From Thermodesulfobacteriota bacterium (lineage in GTDB: Bacteria > Desulfobacterota > Binatia > Bin18), in assembly GCA_964291405.2 (NCBI GenBank), contig OZ219926.1, forward strand, positions 1,632,001 through 1,696,000: a DNA stretch of 64,000 nucleotides, written 5' to 3'. The position numbers were made by a program, and so were the translations under genes. This document shows positions 1 through 64,000 of the stretch, one piece after another. The notes under the pieces are model-generated. The model saw only the letters and a list, made by a program, of their open reading frames with translations. It did no database searches and was not told the DNA's origin. Each line of letters opens with the position of its first letter. The first letter of the stretch is position 1.

Positions 1-507
1 CCTTTACAACGGCTACAGCTGCCGGTCTATCTCGGCCTGCTATCCTATCTCGGCGTCCTGGCGTGGTGTGCCGCCTCTGCCATTATGCTCTTCTCCGCCT
101 TTCTCCTTCGCCAAGGCCACCCTGACAGCCTACCGGCTCGCTTCCTGGTCTGGATGGGCATATTGGCAGCCATCCTTTTTCTCGACGATCTGTTTATGGT
201 GCACGACACGATTGTGCCCGTACACCTGCACCTCCCCGAGATGAGCTTTTACCTCGTCTATGCAGGGTATACAGGTTGGCTTCTTTTTCGGTTCTGGAGG
301 TTCATCCTTGAACAGACCGACTATATACTTTTCCTCCTTGCCGGTGTTTGTTTTGGCTCCAGTGTGGCCATTGATATCGACCTCATCCCTGGAAAGATTG
401 GCACTGAAGACACGCTCAAGATGTTCGGGATTATGATCCACTGTTATTACTGTATCCTGACCGCTGTACGCGCAGTCCGCTCAGCCCCTCCTCCTGGCCC
501 ACGCTAA
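1..507 (+). CDS. Multi-pass membrane hypothetical protein (5'-partial)
   Basis: Frame 1 is open from base 1 (PLQRLQLPVYLGLLSYLGVLAW...). It has several hydrophobic helices and an LDDLFMVHD motif. Confidence 0.7.
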   Translation, partial: PLQRLQLPVYLGLLSYLGVLAWCAASAIMLFSAFLLRQGHPDSLPARFLVWMGILAAILFLDDLFMVHDTIVPVHLHLPEMSFYLVYAGYTGWLLFRFWRFILEQTDYILFLLAGVCFGSSVAIDIDLIPGKIGTEDTLKMFGIMIHCYYCILTAVRAVRSAPPPGPR

Positions 508-631
508 CTGTTCTCCCGTTCTAGCCTGACAATCTCCAAATGAATGTTCCCACAGGGTTGTACCTTTTCGCATTTCACGTCATACTGCCGACCTTCCAGT
601 ACCGGTTTGTCATTAAGGTTGCATTTCAACT

Positions 632-695
632 TGGCCGTTACGGCCACGGGAACTCCGCACCGGCTGATGCTGGTGTGGACTGACCCGAGAGGAGG
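632..695 (+). promoter_or_regulatory. Structured 5' leader and SD of the RRM gene
   Basis: Hairpins TGGCCG-TTA-CGGCCA and TCCGCACCGGC-TGAT-GCTGGTGTGGA (with G-U pairs), the latter enclosed by CGGG/CCCG, followed directly by AGGAGG (690-695). Confidence 0.5.
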
Positions 696-700
696 TCATC

Positions 701-1081
701 ATCGGAAACAAGATTTTTGTTGGAAACTTGAACTTTGACACCACACGGGGCGAGCTGGAAGCGCTTTTTTCTGAAGTGGGTGAACTCGTCGAAGTTTTTC
801 TCCCGTCTGACAGGGCGACCGGCCGACCGCGGGGATTTGCCTTTGTCGAATTCACCGACCCCGCCTCTATTCCTGCTGCGGTAGAGCGCTTCGACGGGTA
901 CGAACTCGACGGTAGAAACCTCCGGGTCAACCAGGCAGAGGATCGTCCACCTCGACGGCCCTCACATCCTTCGGGTGGCGGTGGTGAGCGTTCTTTTGAA
1001 CGACCGTGGGGGGGACCGAGGGGCGGCGCAAAGCCAAAGGGCAGTCGTCGCAATCTTCGTAGAGGAAAGCGCAGTTTGTAG
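701..1081 (+). CDS. RRM (RNP-1) RNA-binding protein with Gly/Arg-rich tail; probable ATC start
   Basis: RNP2 (KIFVGNL) is encoded upstream of the ORF-track TTG at 728. RNP1 is RGFAFVEF. SD AGGAGG lies 5 nt before ATC701, and there is an in-frame TGA at 665-667. Confidence 0.9.
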   Translation: MGNKIFVGNLNFDTTRGELEALFSEVGELVEVFLPSDRATGRPRGFAFVEFTDPASIPAAVERFDGYELDGRNLRVNQAEDRPPRRPSHPSGGGGERSFERPWGGPRGGAKPKGSRRNLRRGKRSL

Positions 1082-1106
1082 ATTTCGTCTTCTCAGCTGT
1101 AACGTG

Positions 1107-1134
1107 GCGGCGGGCTCAACAGCCCGCCGTTTTT
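1107..1134 (+). terminator. Intrinsic terminator
   Basis: CGGCGGGCT-CAAC-AGCCCGCCG followed by TTTTT. Confidence 0.85.
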
Positions 1135-1318
1135 GCGCTTGACCCCTGCGCTGCTCGACCCCAATGGCAGGCGGACCGTCCACACTCCCCGGCTAGAAAG
1201 ATAAACGTACCCAGCACCTTCTGTCTGGTGGAGGACACGTTTACCCTTTACCTCATATCCAATACCTGACATTGTGGTCCGCATATCGACGCGTGCCAAA
1301 GCGTAACAGGAGGGACGT

Positions 1319-2089
1319 ATGCTTCAAGTTTTCTCTATGCCAGTGGGCTTTCTCGAATTCGACAGTCGGCTCTTCTTTCCGCAGGACGAGCAGGGAGAGC
1401 AGATCACTATTCCCGTACCGAGCTATTTGATCACGCACCCCAAAGGGAATGTAGTCTTTGACACCGGCGTACACTGCTCTTGCATAGACGACGCCAAGGG
1501 CCGTCTTGGCGATATTGCCGATGCGTTTGCCCCCCGCGCCAAACCGGGCGAGGAAATTGTCAGCCAGTTAGCGAAATTCAAGCTCACCCCGGATGATATC
1601 ACCTATGTGGCTAACTCGCACTTCCACTTCGATCATGCGGGTGGGAACGAGTTTTTTCCGCACTCGACCTTTCTCGTCCAGAAAAACGAGCTTGAGGCGT
1701 CAAAAGACCCGGCCCTCCGAGAAAAGGCGTTTTTTGACCCCCAGGACTACGATCACCCGCTCAACTATCAGCCCGTAAACGGTGAACTGGACATCTTTGA
1801 TGACGGTACGCTGGTACTTTTTCCAACTCATGGCCATACTCCAGGCCACCAGTCCATGCGTATTCGTATCACCAAAGGCACAGACATCGTGGTGACCGCG
1901 GATGCTTGTTACACCAAGCGCAATATGGATGAGAACATGTTGCCGTCGATTGCCTATGATACGGATGAGATGTATCGCTCGCTCGGTACGCTACGCGACC
2001 TGAGAGACAAACAAGGCGCAACGATTCTCTACGGCCACGACCCGGCCCAGTGGCAGCAGGTCAAACACGCCCCTGAGCCGCTGGCATAA
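1319..2089 (+). CDS. N-acyl-homoserine lactonase family metallo-beta-lactamase (AiiA/AttM-like)
   Basis: SHFHFDHAG (HxHxDH), GHTPGHQS, DACY and GHD motifs; SD AGGAGG. Confidence 0.85.
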   Translation: MLQVFSMPVGFLEFDSRLFFPQDEQGEQITIPVPSYLITHPKGNVVFDTGVHCSCIDDAKGRLGDIADAFAPRAKPGEEIVSQLAKFKLTPDDITYVANSHFHFDHAGGNEFFPHSTFLVQKNELEASKDPALREKAFFDPQDYDHPLNYQPVNGELDIFDDGTLVLFPTHGHTPGHQSMRIRITKGTDIVVTADACYTKRNMDENMLPSIAYDTDEMYRSLGTLRDLRDKQGATILYGHDPAQWQQVKHAPEPLA

Positions 2090-2097
2090 CCATCGAG

Positions 2098-2124
2098 AAC
2101 CGGGGCTCGGGTTTGAGCCCCGGT
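2098..2124. terminator. Hairpin between convergent genes
   Basis: ACCGGGGCTC-GGGTTT-GAGCCCCGGT inverted repeat. Confidence 0.6.
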
Positions 2125-2465
2125 CAGGACCAGGTTTTCCAGACCTCGGGGCAATGCCCGACCGTTGCTTCCTTGCCGTTGCGGACAACGGGCGTGCGCA
2201 TGAGAAGGGCGTCTTCAAGGAGCAGGGTTTCGATCCGGGCAGCGTTCAGCGAGGCGTGCGTCAGTCCTTTTTCAACAAAGCGCTTGCCGGCTGTATCGAT
2301 TAAATCCTTCAACGGGACACGCGCCGCCACCGAGCGCAGTTCGCCCTTAGACATTTCTTTTTGGCTGAGATCAATAAAATGAAAAGGAATGCGGCGCTCC
2401 TTGAAAAAGCGCTGGGCCTTACGGGTCTCAGAACATTTTTTCAGGCCAAAAATCTGAATATTCAT
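2124..2465 (-). CDS. ArsC/Spx/YffB-family thioredoxin-fold protein
   Basis: N-terminal IQIFGLKKCSETRKAQRFFK and C-terminal LMRTPVVRNGKEATVG; SD AAGGAG. Confidence 0.85.
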   Translation of the reverse strand: MNIQIFGLKKCSETRKAQRFFKERRIPFHFIDLSQKEMSKGELRSVAARVPLKDLIDTAGKRFVEKGLTHASLNAARIETLLLEDALLMRTPVVRNGKEATVGHCPEVWKTWS

Positions 2466-2588
2466 CGATTACTCCTTCTCCCGCGCCCACGGTCGGTAGA
2501 GGCCGGATCAGGCATTCTCCTTACTTGACAGAATCCTCAAATCACCCATAGGCTATACGCCCTCTTGTCCTACCAATCGGAGGGAGTT

Positions 2589-4709
2589 TTGTACAATAAG
2601 ACCTTTGTTCTTCTCTTTACCCTCTTCTTACTGGGGGAGTTTTTAGTCTTGCGCACCCAGGCACTCGCCCAGGAGCAGCAGTCGCCGGGATCCTCAGACA
2701 CGCCCAGTACCCAGACCCGGCCATTGAGCCCAACCGAGCTTGAGCCCATCGTCGTTACCGCGACCCGGAGCAATACCTCCCTGGCCGAGGTACCGGCAGC
2801 GGTGAGCGTCATTGACCGTTCAGATATCCAACTCGGGCTACCGACTGTCGGCTTTGAGGAGCCGCTCAGCCGTATCCCCGGCGTTTTTGCCCAGAACAGC
2901 GCGAATTTTGCCCAAGATTTCCGTCTCTCAATTCGTGGCTTTGGTACCCGGACCGCTTTTGGGGTGCGTGAGGTCAAGGTGCTGGTTGATGGCATCCCAG
3001 AGACCTCCCCGGACGGGCAAACCCAGCTTGATAATATCGATCTCGGGGCGGCCCAACGGATCGAGGTTTTGCGCGGGCCATCGTCTTCGCTGTACGGCAA
3101 TGCGTCCGGGGGCGTCATCAACATCATTACCGAGGACGGTCCAACCACACCGTTTCTTGAGACGCGCCTGATGGGAGGATCGTTTGGCCTCCAGAAATAT
3201 CAGGCAAAAACAGGGGGGCAGGCCGGCAAGCTGAATTATATGCTGAATGCCTCGTATCTGTCTCTGGGTGGTTTCCGGAATCATAGCCGCGCGCAAAATG
3301 TTTTGCTGACCGGCAAGCTGAAATACACGCTCAGCCCCACGTCCCATCTCACCACCCTGATGAGCTTTATGGACGCGCCCTTTGCCGACGACCCGGGCGG
3401 TATCACGCGGGCGCAGGTCGATGCGGACCGCGAGCAGGCCCGCGACCGGAATGTCCTGCTCGATTCGGGCGAACGGGTGACCCATGGCCGGCTCGGCTTT
3501 GTGTATCGCAACCAGTTTCTCCCAGGGCACGAACTCACAGTCACGCAGTACTCTGTATTCCGTCAGTTCGAGACCAAGCTACCCATCATTCCCCGCTTCG
3601 GTTCCGGTGTGGTCAAATTTGACCGCTTTGGGGTCGGTGGCAGCGTCAAGTACGCGCATGACGGTCGGTTCTTCGGGTTTCGGAATCGTTTTATGCTAGG
3701 CGTTGACGTCGAGTTGCAGGCCGATAATCGCCGCCGGTTTGATAATAACGAGGGGGATGTTGGTCAGCGCCGCTTCCACCAAGACGAAGACGTGCGCAGC
3801 GTCGGCCCGTTCCTGCACGACGTCTTCTATCTGCGCGACAATCTCCAGCTCAGTTTTGGGCTGCGCTACGACGATGTCCGTTTTTCGGTGAATGATCAGT
3901 TTCTCGAAGACGGCGACCAGTCCGGCGTGCAGACCTTCGATCACATCAGTCCCATGGGAGGCATTCTGTACAGCCCGCTTGAGAATCTGCACGTGTATGC
4001 CAATGTCTCCACCGCATTCCAGGTGCCGACCACGACCGAGTTGGCCCGGCCCGACGAAGGGGGAGGCTTCAATAACGACCTGAATCCGCAGCAAGCTCTG
4101 AATTACGAAATCGGGGCACGCGGCAATATCTGGAGCCGCCTCACGTATAATTTTGCCCTGTTCTGGATTGTCATCGATGACGAACTGGTGGCGTTTGAGA
4201 GCGAATCGGGCCGGAACTTCTTTCGCAACGCGGGCCGTTCTGAGCGGAAGGGGCTGGAACTCGCGTTTGATATCACCCTGATGGAAGGTCTCCGCTGGAC
4301 CCTGGCCTATAGTTTCCTCGATGCTGAATTTGACCGTTTTATTACCCCGAGCGGTCGCTTTGATAATAAAGACGAGCCCGGCATTCCCCCGCATCAACTC
4401 TTTACCGAACTCTTCTACGCTCATCCCTCCGGCTTCTACGGCGCGTTGAGCATTCAGCACGTGGATGACTTCTATGTGAATAACGCCAACTCGGCAGAGA
4501 ACGATGCGTACACCGTGCTGAATCTGCGCATGGGCTATGAAATGATGGTGGGGAACAGCCGTATCGCACCCTTTGTCGGTATCCGAAACATTGCCGACGA
4601 CGGCTATAACGGCCTCACCCGTCTGAACGCACTGGGCGGACGTTTCTTCGAGCCCTCAGCCGGTATCAACGCCTACGGTGGCGTGACTGTGAGCTACGAT
4701 TTCTTATAG
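2589..4709 (+). CDS. TonB-dependent receptor (YncD/FecA-like)
   Basis: Signal peptide, TonB box EPIVVTATR, plug motifs LSIRGFG and IEVLRGPSSSLYG, aromatic C-terminus. TTG2589 follows GGAGG (ORF track starts at 2565). TTGACA at 2525. Confidence 0.9.
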   Translation: MYNKTFVLLFTLFLLGEFLVLRTQALAQEQQSPGSSDTPSTQTRPLSPTELEPIVVTATRSNTSLAEVPAAVSVIDRSDIQLGLPTVGFEEPLSRIPGVFAQNSANFAQDFRLSIRGFGTRTAFGVREVKVLVDGIPETSPDGQTQLDNIDLGAAQRIEVLRGPSSSLYGNASGGVINIITEDGPTTPFLETRLMGGSFGLQKYQAKTGGQAGKLNYMLNASYLSLGGFRNHSRAQNVLLTGKLKYTLSPTSHLTTLMSFMDAPFADDPGGITRAQVDADREQARDRNVLLDSGERVTHGRLGFVYRNQFLPGHELTVTQYSVFRQFETKLPIIPRFGSGVVKFDRFGVGGSVKYAHDGRFFGFRNRFMLGVDVELQADNRRRFDNNEGDVGQRRFHQDEDVRSVGPFLHDVFYLRDNLQLSFGLRYDDVRFSVNDQFLEDGDQSGVQTFDHISPMGGILYSPLENLHVYANVSTAFQVPTTTELARPDEGGGFNNDLNPQQALNYEIGARGNIWSRLTYNFALFWIVIDDELVAFESESGRNFFRNAGRSERKGLELAFDITLMEGLRWTLAYSFLDAEFDRFITPSGRFDNKDEPGIPPHQLFTELFYAHPSGFYGALSIQHVDDFYVNNANSAENDAYTVLNLRMGYEMMVGNSRIAPFVGIRNIADDGYNGLTRLNALGGRFFEPSAGINAYGGVTVSYDFL

Positions 4710-4754
4710 ACCGCAGCGTATACAGACGGATCGAAAGCTTACGGGAGTTGGGAC

Positions 4755-4841
4755 ATGGATATTATCGTCTCCCTGGTTTTTCTGGCGTTTGTCGGCACGC
4801 TGATCTATTGCGCCCTTGATGCGCTACGCCGAACCAAGTAG
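4755..4841 (+). CDS. Putative 28-aa single-TM small protein (not in ORF track)
   Basis: GGGAG SD, then ATG; translates MDIIVSLVFLAFVGTLIYCALDALRRTK*. Confidence 0.5.
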   Translation: MDIIVSLVFLAFVGTLIYCALDALRRTK

Positions 4842-5957
4842 CTACCTTTCCCCCAGGCCCTCAAACCACGGCATCACCAGCGTCTCGTTGATCGAGTACG
4901 GATAGGCGTGGCCCCAATCCGGCAGTTCCTTATAGGTCACGTTGTAGCCCAGCTTTGTCAGTCCATCGTGCGTCTGTCGGGTGACATCAACGGCAAAGAT
5001 CGGGTCCTGTTCGCCATGCACGATAAAGATGGGCAGGTCTTTGCCCTGACCGCGCCTCAAGAGATGATTGATCGCGGGATGAATCCGCCCGGCCACCGGG
5101 GCAATGCCAGCAAAAATATCCGCATACGCGAGCCCGAGGACATAGGTAAAAATTCCCCCGTCAGAGAATCCGGTGAGATACACGCGCCCGCGGTCCACCG
5201 CATAGGTATCCCACACCTCTTCCAGCATCGTGAGGATAGAGCGGCGGTCCAGAACGGGATTCGGAGGGATGCCGGGCAAACGAATAGCCGACCAGGTTTC
5301 CCGCACCGACTTCGGGGCGAGCAGCATATAGCCCTTGCTCTTTGCGGCCCGGAGCCACGTCAGCAGATAGTCGTCTTCCCGGCTGTAGCCGCTGTGGAGA
5401 CAAACAATGAGTGGCCATTCGGTGTGCGGCGTATAATTCTCGGGCACATATAAGGCATAGGCCGAGCGTTGCTCCTCTCGTTCTTTGCGGATGATGCCGA
5501 CCGGGACGTCCAGGTCCGGCGTTTGCATTTCCAAGGCCGGGAGAGATGTCAGGACATCCGGGAAAACCCAGTGTTGTTGGAGGATGGGCAGCCCGGCCCG
5601 CAGTTCGTACAACAGATGTTTCCCCCGGCAGAACTCATACCGCCCTTTCAGGAAATCCATGGCAAATTCTTGGCCGGTGAAAAGCAACAGGAACGCATAG
5701 GCGTCGGCACAATGCTGAACCGCTTTGCTGAACGTGGTGTGAAACTCTTGAAGCGGCTCCGGTGGAGAAAAGAGTGCTAGGTCTGCCTGTAATGCCTCGA
5801 CCGTCTCCCCGAGTCTATCTTTCAACTGGGCATTCTGTTCGGCCAGGCGATGGATATGGAGCCCTTCGAGATGAGCTTCGATTGTCCGCAGGAAGTCCAG
5901 GAGCCGTTGCTCAGCTTGCCGCATTCCAGCGGTGTATTGATCGCCCTGTGTTTCCAT
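4842..5957 (-). CDS. Alpha/beta hydrolase (phospholipase/carboxylesterase-type) with N-terminal extension
   Basis: GFSDG nucleophile elbow, HGEQD and WGH triad motifs. The start METQ follows GGAGGG. Confidence 0.8.
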   Translation of the reverse strand: METQGDQYTAGMRQAEQRLLDFLRTIEAHLEGLHIHRLAEQNAQLKDRLGETVEALQADLALFSPPEPLQEFHTTFSKAVQHCADAYAFLLLFTGQEFAMDFLKGRYEFCRGKHLLYELRAGLPILQQHWVFPDVLTSLPALEMQTPDLDVPVGIIRKEREEQRSAYALYVPENYTPHTEWPLIVCLHSGYSREDDYLLTWLRAAKSKGYMLLAPKSVRETWSAIRLPGIPPNPVLDRRSILTMLEEVWDTYAVDRGRVYLTGFSDGGIFTYVLGLAYADIFAGIAPVAGRIHPAINHLLRRGQGKDLPIFIVHGEQDPIFAVDVTRQTHDGLTKLGYNVTYKELPDWGHAYPYSINETLVMPWFEGLGER

Positions 5958-6102
5958 GGCCCCCTCCCTTTTGGACATGGATGACCGAAATCAAGATCAG
6001 ACCTGACAAGGTAGCCCTGGTCCCCTTCTCCTTGACAGCGAAGAAAGAGTCATGTTTCTCTGCTGCAACCGTCGATCACCAGACTGTCATATCAGGCTTT
6101 AT

Positions 6103-7413
6103 ATGGAAAACACACAAGCGATTCCCGCTATAGAGACACCCACCTCAAACGCAGAAGACAGTCAGCTCTCCCGCCTGCTCAAAACCCTGGGGCCGGGCCT
6201 GCTGTTTGCCAGCACCGCTATCGGCGTCTCACATCTGGTGCAGTCAACCCGTGCGGGAGCCAGCTATGGCTATGCCCTGCTGTGGGCGATCATTATCGCC
6301 AATCTCTTGAAGTACCCGTCCTTTGAGTATGGTTCGCGGTACGCGAACGCGACCGGAGAAAGCCTGATCGATGGCTATAAGCGATTTGGGAACTGGGCCC
6401 TCTACCTCTACCTGTTCATTACGGTCAGCCCGATGTCCATCATTATCGCGGCCATCTGTTTTACCACCGCCGGACTGCTGAACAATCTGCTCGCCCTCGA
6501 CCTGCCCGTTATCCACACCGCCCTGTTCCTGATCGTTGGCTGCGTCAGCATTTTGCTGGTCGGGAAATACAGCGCCCTGGACAGTCTCATTAAAGTCATT
6601 TGTACGGTGCTGTTTCTCTCCACCCTGACTGCCTTTATCCTGACCCTCTTGCGTGGTCCGACCGCGCCGGTGCTCTTCTACTCGTCCGAGGTCTGGACCG
6701 CCTCGGGCTTTGCCTTTCTGATTGCCCTCATGGGCTGGATGCCGGCCCCCCTGGATTTATCGGCCCTCAACAGTCTCTGGACGCTTGAGCGTTTTCAGCA
6801 GACCGGCTACCGGCCGACCCTGCGGGAGACCCTACTCGACTTTAATGTTGCGTATGTGATGACGGCGTTTTTGGCTGTCTGTTTTATGACGCTGGGGGCC
6901 TTCATCATGTACGGTTCCGGGCAGTCCTTCTCGAATCAGAGCGGGACGCAGTTCACGCATGAGGTGATTCGGCTCTACACCGCCACGCTTGGAGACTGGA
7001 GCTATCTCATTATCGCCTCTTCGGCTTTTTCCGTCATGTTCGGCACCGCCCTAGTCATCTTTGACGGCTATGCCAGGGCCATGGATCGCACCTGGGCGTT
7101 GTTGTTTTCCCGTCGCCAGGACGGACAGGGTAGCCGTACGGTCTATAACGCCTGGCTCCTCATTGGCGCGGTTGGCGGCTATCTGATTATTGCGCTGTTT
7201 CTCACCAGTTTTACCACCTTAATCGACTTGGCCACGGTTATCTCCTTTCTGGTCGCGCCGATTATTGCCCTGGCCAATCATCGGCTCGTCCTCAGCCCCC
7301 ACGTACCACAAGCCGCGCATCCTCCGCACTGGCTGCGAATGCTGAGTTGGACCGGCATCGTCTTTCTGACGGTCTTTACCCTGGTATACATCGGTATGCG
7401 CCTCATGCCGTGA
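6103..7413 (+). CDS. Nramp/YcsG-like divalent cation (APC superfamily) transporter
   Basis: LGPGLLFASTAIGVSHLVQSTRAGA and LMGWMPAP motifs; about 11 TM segments. Confidence 0.8.
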   Translation: MENTQAIPAIETPTSNAEDSQLSRLLKTLGPGLLFASTAIGVSHLVQSTRAGASYGYALLWAIIIANLLKYPSFEYGSRYANATGESLIDGYKRFGNWALYLYLFITVSPMSIIIAAICFTTAGLLNNLLALDLPVIHTALFLIVGCVSILLVGKYSALDSLIKVICTVLFLSTLTAFILTLLRGPTAPVLFYSSEVWTASGFAFLIALMGWMPAPLDLSALNSLWTLERFQQTGYRPTLRETLLDFNVAYVMTAFLAVCFMTLGAFIMYGSGQSFSNQSGTQFTHEVIRLYTATLGDWSYLIIASSAFSVMFGTALVIFDGYARAMDRTWALLFSRRQDGQGSRTVYNAWLLIGAVGGYLIIALFLTSFTTLIDLATVISFLVAPIIALANHRLVLSPHVPQAAHPPHWLRMLSWTGIVFLTVFTLVYIGMRLMP

Positions 7414-7484
7414 TAAGATGTCAACGTCCGCAACGACTGAAGAGTTACAATCTGAGCGCCAAATCCGTAGCGGGAGAGGAAGGC

Positions 7485-9053
7485 ATGAGCCAAGTGGCCC
7501 AACACGCGCGGCCGGACGGCAGACCCGGCTACGGGAGCGGTCGGAGCGCTACCCGGATCTCGGGTCTGGATATCGACAAGGCGGTCTTCCCGGTTTCCGC
7601 ACTCACCATCGGCGTCTTTGTCCTCGGCGCGCTGCTGTTCCCGGAGAGGGCGACACAAGTCTTTGGGGATACCCGGACTTGGCTCGCCACCCGGTTCGAC
7701 TGGCTGTTCCTGCTCACCGCCAACTTCGTCGTGCTGTTCTGCCTATTTGTGGCGATCTCCCCGCTCGGCAAGGTGCGGCTCGGCGGACGGGAGGCCGTCC
7801 CCGAGTATTCCTCTGTCAGTTGGTTCGCTATGCTCTTTGCAGCCGGCATAGGTATCGGGCTGATGTTCTTCGGGGTGCTGGAGCCGGTCCAACACTTTCT
7901 GCATCCCCCGCTCGGTATTGAGACCGCCGCCATCGAGACGGCCCGCACCCTCGGCATCGCTGCGGCGACTTTTCACTGGGGTGTGCACGGTTGGGCCATC
8001 TACGCGCTTGTGGGTCTCGCCCTGGCATTCTTCAGCTATAACCGGGGCCTGCCGCTCACGATTCGCTCCGCCTTCTATCCCCTGCTCGGTGACCGCATCT
8101 GGGGCTGGGCCGGCCACCTGATTGATACGCTGGCCGTCTTTACAACCGTGTTTGGTCTTGCCACCTCGCTCGGCTTGGGTGCCAATCAGGTGACGGGTGG
8201 CCTCCACTACCTGTTCGGGATTCCGGCCACCGATCTTACCAAGGTGGTGCTTATTGTGCTGATCACCGCCGTGGCGACAGGCTCGGTGCTGACCGGGCTT
8301 AATGTCGGCATCAAGCGTCTCAGCGAGTTGAACGCGATTCTGGCGGTGTTGCTACTGGTGTGCATTATCGGGATCGGACCAACCCTCTATATCTGGGCTG
8401 GCTTCTTCAGCGGGCTTGGCAGCTACCTGACCGCAATAGTGCCGCTCAGCAACTGGGTAGGCCGGCAGGACACCGCCTTCCTGCACGACTGGACCACCTT
8501 CTACCTAGCCTGGTGGCTCTCCTGGGCACCGTTCGTCGGTATTTTCATCGCCCGCATTTCCAAGGGCCGGACAGTCCGCGAGTTCTTAATCTGCGTACTC
8601 CTCCTGCCGACCCTGTTCGGTTTACTGTGGATGAGTGCTTTTGGCGGGACCGCCGTCCACCAATATCTCACCGACGGCTACACCGGCGTGATCGATACCG
8701 TTACCGCGTGGACACCGGAGTTGGCGCTGTTCAAAATGCTCGAACCACTGCCGCTGGCAGGTCTGCTTTCTCTCGTCGCTCTCGTCCTGATCGTCATCTT
8801 CTTCGTCACCTCATCGGACTCCGGCTCGCTGGTCGTCGCGACCATCACCGCCGGCGGCAATGTCAACGTCCCGGTTATGCAGTGCATGTTCTGGTGCGTG
8901 CTCGAAGGGCTGGTCGCCATTGCGCTCCTGCTCGGCGGTGGTCTGCTTTCCTTGCAGGCCGCCGCGCTCGCGGCGGGTTTCCCGTTCACTCTGGTCCTCA
9001 TCGGGATGGCCCTCACAACTTGGGTAGAACTGCGCCGCGAAGTGCGTGAATGA
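7485..9053 (+). CDS. BCCT family (betaine/choline/carnitine) transporter
   Basis: WFAMLFAAGIGIGLMF, FHWG, WWLSWAPFVGIFIARISKGRTVREF and FFVTSSDS motifs. Confidence 0.92.
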   Translation: MSQVAQHARPDGRPGYGSGRSATRISGLDIDKAVFPVSALTIGVFVLGALLFPERATQVFGDTRTWLATRFDWLFLLTANFVVLFCLFVAISPLGKVRLGGREAVPEYSSVSWFAMLFAAGIGIGLMFFGVLEPVQHFLHPPLGIETAAIETARTLGIAAATFHWGVHGWAIYALVGLALAFFSYNRGLPLTIRSAFYPLLGDRIWGWAGHLIDTLAVFTTVFGLATSLGLGANQVTGGLHYLFGIPATDLTKVVLIVLITAVATGSVLTGLNVGIKRLSELNAILAVLLLVCIIGIGPTLYIWAGFFSGLGSYLTAIVPLSNWVGRQDTAFLHDWTTFYLAWWLSWAPFVGIFIARISKGRTVREFLICVLLLPTLFGLLWMSAFGGTAVHQYLTDGYTGVIDTVTAWTPELALFKMLEPLPLAGLLSLVALVLIVIFFVTSSDSGSLVVATITAGGNVNVPVMQCMFWCVLEGLVAIALLLGGGLLSLQAAALAAGFPFTLVLIGMALTTWVELRREVRE

Positions 9054-9195
9054 TGGAAATTGTCGAGCTTTTATTCGTAATTCTCAATTGTGCGTTGGGA
9101 ACGAGACATGCTGACTCAAGACGGGGGTCGGCGGGACATTGACGCGTGCTGCACGGTGATGTTTACAGGGAGGAGAAAGACGGTAGGAAGACGTT

Positions 9196-12100
9196 ATGAT
9201 CAAATCACAAGTTGTCATGGGCAAGGATAAAAATCCGGCACTCGTCACGACTCGGTGGCGGGCGTGCAAACGCTTGGCCGCCATTATCACAGCGCTGGCA
9301 CTGACCGGTGCCGGCTCTGGACTGGTCAGCGCGGCCGACGCCGATCAGGCGGTCACTGAGCAGCCGCAAGCCAAAGTCGGCGAAAAGCCGGAGGCTGAAG
9401 CTCGCCAGGAGCCGCAGAAACTGGAGGCCCTGGAAGAGATGATCGTGACCACCGGGTCGCGTCTCCAGCAGGCGGCCGACCAGGTCGAGCTCGGCCCGAT
9501 CGTCAGCGTTGACGCCGAAGAACTGCTGCACCAGGGGACCGTCCGGGTAGAAGAGCTGGTCCGCTCCCTGCCCTCGGTGTTTACCGGCGGTCAGGATGCC
9601 TCCAACGCTAACGGCGCCAGCGGGATCGCCACCCTGAACCTACGCCACCTGGGTTCGTCGCGCACCCTGGTGCTGATCAACGGTCGCCGCATGCCGGCAG
9701 GCTCGCCCTGGGGAGGGACCGGCAACGAGGACATCAACCAGATTCCGGGTGCCCTGCTCAAGCGTGTCGATGTGCTGACCGGCGGCTCCTCGGTCACCTA
9801 TGGTTCGGATGCGGTCGCCGGTGTGATCAACTTTGTATTGATCGACAATTTCGAGGGCATCAAGCTGGATTACCAGTTCAGCCAGCACCAGCACGATAAC
9901 GACAACCGCAGACTGAAACGGCTGATCTCCGACCAAGGCTATGAGGTTGCCGACGACGCCACAGCGGACGGCGAGCTGTCCAACGTGTCGGTCATCCTGG
10001 GCAAAAACCTGGGCGGTAACCGCGGCAATATCACCGCCTATGCGACCTGGCGTGACGGCGGGAAGGTGCTCCGGGGCAACCGAGACCACGCAAGTTGCGA
10101 TTTGGCCCCCGACGTCTCCGATAGGTGCATCGGCTCGGGCACGATACCGAAGGGCCTGTTTGCCGACTTCGGCACCCACAAGAGCGGGCCTGGACATGAC
10201 CCAGGACCACCGTTCTTCTATCAGGTCGAAGGGGACAAGTTCACAAACTGGGACGGTCGCTTCTACAACTATGCGCCTGTGAATCACTACCAACGGCCCG
10301 ATGTCCGCTGGACCGCGGGCGCCTTTGCCCACTATGACCTGCACGAGTCCGTTGAGGCCTACACCGAACTGATGTTCATGGACGACCGCACCACTGCTCA
10401 GATTGCGCCCTCGGGCTCGTTCTTCAGGACGCGCTCTCTGCACTGCGGCAACGCGTTGCTGTCCGAGCAGCAGTTTCAGGCCCTGTGCGGCCAGTACGGC
10501 TTGACACGGGAAGACATCCAGAATGTGTATATCGGCCGGCGCAGCGTGGAGAGCGGCAATCGCAAGAATTACCTGCACCACACCTCCTATCGTGGCGTGT
10601 TCGGACTGCGCGGCGAGATTGCCGATATCTGGCGCTACAATCTGTACTACCAATACGCCGAGGTGCGCGCGCTGAGCAAAAACGTCAACAACTTGTCGGC
10701 CAGCCGGATCAACCGCGCCCTGGATGCGGTGTACGACCCGGTGAGCGGGGATATCGTGTGCCGGTCCGCGCTGAGCGGGGCCGACCCGAACTGTGTCCCC
10801 TGGAACATCTTTCGGGAGGGTGCGGTCACCAAAGGCATGACCGACTATATCGCCGGAACGTACACGACCCGCGGCAGCACCAACCAGCATGTAGTGTCCG
10901 GCCAGATCGCGGCCAATCTCGGCCGCTACGGCCTGATATCTCCGTTTGCCACCACCGGCATCGACATCGCCCTGGGCGTCGAGTGGCGCGAGGAAAACCT
11001 GAAATACAAGCCCGACCTCGGGAGCCAGAGCGGTGACGGAGCCGGCTTTGGCGGCGCACGTCAGCCCCTCAAGGGTGGGTTCGACGTACCGGCGGTTTTC
11101 TTTGAAGCCGGTATTCCGCTCATCCAAGACGTTCCGTTTATCCAGCAACTGATCGTCAATGGCGGCTATCGCTCTTCCTGGTACGGCGTGCAGACCGATA
11201 CATACGGCATCCGGGCCGGCTGGGCCATCAACTATGACATCAGTCTGCGCGGCAGCTACCAGCGGGCGGTGCGCGCCCCGAGCATCCGGGAACAGTTCCT
11301 GCCCCAGCGGTTGGGCTTGGTCTATATGGCGACCGACCCATGTGCCGGCGAGGTGGTTGACGGCAAAACCGCGGCCGGTCGCAGCTTTGAGGAGTGTGCC
11401 CGCAGCGGGGTGACCGCCGAGCAGTTCGGCAACATTTCCGATTCACCGGCCCGTCAGTACAACTTCCTGATAGGGGGTAATCCGGACTTACTTCCTGAAG
11501 ATGCGGATACCTACTCGTTCGGCCTGACCTTTACGCCCCGATTTCTTGAGGGCCTCACCGTTGCCATGGATTACTACGACATCGAACTCAAGGGTGGCGT
11601 TGGTGCGCTGTCACCCGAGCTTGTCCTGCACCACTGCCTGGACGGGAAAACCTCTCAGTGCGATAAGGTCAAGCGCGGGCCGGGCGGCGACCTATGGCTG
11701 GGTTCCAACACAATCGAGACGACCGGCCATATTGAGGCCGTGCTGGAGAACTTGGCCATCGCCAAGGTCCGTGGCTACGACTTCAGCGTTGACTACGTGC
11801 TCAACCTTGGCCGTTACGGCTCCGTCAGTTTTACGGATCGGCTTTCCTTTCTCGATACATTTAATGTACAGGCAGCCGCGGATATTCCGAAGATTGCCTG
11901 CGCGGGCAGTTGGGGCCAGTCATGCGGCACCCCGACCCCGAGAATCCGCAATATTCTGCGAACCACCTGGATAAGCCCTTGGGGGCTGCAACCCAGTCTG
12001 ATGTGGCGCTACATCAGCACCAGCACGGAGACCGACCCGGACCGTCCCGTCCCGGTGAATGCCCGGCACTATTTCGACCTGTCGCTGCTCTGGGAGGTCA

Positions 12101-12252
12101 ACCAGTACGCCAGTCTGCGTATCGGCGTCCGCAACCTGTTTGACAAGGAACCCCCTATCGTCGGTGATTCCAGAGGTGGCAACACCTTCCCCGGCCTGTA
12201 CGATGCCCTGGGCCGCTACTGGTTCGTCGGAATGAGTGTCGGCATCTCCTGA
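9196..12252 (+). CDS. Large Cys-containing TonB-dependent receptor, paralog 1
   Basis: EEMIVTTGSR, NLRHLGSSRTLVLINGRR, DVLTGGSSVTYGSDAVAGVINF and C-terminal GRYWFVG motifs. Confidence 0.92.
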   Translation: MIKSQVVMGKDKNPALVTTRWRACKRLAAIITALALTGAGSGLVSAADADQAVTEQPQAKVGEKPEAEARQEPQKLEALEEMIVTTGSRLQQAADQVELGPIVSVDAEELLHQGTVRVEELVRSLPSVFTGGQDASNANGASGIATLNLRHLGSSRTLVLINGRRMPAGSPWGGTGNEDINQIPGALLKRVDVLTGGSSVTYGSDAVAGVINFVLIDNFEGIKLDYQFSQHQHDNDNRRLKRLISDQGYEVADDATADGELSNVSVILGKNLGGNRGNITAYATWRDGGKVLRGNRDHASCDLAPDVSDRCIGSGTIPKGLFADFGTHKSGPGHDPGPPFFYQVEGDKFTNWDGRFYNYAPVNHYQRPDVRWTAGAFAHYDLHESVEAYTELMFMDDRTTAQIAPSGSFFRTRSLHCGNALLSEQQFQALCGQYGLTREDIQNVYIGRRSVESGNRKNYLHHTSYRGVFGLRGEIADIWRYNLYYQYAEVRALSKNVNNLSASRINRALDAVYDPVSGDIVCRSALSGADPNCVPWNIFREGAVTKGMTDYIAGTYTTRGSTNQHVVSGQIAANLGRYGLISPFATTGIDIALGVEWREENLKYKPDLGSQSGDGAGFGGARQPLKGGFDVPAVFFEAGIPLIQDVPFIQQLIVNGGYRSSWYGVQTDTYGIRAGWAINYDISLRGSYQRAVRAPSIREQFLPQRLGLVYMATDPCAGEVVDGKTAAGRSFEECARSGVTAEQFGNISDSPARQYNFLIGGNPDLLPEDADTYSFGLTFTPRFLEGLTVAMDYYDIELKGGVGALSPELVLHHCLDGKTSQCDKVKRGPGGDLWLGSNTIETTGHIEAVLENLAIAKVRGYDFSVDYVLNLGRYGSVSFTDRLSFLDTFNVQAAADIPKIACAGSWGQSCGTPTPRIRNILRTTWISPWGLQPSLMWRYISTSTETDPDRPVPVNARHYFDLSLLWEVNQYASLRIGVRNLFDKEPPIVGDSRGGNTFPGLYDALGRYWFVGMSVGIS

Positions 12253-12285
12253 CCCGATACTCCAGACAGTAACAAAGGGGTTCTC

Positions 12286-15246
12286 ATGACAAAAAGAACG
12301 TTGCTGCGGAGCGTGCTGGTTCTACTGCTAGCCAGCCTCACCGCGTCAGCCCTGGCCGCAGATGCCGAGCAGCCGAGCGCCGAGCAGTCGGACACTGAAT
12401 CTCGCCAGGAGCCGTCAGAATTGGAAGCCCTGGTCGTGACCGGCTCACGTATCCAAAGGGCGAATTTGGTCAGTTCCAGCCCAGTTATCCAGATTGAGGC
12501 CGAAGACCTGGCCTTCCAGGGCACCGTCCGGGTAGAGGACATGCTGCGCACCCTGCCGCAGGTGTACTCCACCCAGAATGGTAGCCAAGCGTACGGCGCC
12601 ACCGGTACCGCGACCCTGAATCTGCGCAACCTGGGCGCGGAACGGACCCTGGTGCTGGTCAACGGCCGGCGTCTACCGGCCGGCTCACCGCTGCAAGGAG
12701 GAGTCGGTGCCGATATCAACCAGATTCCGGGCGCGCTGATCAAGAACGTTGAGGTATTGACCGGCGGCTCCTCGGCCACCTACGGGTCCGATGCGGTCGC
12801 CGGCGTGGTCAACTTCCTGATGGTCGACGACTTCGAGGGCATCAAGCTGGACTACCAGTTCAGCCAGTACCAGCACGACAACGGCAGCGACCGGTGGCAA
12901 CGGATTGTTCGGGACGCCGGATACGAGGTCGCCGACGGCTCGGTATGGGATGGTGATATCTCGAATGTCTCACTGATCCTGGGCAAAAATCTGGACCGCG
13001 GCAATGTCACGGTCTACGGGACCTACCGCGATATTGACCCGGTGCTCCAGGCCGACCGCGATTACAGTTCGTGTGCCTTGAGCAATGACCTCACCAAGTG
13101 CTCCGGCTCGGCCACTCAGCCCAAGGGCACCTTTTCTGATTTCGGCCTGCTGCGGGGTCAGGGTTTGGAGAGCTTTGACTATAAGGTAGAAGGCGACCGC
13201 TTTGTGCCCCGCCAGGGGACTCTGTTCAATTACGCTCCATCGAACTATTATCAGCGCCCCGACCGGCGCTGGACCGTCGGTCTGTTTGCCCACTACGACC
13301 TGCATGACCGGGTCGAGGCTTACTCCGAGTTCATGTTCATGGACAATCGCTCGGTCGCCCAGATCGCTCCCTCGGGTGCGTTCTTTGTGACCGATACGCT
13401 GGGCTGCGGCAACCCATTCCTGTCCCAGCAACAGTTTGAAGCCCTGTGCGGCGCGTATGGATTGACGCGAGACGACCGCCAGCAGGTCTTTATCGGCCGC
13501 CGAAATGTAGAGGGCGGGAACCGGCAAAACGACCTGCACCACACCTCGTATCGGGGCGTGGCCGGGTTGCGCGGCGACCTCAATGATACGTGGCGCTACG
13601 ACCTGTACTATCAATACTCTGAGGTTCGCATGCAGAACACCTATCTGAACGACCTGTCGGTTACCCGGATCGGGCGGGCGCTGGACGCGGCCAGAGACCC
13701 CGCAACAGGTCGAATCGTCTGCCGTTCTGTGCTGGATGGCTCCGACCCGAACTGCGTCCCCTGGAACATCTTTCGGGAGGGCGCGGTAACCCAAGAGATG
13801 ATCGACTATCTGACCCTGCCCCTATCCGCCCGCGGAGCGACCGACCAGACAGTCGTGTCCGGCTATATCGCCGGGAATCTCGGGCGCTACGGTCTCCGGT
13901 CGCCGTTCGCAGCTACGGGCGTGGACGTAGTCCTGGGCGGCGAATACCGCGACGACAATCTCAAATTCAAACCCGACCAGGCCTACCGCAGCGGCGATGG
14001 GGCCGGCCAGGGCGGTGCCAGCCAGCCTGTCAGCGGGGGGTCTGATGTAAAGGAGTTTTTCATCGAAGCCGGTATCCCGCTGATCGACGGCGCACGCTTT
14101 GCGGAAGAATTTGGACTGGATGGGGGCTATCGCTATTCCGACTACGATTACGGCGAGCAGACCAACACCTTTGGCGTCCGCGCGGGCTGGGCACTCAATG
14201 CCGACATCCGGCTGCGGGCCAGTTTTCAGCGAGCGATTCGCGGACCGAATGTGCGGGAACGCTTCCTGCCGCAGGGTTTCAATCTGTTCGATATGAACGC
14301 CGACCCGTGTGCCGGTCCCGTCACCAACGGCAGGACGGCTGAGGGCCGCACTCTTGAGGAATGCGCCCGCAGTGGCGTGACCGCTACCCAGTTCGGCAAT
14401 ATCGAAAATTCACCGGCGGCCCAGTATAATTTTCGGCAAGGCGGCAATCCGGACTTGGCGCCCGAGGAATCTGACACCTACTCCTTCGGCCTGGTGTGGA
14501 CGCCCGGCTTTATCCCAGGCTTCAACTTCAGTCTGGACTATTATTCGATCGAAATCAGCCAAGGCATCAGCACCCTGACGCCGGAGTTCATCCTCAACGA
14601 ATGTCTGGACGGTAACGACTCGCAGTGTGCCAAGGTCAAACGCGGGCGGAGCGGCGACCTGTGGCTGGGTTCCGACATTGACAACAGCGGCCATGTTGTG
14701 TCTCTGCTCGACAACCTGGCCATCGAGGAAGTGCAAGGCTTCGACATCACCGTCGGCTATGATCTCCCTCTTAGTGTCATAGGAATGGGCCGCTGGGGGC
14801 GGCTGCGCTTCAGCGATATCCTGTCGATCACCTCCACCTGGGACCAGCAGGAGTTACAAGGGGCGCGCAAGGTAGACTGCGCCGGCAACTGGGGTGCCAC
14901 CTGCGGTTTTCCGACCCCGGACATTCGGAACAATCTGCGCGCCACCTGGGTGACACCGTGGGGGGTACGGCCCAGTCTCATGTGGCGCTACATCAGCAGT
15001 GTCGAAGACCTCAACTCCACCCAGATCGATCTCGGGGCGCGACACTACTTCGACCTGGCCGCGATCTGGAATTACAACGAATACACCAGCCTCCGCGTCG
15101 GCGTGAACAACCTGTTCGATAAGGCCCCGCCGCTGGCGGGCAACGCGGCGGGACCGTCCTTCGCCGGCAACGGCAACACCTTCCCCGGCCTGTACGACGG
15201 GTTGGGCCGGTATTGGTTCGTGGGGGTGAGCGTCGGGTTCTCCTAG
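12286..15246 (+). CDS. Large Cys-containing TonB-dependent receptor, paralog 2
   Basis: LVVTGSRI, NLRNLGAERTLVLVNGRR and YGSDAVAGVVNF motifs; colinear with paralog 1. Confidence 0.93.
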   Translation: MTKRTLLRSVLVLLLASLTASALAADAEQPSAEQSDTESRQEPSELEALVVTGSRIQRANLVSSSPVIQIEAEDLAFQGTVRVEDMLRTLPQVYSTQNGSQAYGATGTATLNLRNLGAERTLVLVNGRRLPAGSPLQGGVGADINQIPGALIKNVEVLTGGSSATYGSDAVAGVVNFLMVDDFEGIKLDYQFSQYQHDNGSDRWQRIVRDAGYEVADGSVWDGDISNVSLILGKNLDRGNVTVYGTYRDIDPVLQADRDYSSCALSNDLTKCSGSATQPKGTFSDFGLLRGQGLESFDYKVEGDRFVPRQGTLFNYAPSNYYQRPDRRWTVGLFAHYDLHDRVEAYSEFMFMDNRSVAQIAPSGAFFVTDTLGCGNPFLSQQQFEALCGAYGLTRDDRQQVFIGRRNVEGGNRQNDLHHTSYRGVAGLRGDLNDTWRYDLYYQYSEVRMQNTYLNDLSVTRIGRALDAARDPATGRIVCRSVLDGSDPNCVPWNIFREGAVTQEMIDYLTLPLSARGATDQTVVSGYIAGNLGRYGLRSPFAATGVDVVLGGEYRDDNLKFKPDQAYRSGDGAGQGGASQPVSGGSDVKEFFIEAGIPLIDGARFAEEFGLDGGYRYSDYDYGEQTNTFGVRAGWALNADIRLRASFQRAIRGPNVRERFLPQGFNLFDMNADPCAGPVTNGRTAEGRTLEECARSGVTATQFGNIENSPAAQYNFRQGGNPDLAPEESDTYSFGLVWTPGFIPGFNFSLDYYSIEISQGISTLTPEFILNECLDGNDSQCAKVKRGRSGDLWLGSDIDNSGHVVSLLDNLAIEEVQGFDITVGYDLPLSVIGMGRWGRLRFSDILSITSTWDQQELQGARKVDCAGNWGATCGFPTPDIRNNLRATWVTPWGVRPSLMWRYISSVEDLNSTQIDLGARHYFDLAAIWNYNEYTSLRVGVNNLFDKAPPLAGNAAGPSFAGNGNTFPGLYDGLGRYWFVGVSVGFS

Positions 15247-15250
15247 TCGG

Positions 15251-15598
15251 CTAGTTCTTGGGGCCGGTCAGGACATGGCCCATACCGTCGAAAAACTGCT
15301 TGATCCAGTGCGTACCCTTTTGCGCGGATATGGCTTCCAGTTCGCCCTTGTCAAGCCACATGCCCTGGCACGGCCCGCACTCGTCAATCTCGACTTCTTC
15401 AATGAGCCGAGTGGTCAGCTGGATTCCGCACTTGGGACAACGATTCAGGGCCAGCACACGTATCTCTTCCTCGTGCTCGGCCTCACGCTGCTCTTTCATC
15501 TTGTTGATCAACTCACGGTCGCGCTCCGCAAAATAGCGGCTTTCCTCGGCCTTCTCTTTTTGTTGCAACTTGGTTCCCAGACGGTCTTTGTCTTCCAT
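15251..15598 (-). CDS. zf-TFIIB-type zinc-ribbon domain protein
   Basis: CPKC...IDECGPCQGMWLDKGELE after a charged helix; SD GAGGAGGAG. Confidence 0.8.
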   Translation of the reverse strand: MEDKDRLGTKLQQKEKAEESRYFAERDRELINKMKEQREAEHEEEIRVLALNRCPKCGIQLTTRLIEEVEIDECGPCQGMWLDKGELEAISAQKGTHWIKQFFDGMGHVLTGPKN

Positions 15599-15674
15599 GA
15601 GGTCTCCTCCTCGCGGGTATGATCACTTACTCTAATGGTGTCGGTCTTTCGTGCCCAGTATCAATCGACAACCC

Positions 15675-16082
15675 TCAGGCCATATCTACCACGACTTGTA
15701 GCATATCGGTCTCGGTCACAATGCCAACCAGCCGGTCGTCTTCCAAGACAGGTAAGCAACCAATTTTGTGCTCCATCATCAGCCGAGCGGCGTCCTGAAC
15801 CGTTGCGTCCGGGCCGATGGAAATCGGATCGACCATGATCTCTTTGACTGCGACGCTTTCCAAAAAGGCGCGCTGGGCTTTTTCTCCATATTGCATGACC
15901 GTGCCGAGCGAGGCCCGGTAGAGGTCACGCTGACTGACAACTCCGACCAATTCGTCGTCCTCCACGACCGGAAAATGCCGGATGCGACCCAGGTTCATAA
16001 TATCTTTCGCCAGCAGCAGCGTGTCGTTCCGTCCCAGCGTGGTCACCTCGGCGCTCATAATGTCCCGTACGGTCTGTGCCAT
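15675..16082 (-). CDS. CBS-domain pair protein (AcuB-like)
   Basis: VRDIM, IRHFPVV...LVGVVSQRD and IGCLPV...LVGIVTETD. Confidence 0.9.
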   Translation of the reverse strand: MAQTVRDIMSAEVTTLGRNDTLLLAKDIMNLGRIRHFPVVEDDELVGVVSQRDLYRASLGTVMQYGEKAQRAFLESVAVKEIMVDPISIGPDATVQDAARLMMEHKIGCLPVLEDDRLVGIVTETDMLQVVVDMA

Positions 16083-16225
16083 AGTCTTTACCTCCTGTCC
16101 GCCCGCCTCCTACAAGCGGCCTGTCTTACGTCACACAGTGTAACCCACCCAGGTCTGTCCGTAAATCGCAACCCTTGCCAACATAGGGCGCAGGGGCATA
16201 TATCAGGCACCAGAAAGGAACACTC

Positions 16226-17101
16226 GTGGAATCACGCACCTCTCACGTTATTGATGAAGTTGAAGCCGCCAATCGGATCGAGGACGGCATGACGGTTGCC
16301 ATCGGTTCCCCGACCCCGATGGCCCTTGTGCACCAGATCATCAGGCGCGGTCTGAAAGACCTGACGGTTGTCGATGTCGGCCTGTCGCTGGACATGCTCA
16401 TTGCCGCCGGCTGCGTCAGAAAAGTCGTCAGTTATTACGCGGGCGGCGGTTTTGGGGTGCCGGTTGCTCCGGCCTTTCGCCGGGCCGCGGAGCGCGGTGA
16501 AATCGAGGTCTGGGAATGTGAAGAGGGCATTCTGACCTCGGGCCTCCAGGCGGCGGCCCAGGGTCTGCCCTTCCTGCCGTGGCGCGGCGGCGTCGGAACT
16601 TCCCTGCCCGAAGTCAACCCTGACCTCAAGGTCTTCACCGACCCGATTCGGGACGAGACTCTGCTGGCCGTCCCGCCGATCAAGCCCGACGTGACCCTCT
16701 TGCACGCGGCCGTTTCCGACGCGTATGGCAATGTCCAGCACGTTGGCGGACCGGGCTGGATAGACCTATTCATGCAGCGTGCCGCGGACCATACCATTGT
16801 CCAGGTGGAAAAAGTCGTGGCCAACGAGGACATCCGCAAGGACCCGTGGGCCACAACGATTGCCGGTGCCGATGCTATCGTGCGCGTCCCCTACGGTGCC
16901 CATCCGTTCTATAGCCGGGGTTATTACGTCCAGGACAACGCCCATCTCAAAGACTATCTGGACGCCTCAACCGCCGCGGCCAAGGGCGACCCTGCGGCCC
17001 TGGACGCGTATTTCGCCCGCTACTGCCGAGGACCGGCAACCCATGCCGACTATTTGGAACAGATCGGCATCAGGCGGCTGCTGGAACTGCACGAGTACTA
17101 A
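16226..17101 (+). CDS. Class I CoA-transferase-fold alpha subunit (GctA/IpdA-like)
   Basis: IEDGMTVAIG, EEGILTSGLQAAAQGLPFLP, PDVTLLHAAVSDAYGN and PYGAHP. Confidence 0.85.
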   Translation: MESRTSHVIDEVEAANRIEDGMTVAIGSPTPMALVHQIIRRGLKDLTVVDVGLSLDMLIAAGCVRKVVSYYAGGGFGVPVAPAFRRAAERGEIEVWECEEGILTSGLQAAAQGLPFLPWRGGVGTSLPEVNPDLKVFTDPIRDETLLAVPPIKPDVTLLHAAVSDAYGNVQHVGGPGWIDLFMQRAADHTIVQVEKVVANEDIRKDPWATTIAGADAIVRVPYGAHPFYSRGYYVQDNAHLKDYLDASTAAAKGDPAALDAYFARYCRGPATHADYLEQIGIRRLLELHEY

Positions 17102-17123
17102 CGCATCCCCCGAGGAAAAAATT

Positions 17124-17930
17124 ATGCCGAACGATGTTTCTGCCCAGGACCTTTCTCCGCAAGAGATCATGGCCGTTTTTCTTGCCCGCGACCTGAAAGA
17201 CCGGGAACATTTGATGGTCGGAGTGGCCATGCCCATTGTTGAAGCCGCGGTGCGTCTGGCCCATCTGCTGCACGGCCCCAACATGGAGTTGATCTTCTTT
17301 GGCACCCGTATGAATGTTGCCGACCGGTATACCCTCCCCCTGCCGGCCTTTGCCTGGGATAACCGGGTGGTGCGCTGGGCGGAGTCGTTCAGCGACACGG
17401 GCCATCGTTTTGAAGATGTCAAGCACTGGCATAAGCGCGTGTTTTTTATTGGCGGGGTCCAGGTTGACCCGCACGGCAATACCAACTTGATCGGCGTTGG
17501 GCCCGACTATGCCACACTCCGCTTTCGTGGCCCTGGCTCGGTCGGTACGCCAACGCTCAGCACCCACGTTGGTCGCTATTATATCGTTCTCAATTCCCAC
17601 TCGCCGCGGATTCTGGTTGAACGCTGCGATTATATGAGCACCTATGGCTGGGGCAGCGGTGGGGCTGATGCCCGTAAAAAACTGGGGCTGCCCGGCGGGG
17701 GGCCCAAGTATTGTGTCACACCCTTATGCGTCATGGATTTTGACGAAGAAGACAAGCATATGCGCCTGCATTCCCTCCACCCAGGGGTGACGCCAGAAGA
17801 AGTACAGGCCCAAACCGGCTTTGCCCTCAAAATACCACTCCAGGTCCCAACCACCCCCGTACCAACCCCGGAAGAACTGCACGTGCTGCGCACTCGGGTC
17901 GATCCTGAGGGCCGTTTGAGGAAGATGTAG
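17124..17930 (+). CDS. Class I CoA-transferase-fold beta subunit (GctB-like)
   Basis: GGVQVDPHGNTN, GPGSVG, VTPLCVMDFD and SLHPGVT...TGF; ATG17124 follows GAGG. Confidence 0.85.
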   Translation: MPNDVSAQDLSPQEIMAVFLARDLKDREHLMVGVAMPIVEAAVRLAHLLHGPNMELIFFGTRMNVADRYTLPLPAFAWDNRVVRWAESFSDTGHRFEDVKHWHKRVFFIGGVQVDPHGNTNLIGVGPDYATLRFRGPGSVGTPTLSTHVGRYYIVLNSHSPRILVERCDYMSTYGWGSGGADARKKLGLPGGGPKYCVTPLCVMDFDEEDKHMRLHSLHPGVTPEEVQAQTGFALKIPLQVPTTPVPTPEELHVLRTRVDPEGRLRKM

Positions 17931-17997
17931 CCGAAGCAGGGGATGGCAACTACACGGTCTTCCCCACCCCAACACGTTCATTTGCATCACACGTCCT

Positions 17998-18045
17998 GGG
18001 AGAGCGGCCATCCTGGCCGCTTGCGGGCTGGAAGCCCGCACTCCT
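17998..18045. repeat. REP-like double-hairpin extragenic palindrome
   Basis: GGGAG[GCGGCCA-TCC-TGGCCGC][TGCGGGCT-GGA-AGCCCGCA]CTCC between convergent genes. Confidence 0.65.
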
Positions 18046-18154
18046 ATAAGGAGAAGAGAGACGCACTAGGCCCCGCTCTCTTGATTTCCTGTCTCTGCCA
18101 AACTGTCGGGGCCTCAGCCCAGGGGGCGAGGGGTTGGGGTGAGGGCTCCTTACA

Positions 18155-18463
18155 CTATTCCGCCTCTCCGCTTTCAAACAGACCGGGCATCTCTTCTTCG
18201 GCAATAACGAGCGCCGAGGTGGGTCGTAGCGCGATACCGCTGGCCTCCCCGCCCGTCGCACTGCCGTCCATATTAATATGTTCCAGGCGAGCCGTGCAGG
18301 TGCCGTCGCGTTGGGTGTCGTATCCGACGACACGAAAAGGCAGCAGGATCAGGGTGCCGACCGGCTCTGGCTCTACCGGCTCACGCACCGTCTCGGTCAT
18401 CCCCGGCCCAATCACCTGGACTCGGTAATTCTCTTCTTTTGAAACATCCCGTACTGGTCGCAT
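18155..18463 (-). CDS. Hypothetical protein (102 aa)
   Basis: ORF with upstream AAGGAG SD, non-overlapping; no motif recognised. Confidence 0.55.
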   Translation of the reverse strand: MRPVRDVSKEENYRVQVIGPGMTETVREPVEPEPVGTLILLPFRVVGYDTQRDGTCTARLEHINMDGSATGGEASGIALRPTSALVIAEEEMPGLFESGEAE

Positions 18464-18732
18464 CCCTGTCTCTCCTTCATGCTGCTCGAAGGTATAGTTT
18501 TATCGTCCTCGCAAGCAGGCATGTACATAGCAAACCACGCCTAACCTGACATCCGCCTCTGAGGAACTTTCCGGTCCCGGCGTCACACGCTTTTCACACC
18601 TGTGGCCCTTTACTCTTTTCGCAGAAGCGTTTATCTTCCCGGCGTACCGCTTCGGGTGTGGTTTTCGTGCGCCGGCACCCTGCGGAGGGCAGTCATTCAG
18701 TATTCCCAGAGACGAGGAGGATAAACGAAAAC

Positions 18733-20805
18733 ATGGACATCAACTCTGATGCGGTGTCTCTCTACGCAATGATTCTCGGCGTGATCGGGCTCATCGTGGC
18801 GTTTATTATTTTCAAGTCCGTTTCCAGTCAGCCTAGCGGCAGTGACCGCATGCAGGAGATTGCCAGCTCTATCTATGAAGGGGCCATGGCTTTTCTCAGG
18901 CGTGAATATCGAATCCTGATCATCTTCGTGCTGGTCGTCTTCGGCCTGCTCGCCTGGCAGGTCGCGCTTGAGACCGGTATCGCCTTTCTGACCGGTGCGA
19001 TCTGTTCTGCGCTGGCCGGCTATCTCGGTATGCAGTCGGCCACCAAGGCGAACGTCCGCACCTCTGAGGCCGCCAGGGCAGAGGGCGAGGGAGCCGCGCT
19101 GCTGGTGGCCTTCAATGGCGGGGCGGTCATGGGCCTGTCGGTCGCCAGCCTCGGCCTGCTCGGGGTCGGCGCTTTTCTCAGCCTGTACTCTGACCCGGCA
19201 ACCTCAACATACATCAGTGGCTTTGCCATGGGCGCGAGTTCCATCGCTCTGTTTGCTCGGGTCGGGGGCGGTATTTATACCAAAGCCGCGGACGTCGGCA
19301 GCGACCTGGTCGGCAAGGTTGAGGCCGGTATCCCCGAAGATGACCCCCGTAATCCCGGTGTGATTGCCGATAATGTCGGGGATAATGTCGGCGATGTGGC
19401 TGGTATGGGCGCGGATATTTTCGAGTCCTATGTGGGTTCCATCATTGCCACGATTGCGATCGGCGCGACGGTCATCGTGGGAAGCGATGTCTGGAACAAA
19501 CTAGGCGACGCGGGGGTGGAAGAAGCCGTGTTGCGCAATGCCCTCATGGCCCTGCCACTCAGCATGGCTGTCGTCGGCCTGCTGGCCTCCTTTCTGGGCA
19601 TCTTCTCGATGAAGGCGCTCAAGAACGTCGGGCCGCAGAACGCGCTGCGCTATTCCGGGTTCATTGCCGCGGGTGTGTTCATTATTGCGGCGCTCGTTCT
19701 GGTGAATGTCCTTCCCGTGGCGACCGGTATTTTCTGGGCGGTGGCGTCGGGTTGCGTAGTCGGTGTCGGAATCGGCCTGATCACCGAGTACTACACCTCG
19801 GCCTCGCCCGTAGCCCGGGTGGCAGAAGCCAGCAAGACGGGCTATGCCACCAACATCATTCACGGCCTGGCGGTCGGTCTGGAAAGCTGCGCACTGCCCG
19901 TCCTGGCCATTTGCGCTGCTATTTTTATTGCCAACCACTTTGCCGGCCTGTACGGCATTGGGATTGCCGGCGTCGGCATGCTGGCGACCGTAGGCGTTAC
20001 CATGTCTGTCGACGCCTACGGCCCCGTGGCAGACAACGCGGGTGGTATTTCCGAGATGGCCGAACTCGGCCCGGACGTCCGCAAGATTACTGACGGCCTG
20101 GACGCCCTGGGTAATACCACTGCAGCAATGGGAAAAGGCTTTGCAATCGGCTCTGCCGCCCTGACTGCCCTGGCCCTGTTTTCCGCGTTCACCCAAGCTG
20201 TTGACCAGAATCGACTGGCGGCGGGAATGGACCCGCTGCTCATCGTGGTAACCGATCCGGTCGTGGTCATTGGTCTGCTTCTGGGCGGGATTCTGCCGTT
20301 CTTTATCGGAGCCCTGACCATGACCGCGGTGGGCCGGGCAGCCGGTCAGATGGTAGATGAAATCCGGCGGCAGTTCCGCGAAATTCCCGGCCTGCTCGAA
20401 GGCAAGGAAGGCGCTCGGCCGGACGCGGCCCGCTGCGTGGATATTTCAACCGCAGCCGCCCTCAAGGAAATGATTCTGCCCGGTCTGACCGCGGTGATCG
20501 CTCCGGTCGTGGTCGGTCTGGTTCTTGGCGCCGCGGCTCTGGGTGGCATGCTCGCCGGGGCAACTGTTACCGGCGTGTTGCTGGCCCTGTTTATGGCCAA
20601 CGCGGGCGGCGCCTGGGACAACGCCAAAAAATCGATCGAAAAGGGCGAGGTTGAGGGCGAGGCCAAAGGCTCGGAAGCCCACAAGGCCACCGTCGTGGGC
20701 GACACGGTCGGCGACCCGCTGAAAGACACCTCGGGCCCCTCGCTCAACATCCTGATCAAGCTGATGGCGGTCGTGGCCCTGGTGATTGCGCCGCTGCTGG
20801 TATAG
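18733..20805 (+). CDS. hppA: Membrane-integral pyrophosphatase, K+-dependent type (probably Na+-translocating)
   Basis: [29 protein letters not shown] and [14 protein letters not shown] motifs. GNTTAA (Ala rather than Lys) marks K+ dependence. SD GAGGAGG. Confidence 0.95.
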
Positions 20806-20829
20806 CCGTCGTTTTACCGTGCAGCATCT

Positions 20830-20860
20830 AAGGGCGGGTACCAGGTACCCGCCCTTTTTT
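20830..20860 (+). terminator. Intrinsic terminator after hppA
   Basis: AAGGGCGGGTACC-A-GGTACCCGCCCTT followed by more T's. Confidence 0.9.
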
Positions 20861-20886
20861 GTTTGGGGTGTTGGCGGGCAAACTTA

Positions 20887-20957
20887 TTGACAAAGCAAGC
20901 CAATCGTATAGTCTTGGCTTCCCTAGTTGAAATTGATATTCATTATCAACTAGGGAA
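20887..20957 (+). promoter_or_regulatory. Sigma70 promoter plus Fur box
   Basis: TTGACA (20887) N16 TAGTCT. GAAATTGATATTCATTATC (20929-47) matches GATAATGATAATCATTATC at 16/19 and is embedded in the IR TTCCCTAGTTGA...TCAACTAGGGAA. Confidence 0.85.
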
Positions 20958-21069
20958 AGAGACGGTAGAAATTGCGGCCAAGAAGGCCGCTAACCAATCG
21001 TTGAGGCCCGAGGTTCCCACACCCAGAGCCCGTAAGGACAGCAATCCTTGCGGGCTTTTTTTATGTCTC
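20921..21069 (+). ncRNA. Candidate Fur-regulated sRNA or attenuating leader, copy 1
   Basis: Ends in AGCCCGTAAGGA-CAGCAA-TCCTTGCGGGCT plus a T-tract, about 40 nt before exbB. Homologous to 30189-30285 (-). Confidence 0.55.
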
Positions 21070-21102
21070 AGAGTCATTCGTCCGGTGCGAGGTATTGGCC
21101 CC

Positions 21103-21786
21103 ATGTATGCTGAATTGACAAGATTTTTAAGTGTCGGCGGGCCGGTTATCGGCCTGCTTATTTGCCTGTCGGTGGGTGCCCTGACCGTCATTCTGATCAA
21201 GCTGTGGCAATGGCGGCGGCAGCGACCCTGGCCGCGTGACATCACGGAACAGGCCCTTGCGAATCTGGAATACGGTGAGCGGACTCTGGCCATCAACCTG
21301 TTACAGGGTCAGCGGAACTATCAGGCTCGACTCATCAGCCACACGCTGCAACTGCTCGAAACCGGCGCGCTCTCCATTGAGGAGCTCAAGGATGAATCCA
21401 GGCGATTGGCACGTTCGTTCGTCGCCAAGCTGGACAGTTACGTACGCATCCTGGAAGTAATCGCGTCGTTAGCCCCCCTGCTGGGATTATTTGGAACCGT
21501 CCTCGGCATGATTGACGCCTTTCAGGCCATGGAGGCCGCGGGCACACAGGTCAATCCGAGCGTCCTTTCGGGTGGTATCTGGAAGGCATTGCTCACAACC
21601 GCAGCCGGACTCGCCATCGCCATTCCGGTCTCAATGGCGAACAGTTGGTTTGAACGCAGGATTGAGGTTGAGGCAACCGCCATGCTGGACCGGCTGGAGC
21701 GTATTTTCACTCTTGAGGCGAAAAAGCGGGCCGAACACAGGGTCGAACATCTGCACGTGCAGCCCGGCTCCCGGCTGGCAGGATGA
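21103..21786 (+). CDS. exbB: MotA/TolQ/ExbB proton channel protein
   Basis: APLLGLFGTVLGMI and GIWKALLTTAAGLAIAIP; ATG21103 follows GAGG. Confidence 0.9.
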   Translation: MYAELTRFLSVGGPVIGLLICLSVGALTVILIKLWQWRRQRPWPRDITEQALANLEYGERTLAINLLQGQRNYQARLISHTLQLLETGALSIEELKDESRRLARSFVAKLDSYVRILEVIASLAPLLGLFGTVLGMIDAFQAMEAAGTQVNPSVLSGGIWKALLTTAAGLAIAIPVSMANSWFERRIEVEATAMLDRLERIFTLEAKKRAEHRVEHLHVQPGSRLAG

Positions 21787-22196
21787 ACGAGACGCCGCTG
21801 TATTATCCACGCCGCCAGCCCATCAGCCTTACCCCGCTGATCGATGTGGTGTTCATTTTGCTGATGTTCTTCATGTTGACGTCTACTTTTACGCGCTGGA
21901 AGGCGGTTGACCTGCGGTTGCCCGTCGCCAGTTCCGACGCCAGCCCGAAGAAACCCCAGGCGTTACTCCTGTATACGGATGGCTCGATCTCGTTGCGCGG
22001 ACGCCCGTTTCAGCTTTCGGACCCCGACGCGGAAGCGGCTCTCTCCGTCGCCCTTGATCCCGCTCGACCGGTCGTTGTGTTTCCCGAAGCCGACACCCGC
22101 GTGCAAACCATTATCTCCACCTTCGAGGGGCTCACCGCGGCAGGTGTTTCGGGCGCCGTTTTGGGAGTAGCCCTGGAACGGGAGGCAGAAGATTGA
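21783..22196 (+). CDS. exbD: Biopolymer transporter ExbD
   Basis: ISLTPLIDVVFILLMFFML with the conserved TM Asp. Confidence 0.9.
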   Translation: MNETPLYYPRRQPISLTPLIDVVFILLMFFMLTSTFTRWKAVDLRLPVASSDASPKKPQALLLYTDGSISLRGRPFQLSDPDAEAALSVALDPARPVVVFPEADTRVQTIISTFEGLTAAGVSGAVLGVALEREAED

Positions 22197-22639
22197 ATCC
22201 TCGTCGGGCCGACATCCTCCTCACACACGTCAATCTACGCCGAGGACGGAGCAGTGATATTGGCGTGATTCCGCTGATAAACATCGTCCTGCTGCTGCTG
22301 ATTTTCTTTTTGATTGCCGGCCAAATGGCCGACCGGCGGGACCAACAGGGCTTCCAACCTCCGACTTCCGTCAGCAACAAACCCATCCGCCACCAACCCA
22401 TTACGCTGTCGCTGAATACACGCCGACAGCCTGCCCTCAACGGAAAGGAGCTTTCGTTCGAGGCCCTCGGTTCGGCCCTGCAAGTCGCGCTGGCCGACGA
22501 CACCCAACAGGTGGCACTGAAAATAGACCGGGACGTAACGGCCGGCACGCTCGACAAGCTCCTGGATGTCATTCGCTCCCACAATGTCACGACGGTAATG
22601 CTGTACAGCGTGAATGCGGAGGACCGGAGCCAGCCATGA
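22193..22639 (+). CDS. exbD: Second ExbD (TM Asp replaced by Asn)
   Basis: IPLINIVLLLLIFFLIAG and LKIDRD; 4-nt overlaps with both neighbours. Confidence 0.85.
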   Translation: MNPRRADILLTHVNLRRGRSSDIGVIPLINIVLLLLIFFLIAGQMADRRDQQGFQPPTSVSNKPIRHQPITLSLNTRRQPALNGKELSFEALGSALQVALADDTQQVALKIDRDVTAGTLDKLLDVIRSHNVTTVMLYSVNAEDRSQP

Positions 22640-23511
22640 AATACCTGCACTGGGGTTTCGCGTTCGGGGCCGCGCTCGGAATTCATCTCGTGAGTGCGTA
22701 TGCATATTTCAATTGGGTCCCCCAACAGTCCCAACCGCGTGGGGCGATTGACTTGGGTGAAGGCGGGGTCGAGATCGGCCTGGGCCGGATTGGCTCGTAT
22801 GCAGACCTGACCGAGCGACCCGTAGTGCCGTCCGTATCCGACCAAGCCAAAACCAACGCCGCGCAGCAGGAAACAGATCCGGGGTCACAAAACGTCGAGG
22901 TCAAACCGTCTCCCCCTGCACAACCCCTGCCGGATATGAAGCCGGTAGAGGTTCCCGCTCCCGAGCCTCCGGTCGTCCCGGTCGAAAAACAGGCAGTGGT
23001 GGCTAAACGACCACCGGTCGAACCGTCAGAAACCCTCCCCCGTCCTCCCGAACCTGAGCAACCGATGCAGACAAAGCCGAGTCCCCAATATGAGGCTGCG
23101 TCCAGTCTACCGACCAGCCCTGACGTATCGACCCAAGCCGCGCCCAGCCCACGCTCATCCGTGGCGATGCGCGCGACTGGAAAACGGCAACGTCCGACTT
23201 TAGGCGGACGGGTCGGCAACCCAAAAGACTATTTCAGCTTGCTCATCGCTTGGCTAAACCAACACAAAGACTATCCCCCCGCGGTCAAGAAGAAAAAACA
23301 GCAGGGCACGGTAGTCTTGGCGTTTTCCATTGACCGCAGCGGCACCGTGCTCACCTCCCGCGTCCAAGAAAGTTCCGGCTATCCGTTATTGGATCAGGCT
23401 GCGCTCGACATGCTGGCCCGAGCCAACCCGCTGCCGGCCATGCCCGACTCCATGCCGCGCCAACGCCTGCGCCTGGCGGTGCCCATCGAATATTCGCTGG
23501 TAACGGAATAG
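22636..23511 (+). CDS. tonB: Energy transducer TonB
   Basis: TM segment with His (ALGIH), Pro-rich linker, and C-domain YP...QGTVVLAFSIDRSG...SSGYPLLDQAA. Confidence 0.92.
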   Translation: MKYLHWGFAFGAALGIHLVSAYAYFNWVPQQSQPRGAIDLGEGGVEIGLGRIGSYADLTERPVVPSVSDQAKTNAAQQETDPGSQNVEVKPSPPAQPLPDMKPVEVPAPEPPVVPVEKQAVVAKRPPVEPSETLPRPPEPEQPMQTKPSPQYEAASSLPTSPDVSTQAAPSPRSSVAMRATGKRQRPTLGGRVGNPKDYFSLLIAWLNQHKDYPPAVKKKKQQGTVVLAFSIDRSGTVLTSRVQESSGYPLLDQAALDMLARANPLPAMPDSMPRQRLRLAVPIEYSLVTE

Positions 23512-23534
23512 CGCCAGAATAACGGACGCGGCGC

Positions 23535-24134
23535 ATGAACGTGGACACACGCAATTTGAATCCCCCTCCGCCACGCAGACACTTGGTTGTCACCTGTCTC
23601 GTGGCTGTTGCGTTAGCGCTGAATGTTGTCCTTGTGATGTTGGCTCCCCCGGTCTCAGCCCAAGAAGCTCAGGCCACGATCACCCTGGACGTCCTCCACA
23701 TTCAGGGCCGCGTCATTGGAGAGCCCGACTGCATCACGTTTCGACACAGTCGAGCTCGTGACAGCTTCTGTGTCAGCCTTCACACACCTGACTACCGACC
23801 AAGGAGACGGTCCGGTCAACAACCCGAAGCAAAGGCTGCGCGCCCAGGCGACTACCCAAGCCAGCTTCTGGCACGGCTGAGCCAATACAAAAACTATCTG
23901 CCAGCACTGCGAAAAAAGCGGCAACAGGGCACCGTGGTGTTGGCGTTCTGCATTGACCGCAGCGGCTCAGTGCTCGCCTCCCATGTCCGAGAAAGTTCGG
24001 ACCATCCGCTGCTGGACCAAACCGCACTTGACCTGTTGGTCAAAGCCAGTCCACTACCGGCCATGCCGGATTCCACAACGCACGAGCGCCTGCATTTCGT
24101 GCTGCCAGTCAAGTTCTCCCTGACCACACGATGA
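23535..24134 (+). CDS. Chimeric TonB C-terminal-domain protein with receptor-like N-terminus
   Basis: The C-terminal ~94 aa align with the upstream TonB C-domain. The N-terminus aligns with the signal peptide/TonB-box region of the downstream receptor. Confidence 0.7.
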   Translation: MNVDTRNLNPPPPRRHLVVTCLVAVALALNVVLVMLAPPVSAQEAQATITLDVLHIQGRVIGEPDCITFRHSRARDSFCVSLHTPDYRPRRRSGQQPEAKAARPGDYPSQLLARLSQYKNYLPALRKKRQQGTVVLAFCIDRSGSVLASHVRESSDHPLLDQTALDLLVKASPLPAMPDSTTHERLHFVLPVKFSLTTR

Positions 24135-24163
24135 CAAATGTCCACACACGGAAGGAGCAAAGC

Positions 24164-25567
24164 ATGAAGCACAAGAAAAAGAGAGCAGGAAAGGTGAAGA
24201 AACCGCTGGAACCGTGCCGGTCCGCCACCTCTACTATGACCAATAATGCGGTCGCCCTGAGCATTTCCGCAGTGATGTTGGGTGGCACGGCCCTGGCCCA
24301 GGAGGCCCAGGACGAAGAGGAGGCCGTCTTGCTGGACAAAGTCCAGATTCAGGACCGTACAATCGATACCAACCCCTATGCCGAGTCCGGCGTGCCGTAT
24401 AAGGCCCGCGTCTCGGGTGACCTGCGCCGCCTGGAGGAACTGGCCGACACGCCCCAGACCATGACCGTACTGACCCAGACCCAGATCGAAGATTCAGGCA
24501 AATCCGATTTGCGTGAGATATTATCCGCTCAGCCCGGTATCACCTTGGGAACGGGTGAGGGCGGCAACGCCTTTGGCGACCGTTATATCATTCGTGGTCA
24601 CGAAGCCCGTAGCGACGTGTTCGTAGACGGCATGCGCGACCCCGGCATGACCATCCGCGAGAGCTTCGCTCTGGAACAGGTCGAAATCACCAAAGGTCCC
24701 AGCTCGACCTTTGCCGGTCGCGGCTCGACGGGTGGGGCCATCAACGGCATCACCAAACAGGCCAGCAGCGAATACGATTTCGTCAAGTTTCAAGGCGGCC
24801 TGGGTACCGACGAGTATTACCGGGTGCATCTGGACGCCAATAAACGTTTCACCGATGAACTGGCCGTACGGGCCAACCTGCTGTACGCCAACGAGGAAGT
24901 GCCGGACCGGGCACCCGCAGAACGTTTGCGCCGCGGCGCGGCGGTGTCCGGCAGATACGACCCCACGGACAATAAGTTCTACCTGTCCTTTGATTATTAT
25001 TTTCTTGATGCGGAGGACGACCCTGACCTCGGGACCCAGATTGAACAGTTCGGCAACCCCTTTGATGATATTCCGGTCTATCTGCAAAAGGACCGCGATT
25101 TTCTCAAGTCGGAGGTGCATACTTTTACGTTTCGGGGCGGCTATGAATTCAACGATAATTTCCGGCTGGAAAGCGTCACCCGCTATGGATTCACCGACAA
25201 CGGCTACGTGCTGACCGGAACCAGCGCCTTCTGGAAGCTGACCGGCACGGATCAAGTGGCGTGGCGGTTGAGCCAAAAAGACGGCTGGCAGGAGGTGGAC
25301 TATGTTGCCACCCAACTCAATGCCTTTCTGGACACTGGTCTGAGTTTTACCCAGCACGGTCTACTCTTGGGTGTGGAGTACTCGGAACATAATGTGCTCA
25401 ACGGACGCTATAATGTCGACCCCAGAGGCACACCCAATTGCGATGTCGAGGGGGTCTGGCGCGGCACGCTGTACAGCCGCCCCGGCAGTTATTGCATGTA
25501 CGATAACAGCGGCAATCTGACCGCCAACCTGAACAGCTTCATGGACCTCGCCATCAGCCGGGGCGAC
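24164..25567 (+). pseudogene. 3'-truncated Fiu/PiuA-like TonB-dependent siderophore receptor
   Basis: PGITLGTGEGGNAFGDRYIIRG and QVEITKGPSSTFAGRGSTGGAIN motifs. Receptor-like sequence stops at ISRGD; the ORF then runs antisense through hmuU to 26509. Confidence 0.85.
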
Positions 25568-26500
25568 AACGGTGCGAGCCAGCGTGTCGGCCACCAGCAG
25601 CAGGGTCGCACCCAGCAGAGCGGAGGCCGGAATCAACAGGCGGTGGTCCGGCCCGATGGTGAGGCGGATCATATGCGGTACGACCAGGCCCACGAAGCCG
25701 ATGATCCCGCTCGTTGCTACCGCAGCGCCGACCGCAAGGGCGACACAGATGGTCACGTTGCGTTTCAGCTGTTCACTATTGATACCGAGATAGCGCGCTT
25801 CATCCTCGCCGAGCAGCAGGATATTCAGTTTTTGGGCATTCCGAATCAGCAGCAGCGTTGCCGGCAGGACGAGCGTGGTGGCCACACTGAGTGTGGGCCA
25901 GAGGGCCGCGCCGAGGCTACCCATGGTCCAGAACGTCAAGGCGCGCAACTGGGTATCGTCGCTCAGATAGGTCAGGAAGCCGGTTCCGGCTCCGCTCAGC
26001 GCGTTGATGGCAATACCGGCCAGCAGCATATAGGTGACGGAAAAGGTTTCCATCTGTCGGGCCAGCCGAAAAATCAGCAGACAGGCCAGCAGCCCGCCGA
26101 TAAAGGCGGCGATACTCAGCCCGTACAAGCCCAGCGTACCCGTCAGAGGTCCGGCCCAGACGATCATGACCGCAACGGCCAGGGCCGCGCCGCTGGCAAT
26201 GCCGATCAGGCCGGGGTCGGCCAGAGGGTTGCGGAACAAGCCCTGCAAGGCCGCACCGGAAACGGCCAGGGCCGCGCCGACAACGCTGGCCAGCAGCACA
26301 CGCGGCAGCCGGATGGAGAAGAGGACGGCTTCCTGCTGCGTATTCAGGCTGCCGTCGAACAGCGCAACGACCGGCACGGACACCGCACCGATGCATGCAG
26401 CCGTAAGGGCAGTCAGGACGAATACCCCGCCCAGCAGCACCAACACGATCGCCCGAAGCCGCAGGAAGGGCAATACCACTGGTTTCGCTGCCCCGCTCAC
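25554..26500 (-). pseudogene. hmuU: 3'-truncated heme ABC transporter permease (FecCD family)
   Basis: IRLPR, LQGLFRNPLADPGLIG and IGFVGLVVPH motifs. After ADTLARTVVAPA the expected last TM (ELP.G..TA..GAPFF) is missing, and the ORF reads on to 25361 antisense to the receptor. Confidence 0.85.
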
Positions 26501-27348
26501 AAGCCCTGATACGCCTCGTGCAGTGTGGCCGCAGCTTGCACGGTACGCGGGCCAAACCCCAGCAACAGCAGGGCATCCATGACGATCAGGCTGCCGGTCC
26601 TGGCGGCCGGCGTGAGGGACAGCCCTGGAGCGGTCAGCAGGGCGTCCTTGCCGCCGGCCTGCGCAAGCCCCCGGGCCGTGGTGAGAATCACGTCCGGCTG
26701 CAGGGCGGCCGCGGCCTCCGGCGTAAGGGGCTTGTAGCCGGCATAGCCGGAGACGGCGTTCCGGGCACCCGAGAGTCTGATGATGCTGTCCGCGGCAGTC
26801 TCTCGGCCGGCCGCCATCGGCGCGCCGCCGCCATGCTGGAGAATGAAAAGTACCCGTTTGTCAGTCGGGTGCCCGGCCGTGACTTTTGCCAACTCGGCAG
26901 TCTGATGGTCAATGGCATCAGTCAGGGCGCTACCCGCTCGTTCTTTTTTCAGGGCGCTGGCAATCACCCGGATGGCGTCCCGTACATCCGCCAGCGAACG
27001 GCCGGCCCTCAGACTCAGGATCGGAATATTGGCCGCCTGCAACTGTGCCAGCACGGCCGGCGGTCCAGCTTCTTCGGTCAGAATCACGAGGTCGGGATAC
27101 AGCGAGACAATCCCCTCCGCGGACAGGGTGCGCTGATAACCGACCTTAGGCAGGCGTTCGGCTTCCGGCGGATAATAACTGGTGGTGTCGTTACCGACCA
27201 GCATCTCCTGCGCTTCCAGCGCATAGACGATTTCCGTCAGGGCTCCGCCAATGGTGACAACGCGGCGCGGCGCCTCGGCAAGGGCCGGCAACGCAAAAAA
27301 GATCAACCCCCAGGCCAGAATGAGACGCCGAACGGAGTCCGCTACCAT
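26497..27348 (-). CDS. hmuT: Heme ABC transporter periplasmic binding protein
   Basis: RVVTIGGALTEIVYAL, VGYQRTLSAEG (Tyr heme ligand) and LLGFGPR. Confidence 0.9.
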   Translation of the reverse strand: MVADSVRRLILAWGLIFFALPALAEAPRRVVTIGGALTEIVYALEAQEMLVGNDTTSYYPPEAERLPKVGYQRTLSAEGIVSLYPDLVILTEEAGPPAVLAQLQAANIPILSLRAGRSLADVRDAIRVIASALKKERAGSALTDAIDHQTAELAKVTAGHPTDKRVLFILQHGGGAPMAAGRETAADSIIRLSGARNAVSGYAGYKPLTPEAAAALQPDVILTTARGLAQAGGKDALLTAPGLSLTPAARTGSLIVMDALLLLGFGPRTVQAAATLHEAYQGL

Positions 27349-29558
27349 TGGTACGACACCCGCGTGACAAAACTGCGGCCTTCTTCCAGCAAACTGGCGA
27401 AGCGTTTGGTGTATGCCTTATCCGCGATATTCTCGATTCCGAAGTCCACAGTCACCGCTCCCGATCCTTGGCCGGTCGGCGTCCAGTGCTGATGCGGGGT
27501 CCAGCGGAAGTAGAGGTCGTGCACGCCATAGCCGTCGGTCGGCACGTCGTTGTCGCCCACACGGTCATTTCTCTCGGCAAACCGGCCACGCCAGCCGATC
27601 ACGCCGTTGAGCGCGTCTATCCGAAACTCGACCCCTGCAACAATCGTCAGCGGCACATTGTTGAGCAGATATTCACCGGTATCGTCGTTCTTCGCCTTGA
27701 CGTAGGACAGCCCCAGTCGGGCGGTGACCAGTTCCAGTTCGTAGCGGCCCTCCGCTTCCCAGCCCATCAGGTCGGCGTCCGGGATGTTCAGGATTTTTGT
27801 CGTTCCGGCCCGGACATCGACTTCTGGGGTAATGAAGTCGTCTCCCTCGCTGGTGAACCATGACCCTTTCACGGTCACGCGGTCGTTCGCCGCCAGGACA
27901 CTCTCGAAGTTCAGCCCCGCCCCCACCTCGATTGTAGTGACGGTTTCCGGCTTCAAATCCGGATTCGGCACGAAGCGGTTGTCCGGGGCAAAAGCGGTGG
28001 GGGCGAGCACTGGGCTGCCATCGGGTCTGAGCACCGGCACCTGCACCGGACGGCCATCAGGGCCGATTACCGGGCGACCGTCCGGGCCGATTTCCGGTCT
28101 GGTCAACGGCCCGAACTCAAACGGAAACCCGCCCGGAAAATGCAGGCCAGCCGGATACAGCTCTGTCAGATTGGGAGCTCGGAACGCTTGAGCCCAGCTC
28201 CCGAACAGCATGAGGTTCTCAATCGGCTTGTAGCTCAGCGACACTTTTGGCGACACTTCGTGTTCGTTCTGCGAGTTCCCGATTTCGTCGTCGCTCTCGT
28301 AATGGTCGAAGCGCAGGGCCGGAATGAACAGCACCTCACCGATAGGGGTGTGGAGGGCGACTTCATCCTGGAGATAAAAGCCCAGCGTCAGGGCCTCGGC
28401 ATCCGGTACGCCGCTCCGCTTTCCGTCCGGGGTGGCCGAACTCTTGCCGACTTGGTCGTTCGTGTAGATTTCAAGTCCGTACGAAAACGTGTGTCCGTGC
28501 ATACCGCTCACCGCCCAGCGGGTCTGATTATCGATGGTAAAGCCGAGCGTCTCCATCTCCCGCGTCTGCACCCGACCGACGCGCCGACCGGTCACGTCTT
28601 CTTCCTCCACTTCGGTGTCGTTGTAATACAGGTGAAGTTTCGGACTCAGCCAGCGATTGGCCGGATTATCGAAGGCGTAGCGCAGGCTGAACTGGTTGTC
28701 CTGCACTTCCTTATTCACAATGATGTTGGACAGCGCCGAGCTGGCACTGGCACCGTTATTGGGCTCCTGCCCGTCGTTATTGAACACCTGCGCCTGAAAC
28801 TTGAGCGTGTGGAAGTCCTTCAGGGTATAGCCGGCTTTGAACAGGCCGGACAGCAGGCGATCGTCCGTATCCAGCTCGTTGCCGTTGCCCTGTTCTATAT
28901 CACCCGAATCGCGTAAGGAGAAATTGGCCAGGAGATCCCAGCCACGGTAACGGCCAAACCCCGTCAGGGTCGGGGCATATTCAGCGCTCGCGTTGCGATA
29001 GCCGAAAGAGGCCAGGGCACCCACGCTCTGGCCTGGAGCCAGCAGGTCCGCAGCGTCCTTTGTTTCAAAGGCCACCACGCCACCAATGCCGCCTCCCCCA
29101 TATATGGCCGAGGACGCTCCTTTGACCACTTCGATCGACTTCAGCAGCGAGGGATCAACATAGAAACGGCCGTCATGCCCGGACTCGAAATTCTGGCGGC
29201 GACCATCCATGAGCGTGATGATCGCCTCATCGTCAAAACCGCGGATGGAGATCGTCTGTCCGTTCCGCCGCGGGCCGTTATCCACTTCTACACCTGGGGT
29301 GAATTCCAGCAGGTCCGCCACGTCACCGGCCAGGGCGTTGCCTGGAGCATCCGTCTCCACCTGAGAGATAAGTGCCGGGACATCAAACGTCGGTTGCGGG
29401 CTGCGGGTGGCGTAAGAGGATATCGTGATCTTATCCAGCAATGTGGGTGGTTCCTCGTCTTGCGCATGCACCACGAGGCCAGCGCTTGTCCACAGAAAAC
29501 AGACAGCAACGAGTGCTATCGCTCCCTTGGCGATCAGTCTTGGGCGTTGAACTGCCAC
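27342..29558 (-). CDS. hmuR: TonB-dependent heme/hemoglobin receptor
   Basis: Plug SGHDGR His, FRAP...HF...NPDL motifs and C-terminal SYQW. Confidence 0.9.
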   Translation of the reverse strand: MAVQRPRLIAKGAIALVAVCFLWTSAGLVVHAQDEEPPTLLDKITISSYATRSPQPTFDVPALISQVETDAPGNALAGDVADLLEFTPGVEVDNGPRRNGQTISIRGFDDEAIITLMDGRRQNFESGHDGRFYVDPSLLKSIEVVKGASSAIYGGGGIGGVVAFETKDAADLLAPGQSVGALASFGYRNASAEYAPTLTGFGRYRGWDLLANFSLRDSGDIEQGNGNELDTDDRLLSGLFKAGYTLKDFHTLKFQAQVFNNDGQEPNNGASASSALSNIIVNKEVQDNQFSLRYAFDNPANRWLSPKLHLYYNDTEVEEEDVTGRRVGRVQTREMETLGFTIDNQTRWAVSGMHGHTFSYGLEIYTNDQVGKSSATPDGKRSGVPDAEALTLGFYLQDEVALHTPIGEVLFIPALRFDHYESDDEIGNSQNEHEVSPKVSLSYKPIENLMLFGSWAQAFRAPNLTELYPAGLHFPGGFPFEFGPLTRPEIGPDGRPVIGPDGRPVQVPVLRPDGSPVLAPTAFAPDNRFVPNPDLKPETVTTIEVGAGLNFESVLAANDRVTVKGSWFTSEGDDFITPEVDVRAGTTKILNIPDADLMGWEAEGRYELELVTARLGLSYVKAKNDDTGEYLLNNVPLTIVAGVEFRIDALNGVIGWRGRFAERNDRVGDNDVPTDGYGVHDLYFRWTPHQHWTPTGQGSGAVTVDFGIENIADKAYTKRFASLLEEGRSFVTRVSYQW

Positions 29559-29631
29559 GTCTTATCTCCTTACCCGGTTTCGCGCCTCAAATAGGCGATA
29601 CTCTTTAGTCCGTCACGAACCAGCCTGCCCC

Positions 29632-30171
29632 CTACACGACAAAGGCCAGAATCAGGCAAACGGCCAGACCGACGACACCGGTGGCGATGGTTCTGGCCCG
29701 CAGCCCCGCGCTGGACAGCCCCAGCCACAATCCGCTGAAGACAATAAACAATACGCCAACCGCCAGAACTTTCTGAAAATCCTTGAACCACAACGGACCG
29801 TGTCCCTTGTGGAGTTCGATCAGACGCTTTTGCAGGTCCGGGACGTTACGCTTCACGGTTACAGGGTCATCGGCGACCGAAATCTCATAGTGAGTCCGCG
29901 AGGTCGGACGGGTATACAGCGTATTCCCGCTCTTCTTCACGTATTCAAAGTCATGCGTGATACCGATATCGTGCAGCAGGGCCCGCACGTCGGCCTCAAG
30001 AGAAGCGGAAGCCGGATTAACGACAACACCGGAGGGCACGGTCACCGGGGTGCTGGTCACGGTACCCTTGATGCCAACGAGATAGAGTCCCCCGGAAATG
30101 GCGACGAACAACAGGGCCAGCACAAAAAACGCCGCCGCGTACAGATGCAGACTGATCCAAAAGTTACGCAT
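29632..30171 (-). CDS. PepSY-associated TM helix (iron-regulated) membrane protein
   Basis: LHLY in TM1, LIELHKGHG and SGLWL motifs; first gene of the heme operon. Confidence 0.7.
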   Translation of the reverse strand: MRNFWISLHLYAAAFFVLALLFVAISGGLYLVGIKGTVTSTPVTVPSGVVVNPASASLEADVRALLHDIGITHDFEYVKKSGNTLYTRPTSRTHYEISVADDPVTVKRNVPDLQKRLIELHKGHGPLWFKDFQKVLAVGVLFIVFSGLWLGLSSAGLRARTIATGVVGLAVCLILAFVV

Positions 30172-30188
30172 GATGACAACGAGCCCCA

Positions 30189-30285
30189 GAGACGAAAAAA
30201 GCCCATAAGGAGGACACTCCTTATGGGCTCTGCGCTTAGTGGCGGCTGGCCTCTCAACTTATAAGTGATTTTGAAATTCAATTTC
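30189..30285 (-). ncRNA. Candidate Fur-regulated sRNA or attenuating leader, copy 2
   Basis: CAGAGCCCATAAGGAG-TGTC-CTCCTTATGGGC-TTTTTT-CGTCTC, homologous to copy 1. Confidence 0.55.
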
Positions 30286-30320
30286 AATAGGATGATACAC
30301 AACCTTTATGGTTCAGTCAA
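30266..30320 (-). promoter_or_regulatory. Sigma70 promoter plus Fur-like box
   Basis: On the minus strand: TTGACT N17 TATCAT, then TTGAAATTGAATTTCAAAATCA. This is 18/22 identical to the box at 20927-20948 and matches the Fur consensus at 13/19 on +. Confidence 0.8.
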
Positions 30321-30406
30321 TCCGTACCGTAGAGCGAGGGGGAGAGGTCTAATGCTACGAATATCCGGTAGCGAAAATAAAGCGAAAGTGCTAGGCTTCC
30401 CGTCGG

Positions 30407-31494
30407 ATGGACGGCCCTATACAACACCCTATCACCCGGCTCAAGGGGCGTGGTACGCCCCGCAATCCGACTAATCGCTTTGAGACCATCGCCTATGAGC
30501 CTGATCCTGAAATGCTGGATTCGGACCCAGACCAGCCCGGCCCGAAAACCCGTCTTCTGCGCGACCCCTCACGGACCATCCTCAGCTATAACACCAGCCC
30601 GGATGTCGGCTTTCGGGTCAGCCTCAACCCCTACCGCGGGTGTGAGCACGGTTGCATCTATTGTTACGCCCGTCCGACCCATGAGTGGCTCGGATTCTCA
30701 GCCGGCCTGGACTTTGAAACAAATCTTCTGGTCAAACAGGACGCGCCCCAACTGCTGGACAAAGCGCTGGCCGCGCCGTCCTGGCAGCCCCAGCCGATCT
30801 TTTTCAGCGGTATCACCGACGCCTACCAGCCGGTTGAGCGCCAGCTTGAGTTGACCCGTGGCTGTCTCAAGGTGCTGGCTGCCTATCACAACCCGGTCTG
30901 TATTGTGACCAAGAGTACCCTGGTGACCCGCGACTGTGACCTGCTGGCTCAACTGGCCGAAGACCAAGCCGCCTGGGTGAGTGTATCGCTGACCACGCTC
31001 AACGCCGAACTGGCTCGTCGTCTCGAACCGCGGACCTCGACTCCGGTGCGGCGCCTGGCCGCTATTGCCGCTCTGGCCGAGGCGGGCATTCCGGTGGGTG
31101 TGATGATCGCTCCCATCATCCCCGGACTGACCGACCACGAAATCCCGGCTCTGCTCAAGACTGCCGCCCAAGCTGGCGCGCAGTTCGCCGGGCATACCAT
31201 TGTGCGGCTGCCGTATGGCGTGTCCGAACTCTTCAGCCAGTGGCTGGAAGACCACTATCCCGAACGAAAAAACAAGGTCTTGCACCGGATTCGCTCAATG
31301 CGGCAGGGAAAGCTGAACGACGCGCGATGGAAGACGCGAATGCGGGGGGAGGGGGTGTTTGCCGAGTCGATTCATGGTTTGTTTGCCACGATGAGCCGCA
31401 AAGCCGGGCTGGATGGGCCCTTCCCCCAACTGTCAACTGCGGCCTTCCGGCGGCCCAGCCAGACACGTCAGCTGGCCTGTTCAGCGCTCGCTAG
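30407..31494 (+). CDS. PA0069/Rv2578c-family radical SAM protein; probable frameshift in the last codons
   Basis: SLNPYRGCEHGCIYCYARPTH (CxxxCxxC) and LEPRTS motifs. Adding one base near 31475 gives the end QL-x-LFSAR* (TAG 31492-94); as assembled the ORF runs to 31672. Confidence 0.88.
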
Positions 31495-31536
31495 ACGTGG
31501 GGGTCGCTGGGCCAGACACGTCAGTTGGCTCTGTTT
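31458..31536 (+). repeat. Two-copy ~25-bp direct repeat (period 53)
   Basis: GCCAGACACGTCAGCTGGC-CTGTT versus GCCAGACACGTCAGTTGGCTCTGTT. Confidence 0.8.
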
Positions 31537-31578
31537 GCGGATCGGAAGTGTCCGCACGAGCTGGGCCGGCGACGCCGG

Positions 31579-33372
31579 TCACATCGCGTCCTTGCGAATC
31601 AACCCCTTCAGGTCGTCTTCCCAGGGCGGCAGTTCGCGGCTGGCCGGAACCTCGACGAGATGGAGCCGGTGATTGCCCTTGGGTCCAGTGCCTTCGCTGA
31701 TATCAATGATGCGGAGTTGATCCGCCAAACCATCAGCCTGAAGGCGCTCCCACTCTTCTTCCCAGAGCAGGATGAAATAGACGGTCTTTGGGGTTGTGGG
31801 CGGGGAATAGAAGGGGATGCGCCGGTCGGCATAATACAGGGCTCCGCTGTCAAAGCTCCGAAAAAAGAAGAGAGGCTGTTCCCCTACCCGCTCGACAACG
31901 CGACCCATAAAGGGCCGAAAGGTCCGTGCGGCGGCAAGAGTGGGCTGAATCACGTGGTTGATGAGCAGGAAGATGCTTGTCGTAAACACCACCAGTCCGC
32001 CAAACACACGATCCCAGGACTGACGGCGCAATCCCCAGACCAACAAGACCAGGGCGCCACCAACACCCAAAAACCAGCCGGCAAACGCGCCGGGATGGTC
32101 GGACACGATGCCCGTGAACATGGGCAGATTGCTCTGGTCTTTCGGATGCAGAAACGGCCGGATCAGACCCAGTGGGTCAAACCCGCCGGCCTGGGCGATC
32201 ACACCAAGCATGGCCAGACCGATCACTCCACAGCAGACAGCACCGGCGGTCTTCAGCAGCGCGAGAAAGCCGGGGGGCAGGTCGATCTCTCCTCGACGAA
32301 GCTCTTGCCACCAGGCACCCAGCAACAGGGCAATAGCCGGATAGATGGGCAGGATGTAGACTGTGCGCTTACTGCTTGAGGCCGAATAGAACAGAAAAAT
32401 CGTGGCGATCCAGACAAGCAGATAGGTAAAGTTCTTCTTGGCCCAATCCTGCCGACATTGGTATAAAAAATAGAACAGCGGCGGAAAGAAAAAACTCCAT
32501 GGGGCCATGCCCAGAAACAGATTAGGGATGAAATAATAAAAGGGATGGACGTGCCCGGCGCCGGCCGACCCGCTCGACACAAACCGTAGCACATTCTCTT
32601 TCATGATCTGCTTCTCAAAAAATGGCTCACCGCCGTGCCACAGGGCCAGCGCGTACCACGACCCGGCGATGAGGAGGAACAGCAAACCGCCCGTGACGAG
32701 ATGCAGGTGACGGACAAACAGCAGATCGCGTTTGACGCACAGGAATACGATGATAACCAGCCCCGGCAGCACCGCGCCAATCGGTCCTTTGGCCAGGGTT
32801 GCCAGACCGAGGAGACAGAAGAAGCCGAGCGCCTCAAACCACCCGACCCGTTGCTTGCGATACACAGACCAAAAGGAAAAAAAGGCCGCGACCATAAAGA
32901 AGGTCAACGTCATATCCACCCGGGCCGTTGTCGCAGCCCGGACCCACTCAAAGCTGGTGGCCAGGGTCAGACCGGCAATCAGCCCGGCCTCAACTCCCCA
33001 CAGGACGGCGCCGACCCGATAGGTCAGAAGTACACCGAGCAGAGCCAGTAACGCGGAAGGAGAACGGATCGAGAATTCGCTCAACTGACCCAAGGCAAGC
33101 GCAGCCGACGTTCCAAGCCAGTGAAAGAGCGGGGGTTTGGACGGAATGATGTGACCGTTACGTAAAGGCAGAATCCAGTCCCCGTTGTGATAGACCTCCC
33201 AGATAACGGTCGCCTCACGCGGTTGCCCCTTGGTGTAAAAAGGAATATCGCCCAAACCCCAGATGAATATCAGGCTACAGAAAAGACTAAGCAGCACGCC
33301 AAAGAAGAGAACGCGGGATTGCAACAGCTTCTCCTCGACAGTATGAACGGCACGCACGGGGCGGCGGTTCAC
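31579..33372 (-). CDS. ArnT/PMT-like GT-C glycosyltransferase, paralog 2
   Basis: SKPPLFHW, RSPSA, LAKGPIG, HPFYYF and SKRTVYILPIYPA motifs. Confidence 0.88.
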   Translation of the reverse strand: MNRRPVRAVHTVEEKLLQSRVLFFGVLLSLFCSLIFIWGLGDIPFYTKGQPREATVIWEVYHNGDWILPLRNGHIIPSKPPLFHWLGTSAALALGQLSEFSIRSPSALLALLGVLLTYRVGAVLWGVEAGLIAGLTLATSFEWVRAATTARVDMTLTFFMVAAFFSFWSVYRKQRVGWFEALGFFCLLGLATLAKGPIGAVLPGLVIIVFLCVKRDLLFVRHLHLVTGGLLFLLIAGSWYALALWHGGEPFFEKQIMKENVLRFVSSGSAGAGHVHPFYYFIPNLFLGMAPWSFFFPPLFYFLYQCRQDWAKKNFTYLLVWIATIFLFYSASSSKRTVYILPIYPAIALLLGAWWQELRRGEIDLPPGFLALLKTAGAVCCGVIGLAMLGVIAQAGGFDPLGLIRPFLHPKDQSNLPMFTGIVSDHPGAFAGWFLGVGGALVLLVWGLRRQSWDRVFGGLVVFTTSIFLLINHVIQPTLAAARTFRPFMGRVVERVGEQPLFFFRSFDSGALYYADRRIPFYSPPTTPKTVYFILLWEEEWERLQADGLADQLRIIDISEGTGPKGNHRLHLVEVPASRELPPWEDDLKGLIRKDAM

Positions 33373-35243
33373 GATGCGGAGTTCTCGTCTACGGGTTCAT
33401 CCGATGCTTCAGGCAATGCCCGCTCTTCGGATTCGGACGGAGCAGGTAAGACGGTTGTCCCCGTCTCCCTATTTTGCTCAGGCTGAGGAAGCAATGCGGC
33501 AAGCACCAGACGATGTTTCTTGTCCGGTCCCTTGCCCTCACTCGTGACCAGACGCTCAAGGTGAGGCTGGCCCTCTGAGAGCTCAGGCCAGTCCGTCTCA
33601 CGGACGAGTAAATATAGTGCAGCGTCGGTCTGTGACGCGTCTCCCTGTCTGACCCCTGGGTAAGATGAGTACATGTGCTCGGCATCCGAGGGCTGCTGGA
33701 GGGCACGTTGACTCATTTCAGGAATACGGCGGTCAGCGTAGAAGATGGCCCCATAGTCAGAGGCGGGGTGGTAAAAATACAGCGGTGCGTCCTGCACCAT
33801 GGAACGCACGCCCAGCATAAAGGATTTATACGTCCGCTCTTGGGCCAGGAGCGGATGAAACAGGGCGTTCGCAAAGTACAACGACGCGGAGATCGAAACC
33901 GTCAACGCGGCAAAGACCGGTACCCATCGGTCTCGGCGCAGCCCCCAGATATACCAGCCGGCTGCTCCGGCGAGCAGCGCAATCCAAATACACACGAGAG
34001 GAAACTGACCTTGTAAACTCTGCGCGACAATAGGCAGATTCGCCCGATCCCGGGGATGCAGGAAAGGGGACACCAGATGATCCAGATCAAAGCCGATACC
34101 GTGAGTGATCAGCACAATGAGGATGAGTGCCCCAGCACCGCCCAGAGCAAGCGCGCAGCCTCGGACGACGCGTTTGATCGCGGGCGATGATAACACTCGC
34201 GACCCTTCTATCAATTCCTGCCACCACCACCCGAGCAATAAGGCCAGTGCCGGATAGAGCGGGAGGATATAATTACTGCGTTTCCCGGACGCCAGCGTAA
34301 AAAAGAGAAGCTCAACCCCTACCCAGATCAACAGGTAGAGCTGTTTCTTCTCCCGCCATATGTCGCCTGACCGGTAGAGCGTAAACCCAAGCGCAGGCAA
34401 GAAAAGGCTCCAGGGCAGCATCCCGACAAAGAGGGTTGGCAAATAATACAGCAGGGTGTGCTCTCGGCTCGGTCCGCCTTTCTCACTGGCGAAAAATCGA
34501 AACACATTCTCATCCAGAATCTGGCGTTGGAAAAACTCTCCGCCGCCTTGGAGGAGGGCCAGCACATACCACGATACGGCAATACCGCCCGCTATCAGTA
34601 GCCCTTGGCCGAGACGCAAGCGGCGAAGAAACGCGAGTTCTCTGGTCCACCACAAAAAGGTGCCTACAATCAGGACGGGTAGCAGCAGCCCCAGCGGCCC
34701 TTTGGCCAGGACGGCAAAACCGATGCTGGCGTAGAAGAGGAACAGTGTCCGTCGTTGTGTCGCCCGCTCCTGGAAGGCCCAAAAAAAGAAAAACTGCGCG
34801 GCTGTCAGGAAAAACAGTAAGACCATATCGCTGCGCGCATTGATTGACCAGCGTGTCCATTCCGGGCAGGTGGCCAGGATCAAAGCGGCCAGCAGCCCGA
34901 CGCGCCAGGACCAGAGCGCGCGTCCGAAGAAAAACGTGCCCAGGACTGTTGCAGTGGCAAACAGGGCGGAAGGGAAACGGACTGCCAACTCACTCACCTG
35001 GCCGGTGAGTAAGGAGACCACGGCACCGATCCAGTGAAACAGCGGCGGCTTGAGCGGCTGTTCGACCCCGTTCCGGAGGGGAAGAATCCACCCGCCGCCG
35101 TTCACCATTTCCCAGACGATCAGGGCTTCTTTTGACTCTTCGTAATTGTAAAAAGGAATACGGCCAAGGTCTAAAAAATAGAGCAGAAAGCAGAGAAAGA
35201 GGAGGCCGGCAACAATCTGGCGGGTGCGCTGCGGTTCGTTCAT
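33369..35243 (-). CDS. ArnT/PMT-like GT-C glycosyltransferase, paralog 1
   Basis: KPPLFHW, RFPSA, LAKGPLG and KRSNYILPLYPA motifs; colinear with its neighbour. Confidence 0.88.
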   Translation of the reverse strand: MNEPQRTRQIVAGLLFLCFLLYFLDLGRIPFYNYEESKEALIVWEMVNGGGWILPLRNGVEQPLKPPLFHWIGAVVSLLTGQVSELAVRFPSALFATATVLGTFFFGRALWSWRVGLLAALILATCPEWTRWSINARSDMVLLFFLTAAQFFFFWAFQERATQRRTLFLFYASIGFAVLAKGPLGLLLPVLIVGTFLWWTRELAFLRRLRLGQGLLIAGGIAVSWYVLALLQGGGEFFQRQILDENVFRFFASEKGGPSREHTLLYYLPTLFVGMLPWSLFLPALGFTLYRSGDIWREKKQLYLLIWVGVELLFFTLASGKRSNYILPLYPALALLLGWWWQELIEGSRVLSSPAIKRVVRGCALALGGAGALILIVLITHGIGFDLDHLVSPFLHPRDRANLPIVAQSLQGQFPLVCIWIALLAGAAGWYIWGLRRDRWVPVFAALTVSISASLYFANALFHPLLAQERTYKSFMLGVRSMVQDAPLYFYHPASDYGAIFYADRRIPEMSQRALQQPSDAEHMYSSYPGVRQGDASQTDAALYLLVRETDWPELSEGQPHLERLVTSEGKGPDKKHRLVLAALLPQPEQNRETGTTVLPAPSESEERALPEASDEPVDENSAS

Positions 35244-35441
35244 GCACTACCTCAAAGAGTGAACGTGTCCTCCAATAGATAGGCAGATGCTGGATACGTT
35301 TACTCTTTAGATACCGAAGGCACTATCTGCCGGATGATGGGCTGTCAAATCCCTCGAGGCCCCTCTTTTGCTCAAACAGTCGAGCCAAAAACGGAGTGGA
35401 GCAGACCGGCAGCCGATGCAGGGTGCTACGGAAAATCAGCG

Positions 35442-35711
35442 CTAGGAGGAGGCTCCGCTCCGTCTCAGCACCCGGTAATGGGTGAGGAGTTGACCGACGC
35501 GTTCCTGCTCAGAAGTATGTCGTCTCAACTCCAGGAAGAGTTTCACCAGTTCGTCTTCCCCGGCTTCGTCGGCAGGCTGTAAGACTTTGAGCAATTCTTC
35601 TACTAAATTGGGGAATTTCTCACTGGGGATGTAGTAATGCGCCCAGCCAAACTCACAGTGGCGATGAAGGATCTTTGCAATCATTTTTTCTAAGTTCTCC
35701 TGGCCCGTCAT
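35442..35711 (-). CDS. Hypothetical protein (89 aa)
   Basis: Strong SD GGAGGAGG, non-overlapping ORF. Confidence 0.65.
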   Translation of the reverse strand: MTGQENLEKMIAKILHRHCEFGWAHYYIPSEKFPNLVEELLKVLQPADEAGEDELVKLFLELRRHTSEQERVGQLLTHYRVLRRSGASS

Positions 35712-35878
35712 GACTGCTCTGCCTCCTCCGTAGAACGCGCCGCTACCTTAATGGCTCTCCCTGTCAGAGTCAAGACGAAAGAGGAGTGAACATGCCCTCC
35801 AACAGGCCTGCAAATGTTGGCACGTTTACTCCTTTCCCCCTTTCCCAAGCGCCCGGTTTCTGTCACAAGAGGTCCACA

Positions 35879-36598
35879 GTGTCGCGTACGCCAAAACCCA
35901 AGCCTGACCGAGCAAAGCAGAGGAAGGACCCGCCGATCGCCCACCAGGCAACCATCCGAGCTTTTCAACGCCGCCTGATTGCCTGGTATCGGCAGCATGG
36001 ACGGGATCTGCCCTGGCGACGGACGCGCGATCCCTATGCCATTCTGGTGTCTGAGGTCATGCTGCAGCAGACCCAGGTCCAACGGGCCTTGCTGTATTAC
36101 GAGAAATTCTTGCAGAAATACCCCACGGCAGAGGACCTAGCGCAAGCGCACGAGCCCCAAGTCCGTGAAGCCTGGGACGGTCTGGGGTATTACGCGCGGG
36201 CTCGGAATCTGCACAAAGCGACCCAACAGATTGTCACCCAACATCGAGGGAAATTTCCGCGCAACCCGGAAGAGCTGACGAAACTGCCCGGCATTGGCCC
36301 GTATACTGCGGGAGCAGTCTCAAGCTTCGCTTTTCACAAAGACGCCGCCATTCTGGATACCAATGCGGCCCGGGTTCTGCGGCGGTTTTTTGGCCTCGTC
36401 CCCCAGCAGCGCACACCCCGCTTCCTCTGGACGGTTGCCCGGCAGGTGACCCCCAAGGGGCAGGCTCATATCTTTAATCAAGCCATTATGGATGTCGGCG
36501 CTACCATTTGTGTTGCTCGCACCCCTCGATGTCCACATTGCCCGCTCCGGCCGGTGTGTCGAAGGGGAAAGACCACCGCCCCGACGGGTTCGGTTTGA
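35879..36598 (+). CDS. mutY: A/G-specific adenine glycosylase, short form lacking the C-terminal domain
   Basis: RDLPWRRTRDPYAILVSEVMLQQT, GLGYYARARNL, HhH LPGIGPYTAGA and a C-x6-C-x2-C-x5-C Fe-S motif. Confidence 0.88.
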   Translation: MSRTPKPKPDRAKQRKDPPIAHQATIRAFQRRLIAWYRQHGRDLPWRRTRDPYAILVSEVMLQQTQVQRALLYYEKFLQKYPTAEDLAQAHEPQVREAWDGLGYYARARNLHKATQQIVTQHRGKFPRNPEELTKLPGIGPYTAGAVSSFAFHKDAAILDTNAARVLRRFFGLVPQQRTPRFLWTVARQVTPKGQAHIFNQAIMDVGATICVARTPRCPHCPLRPVCRRGKTTAPTGSV

Positions 36599-36676
36599 CG
36601 CTCTTACGGTTCTCCCGTATAGTGATCCCCCGACGGCCCGGCGGCTTTGCCGTGCTGGTCCTGAGGTCTTCCAAGC

Positions 36677-39932
<3,256 letters not shown>

Positions 39933-40041
39933 CGACTGTCTTGGTCACGCCACCCCCATTCGGCGTTTCGCCCTTCAACATGCTCTTCTTTGATTCGTTC
40001 AGGAGAGGTGATAGGCTGTCTACGGTCGCTGGAACACTGTC

Positions 40042-40632
40042 ATGAGTCGTCATCAAATCCGCTTTATACTGGGTATTACGGTGCTCGGGCTCATCCTTAT
40101 TCTGGGCTATCTCAGCTCTCAAGTGGGAAAAGACCCGGCGACCGCGCGGCTCATCGACGAACTCTCGACCCCGGACGTGACTGAAGAGACGATGGTCCAA
40201 CGCATGACGGAGTTCCGACGGGTGAAGATGCAGGACGGCAAAAAAGTGTGGGAAATTGTGGCCCGACAGGCGCGCTATTTTGCCGACACCAACGCCGTCG
40301 TCATTGACACTCCTGAAGTTTCGCTCTATTTCGGCGATGGCGAAGCGCTCGCATTACGCTGTCAAGAAGGCACAGTCCACCTGGATGGGGAATCAGAATT
40401 ACTCCATATCGATCTCTGGGGCGACCTGGAGATACAGATGGGAGATATTTCCCTAAAAACCGACCAGGCAACCTACGACCGCCAGAAAAACACCATATCC
40501 TCGGACGGGGTCATTCACGTTGTTGGTCAAGGATTTACGCTTGAAGGCAAAGGCTATACGGTCGCTGTTGACACCAAGCAACTGACCCTGAATGCGGAAG
40601 TCTATACAACGGTGACACGGGAGTCCGGATAA
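40042..40632 (+). CDS. lptC: LPS export protein LptC
   Basis: N-terminal TM plus beta-rich domain (WEIVARQARY); located before lptA/lptB. Confidence 0.8.
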   Translation: MSRHQIRFILGITVLGLILILGYLSSQVGKDPATARLIDELSTPDVTEETMVQRMTEFRRVKMQDGKKVWEIVARQARYFADTNAVVIDTPEVSLYFGDGEALALRCQEGTVHLDGESELLHIDLWGDLEIQMGDISLKTDQATYDRQKNTISSDGVIHVVGQGFTLEGKGYTVAVDTKQLTLNAEVYTTVTRESG

Positions 40633-41225
40633 TGCGCTCAACATCGGCAGGGACTGGGTGGGTGGTCTTTCCCTCAATCCTTGCTATCCCCTTGTTCTTG
40701 TCTCCGTTGACGCTGGCAGCCGAGGACGCCCAACAAGGCCCGACCGACCGTACAGTCCAGAATTCGGCCGCGACCTTTGCGGATTCTCTGGCACTCACCT
40801 CGCGAAAAGACCCCATTCATATTCGCTCGCATGACCTCGAGTTCTTCTATGAAGAGAAGCGTATCCAGTACCGCGGGAATGTGGTGGTGACCCAGGGTGA
40901 TATGACATTAAAGAGCGATAGGCTGACTGTGCTGTATGAAGACCCCGCACCGGCAGCCGCGAATACCTCGGCTCAGCAACGGCTCAAGCATATTGTTGCC
41001 GAGGGGAGGGTCGAAATTACTTCCGGCGAACGGCGCGCCACGAGCCGCAAAGCGATTTTTAATCAGAAAAAGCGTACGGTCACGCTCAGGGGGAATGCGG
41101 TTCTTCAGGAGGGTCTCAACCAAGTCAAGGGAGATATCGTGACCGTCTTTCTGGACGAGAACCGCAGTATTGTGAAGGGCGGGAAGGGAAAACGACGAGC
41201 CCAGATGGTCCTTATTCCCGACTAG
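40632..41225 (+). CDS. lptA: LPS transport periplasmic protein LptA
   Basis: PIHIRS, YRGNVVVTQG and LRGNAVLQEG (OstA-like). Confidence 0.88.
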   Translation: MRSTSAGTGWVVFPSILAIPLFLSPLTLAAEDAQQGPTDRTVQNSAATFADSLALTSRKDPIHIRSHDLEFFYEEKRIQYRGNVVVTQGDMTLKSDRLTVLYEDPAPAAANTSAQQRLKHIVAEGRVEITSGERRATSRKAIFNQKKRTVTLRGNAVLQEGLNQVKGDIVTVFLDENRSIVKGGKGKRRAQMVLIPD

Positions 41226-41286
41226 GACGCCAGGGGAGTCGTTGCGGCGAGACCGATCAGAAGGACACGCAGGAGAGAACAACGGA

Positions 41287-42018
41287 GTGAGTAATACGCC
41301 AGTCCTCCAAGCCGAAGGCTTGTGGAAAACCTATGGGAAACGCGCGGTTCTGCGCGATGTCAGCGTGCGCGTCAAAGGCGGCGAAGTGGTGGGCTTACTC
41401 GGTCCCAACGGAGCAGGAAAGACAACGACCTTTTCGATCATCGTCGGTATTATTCGACCCGATAAGGGTGAGGTCTACTATAATGATGACGAGATTACGA
41501 CCTTACCTATGCATAAGCGGGCACGCCGGGGGGTAACCTATCTGCCCCAAGAGCCGTCAGTTTTCCGGAAATTGACCGTAGCGGAAAATGTGATGGCTAT
41601 TCTGGAGACGACATCGCTGAACAAGGCGCAGCGGGAAGAGCGCCTGGCTGAGCTACTGGCAGAGTTGGGGATTAGCCATTTGGCAGCCAATCGGGCGGAT
41701 TCACTCTCTGGAGGAGAGCGACGTCGGGTCGAAATTTCTCGTGCGCTGGTGATGTCACCGGCCTTTATGCTCCTTGACGAACCCTTTGCCGGAATCGATC
41801 CGCTCTCGGTTGTTGATATCCAAGAAATCATCATGCAATTACGCGGACGCGGAATCGGTATTCTTGTCACCGACCACAATGTTAGAGAGACGCTGAGCAT
41901 TTGTGATCGCGCCTATATTCTGAGCGATGGTAGTGTGTTTGAGGAAGGAACACCCCAGGAAATCACGGCGAGCAGTCGCGCCCGAGAGGTCTACCTGGGA
42001 GAGCGCTTCCGCCTCTAG
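41287..42018 (+). CDS. lptB: LPS export ABC ATPase
   Basis: GPNGAGKTT, YLPQEPSVFRKL, LSGGERRRVE and TDHNVRETL. Confidence 0.96.
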   Translation: MSNTPVLQAEGLWKTYGKRAVLRDVSVRVKGGEVVGLLGPNGAGKTTTFSIIVGIIRPDKGEVYYNDDEITTLPMHKRARRGVTYLPQEPSVFRKLTVAENVMAILETTSLNKAQREERLAELLAELGISHLAANRADSLSGGERRRVEISRALVMSPAFMLLDEPFAGIDPLSVVDIQEIIMQLRGRGIGILVTDHNVRETLSICDRAYILSDGSVFEEGTPQEITASSRAREVYLGERFRL

Positions 42019-42043
42019 TGACTGAAGACAAGGGTAGAGTTGT

Positions 42044-43501
42044 ATGGGGTTAGACCTCAGACTGACTCAGAAGTTGACCCAAAAACTGGTGATGACGCCC
42101 CAGTTGCGTCAAGCCATCAAAATTCTGCAACTGCCCCGCGGCGAGCTGGATACGCTCATTGATGAAGAGTTGGCGGAGAATCCGATCATTGAACGCGTGA
42201 CCGAGGACGAGGCTATTTTTGATGACGGCCGCGGCCAGGGCGAAGAACCCACCCAGGCCGCTACGCAAGACGCGAACGCGGAAAAGGACCAGATTGACTG
42301 GCAGACCTATCTCAGCACCTATAATAACAATAATGACATACTGGCTCCTCCTCCAACTGGAGATGAAGACGCGGATGGTGAGCGTCAAAATGCTCCAGAG
42401 GATCGCTTGCCCCGCGCAGAGTCGCTGGCCGAACATCTCACCTGGCAGCTACGCTTCCGCACTCTGACAGAAACAGAAGAACATCTCGCCTCTCTGATCA
42501 TAGGGAACCTGGACGTTGACGGCTATCTGGAGGCCAGTGTCGAGGAACTCGCAGATAGCGCAGACGCTAGTCCTGAGGAGGTTGAACGGGTCTTGCGGAT
42601 TGTTCAGTCGTGCGACCCGATTGGAGTCGGCGCCCGAGACCTCCAGGAATGCCTGCTGTTACAACTGCACACTGCTCGGCACGAGGGAGAAGCGGTTGAA
42701 GAATCCTTACTCCGTTTAACCACAACGATCGTCCATCACTATCTCCAGACCCTTGAAGGGCGGCGGTATGACCGACTGGCAAAAGCGCTCAACGTCCCGA
42801 CGGAAATAATCCAGCGGGCGATCAAGCTCATTACGGCCCTTGAACCCAAACCCGGGCGCAATTACGGTGACGGAGATATCCGCTATGTCACCCCGGACGT
42901 GTATGTCCATAAGATCGGAGATGAGTATCGGGTGACGCTCAACGAAGAGGGTCTACCGCGTCTCAAAGTGAGTAATGCATATCGCCATTTACTCACCCAA
43001 GAGGGCGAGGCAAAAGAGTATGTCCAGGAGAAACTGCGGGCGGCAGCCTGGCTGATTAAGAGTATTCACCAACGCCAGCGGACCTTGCTCATGGTCGCCG
43101 AGAGTCTGATAAAATTTCAGCAGGATTTTCTGAATCATGGTATTTCCCAGATGCGTCCACTGGTGTTGCGCGATGTTGCGGATGACATCGGCGCTCATGA
43201 GTCAACGGTCAGTCGGGCCATTGCGGGCAAGTATATTGCCACGCCACGCGGGTTGTACCCGCTCAAAAAATTCTTCACCACAGGGCTGAAGAGCCACTAT
43301 GGACAAGCCGTTTCGGCAGAAAGCGTAAAGGCCCAAATTCGAGCACTGATTGATCAGGAAGACCCCTACAAACCCCTGAGTGATGAAGAAATTGCAAAAA
43401 CGCTGTCCCGCAGTCATATCAAGATTGCCCGCCGGACCGTTGCCAAGTATAGAGAGGGCCTCAACATTCTTTCCTCTGCCAAGCGGAAGTACGCCCGCTA
43501 G
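42044..43501 (+). CDS. rpoN: RNA polymerase sigma-54
   Basis: MTPQLRQAIKILQL, HESTVSR and RpoN box ARRTVAKYRE. Confidence 0.97.
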   Translation: MGLDLRLTQKLTQKLVMTPQLRQAIKILQLPRGELDTLIDEELAENPIIERVTEDEAIFDDGRGQGEEPTQAATQDANAEKDQIDWQTYLSTYNNNNDILAPPPTGDEDADGERQNAPEDRLPRAESLAEHLTWQLRFRTLTETEEHLASLIIGNLDVDGYLEASVEELADSADASPEEVERVLRIVQSCDPIGVGARDLQECLLLQLHTARHEGEAVEESLLRLTTTIVHHYLQTLEGRRYDRLAKALNVPTEIIQRAIKLITALEPKPGRNYGDGDIRYVTPDVYVHKIGDEYRVTLNEEGLPRLKVSNAYRHLLTQEGEAKEYVQEKLRAAAWLIKSIHQRQRTLLMVAESLIKFQQDFLNHGISQMRPLVLRDVADDIGAHESTVSRAIAGKYIATPRGLYPLKKFFTTGLKSHYGQAVSAESVKAQIRALIDQEDPYKPLSDEEIAKTLSRSHIKIARRTVAKYREGLNILSSAKRKYAR

Positions 43502-43534
43502 GCGACAGTCCTATTCGTAATAAGGAACACTCCC

Positions 43535-43996
43535 ATGCGTGTCGTTGATATCCTCAGCCAAGAATCCATTCTCCCCCAGCTCCAGGGTCGTACAAAGACC
43601 GATGTCCTCCGTGAGCTCGCCCAGCACCTCGCCCAGCACACGCCCGGTGTCGACGCCGAGCAGTTAGTCGCCGTTCTCCTGGACCGGGAACGTCTCGGCA
43701 CAACGGCTATTGGCGAAGGCATTGCCATACCGCACGGGAAGTTGGCTGGACTCAAAGATGTCGTCGCCGTTTTTGGCCTGAGTCCACACGGGGTAGACTG
43801 TAGCTCTCTTGATGGCGGGCTGACACGACTGTTCTTTTTGCTGGTTGCGCCAGAGGATTCTGCCGGCGTCCACCTCAAGGCCCTGGCCCGGGTCTCTCGC
43901 CTCTTGAAAGACAAGGCGTTTCGAGAACGCTTGCTCCAAGGCGGCAGCCAAGCAGATTTACACCAGATGATCTGTGAGGAAGATAGCAATCTTTAG
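43535..43996 (+). CDS. ptsN: PTS EIIA-Ntr
   Basis: RERLGTTAIGEGIAIPH and HLKALA. Confidence 0.92.
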   Translation: MRVVDILSQESILPQLQGRTKTDVLRELAQHLAQHTPGVDAEQLVAVLLDRERLGTTAIGEGIAIPHGKLAGLKDVVAVFGLSPHGVDCSSLDGGLTRLFFLLVAPEDSAGVHLKALARVSRLLKDKAFRERLLQGGSQADLHQMICEEDSNL

Positions 43997-44025
43997 TAGG
44001 GATATAGCACCCGGCAAGGACAGCT

Positions 44026-44898
44026 ATGCAGGTCGTTGTCGTTACGGGCTTATCAGGCTCGGGGAAAAGTACCGCAATCCGCGTCCTTGAGGATCGTGGA
44101 TTCTACTGTATCGATAATCTACCGGTCACGCTCATCCCCCGATTTCTTGAGCTCAGCGAAAATAATCAGGAACATATTGGCCGCGTGGCCCTAGGTATCG
44201 ATCTGCGCGAGCGTATTTTTCTGCACGAATATCCGACGGTCCTTGAAGGACTGCGCAAACAGGGCCACCAGATCAGAATTCTGTATTTTGAAGCCAGCGC
44301 CGACGTCCTCGTGCGGCGCTTTAGCGAAACCCGCCGTCCCCACCCTGCTGCCGGAGACGGGGGAGTCCTCCAAGGGATTCGGACCGAAGAGGAACAGCTC
44401 GCCGGACTGCGCGCAACGGCCGACCTAGTTATGGATACGTCTGCGTATACCGTGCACGAGCTCCGGGAGGCCCTCCTTCAACATATTGAACGCTATCCCC
44501 ACTCCCAACAGCCCTTACTCATTACCGTCGAGTCGTTTGGCTATAAATACGGAGTGCCCATTGATGCCGATATTATGCTGGACGTCCGTTTTCTGCCCAA
44601 TCCCTTTTTTGTTGATGCCCTCCGGCACAAGACCGGTACGGAGCGCGCCGTCATAGAATTCGTCCTCGGCCAAGAGGAGACCGTTCTCTTTTTGAGCCAG
44701 ATGTCGGCCTTACTCAAATCGACGCTTCCTCTGTATGCCAGAGAAGGCAAAAGCTATCTCACTCTGGCCATTGGGTGTACGGGTGGCCAGCACCGCTCGG
44801 TCGTCATCGCCGAAGAATTGGGCAGACAGCTTCAAGCGTGGGCCTATACCGTTCGTATTCAGCATCGCGACAGGCAACGGCAAAGTACACCGGCATGA
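44026..44898 (+). CDS. rapZ: RNase adapter RapZ
   Basis: [17 protein letters not shown] and GCTGGQHRSV. Confidence 0.95.
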   Translation: MQVVVVTGLSGSGKSTAIRVLEDRGFYCIDNLPVTLIPRFLELSENNQEHIGRVALGIDLRERIFLHEYPTVLEGLRKQGHQIRILYFEASADVLVRRFSETRRPHPAAGDGGVLQGIRTEEEQLAGLRATADLVMDTSAYTVHELREALLQHIERYPHSQQPLLITVESFGYKYGVPIDADIMLDVRFLPNPFFVDALRHKTGTERAVIEFVLGQEETVLFLSQMSALLKSTLPLYAREGKSYLTLAIGCTGGQHRSVVIAEELGRQLQAWAYTVRIQHRDRQRQSTPA

Positions 44899-45170
44899 CC
44901 TCCCACCTCCAAACCCGGCTCACCCTGCTCAACGCAATGGGCTTACACGCCCGCGCGGCGGCGGCTTTCGTCAAGGCCCTCAAGGACCTCGAGGTTGAGG
45001 TCACCGTCAGTTGGGAGGGACAAACGGCGAATGGACGCAGCGTCCTCGACCTGTTAACCCTCGGTGCTCCGCAGGGCAGCGTTCTTGAGCTCCAGATTCA
45101 GGGCGTGGATGCAGACGAGGCGCTCTCGACCCTCACCCGCCTCGTCGCCAATCGCTTTGACGAAGAATAA
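44895..45170 (+). CDS. ptsH: HPr/NPr phosphocarrier
   Basis: GLHARAA (His15) and NGRSVL (Ser46); ATG overlaps the rapZ stop. Confidence 0.9.
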   Translation: MTSHLQTRLTLLNAMGLHARAAAAFVKALKDLEVEVTVSWEGQTANGRSVLDLLTLGAPQGSVLELQIQGVDADEALSTLTRLVANRFDEE

Positions 45171-45280
45171 ATGCGCTCTTCCGGACAGCCGCTTTCTACC
45201 CCTTGACGCTCAGAAGGGGATTCTATTATATGCGCCCAGCCGTTTAGGGTACGGGCAGCATCACGCCAAGGAGAAAAACT

Positions 45281-46468
45281 ATGACGGGGAAAGAGTATTT
45301 ATTCACGTCCGAATCGGTGTCAGAGGGTCACCCGGACAAAATGTGTGATCAGATCTCGGACGGCATCCTGGACGCCTTACTCGAACAAGACCCGGAGAGT
45401 CGTGTGGCGTGCGAAACGCTGGTCAAAACCGGTATGATCGTTGTGGCGGGTGAAGTCACGACCAAAGCCCAGACCAGCTATCATTTTGTCATGGATGTCG
45501 CCCGCCAGATCGTGCGTGACATCGGCTTCACCGACTCTTCCCTCGGTTTTGACGCCGACACCTGCTCCGTGTTGACCGCGCTCAGCCAGCAGTCTGAGGA
45601 CATTGATCAGGGGGTATCCGAGGGGAAAGGTCTCCACAAGGAACAGGGCGCGGGCGATCAGGGTATGATGTTCGGCTTTGCCTGTGACGAAACCAAAGAC
45701 TATATGCCGTTTCCCATTTATACGGCCCACCGTCTGGTCCAGGAAATGGCTGAAATACGGAAAAGAGGCGAGTTGCCTTTCCTGCGGCCGGACAGCAAGT
45801 CGCAGGTGACGGTGGAATACCAAGATGGCAAACCGGTTCGCGCCGATACGGTCCTGATCTCAACCCAGCACGATCCTGACGCGGCCTATGACACGATCAG
45901 AGAGGCCATTGTTGAAGAAGTCGTGAAACGCGTCATTCCACCGGAGTTTTTGGATCAGAAGACAACGTTTCTGGTGAATCCGACTGGGCGTTTTGTCAAC
46001 GGCGGCCCGTACGCAGACTGCGGCCTCACCGGACGGAAAATTATCGTCGACACCTATGGCGGCTACGGCCGACATGGCGGTGGCGCGTTTTCGGGCAAAG
46101 ACCCCAGCAAGGTAGACCGCTCAGCCGCCTATATGGCGCGCTATATTGCCAAGAATCTTGTGGCCGCGGGTTTGGCCACACGCTGCGAAGTACAACTCGC
46201 CTATGCGATCGGCGTGGCAGAACCGGTTGGCGTCTATGTTGATACCTTCGGCACGGGTGTCTTACCGGAGGAACGCATATCCGCAATCGTCCGTCAGGAG
46301 TTCGATCTTCGACCCGCTGCCATTATTCAGACACTCGATTTGAAACGTCCTATTTATCGGGAGACTGCGGCCTATGGCCATTTCGGCCGGCCAGCAGAGA
46401 ACGGCTTCTTCCCCTGGGAGCGGATTGACCGTGTCGAGACCCTCAAGCGTGCAGCGACAACCGCATAG
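45281..46468 (+). CDS. metK: S-adenosylmethionine synthetase
   Basis: [19 protein letters not shown] and GGGAFSGKD. Confidence 0.98.
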
Positions 46469-46474
46469 CCATAA

Positions 46475-47773
<1,299 letters not shown>

Positions 47774-47782
47774 GTTCTACCC

Positions 47783-48961
47783 ATGGTCGGTGGGGTGTTT
47801 CGGTGGATGCTGGGGGCGGTGCTTCTTACGAGCGTAGCCCCCTTCGCCTTTGCCCTCTCCCCGCCCCGTCCCGCTCTCGAAGAAATACGGCATACCTCAG
47901 TCCCGGATTACACCCGGGTCATTATTACCCTCTCGGACCGAGCAGACTATAACCACTTCCGGGTTGCGGCCAACCAAGCGCATGACCGACCGCCCCGTAT
48001 TGTCATCGATTTCTCCTCAACGCGTATTGCTCCTCGCCTGCGGGCGCCCATTCCCGTGGATGACGGCCTGCTCAAACGTATCCGGACGGGTCAGTTCTCG
48101 CCAACCACCGCCCGGGTCGTGCTCGATTTGGAACAGATTGAGAGCTATACCGCTTTTCCGCTCTACTCTCCGTATCGACTCATTATTGATGTCAAAGGGA
48201 AGAGCAAGAAAGCACCACCGCACCAACAGGCCAGACAATCACGAGCGCCCCCAACCCCTCAATACCGAATTATGATTGACCCTGGGCACGGTGGCCGCGA
48301 CCCAGGCGCGGTCGGTGTTAACGGTCTCAAGGAAAAAACCGTGGTTCTTGCCATCAGCAAAAAGCTGGGTAAAAAGCTGGAGTCCCGTCTTCCGGTTAAA
48401 GTATTCTATACGCGAGAGAAGGATGTCTTTGTTCCGCTGCCGGAACGCACCGCCCAAGCCAATGCGGTAAAGGCCGACCTTTTTCTTTCGATCCATGCCA
48501 ATGCAAGTGAAAATCCTCGTCTCCAAGGAGTGGAGACCTATCATCTGAATAACACCGATGATCGTGCCACTATCCGGTTGGCCAACTTTGAAAATGGCCT
48601 GCAACACCTGCGACAACCGCCGCAGGTAGGAAGCGAATTATCCGAGATTGTGAGTGATATGATCCATAATGACAAATTAGAGGGGTCGGTTATCCTTGCC
48701 CATGTCCTTCAGTCCTCTATGATGACCCAGGTTACCAAACGTCATACACGGGCACGTAACCTTGGGGTAAAAAAAGGACCGTTCTACGTGCTCGTTGGAG
48801 CGGAGATGCCGTGTGTACTCGCCGAAGTGTCATTTCTGACGCACCGCGTCCAGGGTCGGCTGTTGCGCTCCTCGGACTATCGGGAAGCCATAGCGGAAGG
48901 ACTTTTTCAAGGGATTGCCCGATTTATCAAAGAAGAGTTACCACGTATGGAAAGCCTATGA
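47783..48961 (+). CDS. amiC: N-acetylmuramoyl-L-alanine amidase (AMIN + Amidase_3, AmiC-like)
   Basis: Signal peptide, AMIN RVVLD, IDPGHGGRDPGA and SIHANA. Confidence 0.88.
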   Translation: MVGGVFRWMLGAVLLTSVAPFAFALSPPRPALEEIRHTSVPDYTRVIITLSDRADYNHFRVAANQAHDRPPRIVIDFSSTRIAPRLRAPIPVDDGLLKRIRTGQFSPTTARVVLDLEQIESYTAFPLYSPYRLIIDVKGKSKKAPPHQQARQSRAPPTPQYRIMIDPGHGGRDPGAVGVNGLKEKTVVLAISKKLGKKLESRLPVKVFYTREKDVFVPLPERTAQANAVKADLFLSIHANASENPRLQGVETYHLNNTDDRATIRLANFENGLQHLRQPPQVGSELSEIVSDMIHNDKLEGSVILAHVLQSSMMTQVTKRHTRARNLGVKKGPFYVLVGAEMPCVLAEVSFLTHRVQGRLLRSSDYREAIAEGLFQGIARFIKEELPRMESL

Positions 48962-48990
48962 ATCCGCCTCGTCAAGAAAGATAGCGTATA

Positions 48991-51699
48991 ATGGATACCG
49001 ATCAGCAATACCCGCCCCCTGGTCTCATTGAGCTACCGCCCCTCCCTTCGTCAGACCCGGATGTGGAACTTGATCCCGATTGGAACCTCAGTCGGATTGC
49101 CAGCACCTATCGCACCCAGGTCCACGAGTTGCTGATACAGCATCAGGCGGAGAGCCAGAGTGGACGCTCCGTGGTCGAGTTCCACACCGCCCTGATCGAT
49201 CAGTTCGTGCGGTATGTCTTTACTGCCGCGACCCGTCTCTACACGCGTCGCTATACCAGCCTCAGCCAACGCTGTAGTCTGTTTGCCCTGGGTGGCTATG
49301 GTCGAGGCGAGTTGAATCCGCATTCTGACATTGATTTGCTTTTTCTCTACCACTGGAAAATCACCCCCTATGCCGAGACGGTGTGGGAAACTCTGTATTA
49401 CAGTCTGATGGACGCAGGCTGGACGGTCGGCCACGCGGTCCGCAATATTCGGGAATGCCTCCGGCATGCGAGTCGGGATCTCGAAATTAAAACCTCCCTG
49501 CTCGATAGTCGCTATCTGTGTGGGGAAGAGTCCCTAGCCCGTGAGTTTCAGACCGCCATGAACCGAGACCTGGTGGAGAAGAGGACTGAACAGTTTTTTC
49601 AGGCAAAGGCCGAAGAGAGCCACGTCCGCCACCAGCGCCACGGCAATTCGCTCTATCTGCTCGAACCAAACCTGAAAGAGGGCTGTGGCGGGTTGCGCGA
49701 TTTGCATACCGCCTGGTGGTTGGCCAAAGTGAAATTCAAGCTCACCAACTGGCGCGAGCTCATCGTCAAAGGCGTTGTCTCGGAATCGACCCTGGCCGCG
49801 GTAGAAGCAGCCCAGGATTTCTTGTGGCGGGTGCGGAACGGACTCCATCTTCTTGAGCGAACAGAGCAGGACAAGTTGACCTTTGAGCATCAAGATCAGC
49901 TCGCCCCGGCGTGCGGTTTTTCGGACACCACCCAGTTCATGCGGACCTACTACCAACACGTCACAACCATTCACGATTTTACCCGGTTCATGTTTGAGCG
50001 CTGTGTCACACCGTCGCGACTCTTCAACTTCTTGGGTCGTCCGCGGGGTCGGGACATCCGTGAGGGAATCCGTATTGTTGACCAGACCCTGCATGTGACT
50101 AAGCCCGAAATGCTCACCCAGGAGCCGCTCAATCTCGTGACGCTCTTCCATGACGCTCAACGTCACGGAGTCACGTGTACCCGTGAAACCAAGCAGGTGA
50201 TTCGTCAGGCGCTGACCAAGCTCCCACCGGAATCGGCCAGTCACCCCGATGTGCGGGATGCCTTTCTCACCATCTTATCCTGGAAGCAGCGGGTTGCCCC
50301 AACCCTGCACGCGATGCACGAAGTCGGCCTGCTCGAATGGCTGTTACCCGAGTTTGGTCATTTACGCTGGCGAACGCAGCGCGACCTGTACCATATCTAT
50401 GCCATCGACGAGCATACACTGCACGGCGTGGCAGAACTCGAACGCTTGCGCGACGGCGAATATAAAGAAAGTCTGCCGCTCCTGACCCAGGTCATGCGTG
50501 AGATTGACCGGGTAGACCTCTTATTCTTGTCAATGCTCTTCCATGATGTGGGTAAGGGATTCGGCGTTGAGCACTCCGCCCGGAGTGCCGAGATGGTGGA
50601 CGCGGCCGCCAGACGCTGGCAACTGCCGCCAGATGAGGCGCATGAGTGGCAGGTCCTCGTCCGCCAGCATCTCTTTATGTCTCATATTGCCCAGCGGCGC
50701 GATCTTTCAGACGACGCGCAAATTGCCGATTTCGCCCGGACGGTAGAGAATCCCGGGTGCCTGAAGAGGCTCTATCTGCTGACGTTCGCCGATATGAAGG
50801 CCGTTGGCCCCAAGGTCTGGAATAGCTGGAAGGGGGGACTCCTCAATGAACTCTATCTACGCACCTTGGAGCGATTGGAAACGGGAGCGCTTGTTGAGGA
50901 GGATCAAGACGCACGCCTCCAGCGCCGGAAAGATCGCATTCGACAGCGCCTAGCTGCAGAAGCAGTGGTCGATCAGCTCTCCCAGTTCCTGACTGCAATG
51001 CCGGATAGTTATTTCCTGACGACCCCGGAGGATGCGGTTCCAGAGCATTTTCAACTCATGAGCCGTTTTGTCCAGGCAGAGGCTGAAGCTCCCTACCGCG
51101 CCAGCCTGCACCACTTTCCAGAGCAGGAATATAGTGAATTCACCCTGGTCACCCGTGATCGCCCAGGGCTCTTTTCCATGCTCGCTGGTGTTCTCACCGT
51201 CAGCAGCCTCAGTATCTCCGGAGCGCGTATTGCCACCAGCCAGCAAGGTATTGCTTTAGATGTCTTTCGGCTGTCGCACCTGGACCGCCAAGACATGCTG
51301 CTCTCGGAAGATACCTGGGCCCGATTTTATACGCGGCTGAACGCCGTCTTATACGGTGAGCGAACAGTTGAGGACCTGCTTCAGGCGGCCAGGCCACCGG
51401 CGTTTCTGCAACGCTCCCGCCCGCGCCTGCGGACCGAGATTACGATTGATAACACCACGTCGCCAACCTACACCCTGGTCGATGTCACAGCGCTTGACCG
51501 GATTGGACTCTTATTCGAGGTGACCCACGCCTTGTTCCAACTCGACCTTGTGATCCACCTAGCGAAGATCACAACCAATGTCGATCAGGTTCTTGATGTA
51601 TTCTACGTGACTGATGGGACAGGCGCGAAAGTTGGGAATCCCGATCAGGTGCTGGCAGAGCTGCAAGGTCGGCTGCGTAGCCATGAGGAAGCGGCATGA
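48991..51699 (+). CDS. glnD: [Protein-PII] uridylyltransferase
   Basis: ALGGYGRGELNPHSDID, EPNLKEGCGGLRD, HD domain HDVGKG and two ACT domains. Confidence 0.96.
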   Translation: MDTDQQYPPPGLIELPPLPSSDPDVELDPDWNLSRIASTYRTQVHELLIQHQAESQSGRSVVEFHTALIDQFVRYVFTAATRLYTRRYTSLSQRCSLFALGGYGRGELNPHSDIDLLFLYHWKITPYAETVWETLYYSLMDAGWTVGHAVRNIRECLRHASRDLEIKTSLLDSRYLCGEESLAREFQTAMNRDLVEKRTEQFFQAKAEESHVRHQRHGNSLYLLEPNLKEGCGGLRDLHTAWWLAKVKFKLTNWRELIVKGVVSESTLAAVEAAQDFLWRVRNGLHLLERTEQDKLTFEHQDQLAPACGFSDTTQFMRTYYQHVTTIHDFTRFMFERCVTPSRLFNFLGRPRGRDIREGIRIVDQTLHVTKPEMLTQEPLNLVTLFHDAQRHGVTCTRETKQVIRQALTKLPPESASHPDVRDAFLTILSWKQRVAPTLHAMHEVGLLEWLLPEFGHLRWRTQRDLYHIYAIDEHTLHGVAELERLRDGEYKESLPLLTQVMREIDRVDLLFLSMLFHDVGKGFGVEHSARSAEMVDAAARRWQLPPDEAHEWQVLVRQHLFMSHIAQRRDLSDDAQIADFARTVENPGCLKRLYLLTFADMKAVGPKVWNSWKGGLLNELYLRTLERLETGALVEEDQDARLQRRKDRIRQRLAAEAVVDQLSQFLTAMPDSYFLTTPEDAVPEHFQLMSRFVQAEAEAPYRASLHHFPEQEYSEFTLVTRDRPGLFSMLAGVLTVSSLSISGARIATSQQGIALDVFRLSHLDRQDMLLSEDTWARFYTRLNAVLYGERTVEDLLQAARPPAFLQRSRPRLRTEITIDNTTSPTYTLVDVTALDRIGLLFEVTHALFQLDLVIHLAKITTNVDQVLDVFYVTDGTGAKVGNPDQVLAELQGRLRSHEEAA

Positions 51700-52643
51700 C
51701 TCAGCCTGCCGTTGCTCGCCAGGCCTCCCCCTCTCACCAAAATAGTGCCCAGAGTGACGCCCTGCTTGACACCTTTCTGGGGCATCTCACCGTAGAAAAG
51801 GGCTTAACGCCGCGCACGGTAGAGGTCTACAGTCGGGACCTCCACCGGTTCTGCGCCTATTTATCGACCCAAGATATTGCGGACGTCAGACAGGCCGGTT
51901 CGCGCCATATCGTTGGCTTTCTCAGCGCCCTGCACGATCAGGGAGTGTCAACCCGTACCCAATCCCGAGTCTTAACCGCACTACGCGGCTTGTACCGCTT
52001 CCTCCAACGAGAAAACGAACTGCCCGGGAAGAATCCAACCGCCCTGCTCCATCTGCCCAAGTTTGGTCGCGCCCTGCCACACGTCCCTTCCCAGCAACAG
52101 GTAGACACGCTCATATCGGTGCCAGATGCAGCGACCCCGCTCGGCATGCGGAACCAGACCATGCTCGAAGTGTTATACGCGACAGGCCTGCGCGTCTCCG
52201 AACTGGTTCAGCTGACAGTCTCTCAGGTCAACCGGGAAGCGGGATTCGTCCGGGTGCGGGGCAAGGGCAATAGAGAACGCCTCGTCCCCCTGGGGACTCG
52301 GGCGCTCTCGCAGCTCCAGCGCTATCTCGACACCGTTCGCCCGGTTCTGCTGAAGCAGCGCAGCAGCGACTATATCTTCCTGACTCGCTCCGGGAAGCCG
52401 CTGACCCGTCAAGCATTCTGGGCGATGATCAAAGGTTATACCAAGCACAATCCTGAAAGCGGCCCCGTCTATCCCCACTCCCTGCGACACGCCTTTGCAA
52501 CGCATCTCCTGGAGGGTGGAGCGGACCTACGAGCGGTCCAGTCCATGCTGGGGCACGTCGATATCGCCACAACGCAAATCTACACCCACCTGGCGAGCGC
52601 CCGCTTACGCGAGGTACACCGAAAGTATCATCCGCGCGGCTGA
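51696..52643 (+). CDS. xerD: Site-specific tyrosine recombinase XerD
   Basis: LYATGLRVSEL, GKGNRERLVP, HSLRHAFATHLL, LGH...TTQIYTH and HPRG end. Confidence 0.93.
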   Translation: MTQPAVARQASPSHQNSAQSDALLDTFLGHLTVEKGLTPRTVEVYSRDLHRFCAYLSTQDIADVRQAGSRHIVGFLSALHDQGVSTRTQSRVLTALRGLYRFLQRENELPGKNPTALLHLPKFGRALPHVPSQQQVDTLISVPDAATPLGMRNQTMLEVLYATGLRVSELVQLTVSQVNREAGFVRVRGKGNRERLVPLGTRALSQLQRYLDTVRPVLLKQRSSDYIFLTRSGKPLTRQAFWAMIKGYTKHNPESGPVYPHSLRHAFATHLLEGGADLRAVQSMLGHVDIATTQIYTHLASARLREVHRKYHPRG

Positions 52644-52669
52644 GGGCTCAGGCCCTGAACGGACGAGAT

Positions 52670-52697
52670 AAAAAAGGGCTGCCCGCTTCTTCAGCCC
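52670..52697 (-). terminator. Intrinsic terminator for meaB-adh
   Basis: GGGCTG-N10-CAGCCC-TTTTTT on the minus strand. Confidence 0.7.
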
Positions 52698-52702
52698 ATC
52701 TT

Positions 52703-53797
52703 TTACATCACGACCACACTCCGGGCGACTTCGCCTTTCTCCAGCGCGGTCATGGCATCGTTCACTTCGTCCAGAGAGTAGGTGCGGGTAACCAGCTCAT
52801 CGAGTTTGAGCTTGTTGTTCATATACAGCTCAATCAAGCGCGGCATATCGACGTGCGGACGGGAGGAGCCGTAGACCGAACCCTGGATCTTTTTCTCGTT
52901 GAGCAGACTGAACGCGGGGATCGTCACCGTCTCTTCACGCGCCGGGGCACCAACAACAATCGTACTGCCACCCTGTCGGGTACAGGCATAGGCTTGTTCA
53001 ATAGTTTTGCCCAGGCCGATCACTTCAAAAGCGTAATCCGAGCCGCGCCCGTCAGTCAGACCCCGCACGGTCTTGGTCAGATCGTCTTGGGACGGATTCA
53101 CGGTGTGGGTCGCGCCAAACTCTTTGGCGTACTCAAGCTTATTGTCCATCAGGTCAACCGCGATAATAATGCTCGCGCCAGCCAGCGCACAGCCTTGAAT
53201 CACGTTTAACCCCACCCCTCCACAGCCGATGACCACGGCGCTCGTGCCGGGCCTGACCGCGGCGGTATTGATGGCGGCCCCGACCCCGGTCATGACGCCG
53301 CAGCCGACCAAACAGGCTTTGTCGAGCGGCACATTATCCGGGATTTTGACACAGGCGATTTCGGGCACCACCGCGTATTCCGCATAGCTCGATAGGCCGG
53401 CGGCATGATGAATCTTCTGTCCATTTTTACTCAGCCGACAGGTACCATCAAGGAGGGCGCCTTTACCCATAATCGTCCGCATATTCACGCACAGGACCGG
53501 GCTGCCCTGCGCGCAGTAGTAGCAGTGGCCGCAGTAGGGAGCGAAAGACAGAACTACATGGTCACCGGGCTTGACCATCGTTACGTCCGGCCCAACTTCT
53601 TCGACAACGCCAGCACCTTCATGCCCAGGCACGACGGGCAGCGGGGAGCGAAGTACGCCATGGATCATGGAATAGTCGCTATGGCAGACGCCATTAGCGG
53701 TAATTTTGACGCGGACTTCTTTTGATTTGGGATTGTCGAGGTCAACTTCTTCTACCTGGAGTGGGGTACTGAGTTCGTATAGGACTGCGGCTTTCAT
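52703..53797 (-). CDS. Zn-dependent alcohol dehydrogenase (class III-like)
   Basis: GVCHSD, GHEGAG, CGHCYYC...C and GCGGVG. Confidence 0.93.
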   Translation of the reverse strand: MKAAVLYELSTPLQVEEVDLDNPKSKEVRVKITANGVCHSDYSMIHGVLRSPLPVVPGHEGAGVVEEVGPDVTMVKPGDHVVLSFAPYCGHCYYCAQGSPVLCVNMRTIMGKGALLDGTCRLSKNGQKIHHAAGLSSYAEYAVVPEIACVKIPDNVPLDKACLVGCGVMTGVGAAINTAAVRPGTSAVVIGCGGVGLNVIQGCALAGASIIIAVDLMDNKLEYAKEFGATHTVNPSQDDLTKTVRGLTDGRGSDYAFEVIGLGKTIEQAYACTRQGGSTIVVGAPAREETVTIPAFSLLNEKKIQGSVYGSSRPHVDMPRLIELYMNNKLKLDELVTRTYSLDEVNDAMTALEKGEVARSVVVM

Positions 53798-53808
53798 AAC
53801 TTCCTCCT

Positions 53809-54813
53809 TTATGCGCTGGGTCCGGATTCCTCTCGAAGCGCGGAGCTTTCCAGGATTTGATGTGACGCGGTATGGGGATCAAGCGTTCCGGCACCAACCG
53901 CGTCGAAATAGCGCGACAGCTCGGGATCGGTCTGGGCTCCAGCGGTCAAGCGTTTGCGGACTTCATATTCGACTCGGGTAATGAGTTCCTCGCGCCGACG
54001 CTCCGAGCGCCGGCGTGTCAGCTCTCCAGACGCAAGGGACGACTGATGATGATCCCGTATGGCTTGCAACAGCTCCGGCAGGCCCGTCCCGTTAATCGCC
54101 TGCGTCGCCAGCACGGGGATGCGCCAGGGCGACTGCGCCGACTCCTCCGCCGGCCGATTACTGTATTTCAGCTCCAGCATCAGGCTGAGTTCGGTCATCA
54201 TCCGCTGCGATCCGTCTCGGTCCGCCTTATTGACGACGAAGATATCCGCAATCTCCATCAACCCGGCTTTCATGACTTGAACACCGTCACCGGCTTCCGG
54301 CACAAGCGTCACCAGCACGGTATCGGTCGTGCCCATGACGTCCAATTCCGTCTGCCCAACGCCGACCGTCTCAACCAGAATATAGTCCAGGCTGGCCGCA
54401 TCCATCAGCTTAATGACGTCTTTGGTCGCGCGGGACAGCCCGCCGTGACTCCCGCGCGTCGCCATGCTCCGAATGAAGACACCGCTGTCAAGATAATGTT
54501 TCGTCATCCGAATCCGGTCGCCTAGCAGCGCACCGCCGGTAAAGGGGCTCGACGGGTCAATGGCAACAATCCCGACCGTTTCTCCGGCCTGACGCATCAG
54601 TGTCGTTAGCCCGTCTACCAGACTCGACTTGCCGGCACCCGGAGGGCCGGTAACACCTATCGTACAGGCGTGCCCTTGCCTGGGCCCGATGGCCTCCAGA
54701 ATACGGCCCAGCCGTTCATCTTCGCGTTCCACCAGCGTCATCAGACGAGCCAGCGCGCGGCTATCTCCGGACGACAGTCTTTCGAGTAGTTGGTCCAGTG
54801 TGTGTTTTGCCAT
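53809..54813 (-). CDS. meaB: Methylmalonyl-CoA mutase-associated GTPase MeaB
   Basis: GPPGAGKSS, DPSSPFTGGALLGDRIRM, ETVGVGQ and NKAD. Confidence 0.95.
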   Translation of the reverse strand: MAKHTLDQLLERLSSGDSRALARLMTLVEREDERLGRILEAIGPRQGHACTIGVTGPPGAGKSSLVDGLTTLMRQAGETVGIVAIDPSSPFTGGALLGDRIRMTKHYLDSGVFIRSMATRGSHGGLSRATKDVIKLMDAASLDYILVETVGVGQTELDVMGTTDTVLVTLVPEAGDGVQVMKAGLMEIADIFVVNKADRDGSQRMMTELSLMLELKYSNRPAEESAQSPWRIPVLATQAINGTGLPELLQAIRDHHQSSLASGELTRRRSERRREELITRVEYEVRKRLTAGAQTDPELSRYFDAVGAGTLDPHTASHQILESSALREESGPSA

Positions 54814-54928
54814 GGGTGCGCTTCTTTCTCCTTGAGCGGTCTATATACCGGAAGCTGCTGGTAAAGTCAGTGGAGCTTGGTATGCTGTGAAAGGAAAAAT
54901 ACACAGACTGCGCAGCGCGGAGGAAAGC

Positions 54929-55705
54929 ATGGAATGGGACACTCTCTATATTGAAAAAAAGGAGACGGTGGCCTTTCTGACCCTGGATCGTTCAGCGTCC
55001 TTAAATGCGGTGAACGACCAACTCACGGCTGACCTCGAAGCGGCATGTCGAGCGCTCGACACGGATGCCGACCTCCAAGTGGTCGTGCTGAGAGGTGAAG
55101 GCCGCGCCTTTTGCTCCGGCATGGACCTCAAGGCGGCCGCCATGCGCCCCTCAACGAACGCGGCCATTGATGAGGTGTGGGCTCCGTGGCAACGCGCACT
55201 GGATACCCTGGAGCACCTCAACGCTCTTACAATTGCTTCCATTCACGGCGCCTGTCTTGGAGCTGGTTGCGAGTTGGTCTTGGCCTGCGACTTTCGGATT
55301 GCGGCCAATACCGCCTTCTTCTCCCTACCCCAAGTGCTCTATGGCTCGCCGCCCGATGCCAGCCAGAGCTATAAAATCGCGCAGCTCATTGGTCTCGCCA
55401 AAGCCAAAGAAATCCTCATTCTCGGGGAACGCTTTGATGCCGCACAAGCCGAGCGTTGGGGACTGTTGACCAAAGTCGTTGAAGCCGGGAATCTCAAAGA
55501 AGAGACCGAACAACTCGTCGCCCGTTGCCAAAAGGTTGGCAGTCGAGCCGCGACCGTCGCCAAGCATCTGCTGCATCAGTCCTGGACGATGGGCCAGGAG
55601 ACTTGGTCGTCGGAAATATCCCGTGCCCGTGCGACCGCGCTTGAGACCAAGGACTTTGCCGAGGCCATGCGTATCTACCGCGAGCAGCGCAAGCCGCAGG
55701 TGTAG
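54929..55705 (+). CDS. Enoyl-CoA hydratase/isomerase (crotonase) family protein
   Basis: AFCSGMDL and HGACLGAGCELVLACDFRIA; SD GGAGG. Confidence 0.9.
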   Translation: MEWDTLYIEKKETVAFLTLDRSASLNAVNDQLTADLEAACRALDTDADLQVVVLRGEGRAFCSGMDLKAAAMRPSTNAAIDEVWAPWQRALDTLEHLNALTIASIHGACLGAGCELVLACDFRIAANTAFFSLPQVLYGSPPDASQSYKIAQLIGLAKAKEILILGERFDAAQAERWGLLTKVVEAGNLKEETEQLVARCQKVGSRAATVAKHLLHQSWTMGQETWSSEISRARATALETKDFAEAMRIYREQRKPQV

Positions 55706-55706
55706 A

Positions 55707-55762
55707 GGGAATTGGGGATTCGGGGTTAGGGTTCACTTCCTAGTCCCTAACCCCCAACCTCA
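55707..55762. repeat. Heptamer-based (STRR-like) inverted repeat between convergent genes
   Basis: GGGAATT GGGGATT CGGGGTT AGGG ... CCCTAACCCCCAACCTC. Confidence 0.6.
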
Positions 55763-55772
55763 TGCTCCTTGC

Positions 55773-56189
55773 CTACTCCTTGCCGCTCAGCGCCTGACTG
55801 AGCGCGGTGCGATAGGGATGGGTATCCATGTAGATACGCAACACCTTAAACTTGCCGTTCTCAAACGTCCAGAAGTTCAGATTGTCCATCACCAACGGCT
55901 TGCCGTCCGTCGTCTTGCCTTCGAGATGGAGCGGCGCGATCAGTTTATTGCCTTCGATAATGATGTCCGTAGCCGTGGCAGTATAATCAACCAAGCTGGT
56001 CGTCAGTTTTTCGTAGAACACGCGCAGGGCCGCTTTGCCCTGAATCCCGGCGGCACCGGTGACAGGGTTGATGAGTTTGGCATCGTCGGCAAACAGTTCG
56101 AGAATGCCGTCCACATCGCCGTTCGTCACGCGCTCAAAATACGTATGAGCGGCGCTCTCCATCTGCTGTTCAGTCTGCCCGCGCGCCAT
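55773..56189 (-). CDS. SnoaL/NTF2-like (ketosteroid isomerase-like) protein
   Basis: YFERVTNGDVDGILELFADDA...GKAALRVFY...FENGKF...YMD. Confidence 0.85.
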   Translation of the reverse strand: MARGQTEQQMESAAHTYFERVTNGDVDGILELFADDAKLINPVTGAAGIQGKAALRVFYEKLTTSLVDYTATATDIIIEGNKLIAPLHLEGKTTDGKPLVMDNLNFWTFENGKFKVLRIYMDTHPYRTALSQALSGKE

Positions 56190-59100
56190 GGTTCCCTCCG
56201 TTCAGATAGGCTTTCAAACACTGTGCCGTGTAGGACTGCTGGACCTTCTTCATGAGTTGCTGGGGTGTACCGCTGGCCACAATATTGCCGCCGGCGGCAC
56301 CGCCTTCGGGACCGAGGTCGATGATGTAATCGGCCTCTTTGATGATGTCGAGATTGTGTTCAATCGTCACCACCGTATTGCCCTTATCAATCAGTCGATG
56401 GAGCGTGTGGATCAGCTTTTCGATATCGGCGAAATGGAGGCCTGTTGTCGGCTCGTCCAATACGTAGAGCGTTTTCCCGCGCGAGCGTTTTGCCAGCTCG
56501 TAGGCCAGTTTGATGCGCTGTGCTTCACCCCCGGACAGCGTATTGCTGGCCTGACCAAGCCGGATATAGCCCATGCCAATATCGTTCAGCAGCTTGAGCG
56601 GTTGCGCGACCTTGGGCACGCCAATGAAAAACGTCGCCGCCTCTTCAATGGTCATTTCAAGCACATCGGCAATATTCTTGCCGTTATAGGCAATTTCCAG
56701 GGTCTCCTCGTTATAGCGCCTGCCACCGCACAGATCGCAGGTGACGTAGACGTCGGGCAGAAAGCTCATCTCCATTTTAATGCGGCCCTGTCCGGCACAG
56801 GTCTCGCAACGCCCACCTTTCACATTGAAAGAGAACCGACCGGGTTTATAGCCGCGCAGCCGTGCATCGGGCAACAGAGAAAAGAGCTTGCGCACCTCGT
56901 CCCAAAAGCCCACGTAGGACGCCGGGACCGAACGCGGAGTTTTCCCGATGGGCGATTGATCGACCTCGACCACACGCTCAATCCCCTCCGTATTGTCAAT
57001 GCTGTCATGCAGCCCGACCCGACCGGCATATAAACCCAGTTTGCGCCGGAGCCCATTGACCAAGACTTCCTGGACTAAGGAACTCTTCCCCGAGCCAGAC
57101 ACCCCGGACACACCGACCCACGTCCCGAGCGGAATATCAATGTCGATATTCTTCAGATTATTCTCTCGCACGCCCCGCATGCGCAGCCGCGGCCGCTCCG
57201 TGAGAGACCGAACCGGACCGAGCCGCGGGTGGGCCGAGGAGAGAAACTGACCGGTGAGGGAGGCCGTGTTCTTGCGTAACTGCTGGGGCGAGCCTATAGC
57301 CACCACTTGACCACCGTGCACCCCGGCGCCTGGCCCCAGGTCGATCACCACATCCGCATTCTCAATAGTCTGCTCGTCGTGTTCGACGACCAGCACGGTG
57401 TTGCCACGTTCTTGCAGATTCCGCAGGGTATCAATCAGGCGGGCATTATCGCGCGGGTGCAGCCCGATGGTCGGTTCGTCCAGGATATAACACACCCCAC
57501 ACAGATTGGAGCCGAGCTGAGCGGCCAGACGAATCCGCTGCGCCTCCCCGCCGGACAAGGTATCCGCGCGGCGGTCCAAGGACAGATAGGACAGGCCGAC
57601 CTGATTCAGAAAGCTGAGTCTGGGAACGATTTCTTTGAGAATCGGTCGCCCGACGAGCGTGTCACGCTCGGACAGAGACAGGTCCTGCAAACGACTGAGG
57701 CAGTCTGCTGCCGACAGACGCATCAGCCCCGGCAGCGACTGGCCACACACCTGTACAGCCCGCGCACGTGGATTCAGACGCTCCCCCTGACATTCCGGAC
57801 AGGCTGACTCACCCAGGAACTGCGACAGCGCGTAGGATGAACCCGTATCCTCGCCGTAGTCAAGCGTTTCATTCAGGATATCGAACGCCCCTTGCAGCCC
57901 CTGACCGTCCCCGGAAAGGACCAGTTGACGCTGCTCCGCGTCCAGTTCGCCAAATGGTCGGTCGACCGGGACACCCAGCTTCTTGAGTCCACGCAGGAGC
58001 TTGTTCTTGGCCCGTTTCAGCTCAGAACGGGCAAGCGGCAGGAGGGCGTCTTGTTTGAGCGACTTGCTCTCGTCCGGGACGACCAGCTCGGGATCGAACT
58101 CCCACAAAAATCCGGCACCGGAGCAGTCCGGGCAGGCTCCCTGGCGGCTGTTAAAGGAAAACAGGCGAGGCTCAGGTTCTTCAAACCCAAGGCCACAAGC
58201 GACACAGAAGAGATGCTCGCTATAGGTCCGCTCGTCTTCGCCGCACACGTGCACCGCACCACTCCCGACCCGCAGGGCCGACTGGAGCAGCGTCTCGGTG
58301 TCACGCCGATTTTCGTTTGCGCCATTCACCAGCGTCTCGCCAATCACAATATCGATGTCGTGCTCTTTATAGCGCTGCAAACTCTGTCCCGGTTCGATCG
58401 TCGTCGGACGGCCGTCGATGCGCGCCTGCTTGAAGCCCAGCTTGCGCGCCCCGGCTAAAATATCTTTGTGAAACCCCTTCCGCCCTCGCACCACCGGAGC
58501 GAAAAAAGTTGTTTTCTGCCCGTGAAAATCGGCCTGAATATGATCCAGGATTTGACTTCGGCTCTGAGCCGCCAACGGCGATCCACACTGGGTACAATGT
58601 TGGACACCGATCTTGGCGTACAGCAGCCGCAAGTAGTGCGACAGTTCGGTCACGGTGGCAACGGTCGAATTCCGCCCGCCCCGACTCATCCGCTGCTCAA
58701 TGGCCACCGTGGGCGGAATACCAGTCAGCAGGTCAACATTGGGCCGGGCGAGCACTTTAATAAATTGCCGCGAGTACGCAGACAGGCTGTCAATATAGCG
58801 TCGCTGGCCTTCGGCGTAGACCAAGTCAAACACTAGCGTTGACTTACCGGAGCCGGACAGACCCGTCACCACCACCATCTGGTCGCGCGGAATATCGACT
58901 GAAATATCTTGCAGGTTGTGTTCCTTGGCCCCAATAATGGCAATGGACTTACCGCTCCCGACCTCAGCGACAAGCGGCCGAGCCGGAGATTTCGCTTTCC
59001 GCCGCTTCCGCTGCGGGCGCCGCCCTGCTGAATCCAAGACTTCCTTCAGATAGCGTCCGGTATGCGAGGCCCGGACCTCGGCCACCTCCTCCGGCGTTCC

Positions 59101-61965
59101 CTCGGCCACAATCGTCCCGCCACCGTCTCCCCCTTCAGGCCCGAGGTCTATCAAATAGTCGGCAGACTTAATGACCTCAAGGTTGTGCTCAATAATCAGG
59201 ACCGAATGGCCATACTCGACCAGTTGGTCGAACGCGTTGAGCAGTTTCTGTATATCGGCAAAATGCAGCCCGGTTGTCGGCTCATCAAAGATGAACAGCG
59301 TGCCGTGGGTGTCGGCGTCTTTGGAGCGCTCCTTGGCAATATGCGTTGCCAGCTTCAGCCGCTGGGCCTCACCCCCGGACAGCGTGGTCAGCGCCTGGCC
59401 CAGACGCATATACTCCAGACCGACTGCGGCCAGCGGGCCCAGACGGCGCTTGAGCTCTTTTTGCTCGCCAAAAAATTCTATGGCTTCGGCAACGGTAAAA
59501 TTCAGAATGTCGGTCAGACTCTTGCCCTTATAGCGAACTTCCAGCACCTCCGCCCGATAACGTTTGCCCTGACACTCGGGGCAGGGGACATACACGTCCG
59601 AGAGAAACTGCATCTCGACTTTTTCAAAGCCCTCACCTTTACACGACTCGCAACGCCCACCCTCGACGTTGAACGAGAAGGTACTCGGCGTATAGCCACG
59701 GACCCGCGCCAATTCGGTTTGCGACAAGAGACGCCGCACCGTATCAAACGCCTTGGTGTAGGTGAGCAGGTTGGCACGCGGAGTTGTACCGATGGCCGAC
59801 TGATCGACAAAGATAATATCGGCAAGCTGATCGCCTCCCAGGATAGCACGGTACGCACCCGGAATGCCGACCGGCTCACCCCGCTGTTTTTTGAGTCCGC
59901 GATACAGCACGTCTTCCACCAGCGTCGATTTGCCGGAGCCGGACACGCCGGTCAGACATACCAGACAGCCGAGCGGAACGGTGACATCGATATCCTGAAG
60001 ATTATGCGCACTCGCTCCTCGGACGGCCAGCCTATGTTTTTTCCTGACGGGCCGGCGTTTCTGCGGGAGCGGAATGGTCAACCGTCCAGACAGGTATTGA
60101 CCGGTCAGCGACTGCTTGTCTTTGAGCAGCCTGGTATACGGCCCGTTGAATACGATCTCGCCGCCTTTTTCACCGGCCAGGGGTCCCAGGTCGATGACAT
60201 TATCCGTCTCGCGAATAATCTCCGGATCGTGCTCAACCACAACAACCGTATTCCCGTTGTCGCGCAGGTCTTGCAGAATACGGACCAGACGCTGGCTATC
60301 GCGCGGATGCAACCCGATAGACGGTTCGTCCAGAATATAGAGGGTGTTGACCAGCGCGGAACCAATCGCCGTGGTCAGGTCCACGCGTTCCAGCTCGCCG
60401 CCGGACAGGGTGCGGGATTGCCGGTCCAGGGTCAGGTATTCCACGCCGACCTCAACCAGATAGCGCAGGCGTTTCCGAATCTCATCCAGCATGAGACGGG
60501 CGACCTGCTCCTGGTAGGCAGTCAGCTTGAGGGCGGCAAAGAATTCCGTGCACGCCCCGATGCTCATCAGATTGATATCGGCCAGGGTTTTGCCCCCAAC
60601 CCGATACAACAGGCTCTCCGGTTTGAGGCGCGCGCCCCGGCAGTCTTCACACGAGAAATAGCCCCGGTAGCGGGCCAGAAAGACGCGCACATGCATTTTA
60701 TACGTTTTGGTTTCCAGCCACTTGAACCAGCCTCGGACGCCGTAGTAGTCATCGTCGCCTTCCATGATGGCCTGCTGTTGCTCCGGGCTGAGCGCCTGCC
60801 AGGCCACGTCGGTCGGAATGTTATGCTGCTCGCAAAAGGAAAATAACTCGCGTCGCTCCCACTGTGCCGCTTTGATCCGCCAAGGCTTAATGGCCCCGTG
60901 TTTCAGCGTCAGGGTCGGATCGGGGACGATCAACTCCGGGTCAATATCAATCGTGCGACCAAACCCGCGGCAGGTATCGCACGCACCGAGCGGGCTATTG
61001 AACGAGAACATATTCGGCACGGGCTCTTGATAGGCAATGCCACACGCCGCGCACTCAAGCTGGTCCGAGAACGGCACCGCGGTGAAAGAGGGAACGTCTC
61101 CTTCATCGCGAGAAGGGGCGGGAGACGTTTCCTCTTTGTTGTCTTCATCGGGAAAAATCAGCGTCAGGCGACCCTTGCCATACTGAAAGGCCTGTTCGCA
61201 TGAGTCGTGGATGCGCTTTTTGGAGCGGGGAGTAAGGGTCAGACGATCAACCAGAACGGTGCAGGTTTCCGGCTCCGCCTCGGGCCGGTCTGCCAGCTCC
61301 TGAATATCGATCGGCTTACCAGCCACAACGATTCGATGGAAACCGGACTGCAACAAGCCGTTACGGACTTCCTCCCAGGGCAGGCTGGCCGGCGTTGACA
61401 CGCTGAACGTGACCAGAAAGCGGCAGCCGTCCGACTTTTCTTTGCGCAGCTTTTTGTACACTGACTCGGCCGAGTCACGCTCCACCGGCTGATCGCATTC
61501 CCGACAGTACAGACTCCCTATTTTGGCAAACAGGAGCTTGAGATGGTCGTGCAGTTCGGTCATGGTCCCAACGGTTGAGCGCGAGGTCCGCACCGGCCGG
61601 TTCTGGTCAATGGCAATGGCCGGTAGAATGCCGTCAATGCGCTCGACCTGGGGCTTGTCCATACGGTCGAGAAACTGCCGCGCGTAGGCCGAGAAGCTCT
61701 CGACGTAGCGACGCTGACCTTCAGCGTACAAAATATCGAAAGCCAGGCTCGACTTGCCCGACCCACTGACTCCGGTCACCACTGTCAGTTGGTGCAGGGG
61801 AATCTGCACATCGATGTTTTTGAGATTGTTCTGGCGCGCGCCAGTTACCCGAATCGAGCCACCACCCGTCCCGTTGGTTTCCAATCCTGCCCTCCACGTA
61901 TAGCAATCAGTGGCCAGGTCGAGATGTGGGGTCCACCTCTGCCGCCGGACCGTTGTCTCCTTCAT
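56170..61965 (-). CDS. uvrA: Excinuclease ABC subunit A, double-length (two fused UvrA units)
   Basis: Four Walker A motifs (GxSGSGKS), two EGQRRY motifs, four LSGGE signatures with (L/F)DEP, and Zn fingers; 1931 aa. Confidence 0.93.
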
Positions 61966-62118
61966 ACTGAGCCGAGCCGGTTCCGTCTAGTCGGGCGTGT
62001 GATTTCGCTCTTGGAGTGCACTGGTGCTGGCCGGGAGCGTGAGCTTCTGGCCCACAGAAAGCAGCCTCAGGCCGCCTCGTCTACGCCCCAACTTGCATGC
62101 TAGAGATGAAAAGCTGTT

Positions 62119-63477
62119 ATGGTCGCCCAGCCTTCTCCATCCTCCATATCACCCCAGCGTATCCTTTTTGTCACCGAGCCGGGTATGGGTCATGTCCATC
62201 CGTTGCTGCCGGTGATGCACAACCTCCAGGCCAGGGGCCACGCCGTTGCCTTGGCCACCAGCCGGCTGTATCAGGAGCGTATCGAGCGCGAGGGCCTGCC
62301 ATTCTACCCCCTCAGCCCCCACTACTCCGAAGAACGCCTAGAGGAATTTTTCCCGCCCATTCGCTATCTGCGTATCCATTATCTGCGCGTGAGCTACGAC
62401 TTTTTACGCATCTTCATGGCTTCAATACCCACACGTATCCCGGAACTCCGACAGATTACTCAGGTCTTCCGGCCCCGCGTTGTTGTGGCCGGACCGTTGA
62501 CCTTTGCCGCCCAGCTTTTTTGCGAGCAGCAGGCAATGCCGTGGGCCGTGCTGAGCCCCATGACCCACTTCATGTCCCCGAGTCTGCACGCCCCTCCGGC
62601 CGGCTTGCCACGAGTAGAAACCATACCCGCGGCCCTCCGTTTTCCCTATCGGCTCGGACTCAAAGGCGCGCTCCGCGTGGCCACGACGCTAATGGCTCCG
62701 TGGCGCTTTGCCCTGAATCGCTATCGCCGGCAGCTTGGACTCCCTCCCCATGCCGACCCACTCTCACCCCAGGCCGTCGCCCCGTCCTTACTCATCCATA
62801 CCTGTAGTCGGGAATATGATTACAATCGGCCCGACCTGCCGCCCCAAGTGCATTACGTTGGTCCATCGGTATGGGACCGGCCGATTGACTGGCAAACGCC
62901 GGGTTGGCTGACGGAGGTACCACAGGGCAAGCCGCTTGTGTACGTCAGCCTCGGCACAGTTTTTAATACGCGCCTGAGTGTCTTCCAAAAAATTATTCGC
63001 GCCCTCGGTCAGCTCGACGTCTTCGGTCTGGTTGCCACCGGTCCCGGTTGTCCGCCCGATCTTTTTTCGGCAGTTCCGTCTAATGTGCGTATCGAGTCGT
63101 ATATTCCGCAGACGGTGCTACAAGCAGAGCCGAAAACTCGCCCGGCCCTGATCATTTCACACGGTGGAGTGAACACCGTGCTGACCGCACTGTCCGACGG
63201 GATTCCGCTACTGTGCATCCCCCTCGGCGCGGATCAGCCCGATAATGCCCAGCGCTGCGTAGATGTCGGAGCCGGTCTGCGGTTGGACCGACGCCTGCTG
63301 ACGACCGCCCGACTCAAACGCGCTATCCACACCCTGCTCAGTCAGGGCTCGTTCACCCGTCAGGCAGAACAGATGCAACGCACCCTGCGCCAGCATAACG
63401 GTCCCGAGGAAGCCGCGAATCTTATTCTTCGACTGGCTGAAACCAGGACGGCGGTCCACCGTACCTCCCTTGACTAG
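62119..63477 (+). CDS. GT1/MGT-family UDP-glycosyltransferase
   Basis: GHVHP, VYVSLGT, YIPQ and ISHGGVNT...P...ADQPDNA (PSPG-like). Confidence 0.9.
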   Translation: MVAQPSPSSISPQRILFVTEPGMGHVHPLLPVMHNLQARGHAVALATSRLYQERIEREGLPFYPLSPHYSEERLEEFFPPIRYLRIHYLRVSYDFLRIFMASIPTRIPELRQITQVFRPRVVVAGPLTFAAQLFCEQQAMPWAVLSPMTHFMSPSLHAPPAGLPRVETIPAALRFPYRLGLKGALRVATTLMAPWRFALNRYRRQLGLPPHADPLSPQAVAPSLLIHTCSREYDYNRPDLPPQVHYVGPSVWDRPIDWQTPGWLTEVPQGKPLVYVSLGTVFNTRLSVFQKIIRALGQLDVFGLVATGPGCPPDLFSAVPSNVRIESYIPQTVLQAEPKTRPALIISHGGVNTVLTALSDGIPLLCIPLGADQPDNAQRCVDVGAGLRLDRRLLTTARLKRAIHTLLSQGSFTRQAEQMQRTLRQHNGPEEAANLILRLAETRTAVHRTSLD

Positions 63478-63539
63478 GGGCCAGTGGTTCTCTTTCGGTA
63501 CGTGACGGGGTATAGCAAGGGAAAGAAGAAGGAGTACCC

Positions 63540-64000
63540 ATGACCACACTGCTCGGTATTTCAGGCAGTCTCACGGCCGGCGGCAGTACTCGAACTGTTG
63601 TCGATGCCGCACTGGCAGCCGCGCAAACACACGCCCCGGACATCACGACCGACGTGATCGACCTGCGTGACGTGACCATCTCTTTTTGTGACGGGCGACC
63701 ACCCGAAGACTACCCGGACGACACCCCCCACGTCCTTAAACGCATCAACGCTGCCAACGCCTATATCATCGGCACACCCATCTATCGAGGTTCATACACC
63801 GGAGCCCTCAAGAACCTGCTCGACCATATTCCGGTCGAAGCCTTTATGGGCAAGGTCGTGGGTTTGATTGGGAACGCTTATACCGACCATCACTACCTCA
63901 GCATCGACCAGGAGCTGAAACCGGTATTGGCCTGGTTCAATACGCACATCGTCCCTGGAAGCGTGTATGTTCGAGCCGACCAGATGAAGGCCGGAGAGAT
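63540..64000 (+). CDS. NAD(P)H-dependent FMN reductase (SsuE/MsuE-like), 3'-partial
   Basis: My translation: MTTLLGISGSL...GTPIYRGSYTGALKNLLD; SD AAGGAG. Confidence 0.88.
   Translation, partial: MTTLLGISGSLTAGGSTRTVVDAALAAAQTHAPDITTDVIDLRDVTISFCDGRPPEDYPDDTPHVLKRINAANAYIIGTPIYRGSYTGALKNLLDHIPVEAFMGKVVGLIGNAYTDHHYLSIDQELKPVLAWFNTHIVPGSVYVRADQMKAGE

Follow-up and report, generated by a model that had tools for sequence, protein, structure and literature searches.

In Gram-negative bacteria, iron uptake is usually accounted for by Fur, which is joined in some lineages by small RNAs, ECF sigma factors or HmuP-type proteins. The small RNAs RyhB, PrrF1/PrrF2 and HrrF combine a Fur box at the promoter with a short transcript and a Rho-independent terminator, and paralogous copies of such RNAs are found beside iron and heme uptake genes. 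Proteins can also act on leader RNAs, and in the HutP, TRAP, PyrR, BglG/SacY and ANTAR systems an RNA-binding protein decides over a leader terminator by way of a site that overlaps its 5' side.

Two further systems are closer to the locus described here. According to the sections of the source that were available, the small protein HemP/HmuP/ChuP is required beyond Fur derepression for the expression of TonB-dependent receptor genes, and the target of a protein of the HmuP type is probably a set of conserved GC-rich repeats in the 5' UTR, the HPRE (PMC9131926). As described in the accessible part of the account of phage Mu, the Com protein binds CC(N)2-3GAG in or beside a short hairpin, next to the hairpin that inhibits mom translation; within this site, GA is crucial, and binding is thought to melt the inhibitory hairpin (PMC6483171). 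Here we describe an RNA element upstream of iron-uptake genes in a bacterium of the class Binatia, the sequence features of which suggest that Com-mom is its closest mechanistic relative and that the element is a protein-responsive leader RNA.

The window, a 64,000-nt stretch of the chromosome of this bacterium, carries two iron-uptake operons, each preceded by a leader. Two models were used to search for these leaders: R1, a covariance model from 14 leaders that are all of the Fur-box type, built without knowledge of the zinc-ribbon protein discussed below, and R2, a motif-only model that was partly trained on regions picked for the zinc-ribbon gene. The features of copy 1, which precedes the exbB operon, are the following.

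20887-20892 and 20907-20912, plus strand: promoter, TTGACA and TATAGT with a spacer of 14 nt (sequence)
20909-20914, plus strand: alternative -10 hexamer, TAGTCT, spacer of 16 nt (sequence)
20927-20948, plus strand: Fur-like box of 22 nt, within a perfect palindrome at 20921-20955 (sequence, fold, consensus score)
20974-20990, plus strand: hairpin 2, GCGGCC-AAGAA-GGCCGC (fold)
20994-21031, plus strand: conserved core (R2 36.2 bits, alignment, pair counts)
21006-21009, plus strand: GGCC of the core
21012-21014 and 21021-21023, plus strand: GGU of the core and the ACC with which it pairs
21022-21028, plus strand: CC-CA-GAG of the core, extending into the terminator foot
21025-21058, plus strand: stem-loop of the intrinsic terminator (14-bp stem, 6-nt loop), with T7 at 21056-21062
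21103-26509, plus strand: exbB operon (Pfam)
21103-21786, plus strand: exbB (Pfam)
21783-22196 and 22193-22639, plus strand: two exbD genes (Pfam)
22636-23511 and 23535-24134, plus strand: two tonB genes (Pfam)
24131-26509, plus strand: TonB-dependent receptor gene (Pfam)

Copy 2 lies on the opposite strand and precedes an operon that begins with a PepSY gene.

30320-30315 and 30297-30292, minus strand: promoter, TTGACT and TATCAT with a 17-nt spacer (consensus scan, 10/12 matches)
30287-30266, minus strand: Fur-like box (sequence, consensus score)
30262-30225, minus strand: conserved core (R2 39.2 bits, the top match of the genome)
30231-30198, minus strand: intrinsic terminator (15-bp stem, 4-nt loop), with T6 at 30200-30195
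30171-26497, minus strand: PepSY operon (Pfam)
30171-29632, minus strand: PepSY-TM-like gene
29558-27342, minus strand: TonB-dependent receptor gene
27348-26497, minus strand: periplasmic binding protein gene

An initial annotation made from the sequence alone had reported the same succession of promoter, Fur-like box, short non-coding stretch and terminator at both operons, and the coordinates agree with this layout. Its count of 18 identical positions out of 22 between the two boxes was the same when recounted, the 3' modules that it quoted for both copies are exact, the stem changes that it described as preserving pairing (G-C to A-U and U-G to U-A) are seen, and the iron-uptake gene content agrees with Pfam, where the PepSY matches stay under the cut-off. 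The claimed promoters stood in part: the hexamers are present, and those of copy 1 are both kept in four relatives of the genus, but the copy-1 promoter was not called by the consensus scan because its hexamers are only 14 nt apart.

In the copy-1 transcript, the palindrome around the Fur-like box is predicted to fold as the 5' hairpin, and its arms change in step among the relatives, from CCC/GGG to UUU/AAA. Hairpin 2 reads GCGACUGG/CCAGUCGC instead in one relative (G006) and is missing in another (G004); the stretch between hairpin 2 and the terminator is single-stranded. The terminators fold at -23.4 kcal/mol (z -6.7) in copy 1 and -24.8 kcal/mol (z -6.5) in copy 2. Upstream, the copy-1 leader is placed after the terminator of the H+-pyrophosphatase gene hppA. 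A 16-codon ORF at 21063-21113, which overlaps the exbB start, was considered as a leader peptide and is not read as coding, because all differences among four relatives alter the amino acid (judged by eye). In five RNA runs, 5-8% of the words of window positions 19800-23500 were present, and the contigs of these runs comprised only hppA (19800-20815, from relatives) and scraps; the leader and exbB were left without cover, and the runs are therefore uninformative in either direction.

The resemblance between the two leaders is not easily ascribed to chance or to a known family. With up to 2 mismatches, the 15-nt arm occurs in the 4.9-Mb genome at both window loci and in three unrelated places only, and R1 scores both window copies at 82-83 bits (E about 1e-20); since the arm is this rare and the scores are this high, the likeness of the leaders goes beyond chance. 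The concern that the hairpin might match a known Rfam family was not borne out, as the whole window gave 0 matches at gathering thresholds, a permissive scan with E up to 10 returned noise only, and ten motif loci gave 0 matches with E up to 0.05.

The two leaders had initially been described as twins. The motif-only model R2 instead found five copies of the conserved core in the genome, at 28.9-39.2 bits, with the next match at 19 bits; three of the five have a terminator and two do not. The copies outside the window are listed below.

G000:C3:732734-732798: third copy, diverged, with its own TTGACA promoter and a 23/23 box (R1)
C3:725288-725323: fourth copy, flanked by a small ORF and an imelysin gene, no terminator (R2)
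C3:3485904-3485940: fifth copy, within a porin-like gene's leader, downstream of a TTGACA + box promoter, no terminator (R2)

The third copy has a CDGSH iron-sulfur protein gene on one side and the feoB locus on the other, and no ORF follows it for about 370 nt. All five copies of the core coincide with the only clusters of Fur-like boxes in the genome and lie downstream of the boxes. In this genome, the covariance search that had been suggested for the leaders gave five matches, all behind Fur-like boxes, and the hairpin is not a repeat unrelated to iron loci. Scored against the genome's own consensus, the box of copy 1 reaches 21/23 and that of copy 2 19/23, compared with a background maximum of 16/23 in 2000 windows. 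Among 35 motif copies from families f1 and f2 and from locus L059, 29 had a box of at least 17/23 within 200 nt upstream; 0/13 copies from families f4-f12 had one, and 0/2000 random windows reached this score. The genome has two Fur-family genes, and we infer that Fur reads these boxes.

We then looked at the distribution of the leaders among relatives. A DNA search of 41 relatives recovered orthologous leaders in 11 genomes. The exbB-type leader is present in G010, G006, G002 and G004, with diverged versions in G016, G012 and G025; the PepSY-type leader is present in G010, G006, G002, G004 and G017, and also in G019. One of these genomes, G006, has a third leader copy ahead of another receptor gene. 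The exbB operon itself was found in 7 of the 28 genus genomes, and the leader is upstream of it in all seven. R1 matched 18/28 genomes of the genus and 27/151 genomes of the class, the latter in eight families. When 185,579 species genomes were scanned for the pattern, 43 stretches were retrieved, among which the true relatives belong to 'Candidatus Binatia' genomes and to one MAG labelled Enterobacteriaceae; the matches in Pantoea, Erwinia and Tatumella, some of them beside ssrA, are ordinary terminators and were set aside as unrelated. Outside the family of the window, the element has no Fur box; it directly follows the stop codon of a small ORF, and the next gene has a strong ribosome-binding site. 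The core also occurs in 5' leaders and intergenic spacers that lack a terminator and lead into a ribosome-binding site, and in three such terminator-less genomes (G156, G134 and G113) it is predicted to pair with the Shine-Dalgarno region.

Comparison across families showed which part of the leader is conserved. The initial annotation regarded the 3' modules of the two copies as homologous, which they are, but the conserved unit is a core of about 30 nt upstream of the hairpin, not the terminator itself. In consensus form it can be written as AGMGGCC-MG-M[GGY-loop-RCC]C-A-GAGCCC. Constancy across families is confined to a mini-hairpin of 3 bp, the single-stranded letters that flank it and the bottom 8-9 bp of the terminator stem, whereas the upper stem and loop of the terminator are free in length and sequence. 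In 57 sequences, 98.8% of the 171 cells of the mini-hairpin are paired, and all 3 pairs show two-sided changes (UA 29, CG 24, UG 4). The observed covariation score was reached by 0/500 shuffles, slid controls were 25-59% paired, and RNAalifold predicts the mini-hairpin unaided. Because the mini-hairpin covaries, the core is, on this comparative evidence, an RNA element. The GAG of the core is present in 52/57 sequences, and copies with A at the variable position have a second CC-N-GAG further upstream. We also considered a tandem 7-nt repeat with a matched variable letter (AGMGGCC/AGMGGUC), in which the M letters agree in 32/57 sequences and differ in 25/57, without correlation, and T-loop or tRNA-like, ANTAR-like and IRE-like readings of the mini-hairpin, for which the defining loop letters are absent (by eye).

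These data bear on the two readings offered at the outset, an attenuator and a pair of Fur-controlled small RNAs, of which the former is favoured and the latter appears less likely. The start codon of exbB (21103) is 41 nt past the copy-1 U-tract and that of the PepSY gene (30171) 24 nt past the copy-2 U-tract, and the consensus scan found no promoter-like sites between the U-tracts and the first ORFs of either operon. The attenuator is favoured because these distances leave no room for a promoter and because the leader precedes the exbB operon in 7/7 genus genomes that have the operon. If the leaders instead worked in trans as Fur-repressed small RNAs like RyhB or PrrF, RNAs of 91 and 143 nt would pair with mRNAs of iron proteins, and the operons would be fed by leaky read-through. 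Such RNAs would be discrete units from Fur-like box to strong terminator, as observed, the third copy has its own promoter and box with no ORF nearby, and single-stranded letters are conserved 5' of the terminator, as in many small RNAs. However, RyhB, PrrF and HrrF differ from the Binatia copies, which are 5' leaders of operons and not autonomous units, whose core is also found without any terminator in leaders and spacers, always co-oriented and directly upstream of an ORF, and which match no Rfam small RNA family. The invariant lower stem with a variable upper stem is likewise unlike the terminator of a small RNA. We consider a small RNA of this type unlikely, though least so for the stand-alone third copy, and a purely trans-acting RyhB-like pair less likely than an attenuator.

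It is also conceivable that there is no switch, and that constitutively leaky terminators or RNA-stability elements were copied between iron loci, where they keep the proportion of leader to operon transcript constant. The presence of paralogous copies in a single genome would be explained in this way, and no alternative antiterminator fold was found in the MFE or centroid structures of the leaders. Yet the single-stranded letters and the foot of the stem are invariant over at least 10 families while the rest drifts, and versions without a terminator are conserved too, which makes a passive role quite improbable. The combination of one sensor with different expression platforms, either a terminator or a ribosome-binding site, argues for a cis element.

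A candidate for a protein that reads the core is encoded by the small ORF upstream of the motif in other families. The product is a zinc ribbon of 57-82 aa with the pattern CxC..CxxC and many conserved Arg and Lys residues (alignment A3). The genome of the window has one such gene.

G000:C3:724010-724258: zinc-ribbon gene, single copy, 82 aa

Its TTGACA promoter is overlapped by Fur-like boxes. The gene is about 1.1 kb upstream of the core copy at C3:725288-725323 and far from both window leaders; in the genus of the window, the motif is about 1.1 kb downstream of the zinc-ribbon gene at this same locus.

The association of gene and motif was examined with both models. The zinc-ribbon gene is present in 23/27 genomes matched by R1 versus 56/151 overall, and 11 R1 matches directly follow the zinc-ribbon stop codon (families f4, f10, f11 and f12). 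The four R1 matches without a zinc-ribbon gene (G031, G032, G059 and G072) look like generic terminators, a judgement made post hoc. From genomes without the R1 module, 20 regions were cut around zinc-ribbon matches and 19 zinc-ribbon ORFs were recovered by pattern; a core was seen by eye within about 60 nt after 14-15 of the 19, mostly without a terminator. When R2 was compared with the zinc ribbon in the 151 class genomes, both were present in 42, the protein only in 14, the motif only in 1 and neither in 94, a table that is inflated by the partial training of R2 on zinc-ribbon-positive regions, so that R1 and the metagenome loci described next give the fair comparison. When the two tables were set side by side, the motif was no more than 160 nt downstream of the zinc-ribbon gene, on the same strand, in 28 class genomes. 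All these genome counts come from related genomes and are not independent samples.

Metagenome loci were picked by protein homology alone, and 46/80 had an R2 match (E up to 0.01). All 46 motifs are on the strand of the gene and just downstream of it. Among the 44 unique loci, a simple rule identified a terminator at 12 and inspection by eye at 3 more; at the remaining ones the motif is followed by a ribosome-binding site. Although this synteny could reflect nothing but shared membership of iron operons, these results point to the zinc-ribbon protein as the likely partner of the core.

The placement beside the zinc-ribbon gene also bears on a riboswitch-like reading, in which the ligand of the core would be not a protein but a small molecule or metal ion (iron, heme or a siderophore) that switches the hairpin of the terminator or of the ribosome-binding site. 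Such a leader would look much like the observed one, with a conserved sensor joined to variable expression platforms in the context of metal-uptake genes. Against it, conservation extends over about 30 nt only, with a helix of 3 bp and no sign of a pocket-forming fold, the element's nearly obligate place after the zinc-ribbon gene would be unexplained, and no Rfam riboswitch was matched. We regard a small-ligand sensor as rather improbable.

Sponge RNAs offer another precedent, CsrB being one that titrates CsrA. In the same manner, the terminated leaders, above all the third copy, might act as decoys that titrate the zinc-ribbon protein. There are five sites for one protein gene, and strong terminators would yield abundant short RNAs that bear the site. 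Each RNA has one core, however, not the many repeats typical of sponges, and the position directly before operons points to a role in cis, so titration seems very improbable as the main function of the leaders. The reading that we prefer remains a cis-acting attenuator with the zinc-ribbon protein as candidate partner.

The zinc-ribbon protein resembles Com of phage Mu. Aligned with Mu Com by hhalign, A3 reached a probability of 86.8% (E 4.3e-6) across 36 columns, and the pattern RC..C..LL...IE.[KR]C.RCKR is common to A3 and Mu Com. Many of the zinc-ribbon homologues bear the JGI label 'phage FluMu protein Com'. The Pfam Com model (PF10122) matched 3/13 zinc-ribbon members, at best with E 0.01 and under the cut-off, and a PF10122 scan of the genome did not pick up the zinc-ribbon gene. 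A tblastn search with the zinc-ribbon protein against 50,697 phage records found no Com, and a profile search of the PDB gave no match below E 0.05.

On the RNA side, R2 did not match Mu's own com/mom site; therefore, the RNA feature shared with Mu is only a 5-letter gapped word, which by our estimate would be expected by chance in a 13-nt core in about 1-2% of cases. Within the core, CC-CA-GAG runs from the 3' arm of the mini-hairpin into the foot of the terminator, a match with the Com site at the level of sequence only. As far as the accessible part of the Mu account goes, the two systems are alike in having the gene for a small Cys4 zinc protein just upstream of the RNA site (PMC6483171). 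They differ in that the Binatia context is a chromosomal iron regulon and that of Mu a phage DNA-modification gene, in that the inhibitory hairpin is a transcription terminator in the window and a start-codon hairpin in Mu, in the first zinc knuckle of the Binatia protein, which is CxC, and in that one protein gene would serve several dispersed sites in the genome of the window.

Physiologically, the closest analogue is HmuP with its HPRE, which, in the portion of the source that was available, likewise joins Fur-regulated uptake operons with a small regulator. The Binatia protein differs in being a zinc ribbon, and Pfam scans of it and of the neighbouring small ORFs found no member of the HemP family. 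No terminator is described for the HPRE in the available sections (PMC9131926), and the likeness of its GCCAGC-type repeats to GGCCAGC in the core is superficial only. Searches of the literature on small RNAs, riboswitches or antitermination in Binatia/Binatota, and on COG4416, PF10122 or DUF6510, gave no relevant report among those listed.

Taken together, we propose that each leader is a cis-acting attenuator opened by a Fur-controlled Com-like protein, a model to which we give about an even chance. At low iron, Fur would leave the box at about +1 to +30, and a leader of 91 or 143 nt would be transcribed. By default, the strong intrinsic terminator would halt the polymerase ahead of exbB or the PepSY gene. 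The recognition element would consist of the single-stranded GGCC, the 3-bp mini-hairpin and CC-CA-GAG-CCC, which overlaps the 5' foot of the terminator. The Com-like zinc ribbon encoded at G000:C3:724010-724258, presumably itself derepressed at low iron, would bind this core and keep the terminator foot single-stranded, allowing read-through into the iron-uptake genes. Binding to the core and its direction, activation, are both inferred. Such an event would be the transcriptional counterpart of the melting of the mom translation-inhibition hairpin by Mu Com, and in lineages without a terminator the core may pair with the Shine-Dalgarno region, as in Mu. Since Fur would stand over the leaders as well as over their activator, the circuit would form a feed-forward loop that delays or filters the induction of TonB-dependent uptake. 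The Cys4 site of the zinc ribbon might also be a direct metal sensor.

By analogy, HutP, TRAP, PyrR, BglG/SacY and ANTAR proteins resemble the arrangement proposed for Binatia in that a protein would decide over a leader terminator through an overlapping site. The fold and RNA motif are unrelated to theirs, a comparison made through Rfam scans only.

More broadly, a zinc ribbon of the Com type may have been adopted across the class Binatia as a post-transcriptional arm of the iron-starvation response that switches either terminators or ribosome-binding-site hairpins. We hold this wider view tentatively, at somewhat short of an even chance. In it, one Fur-controlled protein would read an element of about 30 nt that many iron-uptake operons carry in a leader or spacer.

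The RNA element is conserved, covarying and absent from Rfam, and it has a candidate protein partner that resembles a phage translational activator. If the model is true, the element adds a layer of control that gates TonB systems and receptors after Fur derepression, and Com-type recognition would reach beyond a single phage gene into a chromosomal regulon, and beyond translation into transcription termination. It would then represent an undescribed family of regulon-wide protein-RNA switches. The occurrence of the same sensor with different expression platforms provides a clean comparative set for defining a new family of cis-regulatory RNA, and the uncultured Binatia would gain a testable circuit that consists of a 40-nt RNA and an 82-aa protein.

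The promoter of the exbB operon leader, which carries copy 1 of the motif, combines a perfect -35 and a good -10 hexamer separated by only 14 nt, and this unusual spacing is kept in four relatives.

20887-20912, + strand: -35 and -10 hexamers of copy 1
21063-21113, + strand: 16-codon ORF (ATGTATGCTGA)

The ORF begins immediately 3' of the copy-1 U-tract, and the exbB start codon lies within the overlap. The stretch is strongly conserved, yet every difference among relatives changes an amino acid, and for this reason the ORF was not taken as a peptide. Judged by this pattern of substitution, a conserved 5' UTR is more likely than a peptide. Copy 1 also adjoins a gene represented in metatranscriptomes.

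19800-20815, + strand: H+-pyrophosphatase gene

Contigs from marine and sponge runs cover this gene at about 85% to >99% likeness, and one 288-nt piece has 2 differences only.

At the PepSY-type leader of the compared genome G017 (locus L009), the conserved core and the terminator are retained. No Fur-like box was found within 200 nt upstream, where the best score was 12/23 against the box consensus of G000, the window's own genome; another sequence, which includes a short tandem repeat, takes the place of the promoter region.

Beyond the terminator of the third copy, located between the CDGSH gene and the feoB locus, about 200 nt are better conserved genus-wide than the motif.

G000:C3:732525-732734 (= L094:4525-4734), - strand, outside the window: conserved stretch 3' of the third-copy terminator

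This stretch has predicted hairpins, one with an anti-Shine-Dalgarno-like loop (AUCCCUCCUAC), and its 3' limit is a weak terminator-like hairpin. A double change was seen at only 1 pair among seven sequences, and Rfam returned no match. The stretch is possibly a read-through-dependent sRNA.

A family of proteins of 66-78 aa, with no match in Pfam, turns up repeatedly, its genes lying directly 3' of either the motif or Fur-like boxes.

G000:C3:725001-725237 (= L095:4001-4237): member of the 66-78-aa family
G000:C3:723966-724925 (containing L095:2966-3008 and 3840-3925): overlapping Fur-like box arrays

The family also occurs at loci L096, L097, L101 and L111, with examples in genomes G052, G136 (three times), G139 and G047; the G000 gene of this family sits 5' of a terminator-less motif copy. 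In other Binatia families, a secreted protein is often the product of the gene that follows the zinc-ribbon gene and the motif (L125, L131, L132, L133, L134, L136), and the ORF starts at these loci have a common N-terminal stretch, roughly IVIDD.T.GT.YD.ILDG.PG.

At locus L095 of G000, a divergent ferritin-like gene and the zinc-ribbon gene are flanked by densely packed arrays of overlapping Fur-like boxes. With feoAB, CDGSH, imelysin and the porin-like gene, these arrays delineate a compact predicted Fur regulon.

What the first reader, a model, noticed from the sequence alone, without database searches (positions are those of the whole stretch)
23535..24134. Chimeric protein: receptor signal peptide + TonB box fused to a TonB C-terminal domain
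Seen: the N-terminal AVALALNVVLVMLAPPVSAQEAQATITLDVLHIQGRVI aligns with the downstream receptor's AVALSISAVMLGGTALAQEAQDEEEAVLLDKVQIQDRTI, including the A-x-A/QEAQ cleavage site and TonB-box-like strand. The C-terminus (DYPSQLL...QQGTVVLAFCIDRSG...LLDQTALD...PLPAMPDS) is a diverged copy of the upstream TonB C-domain, with YP changed to YL and SSG to SSD. It lacks the TM His and Pro-rich linker. The ORF remains intact despite substantial divergence. Known: TonB C-domains bind receptor TonB boxes by beta-strand pairing. Inference: a soluble periplasmic protein carrying both ligand and binding domain could be a self-complemented decoy, adaptor or inhibitor of TonB coupling, or it may be a rearrangement relic.
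Basis: partly seen in the sequence, partly recalled or inferred. Interest (0 to 1): 0.7.

Follow-up and report, generated by a model that had tools for sequence, protein, structure and literature searches.

The report
Secreted TonB-box–TonB-domain fusion gene
A small gene made long ago by a tandem duplication joins an outer-membrane receptor's export signal and TonB-docking strand to a copy of the TonB docking domain; it has been kept by selection in a few uncultured Binatia bacteria and probably makes a free periplasmic helper or brake of nutrient-uptake energy coupling.

Summary
ORF 23535-24134 (199 aa) has an N-terminus homologous to the downstream TonB-dependent receptor, from the start codon through the signal peptide and A-x-A/QEAQ site to the TonB-box strand. 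Its C-terminus is 58% identical to the C-domain of the upstream TonB. The two similarities are colinear at an offset of about 623-638 bp, which is the signature of a tandem duplication across the tonB/receptor boundary. Relatives with tonB directly next to the same receptor show the unduplicated state.

It is not a relic. Six full-length homologues (66-74% identical) and a 53%-identical one in another family all lie between tonB and the receptor. dN/dS is 0.25-0.37. The junction segment, a Cys/His hairpin motif, is the most constrained part (dN/dS 0.014-0.10 in 5 of 6 pairs). Among 1.84 billion representatives, only its own cluster shows the architecture.

The function is inferred: an exported, soluble accessory of TonB-receptor coupling, either a self-capped adaptor or a brake. 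In-silico support is weak. It is not essential, because orthologous receptor loci exist without it.

In this assembly the partner receptor is cut by a 4.9-kb deletion. That deletion is either very recent or an assembly artefact.

The parts
23535..24134 (+). Chimeric gene (199 aa + stop): signal peptide, TonB-box strand, Cys/His hairpin, basic linker, TonB C-domain
   Evidence: ORF. Homologues. dN/dS 0.25-0.37.
23535..23660 (+). Residues 1-42: probable Sec signal peptide ending VSA|QE, homologous to the receptor's
   Evidence: Small residues at -3/-1 in 7 of 8 members. dN/dS 0.26-1.5. Cleavage itself is not tested.
23661..23720 (+). Residues 43-62: TonB-box-like strand (L51, L54, Q57 invariant), homologous to the receptor's LDK-V-Q-I-Q strand
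   Evidence: Modelled as a strand with pLDDT 78.
23721..23789 (+). Residues 63-85: junction segment with C66, H71, C79, H83; the most conserved block of the family, with no detectable parent
   Evidence: 18 invariant columns within residues 62-85. dN/dS 0.014-0.10 in 5 of 6 pairs. No source found.
23790..23846 (+). Residues 86-104: basic, poorly conserved linker
   Evidence: dN/dS 0.17-1.28.
23847..24131 (+). Residues 105-199: TonB C-terminal domain
   Evidence: Pfam PF03544 and TIGR01352. 58% identical to the neighbouring TonB. Model pLDDT 83-96. Best structural match is the HasB C-domain.
23206..23726 (+). Copy 1 of the ancient duplication unit (tonB 3' end, stop, spacer, start, signal peptide, TonB box)
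23829..24373 (+). Copy 2 of the duplication unit (chimera 3' end, stop, spacer, receptor start, signal peptide, TonB box)
22636..23511 (+). TonB (291 aa) with anchor His, Pro-rich spacer and C-domain; parent of the chimera's C-terminus
20863..22639 (+). exbB, exbD, exbD upstream in the same direction
   Evidence: Pfam. Same order in G002, L021 and G025.
24164..25566 (+). Fiu-like TonB-dependent receptor, parent of the chimera's N-terminus; in this assembly cut after about residue 470
25554..25566 (.). 13-bp overlap at the junction of a ~4.9-kb deletion relative to G002

Best explanation
The ORF is a real, selectively maintained gene. It was born when about 0.6 kb spanning the 3' end of tonB and the 5' end of the adjacent Fiu-like receptor gene was duplicated in tandem.

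The junction gene inherited several parts. From the receptor it took the ribosome site, start codon, cleavable signal peptide and TonB-box strand. From TonB it took the C-terminal domain. A 23-residue Cys/His segment then became fixed at the joint.

The product is most likely exported and released into the periplasm. There it would act as an accessory of TonB-receptor coupling for the co-operonic receptor, through the beta-strand pairing that TonB C-domains use.

My preferred version, held at about 0.3 on its own, is strand exchange:
1. At rest, its own N-terminal strand caps its C-domain.
2. A receptor TonB box displaces that strand.
3. The freed strand, on a tether of about 45 residues, is offered to TonB.

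A pure competitive brake is nearly as likely.

Shown: the origin, the domain identities, the conservation, the purifying selection and the operon position. Inferred: export and cleavage, every binding step, and the direction of the effect.
For: Origin:
- Colinear similarities at offsets of 623 and 638 bp.
- Homology running from the start codon to the TonB box (25/63 identical, E 9e-11; probability 93%).
- The chimera's ribosome site in G025 resembles the receptor's.
- The unduplicated order exbD-tonB-receptor is present in G053 and G047.

A real gene:
- 6 full-length homologues at 66-74% identity, plus G025 at 53%.
- In all 4 loci with DNA in hand it lies between tonB and the receptor, in the operon exbB-exbD-exbD-tonB-X-receptor-FMN dehydrogenase-PiuC.
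- dN/dS is 0.25-0.37 over 6 pairs, 0.15-0.29 for the C-domain, and 0.014-0.10 for the Cys segment in 5 of 6 pairs, with dS of 0.8-2.1 there.
- Contigs of three studies carry it (X1 record 5 and X2 record 14 with 0 differences; X3 record 17). One of these may be the window's own source.

Not a TonB-type anchor: there is no His in the hydrophobic core, no Pro-rich spacer, and the N-terminus evolves fast.

Strand docking:
- An AlphaFold2 model of the mature protein (88-row alignment, mean pLDDT 78.7) makes residues 46-51 and 55-57 strands, with block pLDDT 78. The following segment scores 47-54.
- Complex prediction of the TonB C-domain with chimera residues 43-104 gave weak support: score 0.38 against a best control of 0.00. 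That mark was reached by 58 of 80 solved complexes and 2 of 110 mismatched pairs. At 0.60 or under, only 7 of those 80 reached it, as did both mismatches that passed. The runs agree in at least 1% of contacts, and the partner's pLDDT is at least 36. A like complex is solved, so the pass may come from memory.

Literature, passages read:
- An over-produced periplasmic TonB domain, TonB-box peptides and a receptor N-terminal domain each inhibit uptake (PMC9841981).
- TolB, a periplasmic protein, is gripped by TolA through an N-terminal strand in the same way as a TonB box (PMC7066135).
Against: - No signal-peptide predictor, proteome or RNA evidence was available.
- The tool gives no coordinates, so I infer rather than see that the modelled N-terminal strand lies on the C-domain.
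- The complex score is weak, and one of its three runs gave 0.01.
- The gene is dispensable for the receptor as such. Of 6 genomes in the order (56 searched) that carry the receptor orthologue, 3 lack the gene: G047, G053 and G016.
- This genome's copy carries private changes at hallmark TonB_C positions (P122L, G156D, Y157H), has a weaker ribosome site than its homologues, and has a partner receptor that is truncated in the assembly.
- The role of the most conserved element, the Cys/His segment, is not explained by the strand-exchange model.
Confidence: 0.5

Rival explanations
1. Pure decoy or brake. The soluble C-domain occupies receptor TonB boxes, and its own TonB box may occupy TonB. This lowers or gates energy coupling, for example to limit futile cycles or entry of TonB-dependent toxins and phages. 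No force is transmitted.
For: Each half is inhibitory when over-produced alone in model bacteria (passages in PMC9841981). The gene is dispensable for the receptor. The C-domain is under selection.
Against: It is co-transcribed directly upstream of the receptor it would inhibit. The conserved N-terminal strand and Cys/His segment would not be needed for a simple decoy.
Confidence: 0.22
2. Inner-membrane-anchored short TonB paralogue. The N-terminal hydrophobic stretch is not cleaved, and the protein is a second, dedicated energy transducer like HasB or FusB.
For: In this genome's copy the hydrophobic stretch is long, about 22 residues from L17 to L38. The best structural match of the C-domain is HasB (2m2k, E 1.8e-4, 37% identity).
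Against: The stretch is homologous to a receptor's cleavable signal peptide, and 7 of 8 members keep the A-x-A-type site. In 6 of 8 members it is interrupted by D or R, leaving 15-18 hydrophobic residues. There is no His in the core and no Pro-rich spacer. The N-terminus has dN/dS of 0.26-1.5, whereas a TonB anchor must fit ExbB/ExbD.
Confidence: 0.12
3. Ligand- or metal-handling periplasmic protein. The Cys/His segment (C-x4-H-x7-C-x3-H) binds a metal or the imported substrate, and the TonB C-domain only docks it under the receptor.
For: The segment is the most constrained part: C66, C79 and H83 are invariant, and H71 is kept in 7 of 8 members with D in the eighth. dN/dS is 0.014-0.10 in 5 of 6 pairs. 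The operon encodes an iron-type receptor and a PiuC-like Fe(II) dioxygenase.
Against: No family or structural match exists for the segment. Its model confidence is low. A periplasmic Cys pair is at least as likely to form a disulfide.
Confidence: 0.08
4. Functionless rearrangement relic, at least in this genome.
For: In the assembly the partner receptor and four neighbouring genes are deleted. This copy has private changes at YP and SSG and a weak ribosome site.
Against: At family level dN/dS is 0.25-0.37 with intact frames in all 8 members. This copy's count of private changes (5) lies within the range of the others (0-6). Its branch is no longer than G002's (0.14 against 0.15). The deletion may be an artefact, or very recent.
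Confidence: 0.08

Closest known systems
TonB energy transducers (Pfam TonB_C PF03544 / TIGR01352), including the neighbouring TonB
   Same: The C-terminal domain. It is 58% identical to the neighbour, with the same fold in the model.
   Different: No ExbB/ExbD-coupled anchor with a core His and no Pro-rich spacer. Instead it has a receptor-type signal peptide, a TonB-box strand and a Cys/His segment.
Dedicated TonB paralogues next to their receptor (HasB, FusB)
   Same: A TonB C-domain protein encoded beside one receptor. The HasB C-domain is the best structural match.
   Different: By their published descriptions those are membrane-anchored transducers (abstracts listed). This one lacks that anchor type and carries a TonB box itself.
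TolB of the Tol-Pal system
   Same: A periplasmic protein whose N-terminal strand, just behind the signal peptide, is gripped by the TolA C-domain through parallel strand augmentation, as for a TonB box (PMC7066135, passages). This is the nearest functional analogy for a soluble link pulled by a motor arm.
   Different: No sequence or fold relation to TolB's body. Here the body is itself a TonB C-domain.
Engineered periplasmic TonB fragments and TonB-box peptides
   Same: A soluble TonB C-domain, or a TonB box, in the periplasm competes with normal coupling (PMC9841981, passages citing Howard et al. 2001 and Tuckman & Osburne 1992).
   Different: Those are laboratory constructs carrying one element each. 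This is a natural gene under selection that carries both.
Uncharacterised secreted TonB_C-repeat proteins (P0010, five domains; P0013, two domains)
   Same: A signal-peptide-like N-terminus followed by TonB_C domains, with no TonB anchor.
   Different: Those have no TonB-box strand and no Cys/His segment, and only their C-domains match. I found no paper on them, though I did not search for them specifically.

Membership tests
TonB family (energy transducer) | C-terminal TonB_C domain | tested here: met
   PF03544 at 47 bits (cut-off 24.6) and TIGR01352 at 56.4 bits (cut-off 27.1). Structural matches to TonB and HasB C-domains.
TonB family (energy transducer) | N-terminal uncleaved anchor with a conserved His in the membrane helix that couples to ExbB/ExbD (feature recalled from the literature) | tested here: not met
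   No His within L17-L38. H16 sits at the border and is followed by Pro in 6 of 8 members. The region is homologous to a receptor signal peptide and evolves fast. 59 of the 64 rows of the TonB alignment used as the comparison are database matches; in that alignment the anchor His is nearly invariant (H17).
TonB family (energy transducer) | Pro-rich periplasmic spacer | tested here: not met
   Residues 63-104 hold 5 Pro in 42 and no Pro-X repeats. The neighbouring TonB has a long Pro-rich stretch (read).
TonB family (energy transducer) | YP and SSG motifs of the C-domain | tested here: inconclusive
   Kept in the 7 other members. Changed to YL and SSDH in this genome's copy.
TonB-dependent receptor | Signal peptide followed by a TonB box near the mature N-terminus | tested here: met
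   Homologous to the receptor's own N-terminus. Function of the strand is not tested.
TonB-dependent receptor | Plug domain and 22-strand barrel | tested here: not met
   No Plug or barrel match in Pfam. The protein has only 199 aa.
Sec-exported soluble periplasmic protein | Cleavable signal peptide (n-region, h-region, small residues at -3/-1) | not testable with these tools
   There is no signal-peptide predictor here. By eye it has a basic n-region, a hydrophobic core and VSA|QE. 7 of 8 members fit the -3/-1 rule (P0002 has T at -1). There is no lipobox and no conserved twin-Arg.
TolB-like motor-gripped periplasmic adaptor (works-like only) | N-terminal strand bound by the motor arm's C-domain | tested here: inconclusive
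   Complex prediction gave weak support: 0.38 against a best control of 0.00, with one of three runs at 0.01.

The most novel reading that the evidence does not exclude
The protein is a soluble, load-bearing link of the Ton system, a 'TonB-box extender'. Its C-domain holds the receptor's TonB box while its own, longer-tethered TonB box is pulled by TonB, possibly in head-to-tail chains. It is kept closed by cis strand capping until a receptor signals occupancy. That would be the first free periplasmic force-relay in TonB-dependent transport. It would be analogous to TolB in Tol-Pal and would have arisen in one step by a tandem duplication across a gene boundary.
Probability: 0.2. Interest if true: 0.8.

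Novelty: new variant of a known kind. Interest (0 to 1): 0.55.

Why it matters
It is a clean, datable example of gene birth. A tandem duplication across two adjacent genes gave, in one step, an exported protein that carries both the ligand (TonB box) and the binding domain (TonB C-domain) of a well-studied protein-protein interface. A new, strongly constrained Cys/His segment then arose at the joint.

For the Ton field it offers a natural test object for three questions:
- Can strand-augmentation contacts be chained or self-capped?
- Do cells use soluble TonB domains to tune coupling?
- How do paralogous C-domains stay compatible? One lineage shows gene conversion with the neighbouring tonB.

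Its reach is narrow. It is known only from a handful of uncultured Binatia genomes and metagenome contigs, and nothing about its function has been measured.

Tried and rejected
- The exact-seed repeat search over 22600-24700 found only three short chance families and missed the duplication, which is too diverged.
- Source of the Cys/His segment. blastn and tblastn of residues 56-105 (nt 23700-23850) against 20001-23690 and 23861-30000 gave nothing below E 0.04. A BLASTP hint to a Cys-Cys loop of the G025 receptor (residues 418-465, E 0.1) was not recovered by the profile comparison, and the Cys spacing differs. I treat it as chance.
- A language-model look-alike search for residues 43-104 gave no usable hit.
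- The marginal G060 hit (E 0.006, one stop) lies antisense inside an unrelated 492-aa ORF, so it is chance.
- Short database hits to the C-domain (P0036, P0048 and others) are Pro-rich TonB fragments. The hits whose alignment reached far into the query (P0051, P0091, P0074, P0068, P0037) are ordinary anchored TonBs without the motif.
- The first AlphaFold2 run (8 rows) scored pLDDT under 50 for residues 1-100.
- Relaxed selection in this copy is not demonstrable.
- The missing 4.8 kb is not elsewhere in the assembly. There is only one 240-nt match at 78%.
- No RNA holder was listed for the stretch.
- Run X4 gave no cover over 23538-24073 at 90% likeness.
- Literature. Searches listed no paper on a secreted TonB-box/TonB_C protein. 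I saw listings and abstract starts only, plus passages of PMC12204202, PMC7066135 and PMC9841981. I did not ask for supplements, so the supplementary architecture tables of PMC12204202 could bear on this.
Full report
WHAT IS THERE. The window carries, on the + strand, exbB (20863-21786), two exbD genes (21783-22196 and 22193-22639), tonB (22636-23511, 291 aa), the ORF in question (23535-24134, 199 aa) and a TonB-dependent receptor. The receptor's likely start is ATG 24164, 7 nt behind GGAAGGAG. Pfam and NCBIfam see only a TonB C-terminal domain in the ORF, at residues 119-196.

CHECK OF THE OBSERVATION. Residues 99-199 are 59/101 identical to the last 101 residues of the neighbouring TonB, without gaps (E 4e-40). 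Residues 18-61 are 17/47 identical to the receptor's signal peptide and TonB-box strand (E 4e-5). In genome G025 the same pair of genes gives 25/63 identities, ungapped from the first residue (E 9e-11). A profile-profile comparison of the two families aligns chimera residues 5-64 with receptor residues 8-70 (probability 93%, E 2.4e-7) and stops there. So the resemblance is homology, not generic signal-peptide likeness.

ORIGIN. The two similarities are colinear in the DNA, with offsets of 623 bp for the C-domain and 638 bp for the N-terminus. The stop codon, spacer and start codon lie between them in both copies. This is what a tandem duplication of the segment [tonB 3' end - spacer - receptor 5' end] leaves behind: tonB, then a junction gene made of the receptor's head and TonB's tail, then the receptor.

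- In G025 the chimera's ribosome site and start (GAAAGGAGCAAAGCGTG) still resemble the receptor's.
- The unduplicated order exists in relatives. In G053, tonB ends 25 nt before the orthologous receptor (82% identical). G047 has the same order. In G016 tonB is followed directly by a broken copy of the receptor.
- Synonymous divergence between the chimera's C-domain and the neighbouring TonB's is saturated in three genomes (dS 1.56, 1.66, 1.16). The event is therefore old.

A REAL GENE.
- A word-indexed search of 5.8 billion proteins found 9 proteins at E ≤ 0.001 among 500 candidates. These were the protein itself, six full-length homologues of 196-202 aa (66-74% identical), and two proteins that match only the C-domain.
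- A full HMMER pass over 1.84 billion representatives found 7,683 proteins at E ≤ 0.001. Among the best 150, only the protein's own cluster matches full-length with the N-terminal module. The five other hits whose alignment reached furthest into the query are ordinary anchored, Pro-rich TonBs.
- Among 41 related genomes, only G002 (72% over residues 1-199) and G025 (53% over 25-197, another family of the same order) match beyond the C-domain.
- With residues 43-104 as the query, 3 of the 56 genomes held for the order match: G000, G002 and G025. There was also one chance hit.
- Pattern scans with the Cys/His motif found 2 loci in one-genome-per-species contigs of 185,579 species. Both are titled uncultured Candidatus Binatia MAGs and are the contigs of G002 and G025. 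The JGI metagenomes gave 1 locus (L021).
- In all four loci with DNA in hand the gene lies between tonB and the receptor. In the three intact ones the operon continues with an FMN-dependent dehydrogenase and a PiuC/YbiX-type Fe(II) dioxygenase.
- Contigs from three studies carry the gene, and two of them match the window without a difference. One of these runs may be the window's own source.

SELECTION. Nei-Gojobori dN/dS over the six pairs of four genes is 0.25-0.37. That is like the neighbouring tonB (0.27-0.30) and above the receptor (0.07-0.17). By region:

| Region | dN/dS |
|---|---|
| Signal peptide | 0.26-1.5 |
| TonB-box strand | 0.11-0.52 |
| Cys/His segment | 0.014-0.10 in 5 of 6 pairs (0.39 in the closest pair, where dS is only 0.21) |
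| Linker | 0.17-1.28 |
| C-domain | 0.15-0.29 |

The alignment of 8 members has 18 invariant columns within residues 62-85, around the pattern G-x-x-D-C-x-T-F-R-x-S-R-x-R-D-S-F-C-x-S-L-H-x-P. In the Cys/His segment the synonymous sites are saturated while the protein is almost frozen. The constraint is therefore on the peptide, not on the DNA.

CONCERTED EVOLUTION AND LOSS.
- In a tree of C-domains, the seven chimeras of the window's genus-level group form one clade (100/100). The G025 chimera instead sits with G025's own TonB (90/90).
- Forcing all eight chimeras together costs 9.1 log-likelihood units (AU p = 0.028). I named that group after seeing the tree, although it is the natural one.
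- In G025 the paralogues differ by dS of only 0.51, and their last 50 codons by dN of 0.08.
- All chimeras share the Cys/His segment, which indicates one origin. The simplest reading is gene conversion from tonB in the G025 lineage.
- Of the 6 genomes in the order that carry the receptor orthologue, 3 have the gene. Recombination between the repeats would remove exactly the junction gene, so repeated loss is plausible. Transfer of the locus is not excluded.
- The receptor evidently works without the gene in some lineages, so the gene is an accessory.

STRUCTURE PREDICTIONS.
- With the 8-row alignment the model was poor (mean pLDDT 52.8; residues 1-100 under 50). It drew a hairpin at 66-70/77-81.
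- With 88 rows and the mature sequence (43-199) the mean pLDDT was 78.7. The C-domain scored 83-96. The first ten residues scored 78 and formed strands at residues 46-51 and 55-57, while the Cys/His region scored 47-54.
- An isolated six-residue strand needs a partner. The edge strand of the C-domain, which takes TonB boxes in solved complexes, is the obvious one. The tool returns no coordinates, so this is an inference.
- Foldseek matched the model to TonB-type C-domains, with HasB best (E 1.8e-4, 37% identity).
- The one complex job paired the TonB C-domain (185-291) with chimera residues 43-104. It gave weak support: median score 0.38 (runs 0.38, 0.42, 0.01) against a best control of 0.00. 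That mark was reached by 58 of 80 solved complexes and 2 of 110 mismatched pairs. At 0.60 or under, only 7 of those 80 reached it, as did both mismatches that passed. Contact agreement was at least 1% and the partner's pLDDT at least 36. Because TonB/TonB-box complexes are solved, a pass may reflect likeness only.

HOW IT MOST LIKELY WORKS.
- Shown: a receptor-type N-terminus, a TonB-box-like strand 4-15 residues behind the predicted cleavage site, a constrained Cys/His segment, a 19-residue basic linker and a TonB C-domain. The gene is co-oriented with, and 23 nt and 29 nt from, tonB and the receptor.
- Inferred: the protein is exported and cleaved, because its leader derives from an outer-membrane protein's leader and 7 of 8 members keep small residues at -3/-1. 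It is then a soluble periplasmic protein.
- From established knowledge, TonB C-domains bind TonB boxes by parallel strand pairing. Soluble TonB domains, TonB-box peptides and receptor N-domains each interfere with uptake when over-produced (PMC9841981, passages). TolA pulls the periplasmic protein TolB by the same kind of N-terminal strand (PMC7066135, passages).
- I therefore read the protein as an accessory of TonB-receptor coupling for its neighbour receptor (0.5). Within that reading I prefer a self-capped strand-exchange adaptor (about 0.3) over a plain brake (about 0.2).
- The Cys/His segment is the part selection guards most, and this model does not explain it. It may be a disulfide-stapled hairpin that makes a third contact, or a metal site.

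THIS GENOME'S COPY.
- Compared with G002, the window lacks about 4.9 kb (L013 7734-12601), and the junction has a 13-bp overlap (window 25554-25566). The missing stretch holds the receptor's 3' half, the dehydrogenase, the dioxygenase, a methyltransferase, an ABC ATPase and the 3' end of the FecCD permease gene. It is not elsewhere in the assembly.
- In the best-holding run the contigs end at 25566 and start at 25554, and no listed piece bridges the junction.
- A contig of another study that is nearly identical (2 differences in 1,079 nt) runs on beyond 25566 into the intact receptor. Loose ends before 25554 continue the intact permease.
- The truncation is therefore either very recent or an assembly artefact.
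- This copy has five private changes at otherwise invariant columns, including P122L, G156D and Y157H in the YP and SSG motifs. The count is within the range of the other members (0-6), and its branch is no longer than its sister's. Decay of this copy is possible but not shown.

COMPARISON WITH WHAT IS KNOWN. The protein belongs to the TonB_C superfamily but fails two defining features of TonB proteins, the anchor with a core His and the Pro-rich spacer. It has a receptor's head but no plug or barrel. The nearest functional analogies are TolB (a motor-gripped periplasmic protein) and laboratory periplasmic TonB fragments. Secreted proteins made of two or five TonB_C domains exist in the databases (P0013, P0010) but lack the TonB box and the Cys/His segment. 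My five literature searches listed no description of this architecture. I saw no supplements.

VERDICT. The origin by tandem duplication is well supported. The function is inferred with moderate-to-low confidence. This is a new variant of a known kind. Interest 0.55.

Noticed in passing
window 25554-25566 (and 24164-26500): Relative to G002, about 4.9 kb is missing. The convergent receptor and FecCD permease genes are both truncated and joined at a 13-bp overlap, which creates a spurious 792-aa ORF (24131-26509). Public contigs break exactly at the junction, and near-identical contigs from other studies carry the intact receptor. It is either a recent deletion or an assembly error.
   Followed up: partly
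L004/L014 (G025), chimera and tonB C-domains: The chimera's C-domain is homogenised with the neighbouring tonB (paralogue dS 0.51, against 1.2-1.7 in the other genomes). This looks like gene conversion between the duplicated segments.
   Followed up: partly
L028 (G016) 1027-4166, minus strand: The orthologous receptor is in two frames, and its C-terminal part runs into FMN-dehydrogenase-like sequence. It appears to be a broken locus directly downstream of tonB, with no chimera.
   Followed up: no
L024 (G047) 3632-4774, minus strand: The tonB frame reads through its usual end (…VEY then unrelated residues) into the receptor gene. This is a possible 3' frameshift or sequencing error.
   Followed up: no
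P0010 (560 aa) and P0013 (233 aa), database proteins: Proteins with a signal-peptide-like N-terminus followed by five or two tandem TonB_C domains and no TonB anchor. They look like an uncharacterised class of secreted TonB-domain proteins.
   Followed up: no
window 26497-29558, minus strand: A heme-type uptake cluster lies convergent to the Ton operon: a TonB-dependent heme/hemoglobin receptor (its G002 orthologue scores 442 bits against TIGR01785) and a periplasmic binding protein. The G002 cluster also has the FecCD permease and an ABC ATPase, which are cut or missing here.
   Followed up: partly
L005, L006 (G006, G004): The same exbD-exbD-tonB cluster is followed by a convergent methyltransferase gene, with neither chimera nor receptor. 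In the laid run X1, depth is about 32-34 over the chimera/receptor stretch and 38-110 over tonB. A loose end right after the tonB stop suggests co-occurring strains of this second type.
   Followed up: partly
window 20863-21786: The listed exbB ORF (307 aa, TTG start) is probably too long. The G002 and L021 orthologues are 230-233 aa, so the real start is likely the internal ATG (MYAELTRF…), leaving a longer upstream non-coding stretch.
   Followed up: no
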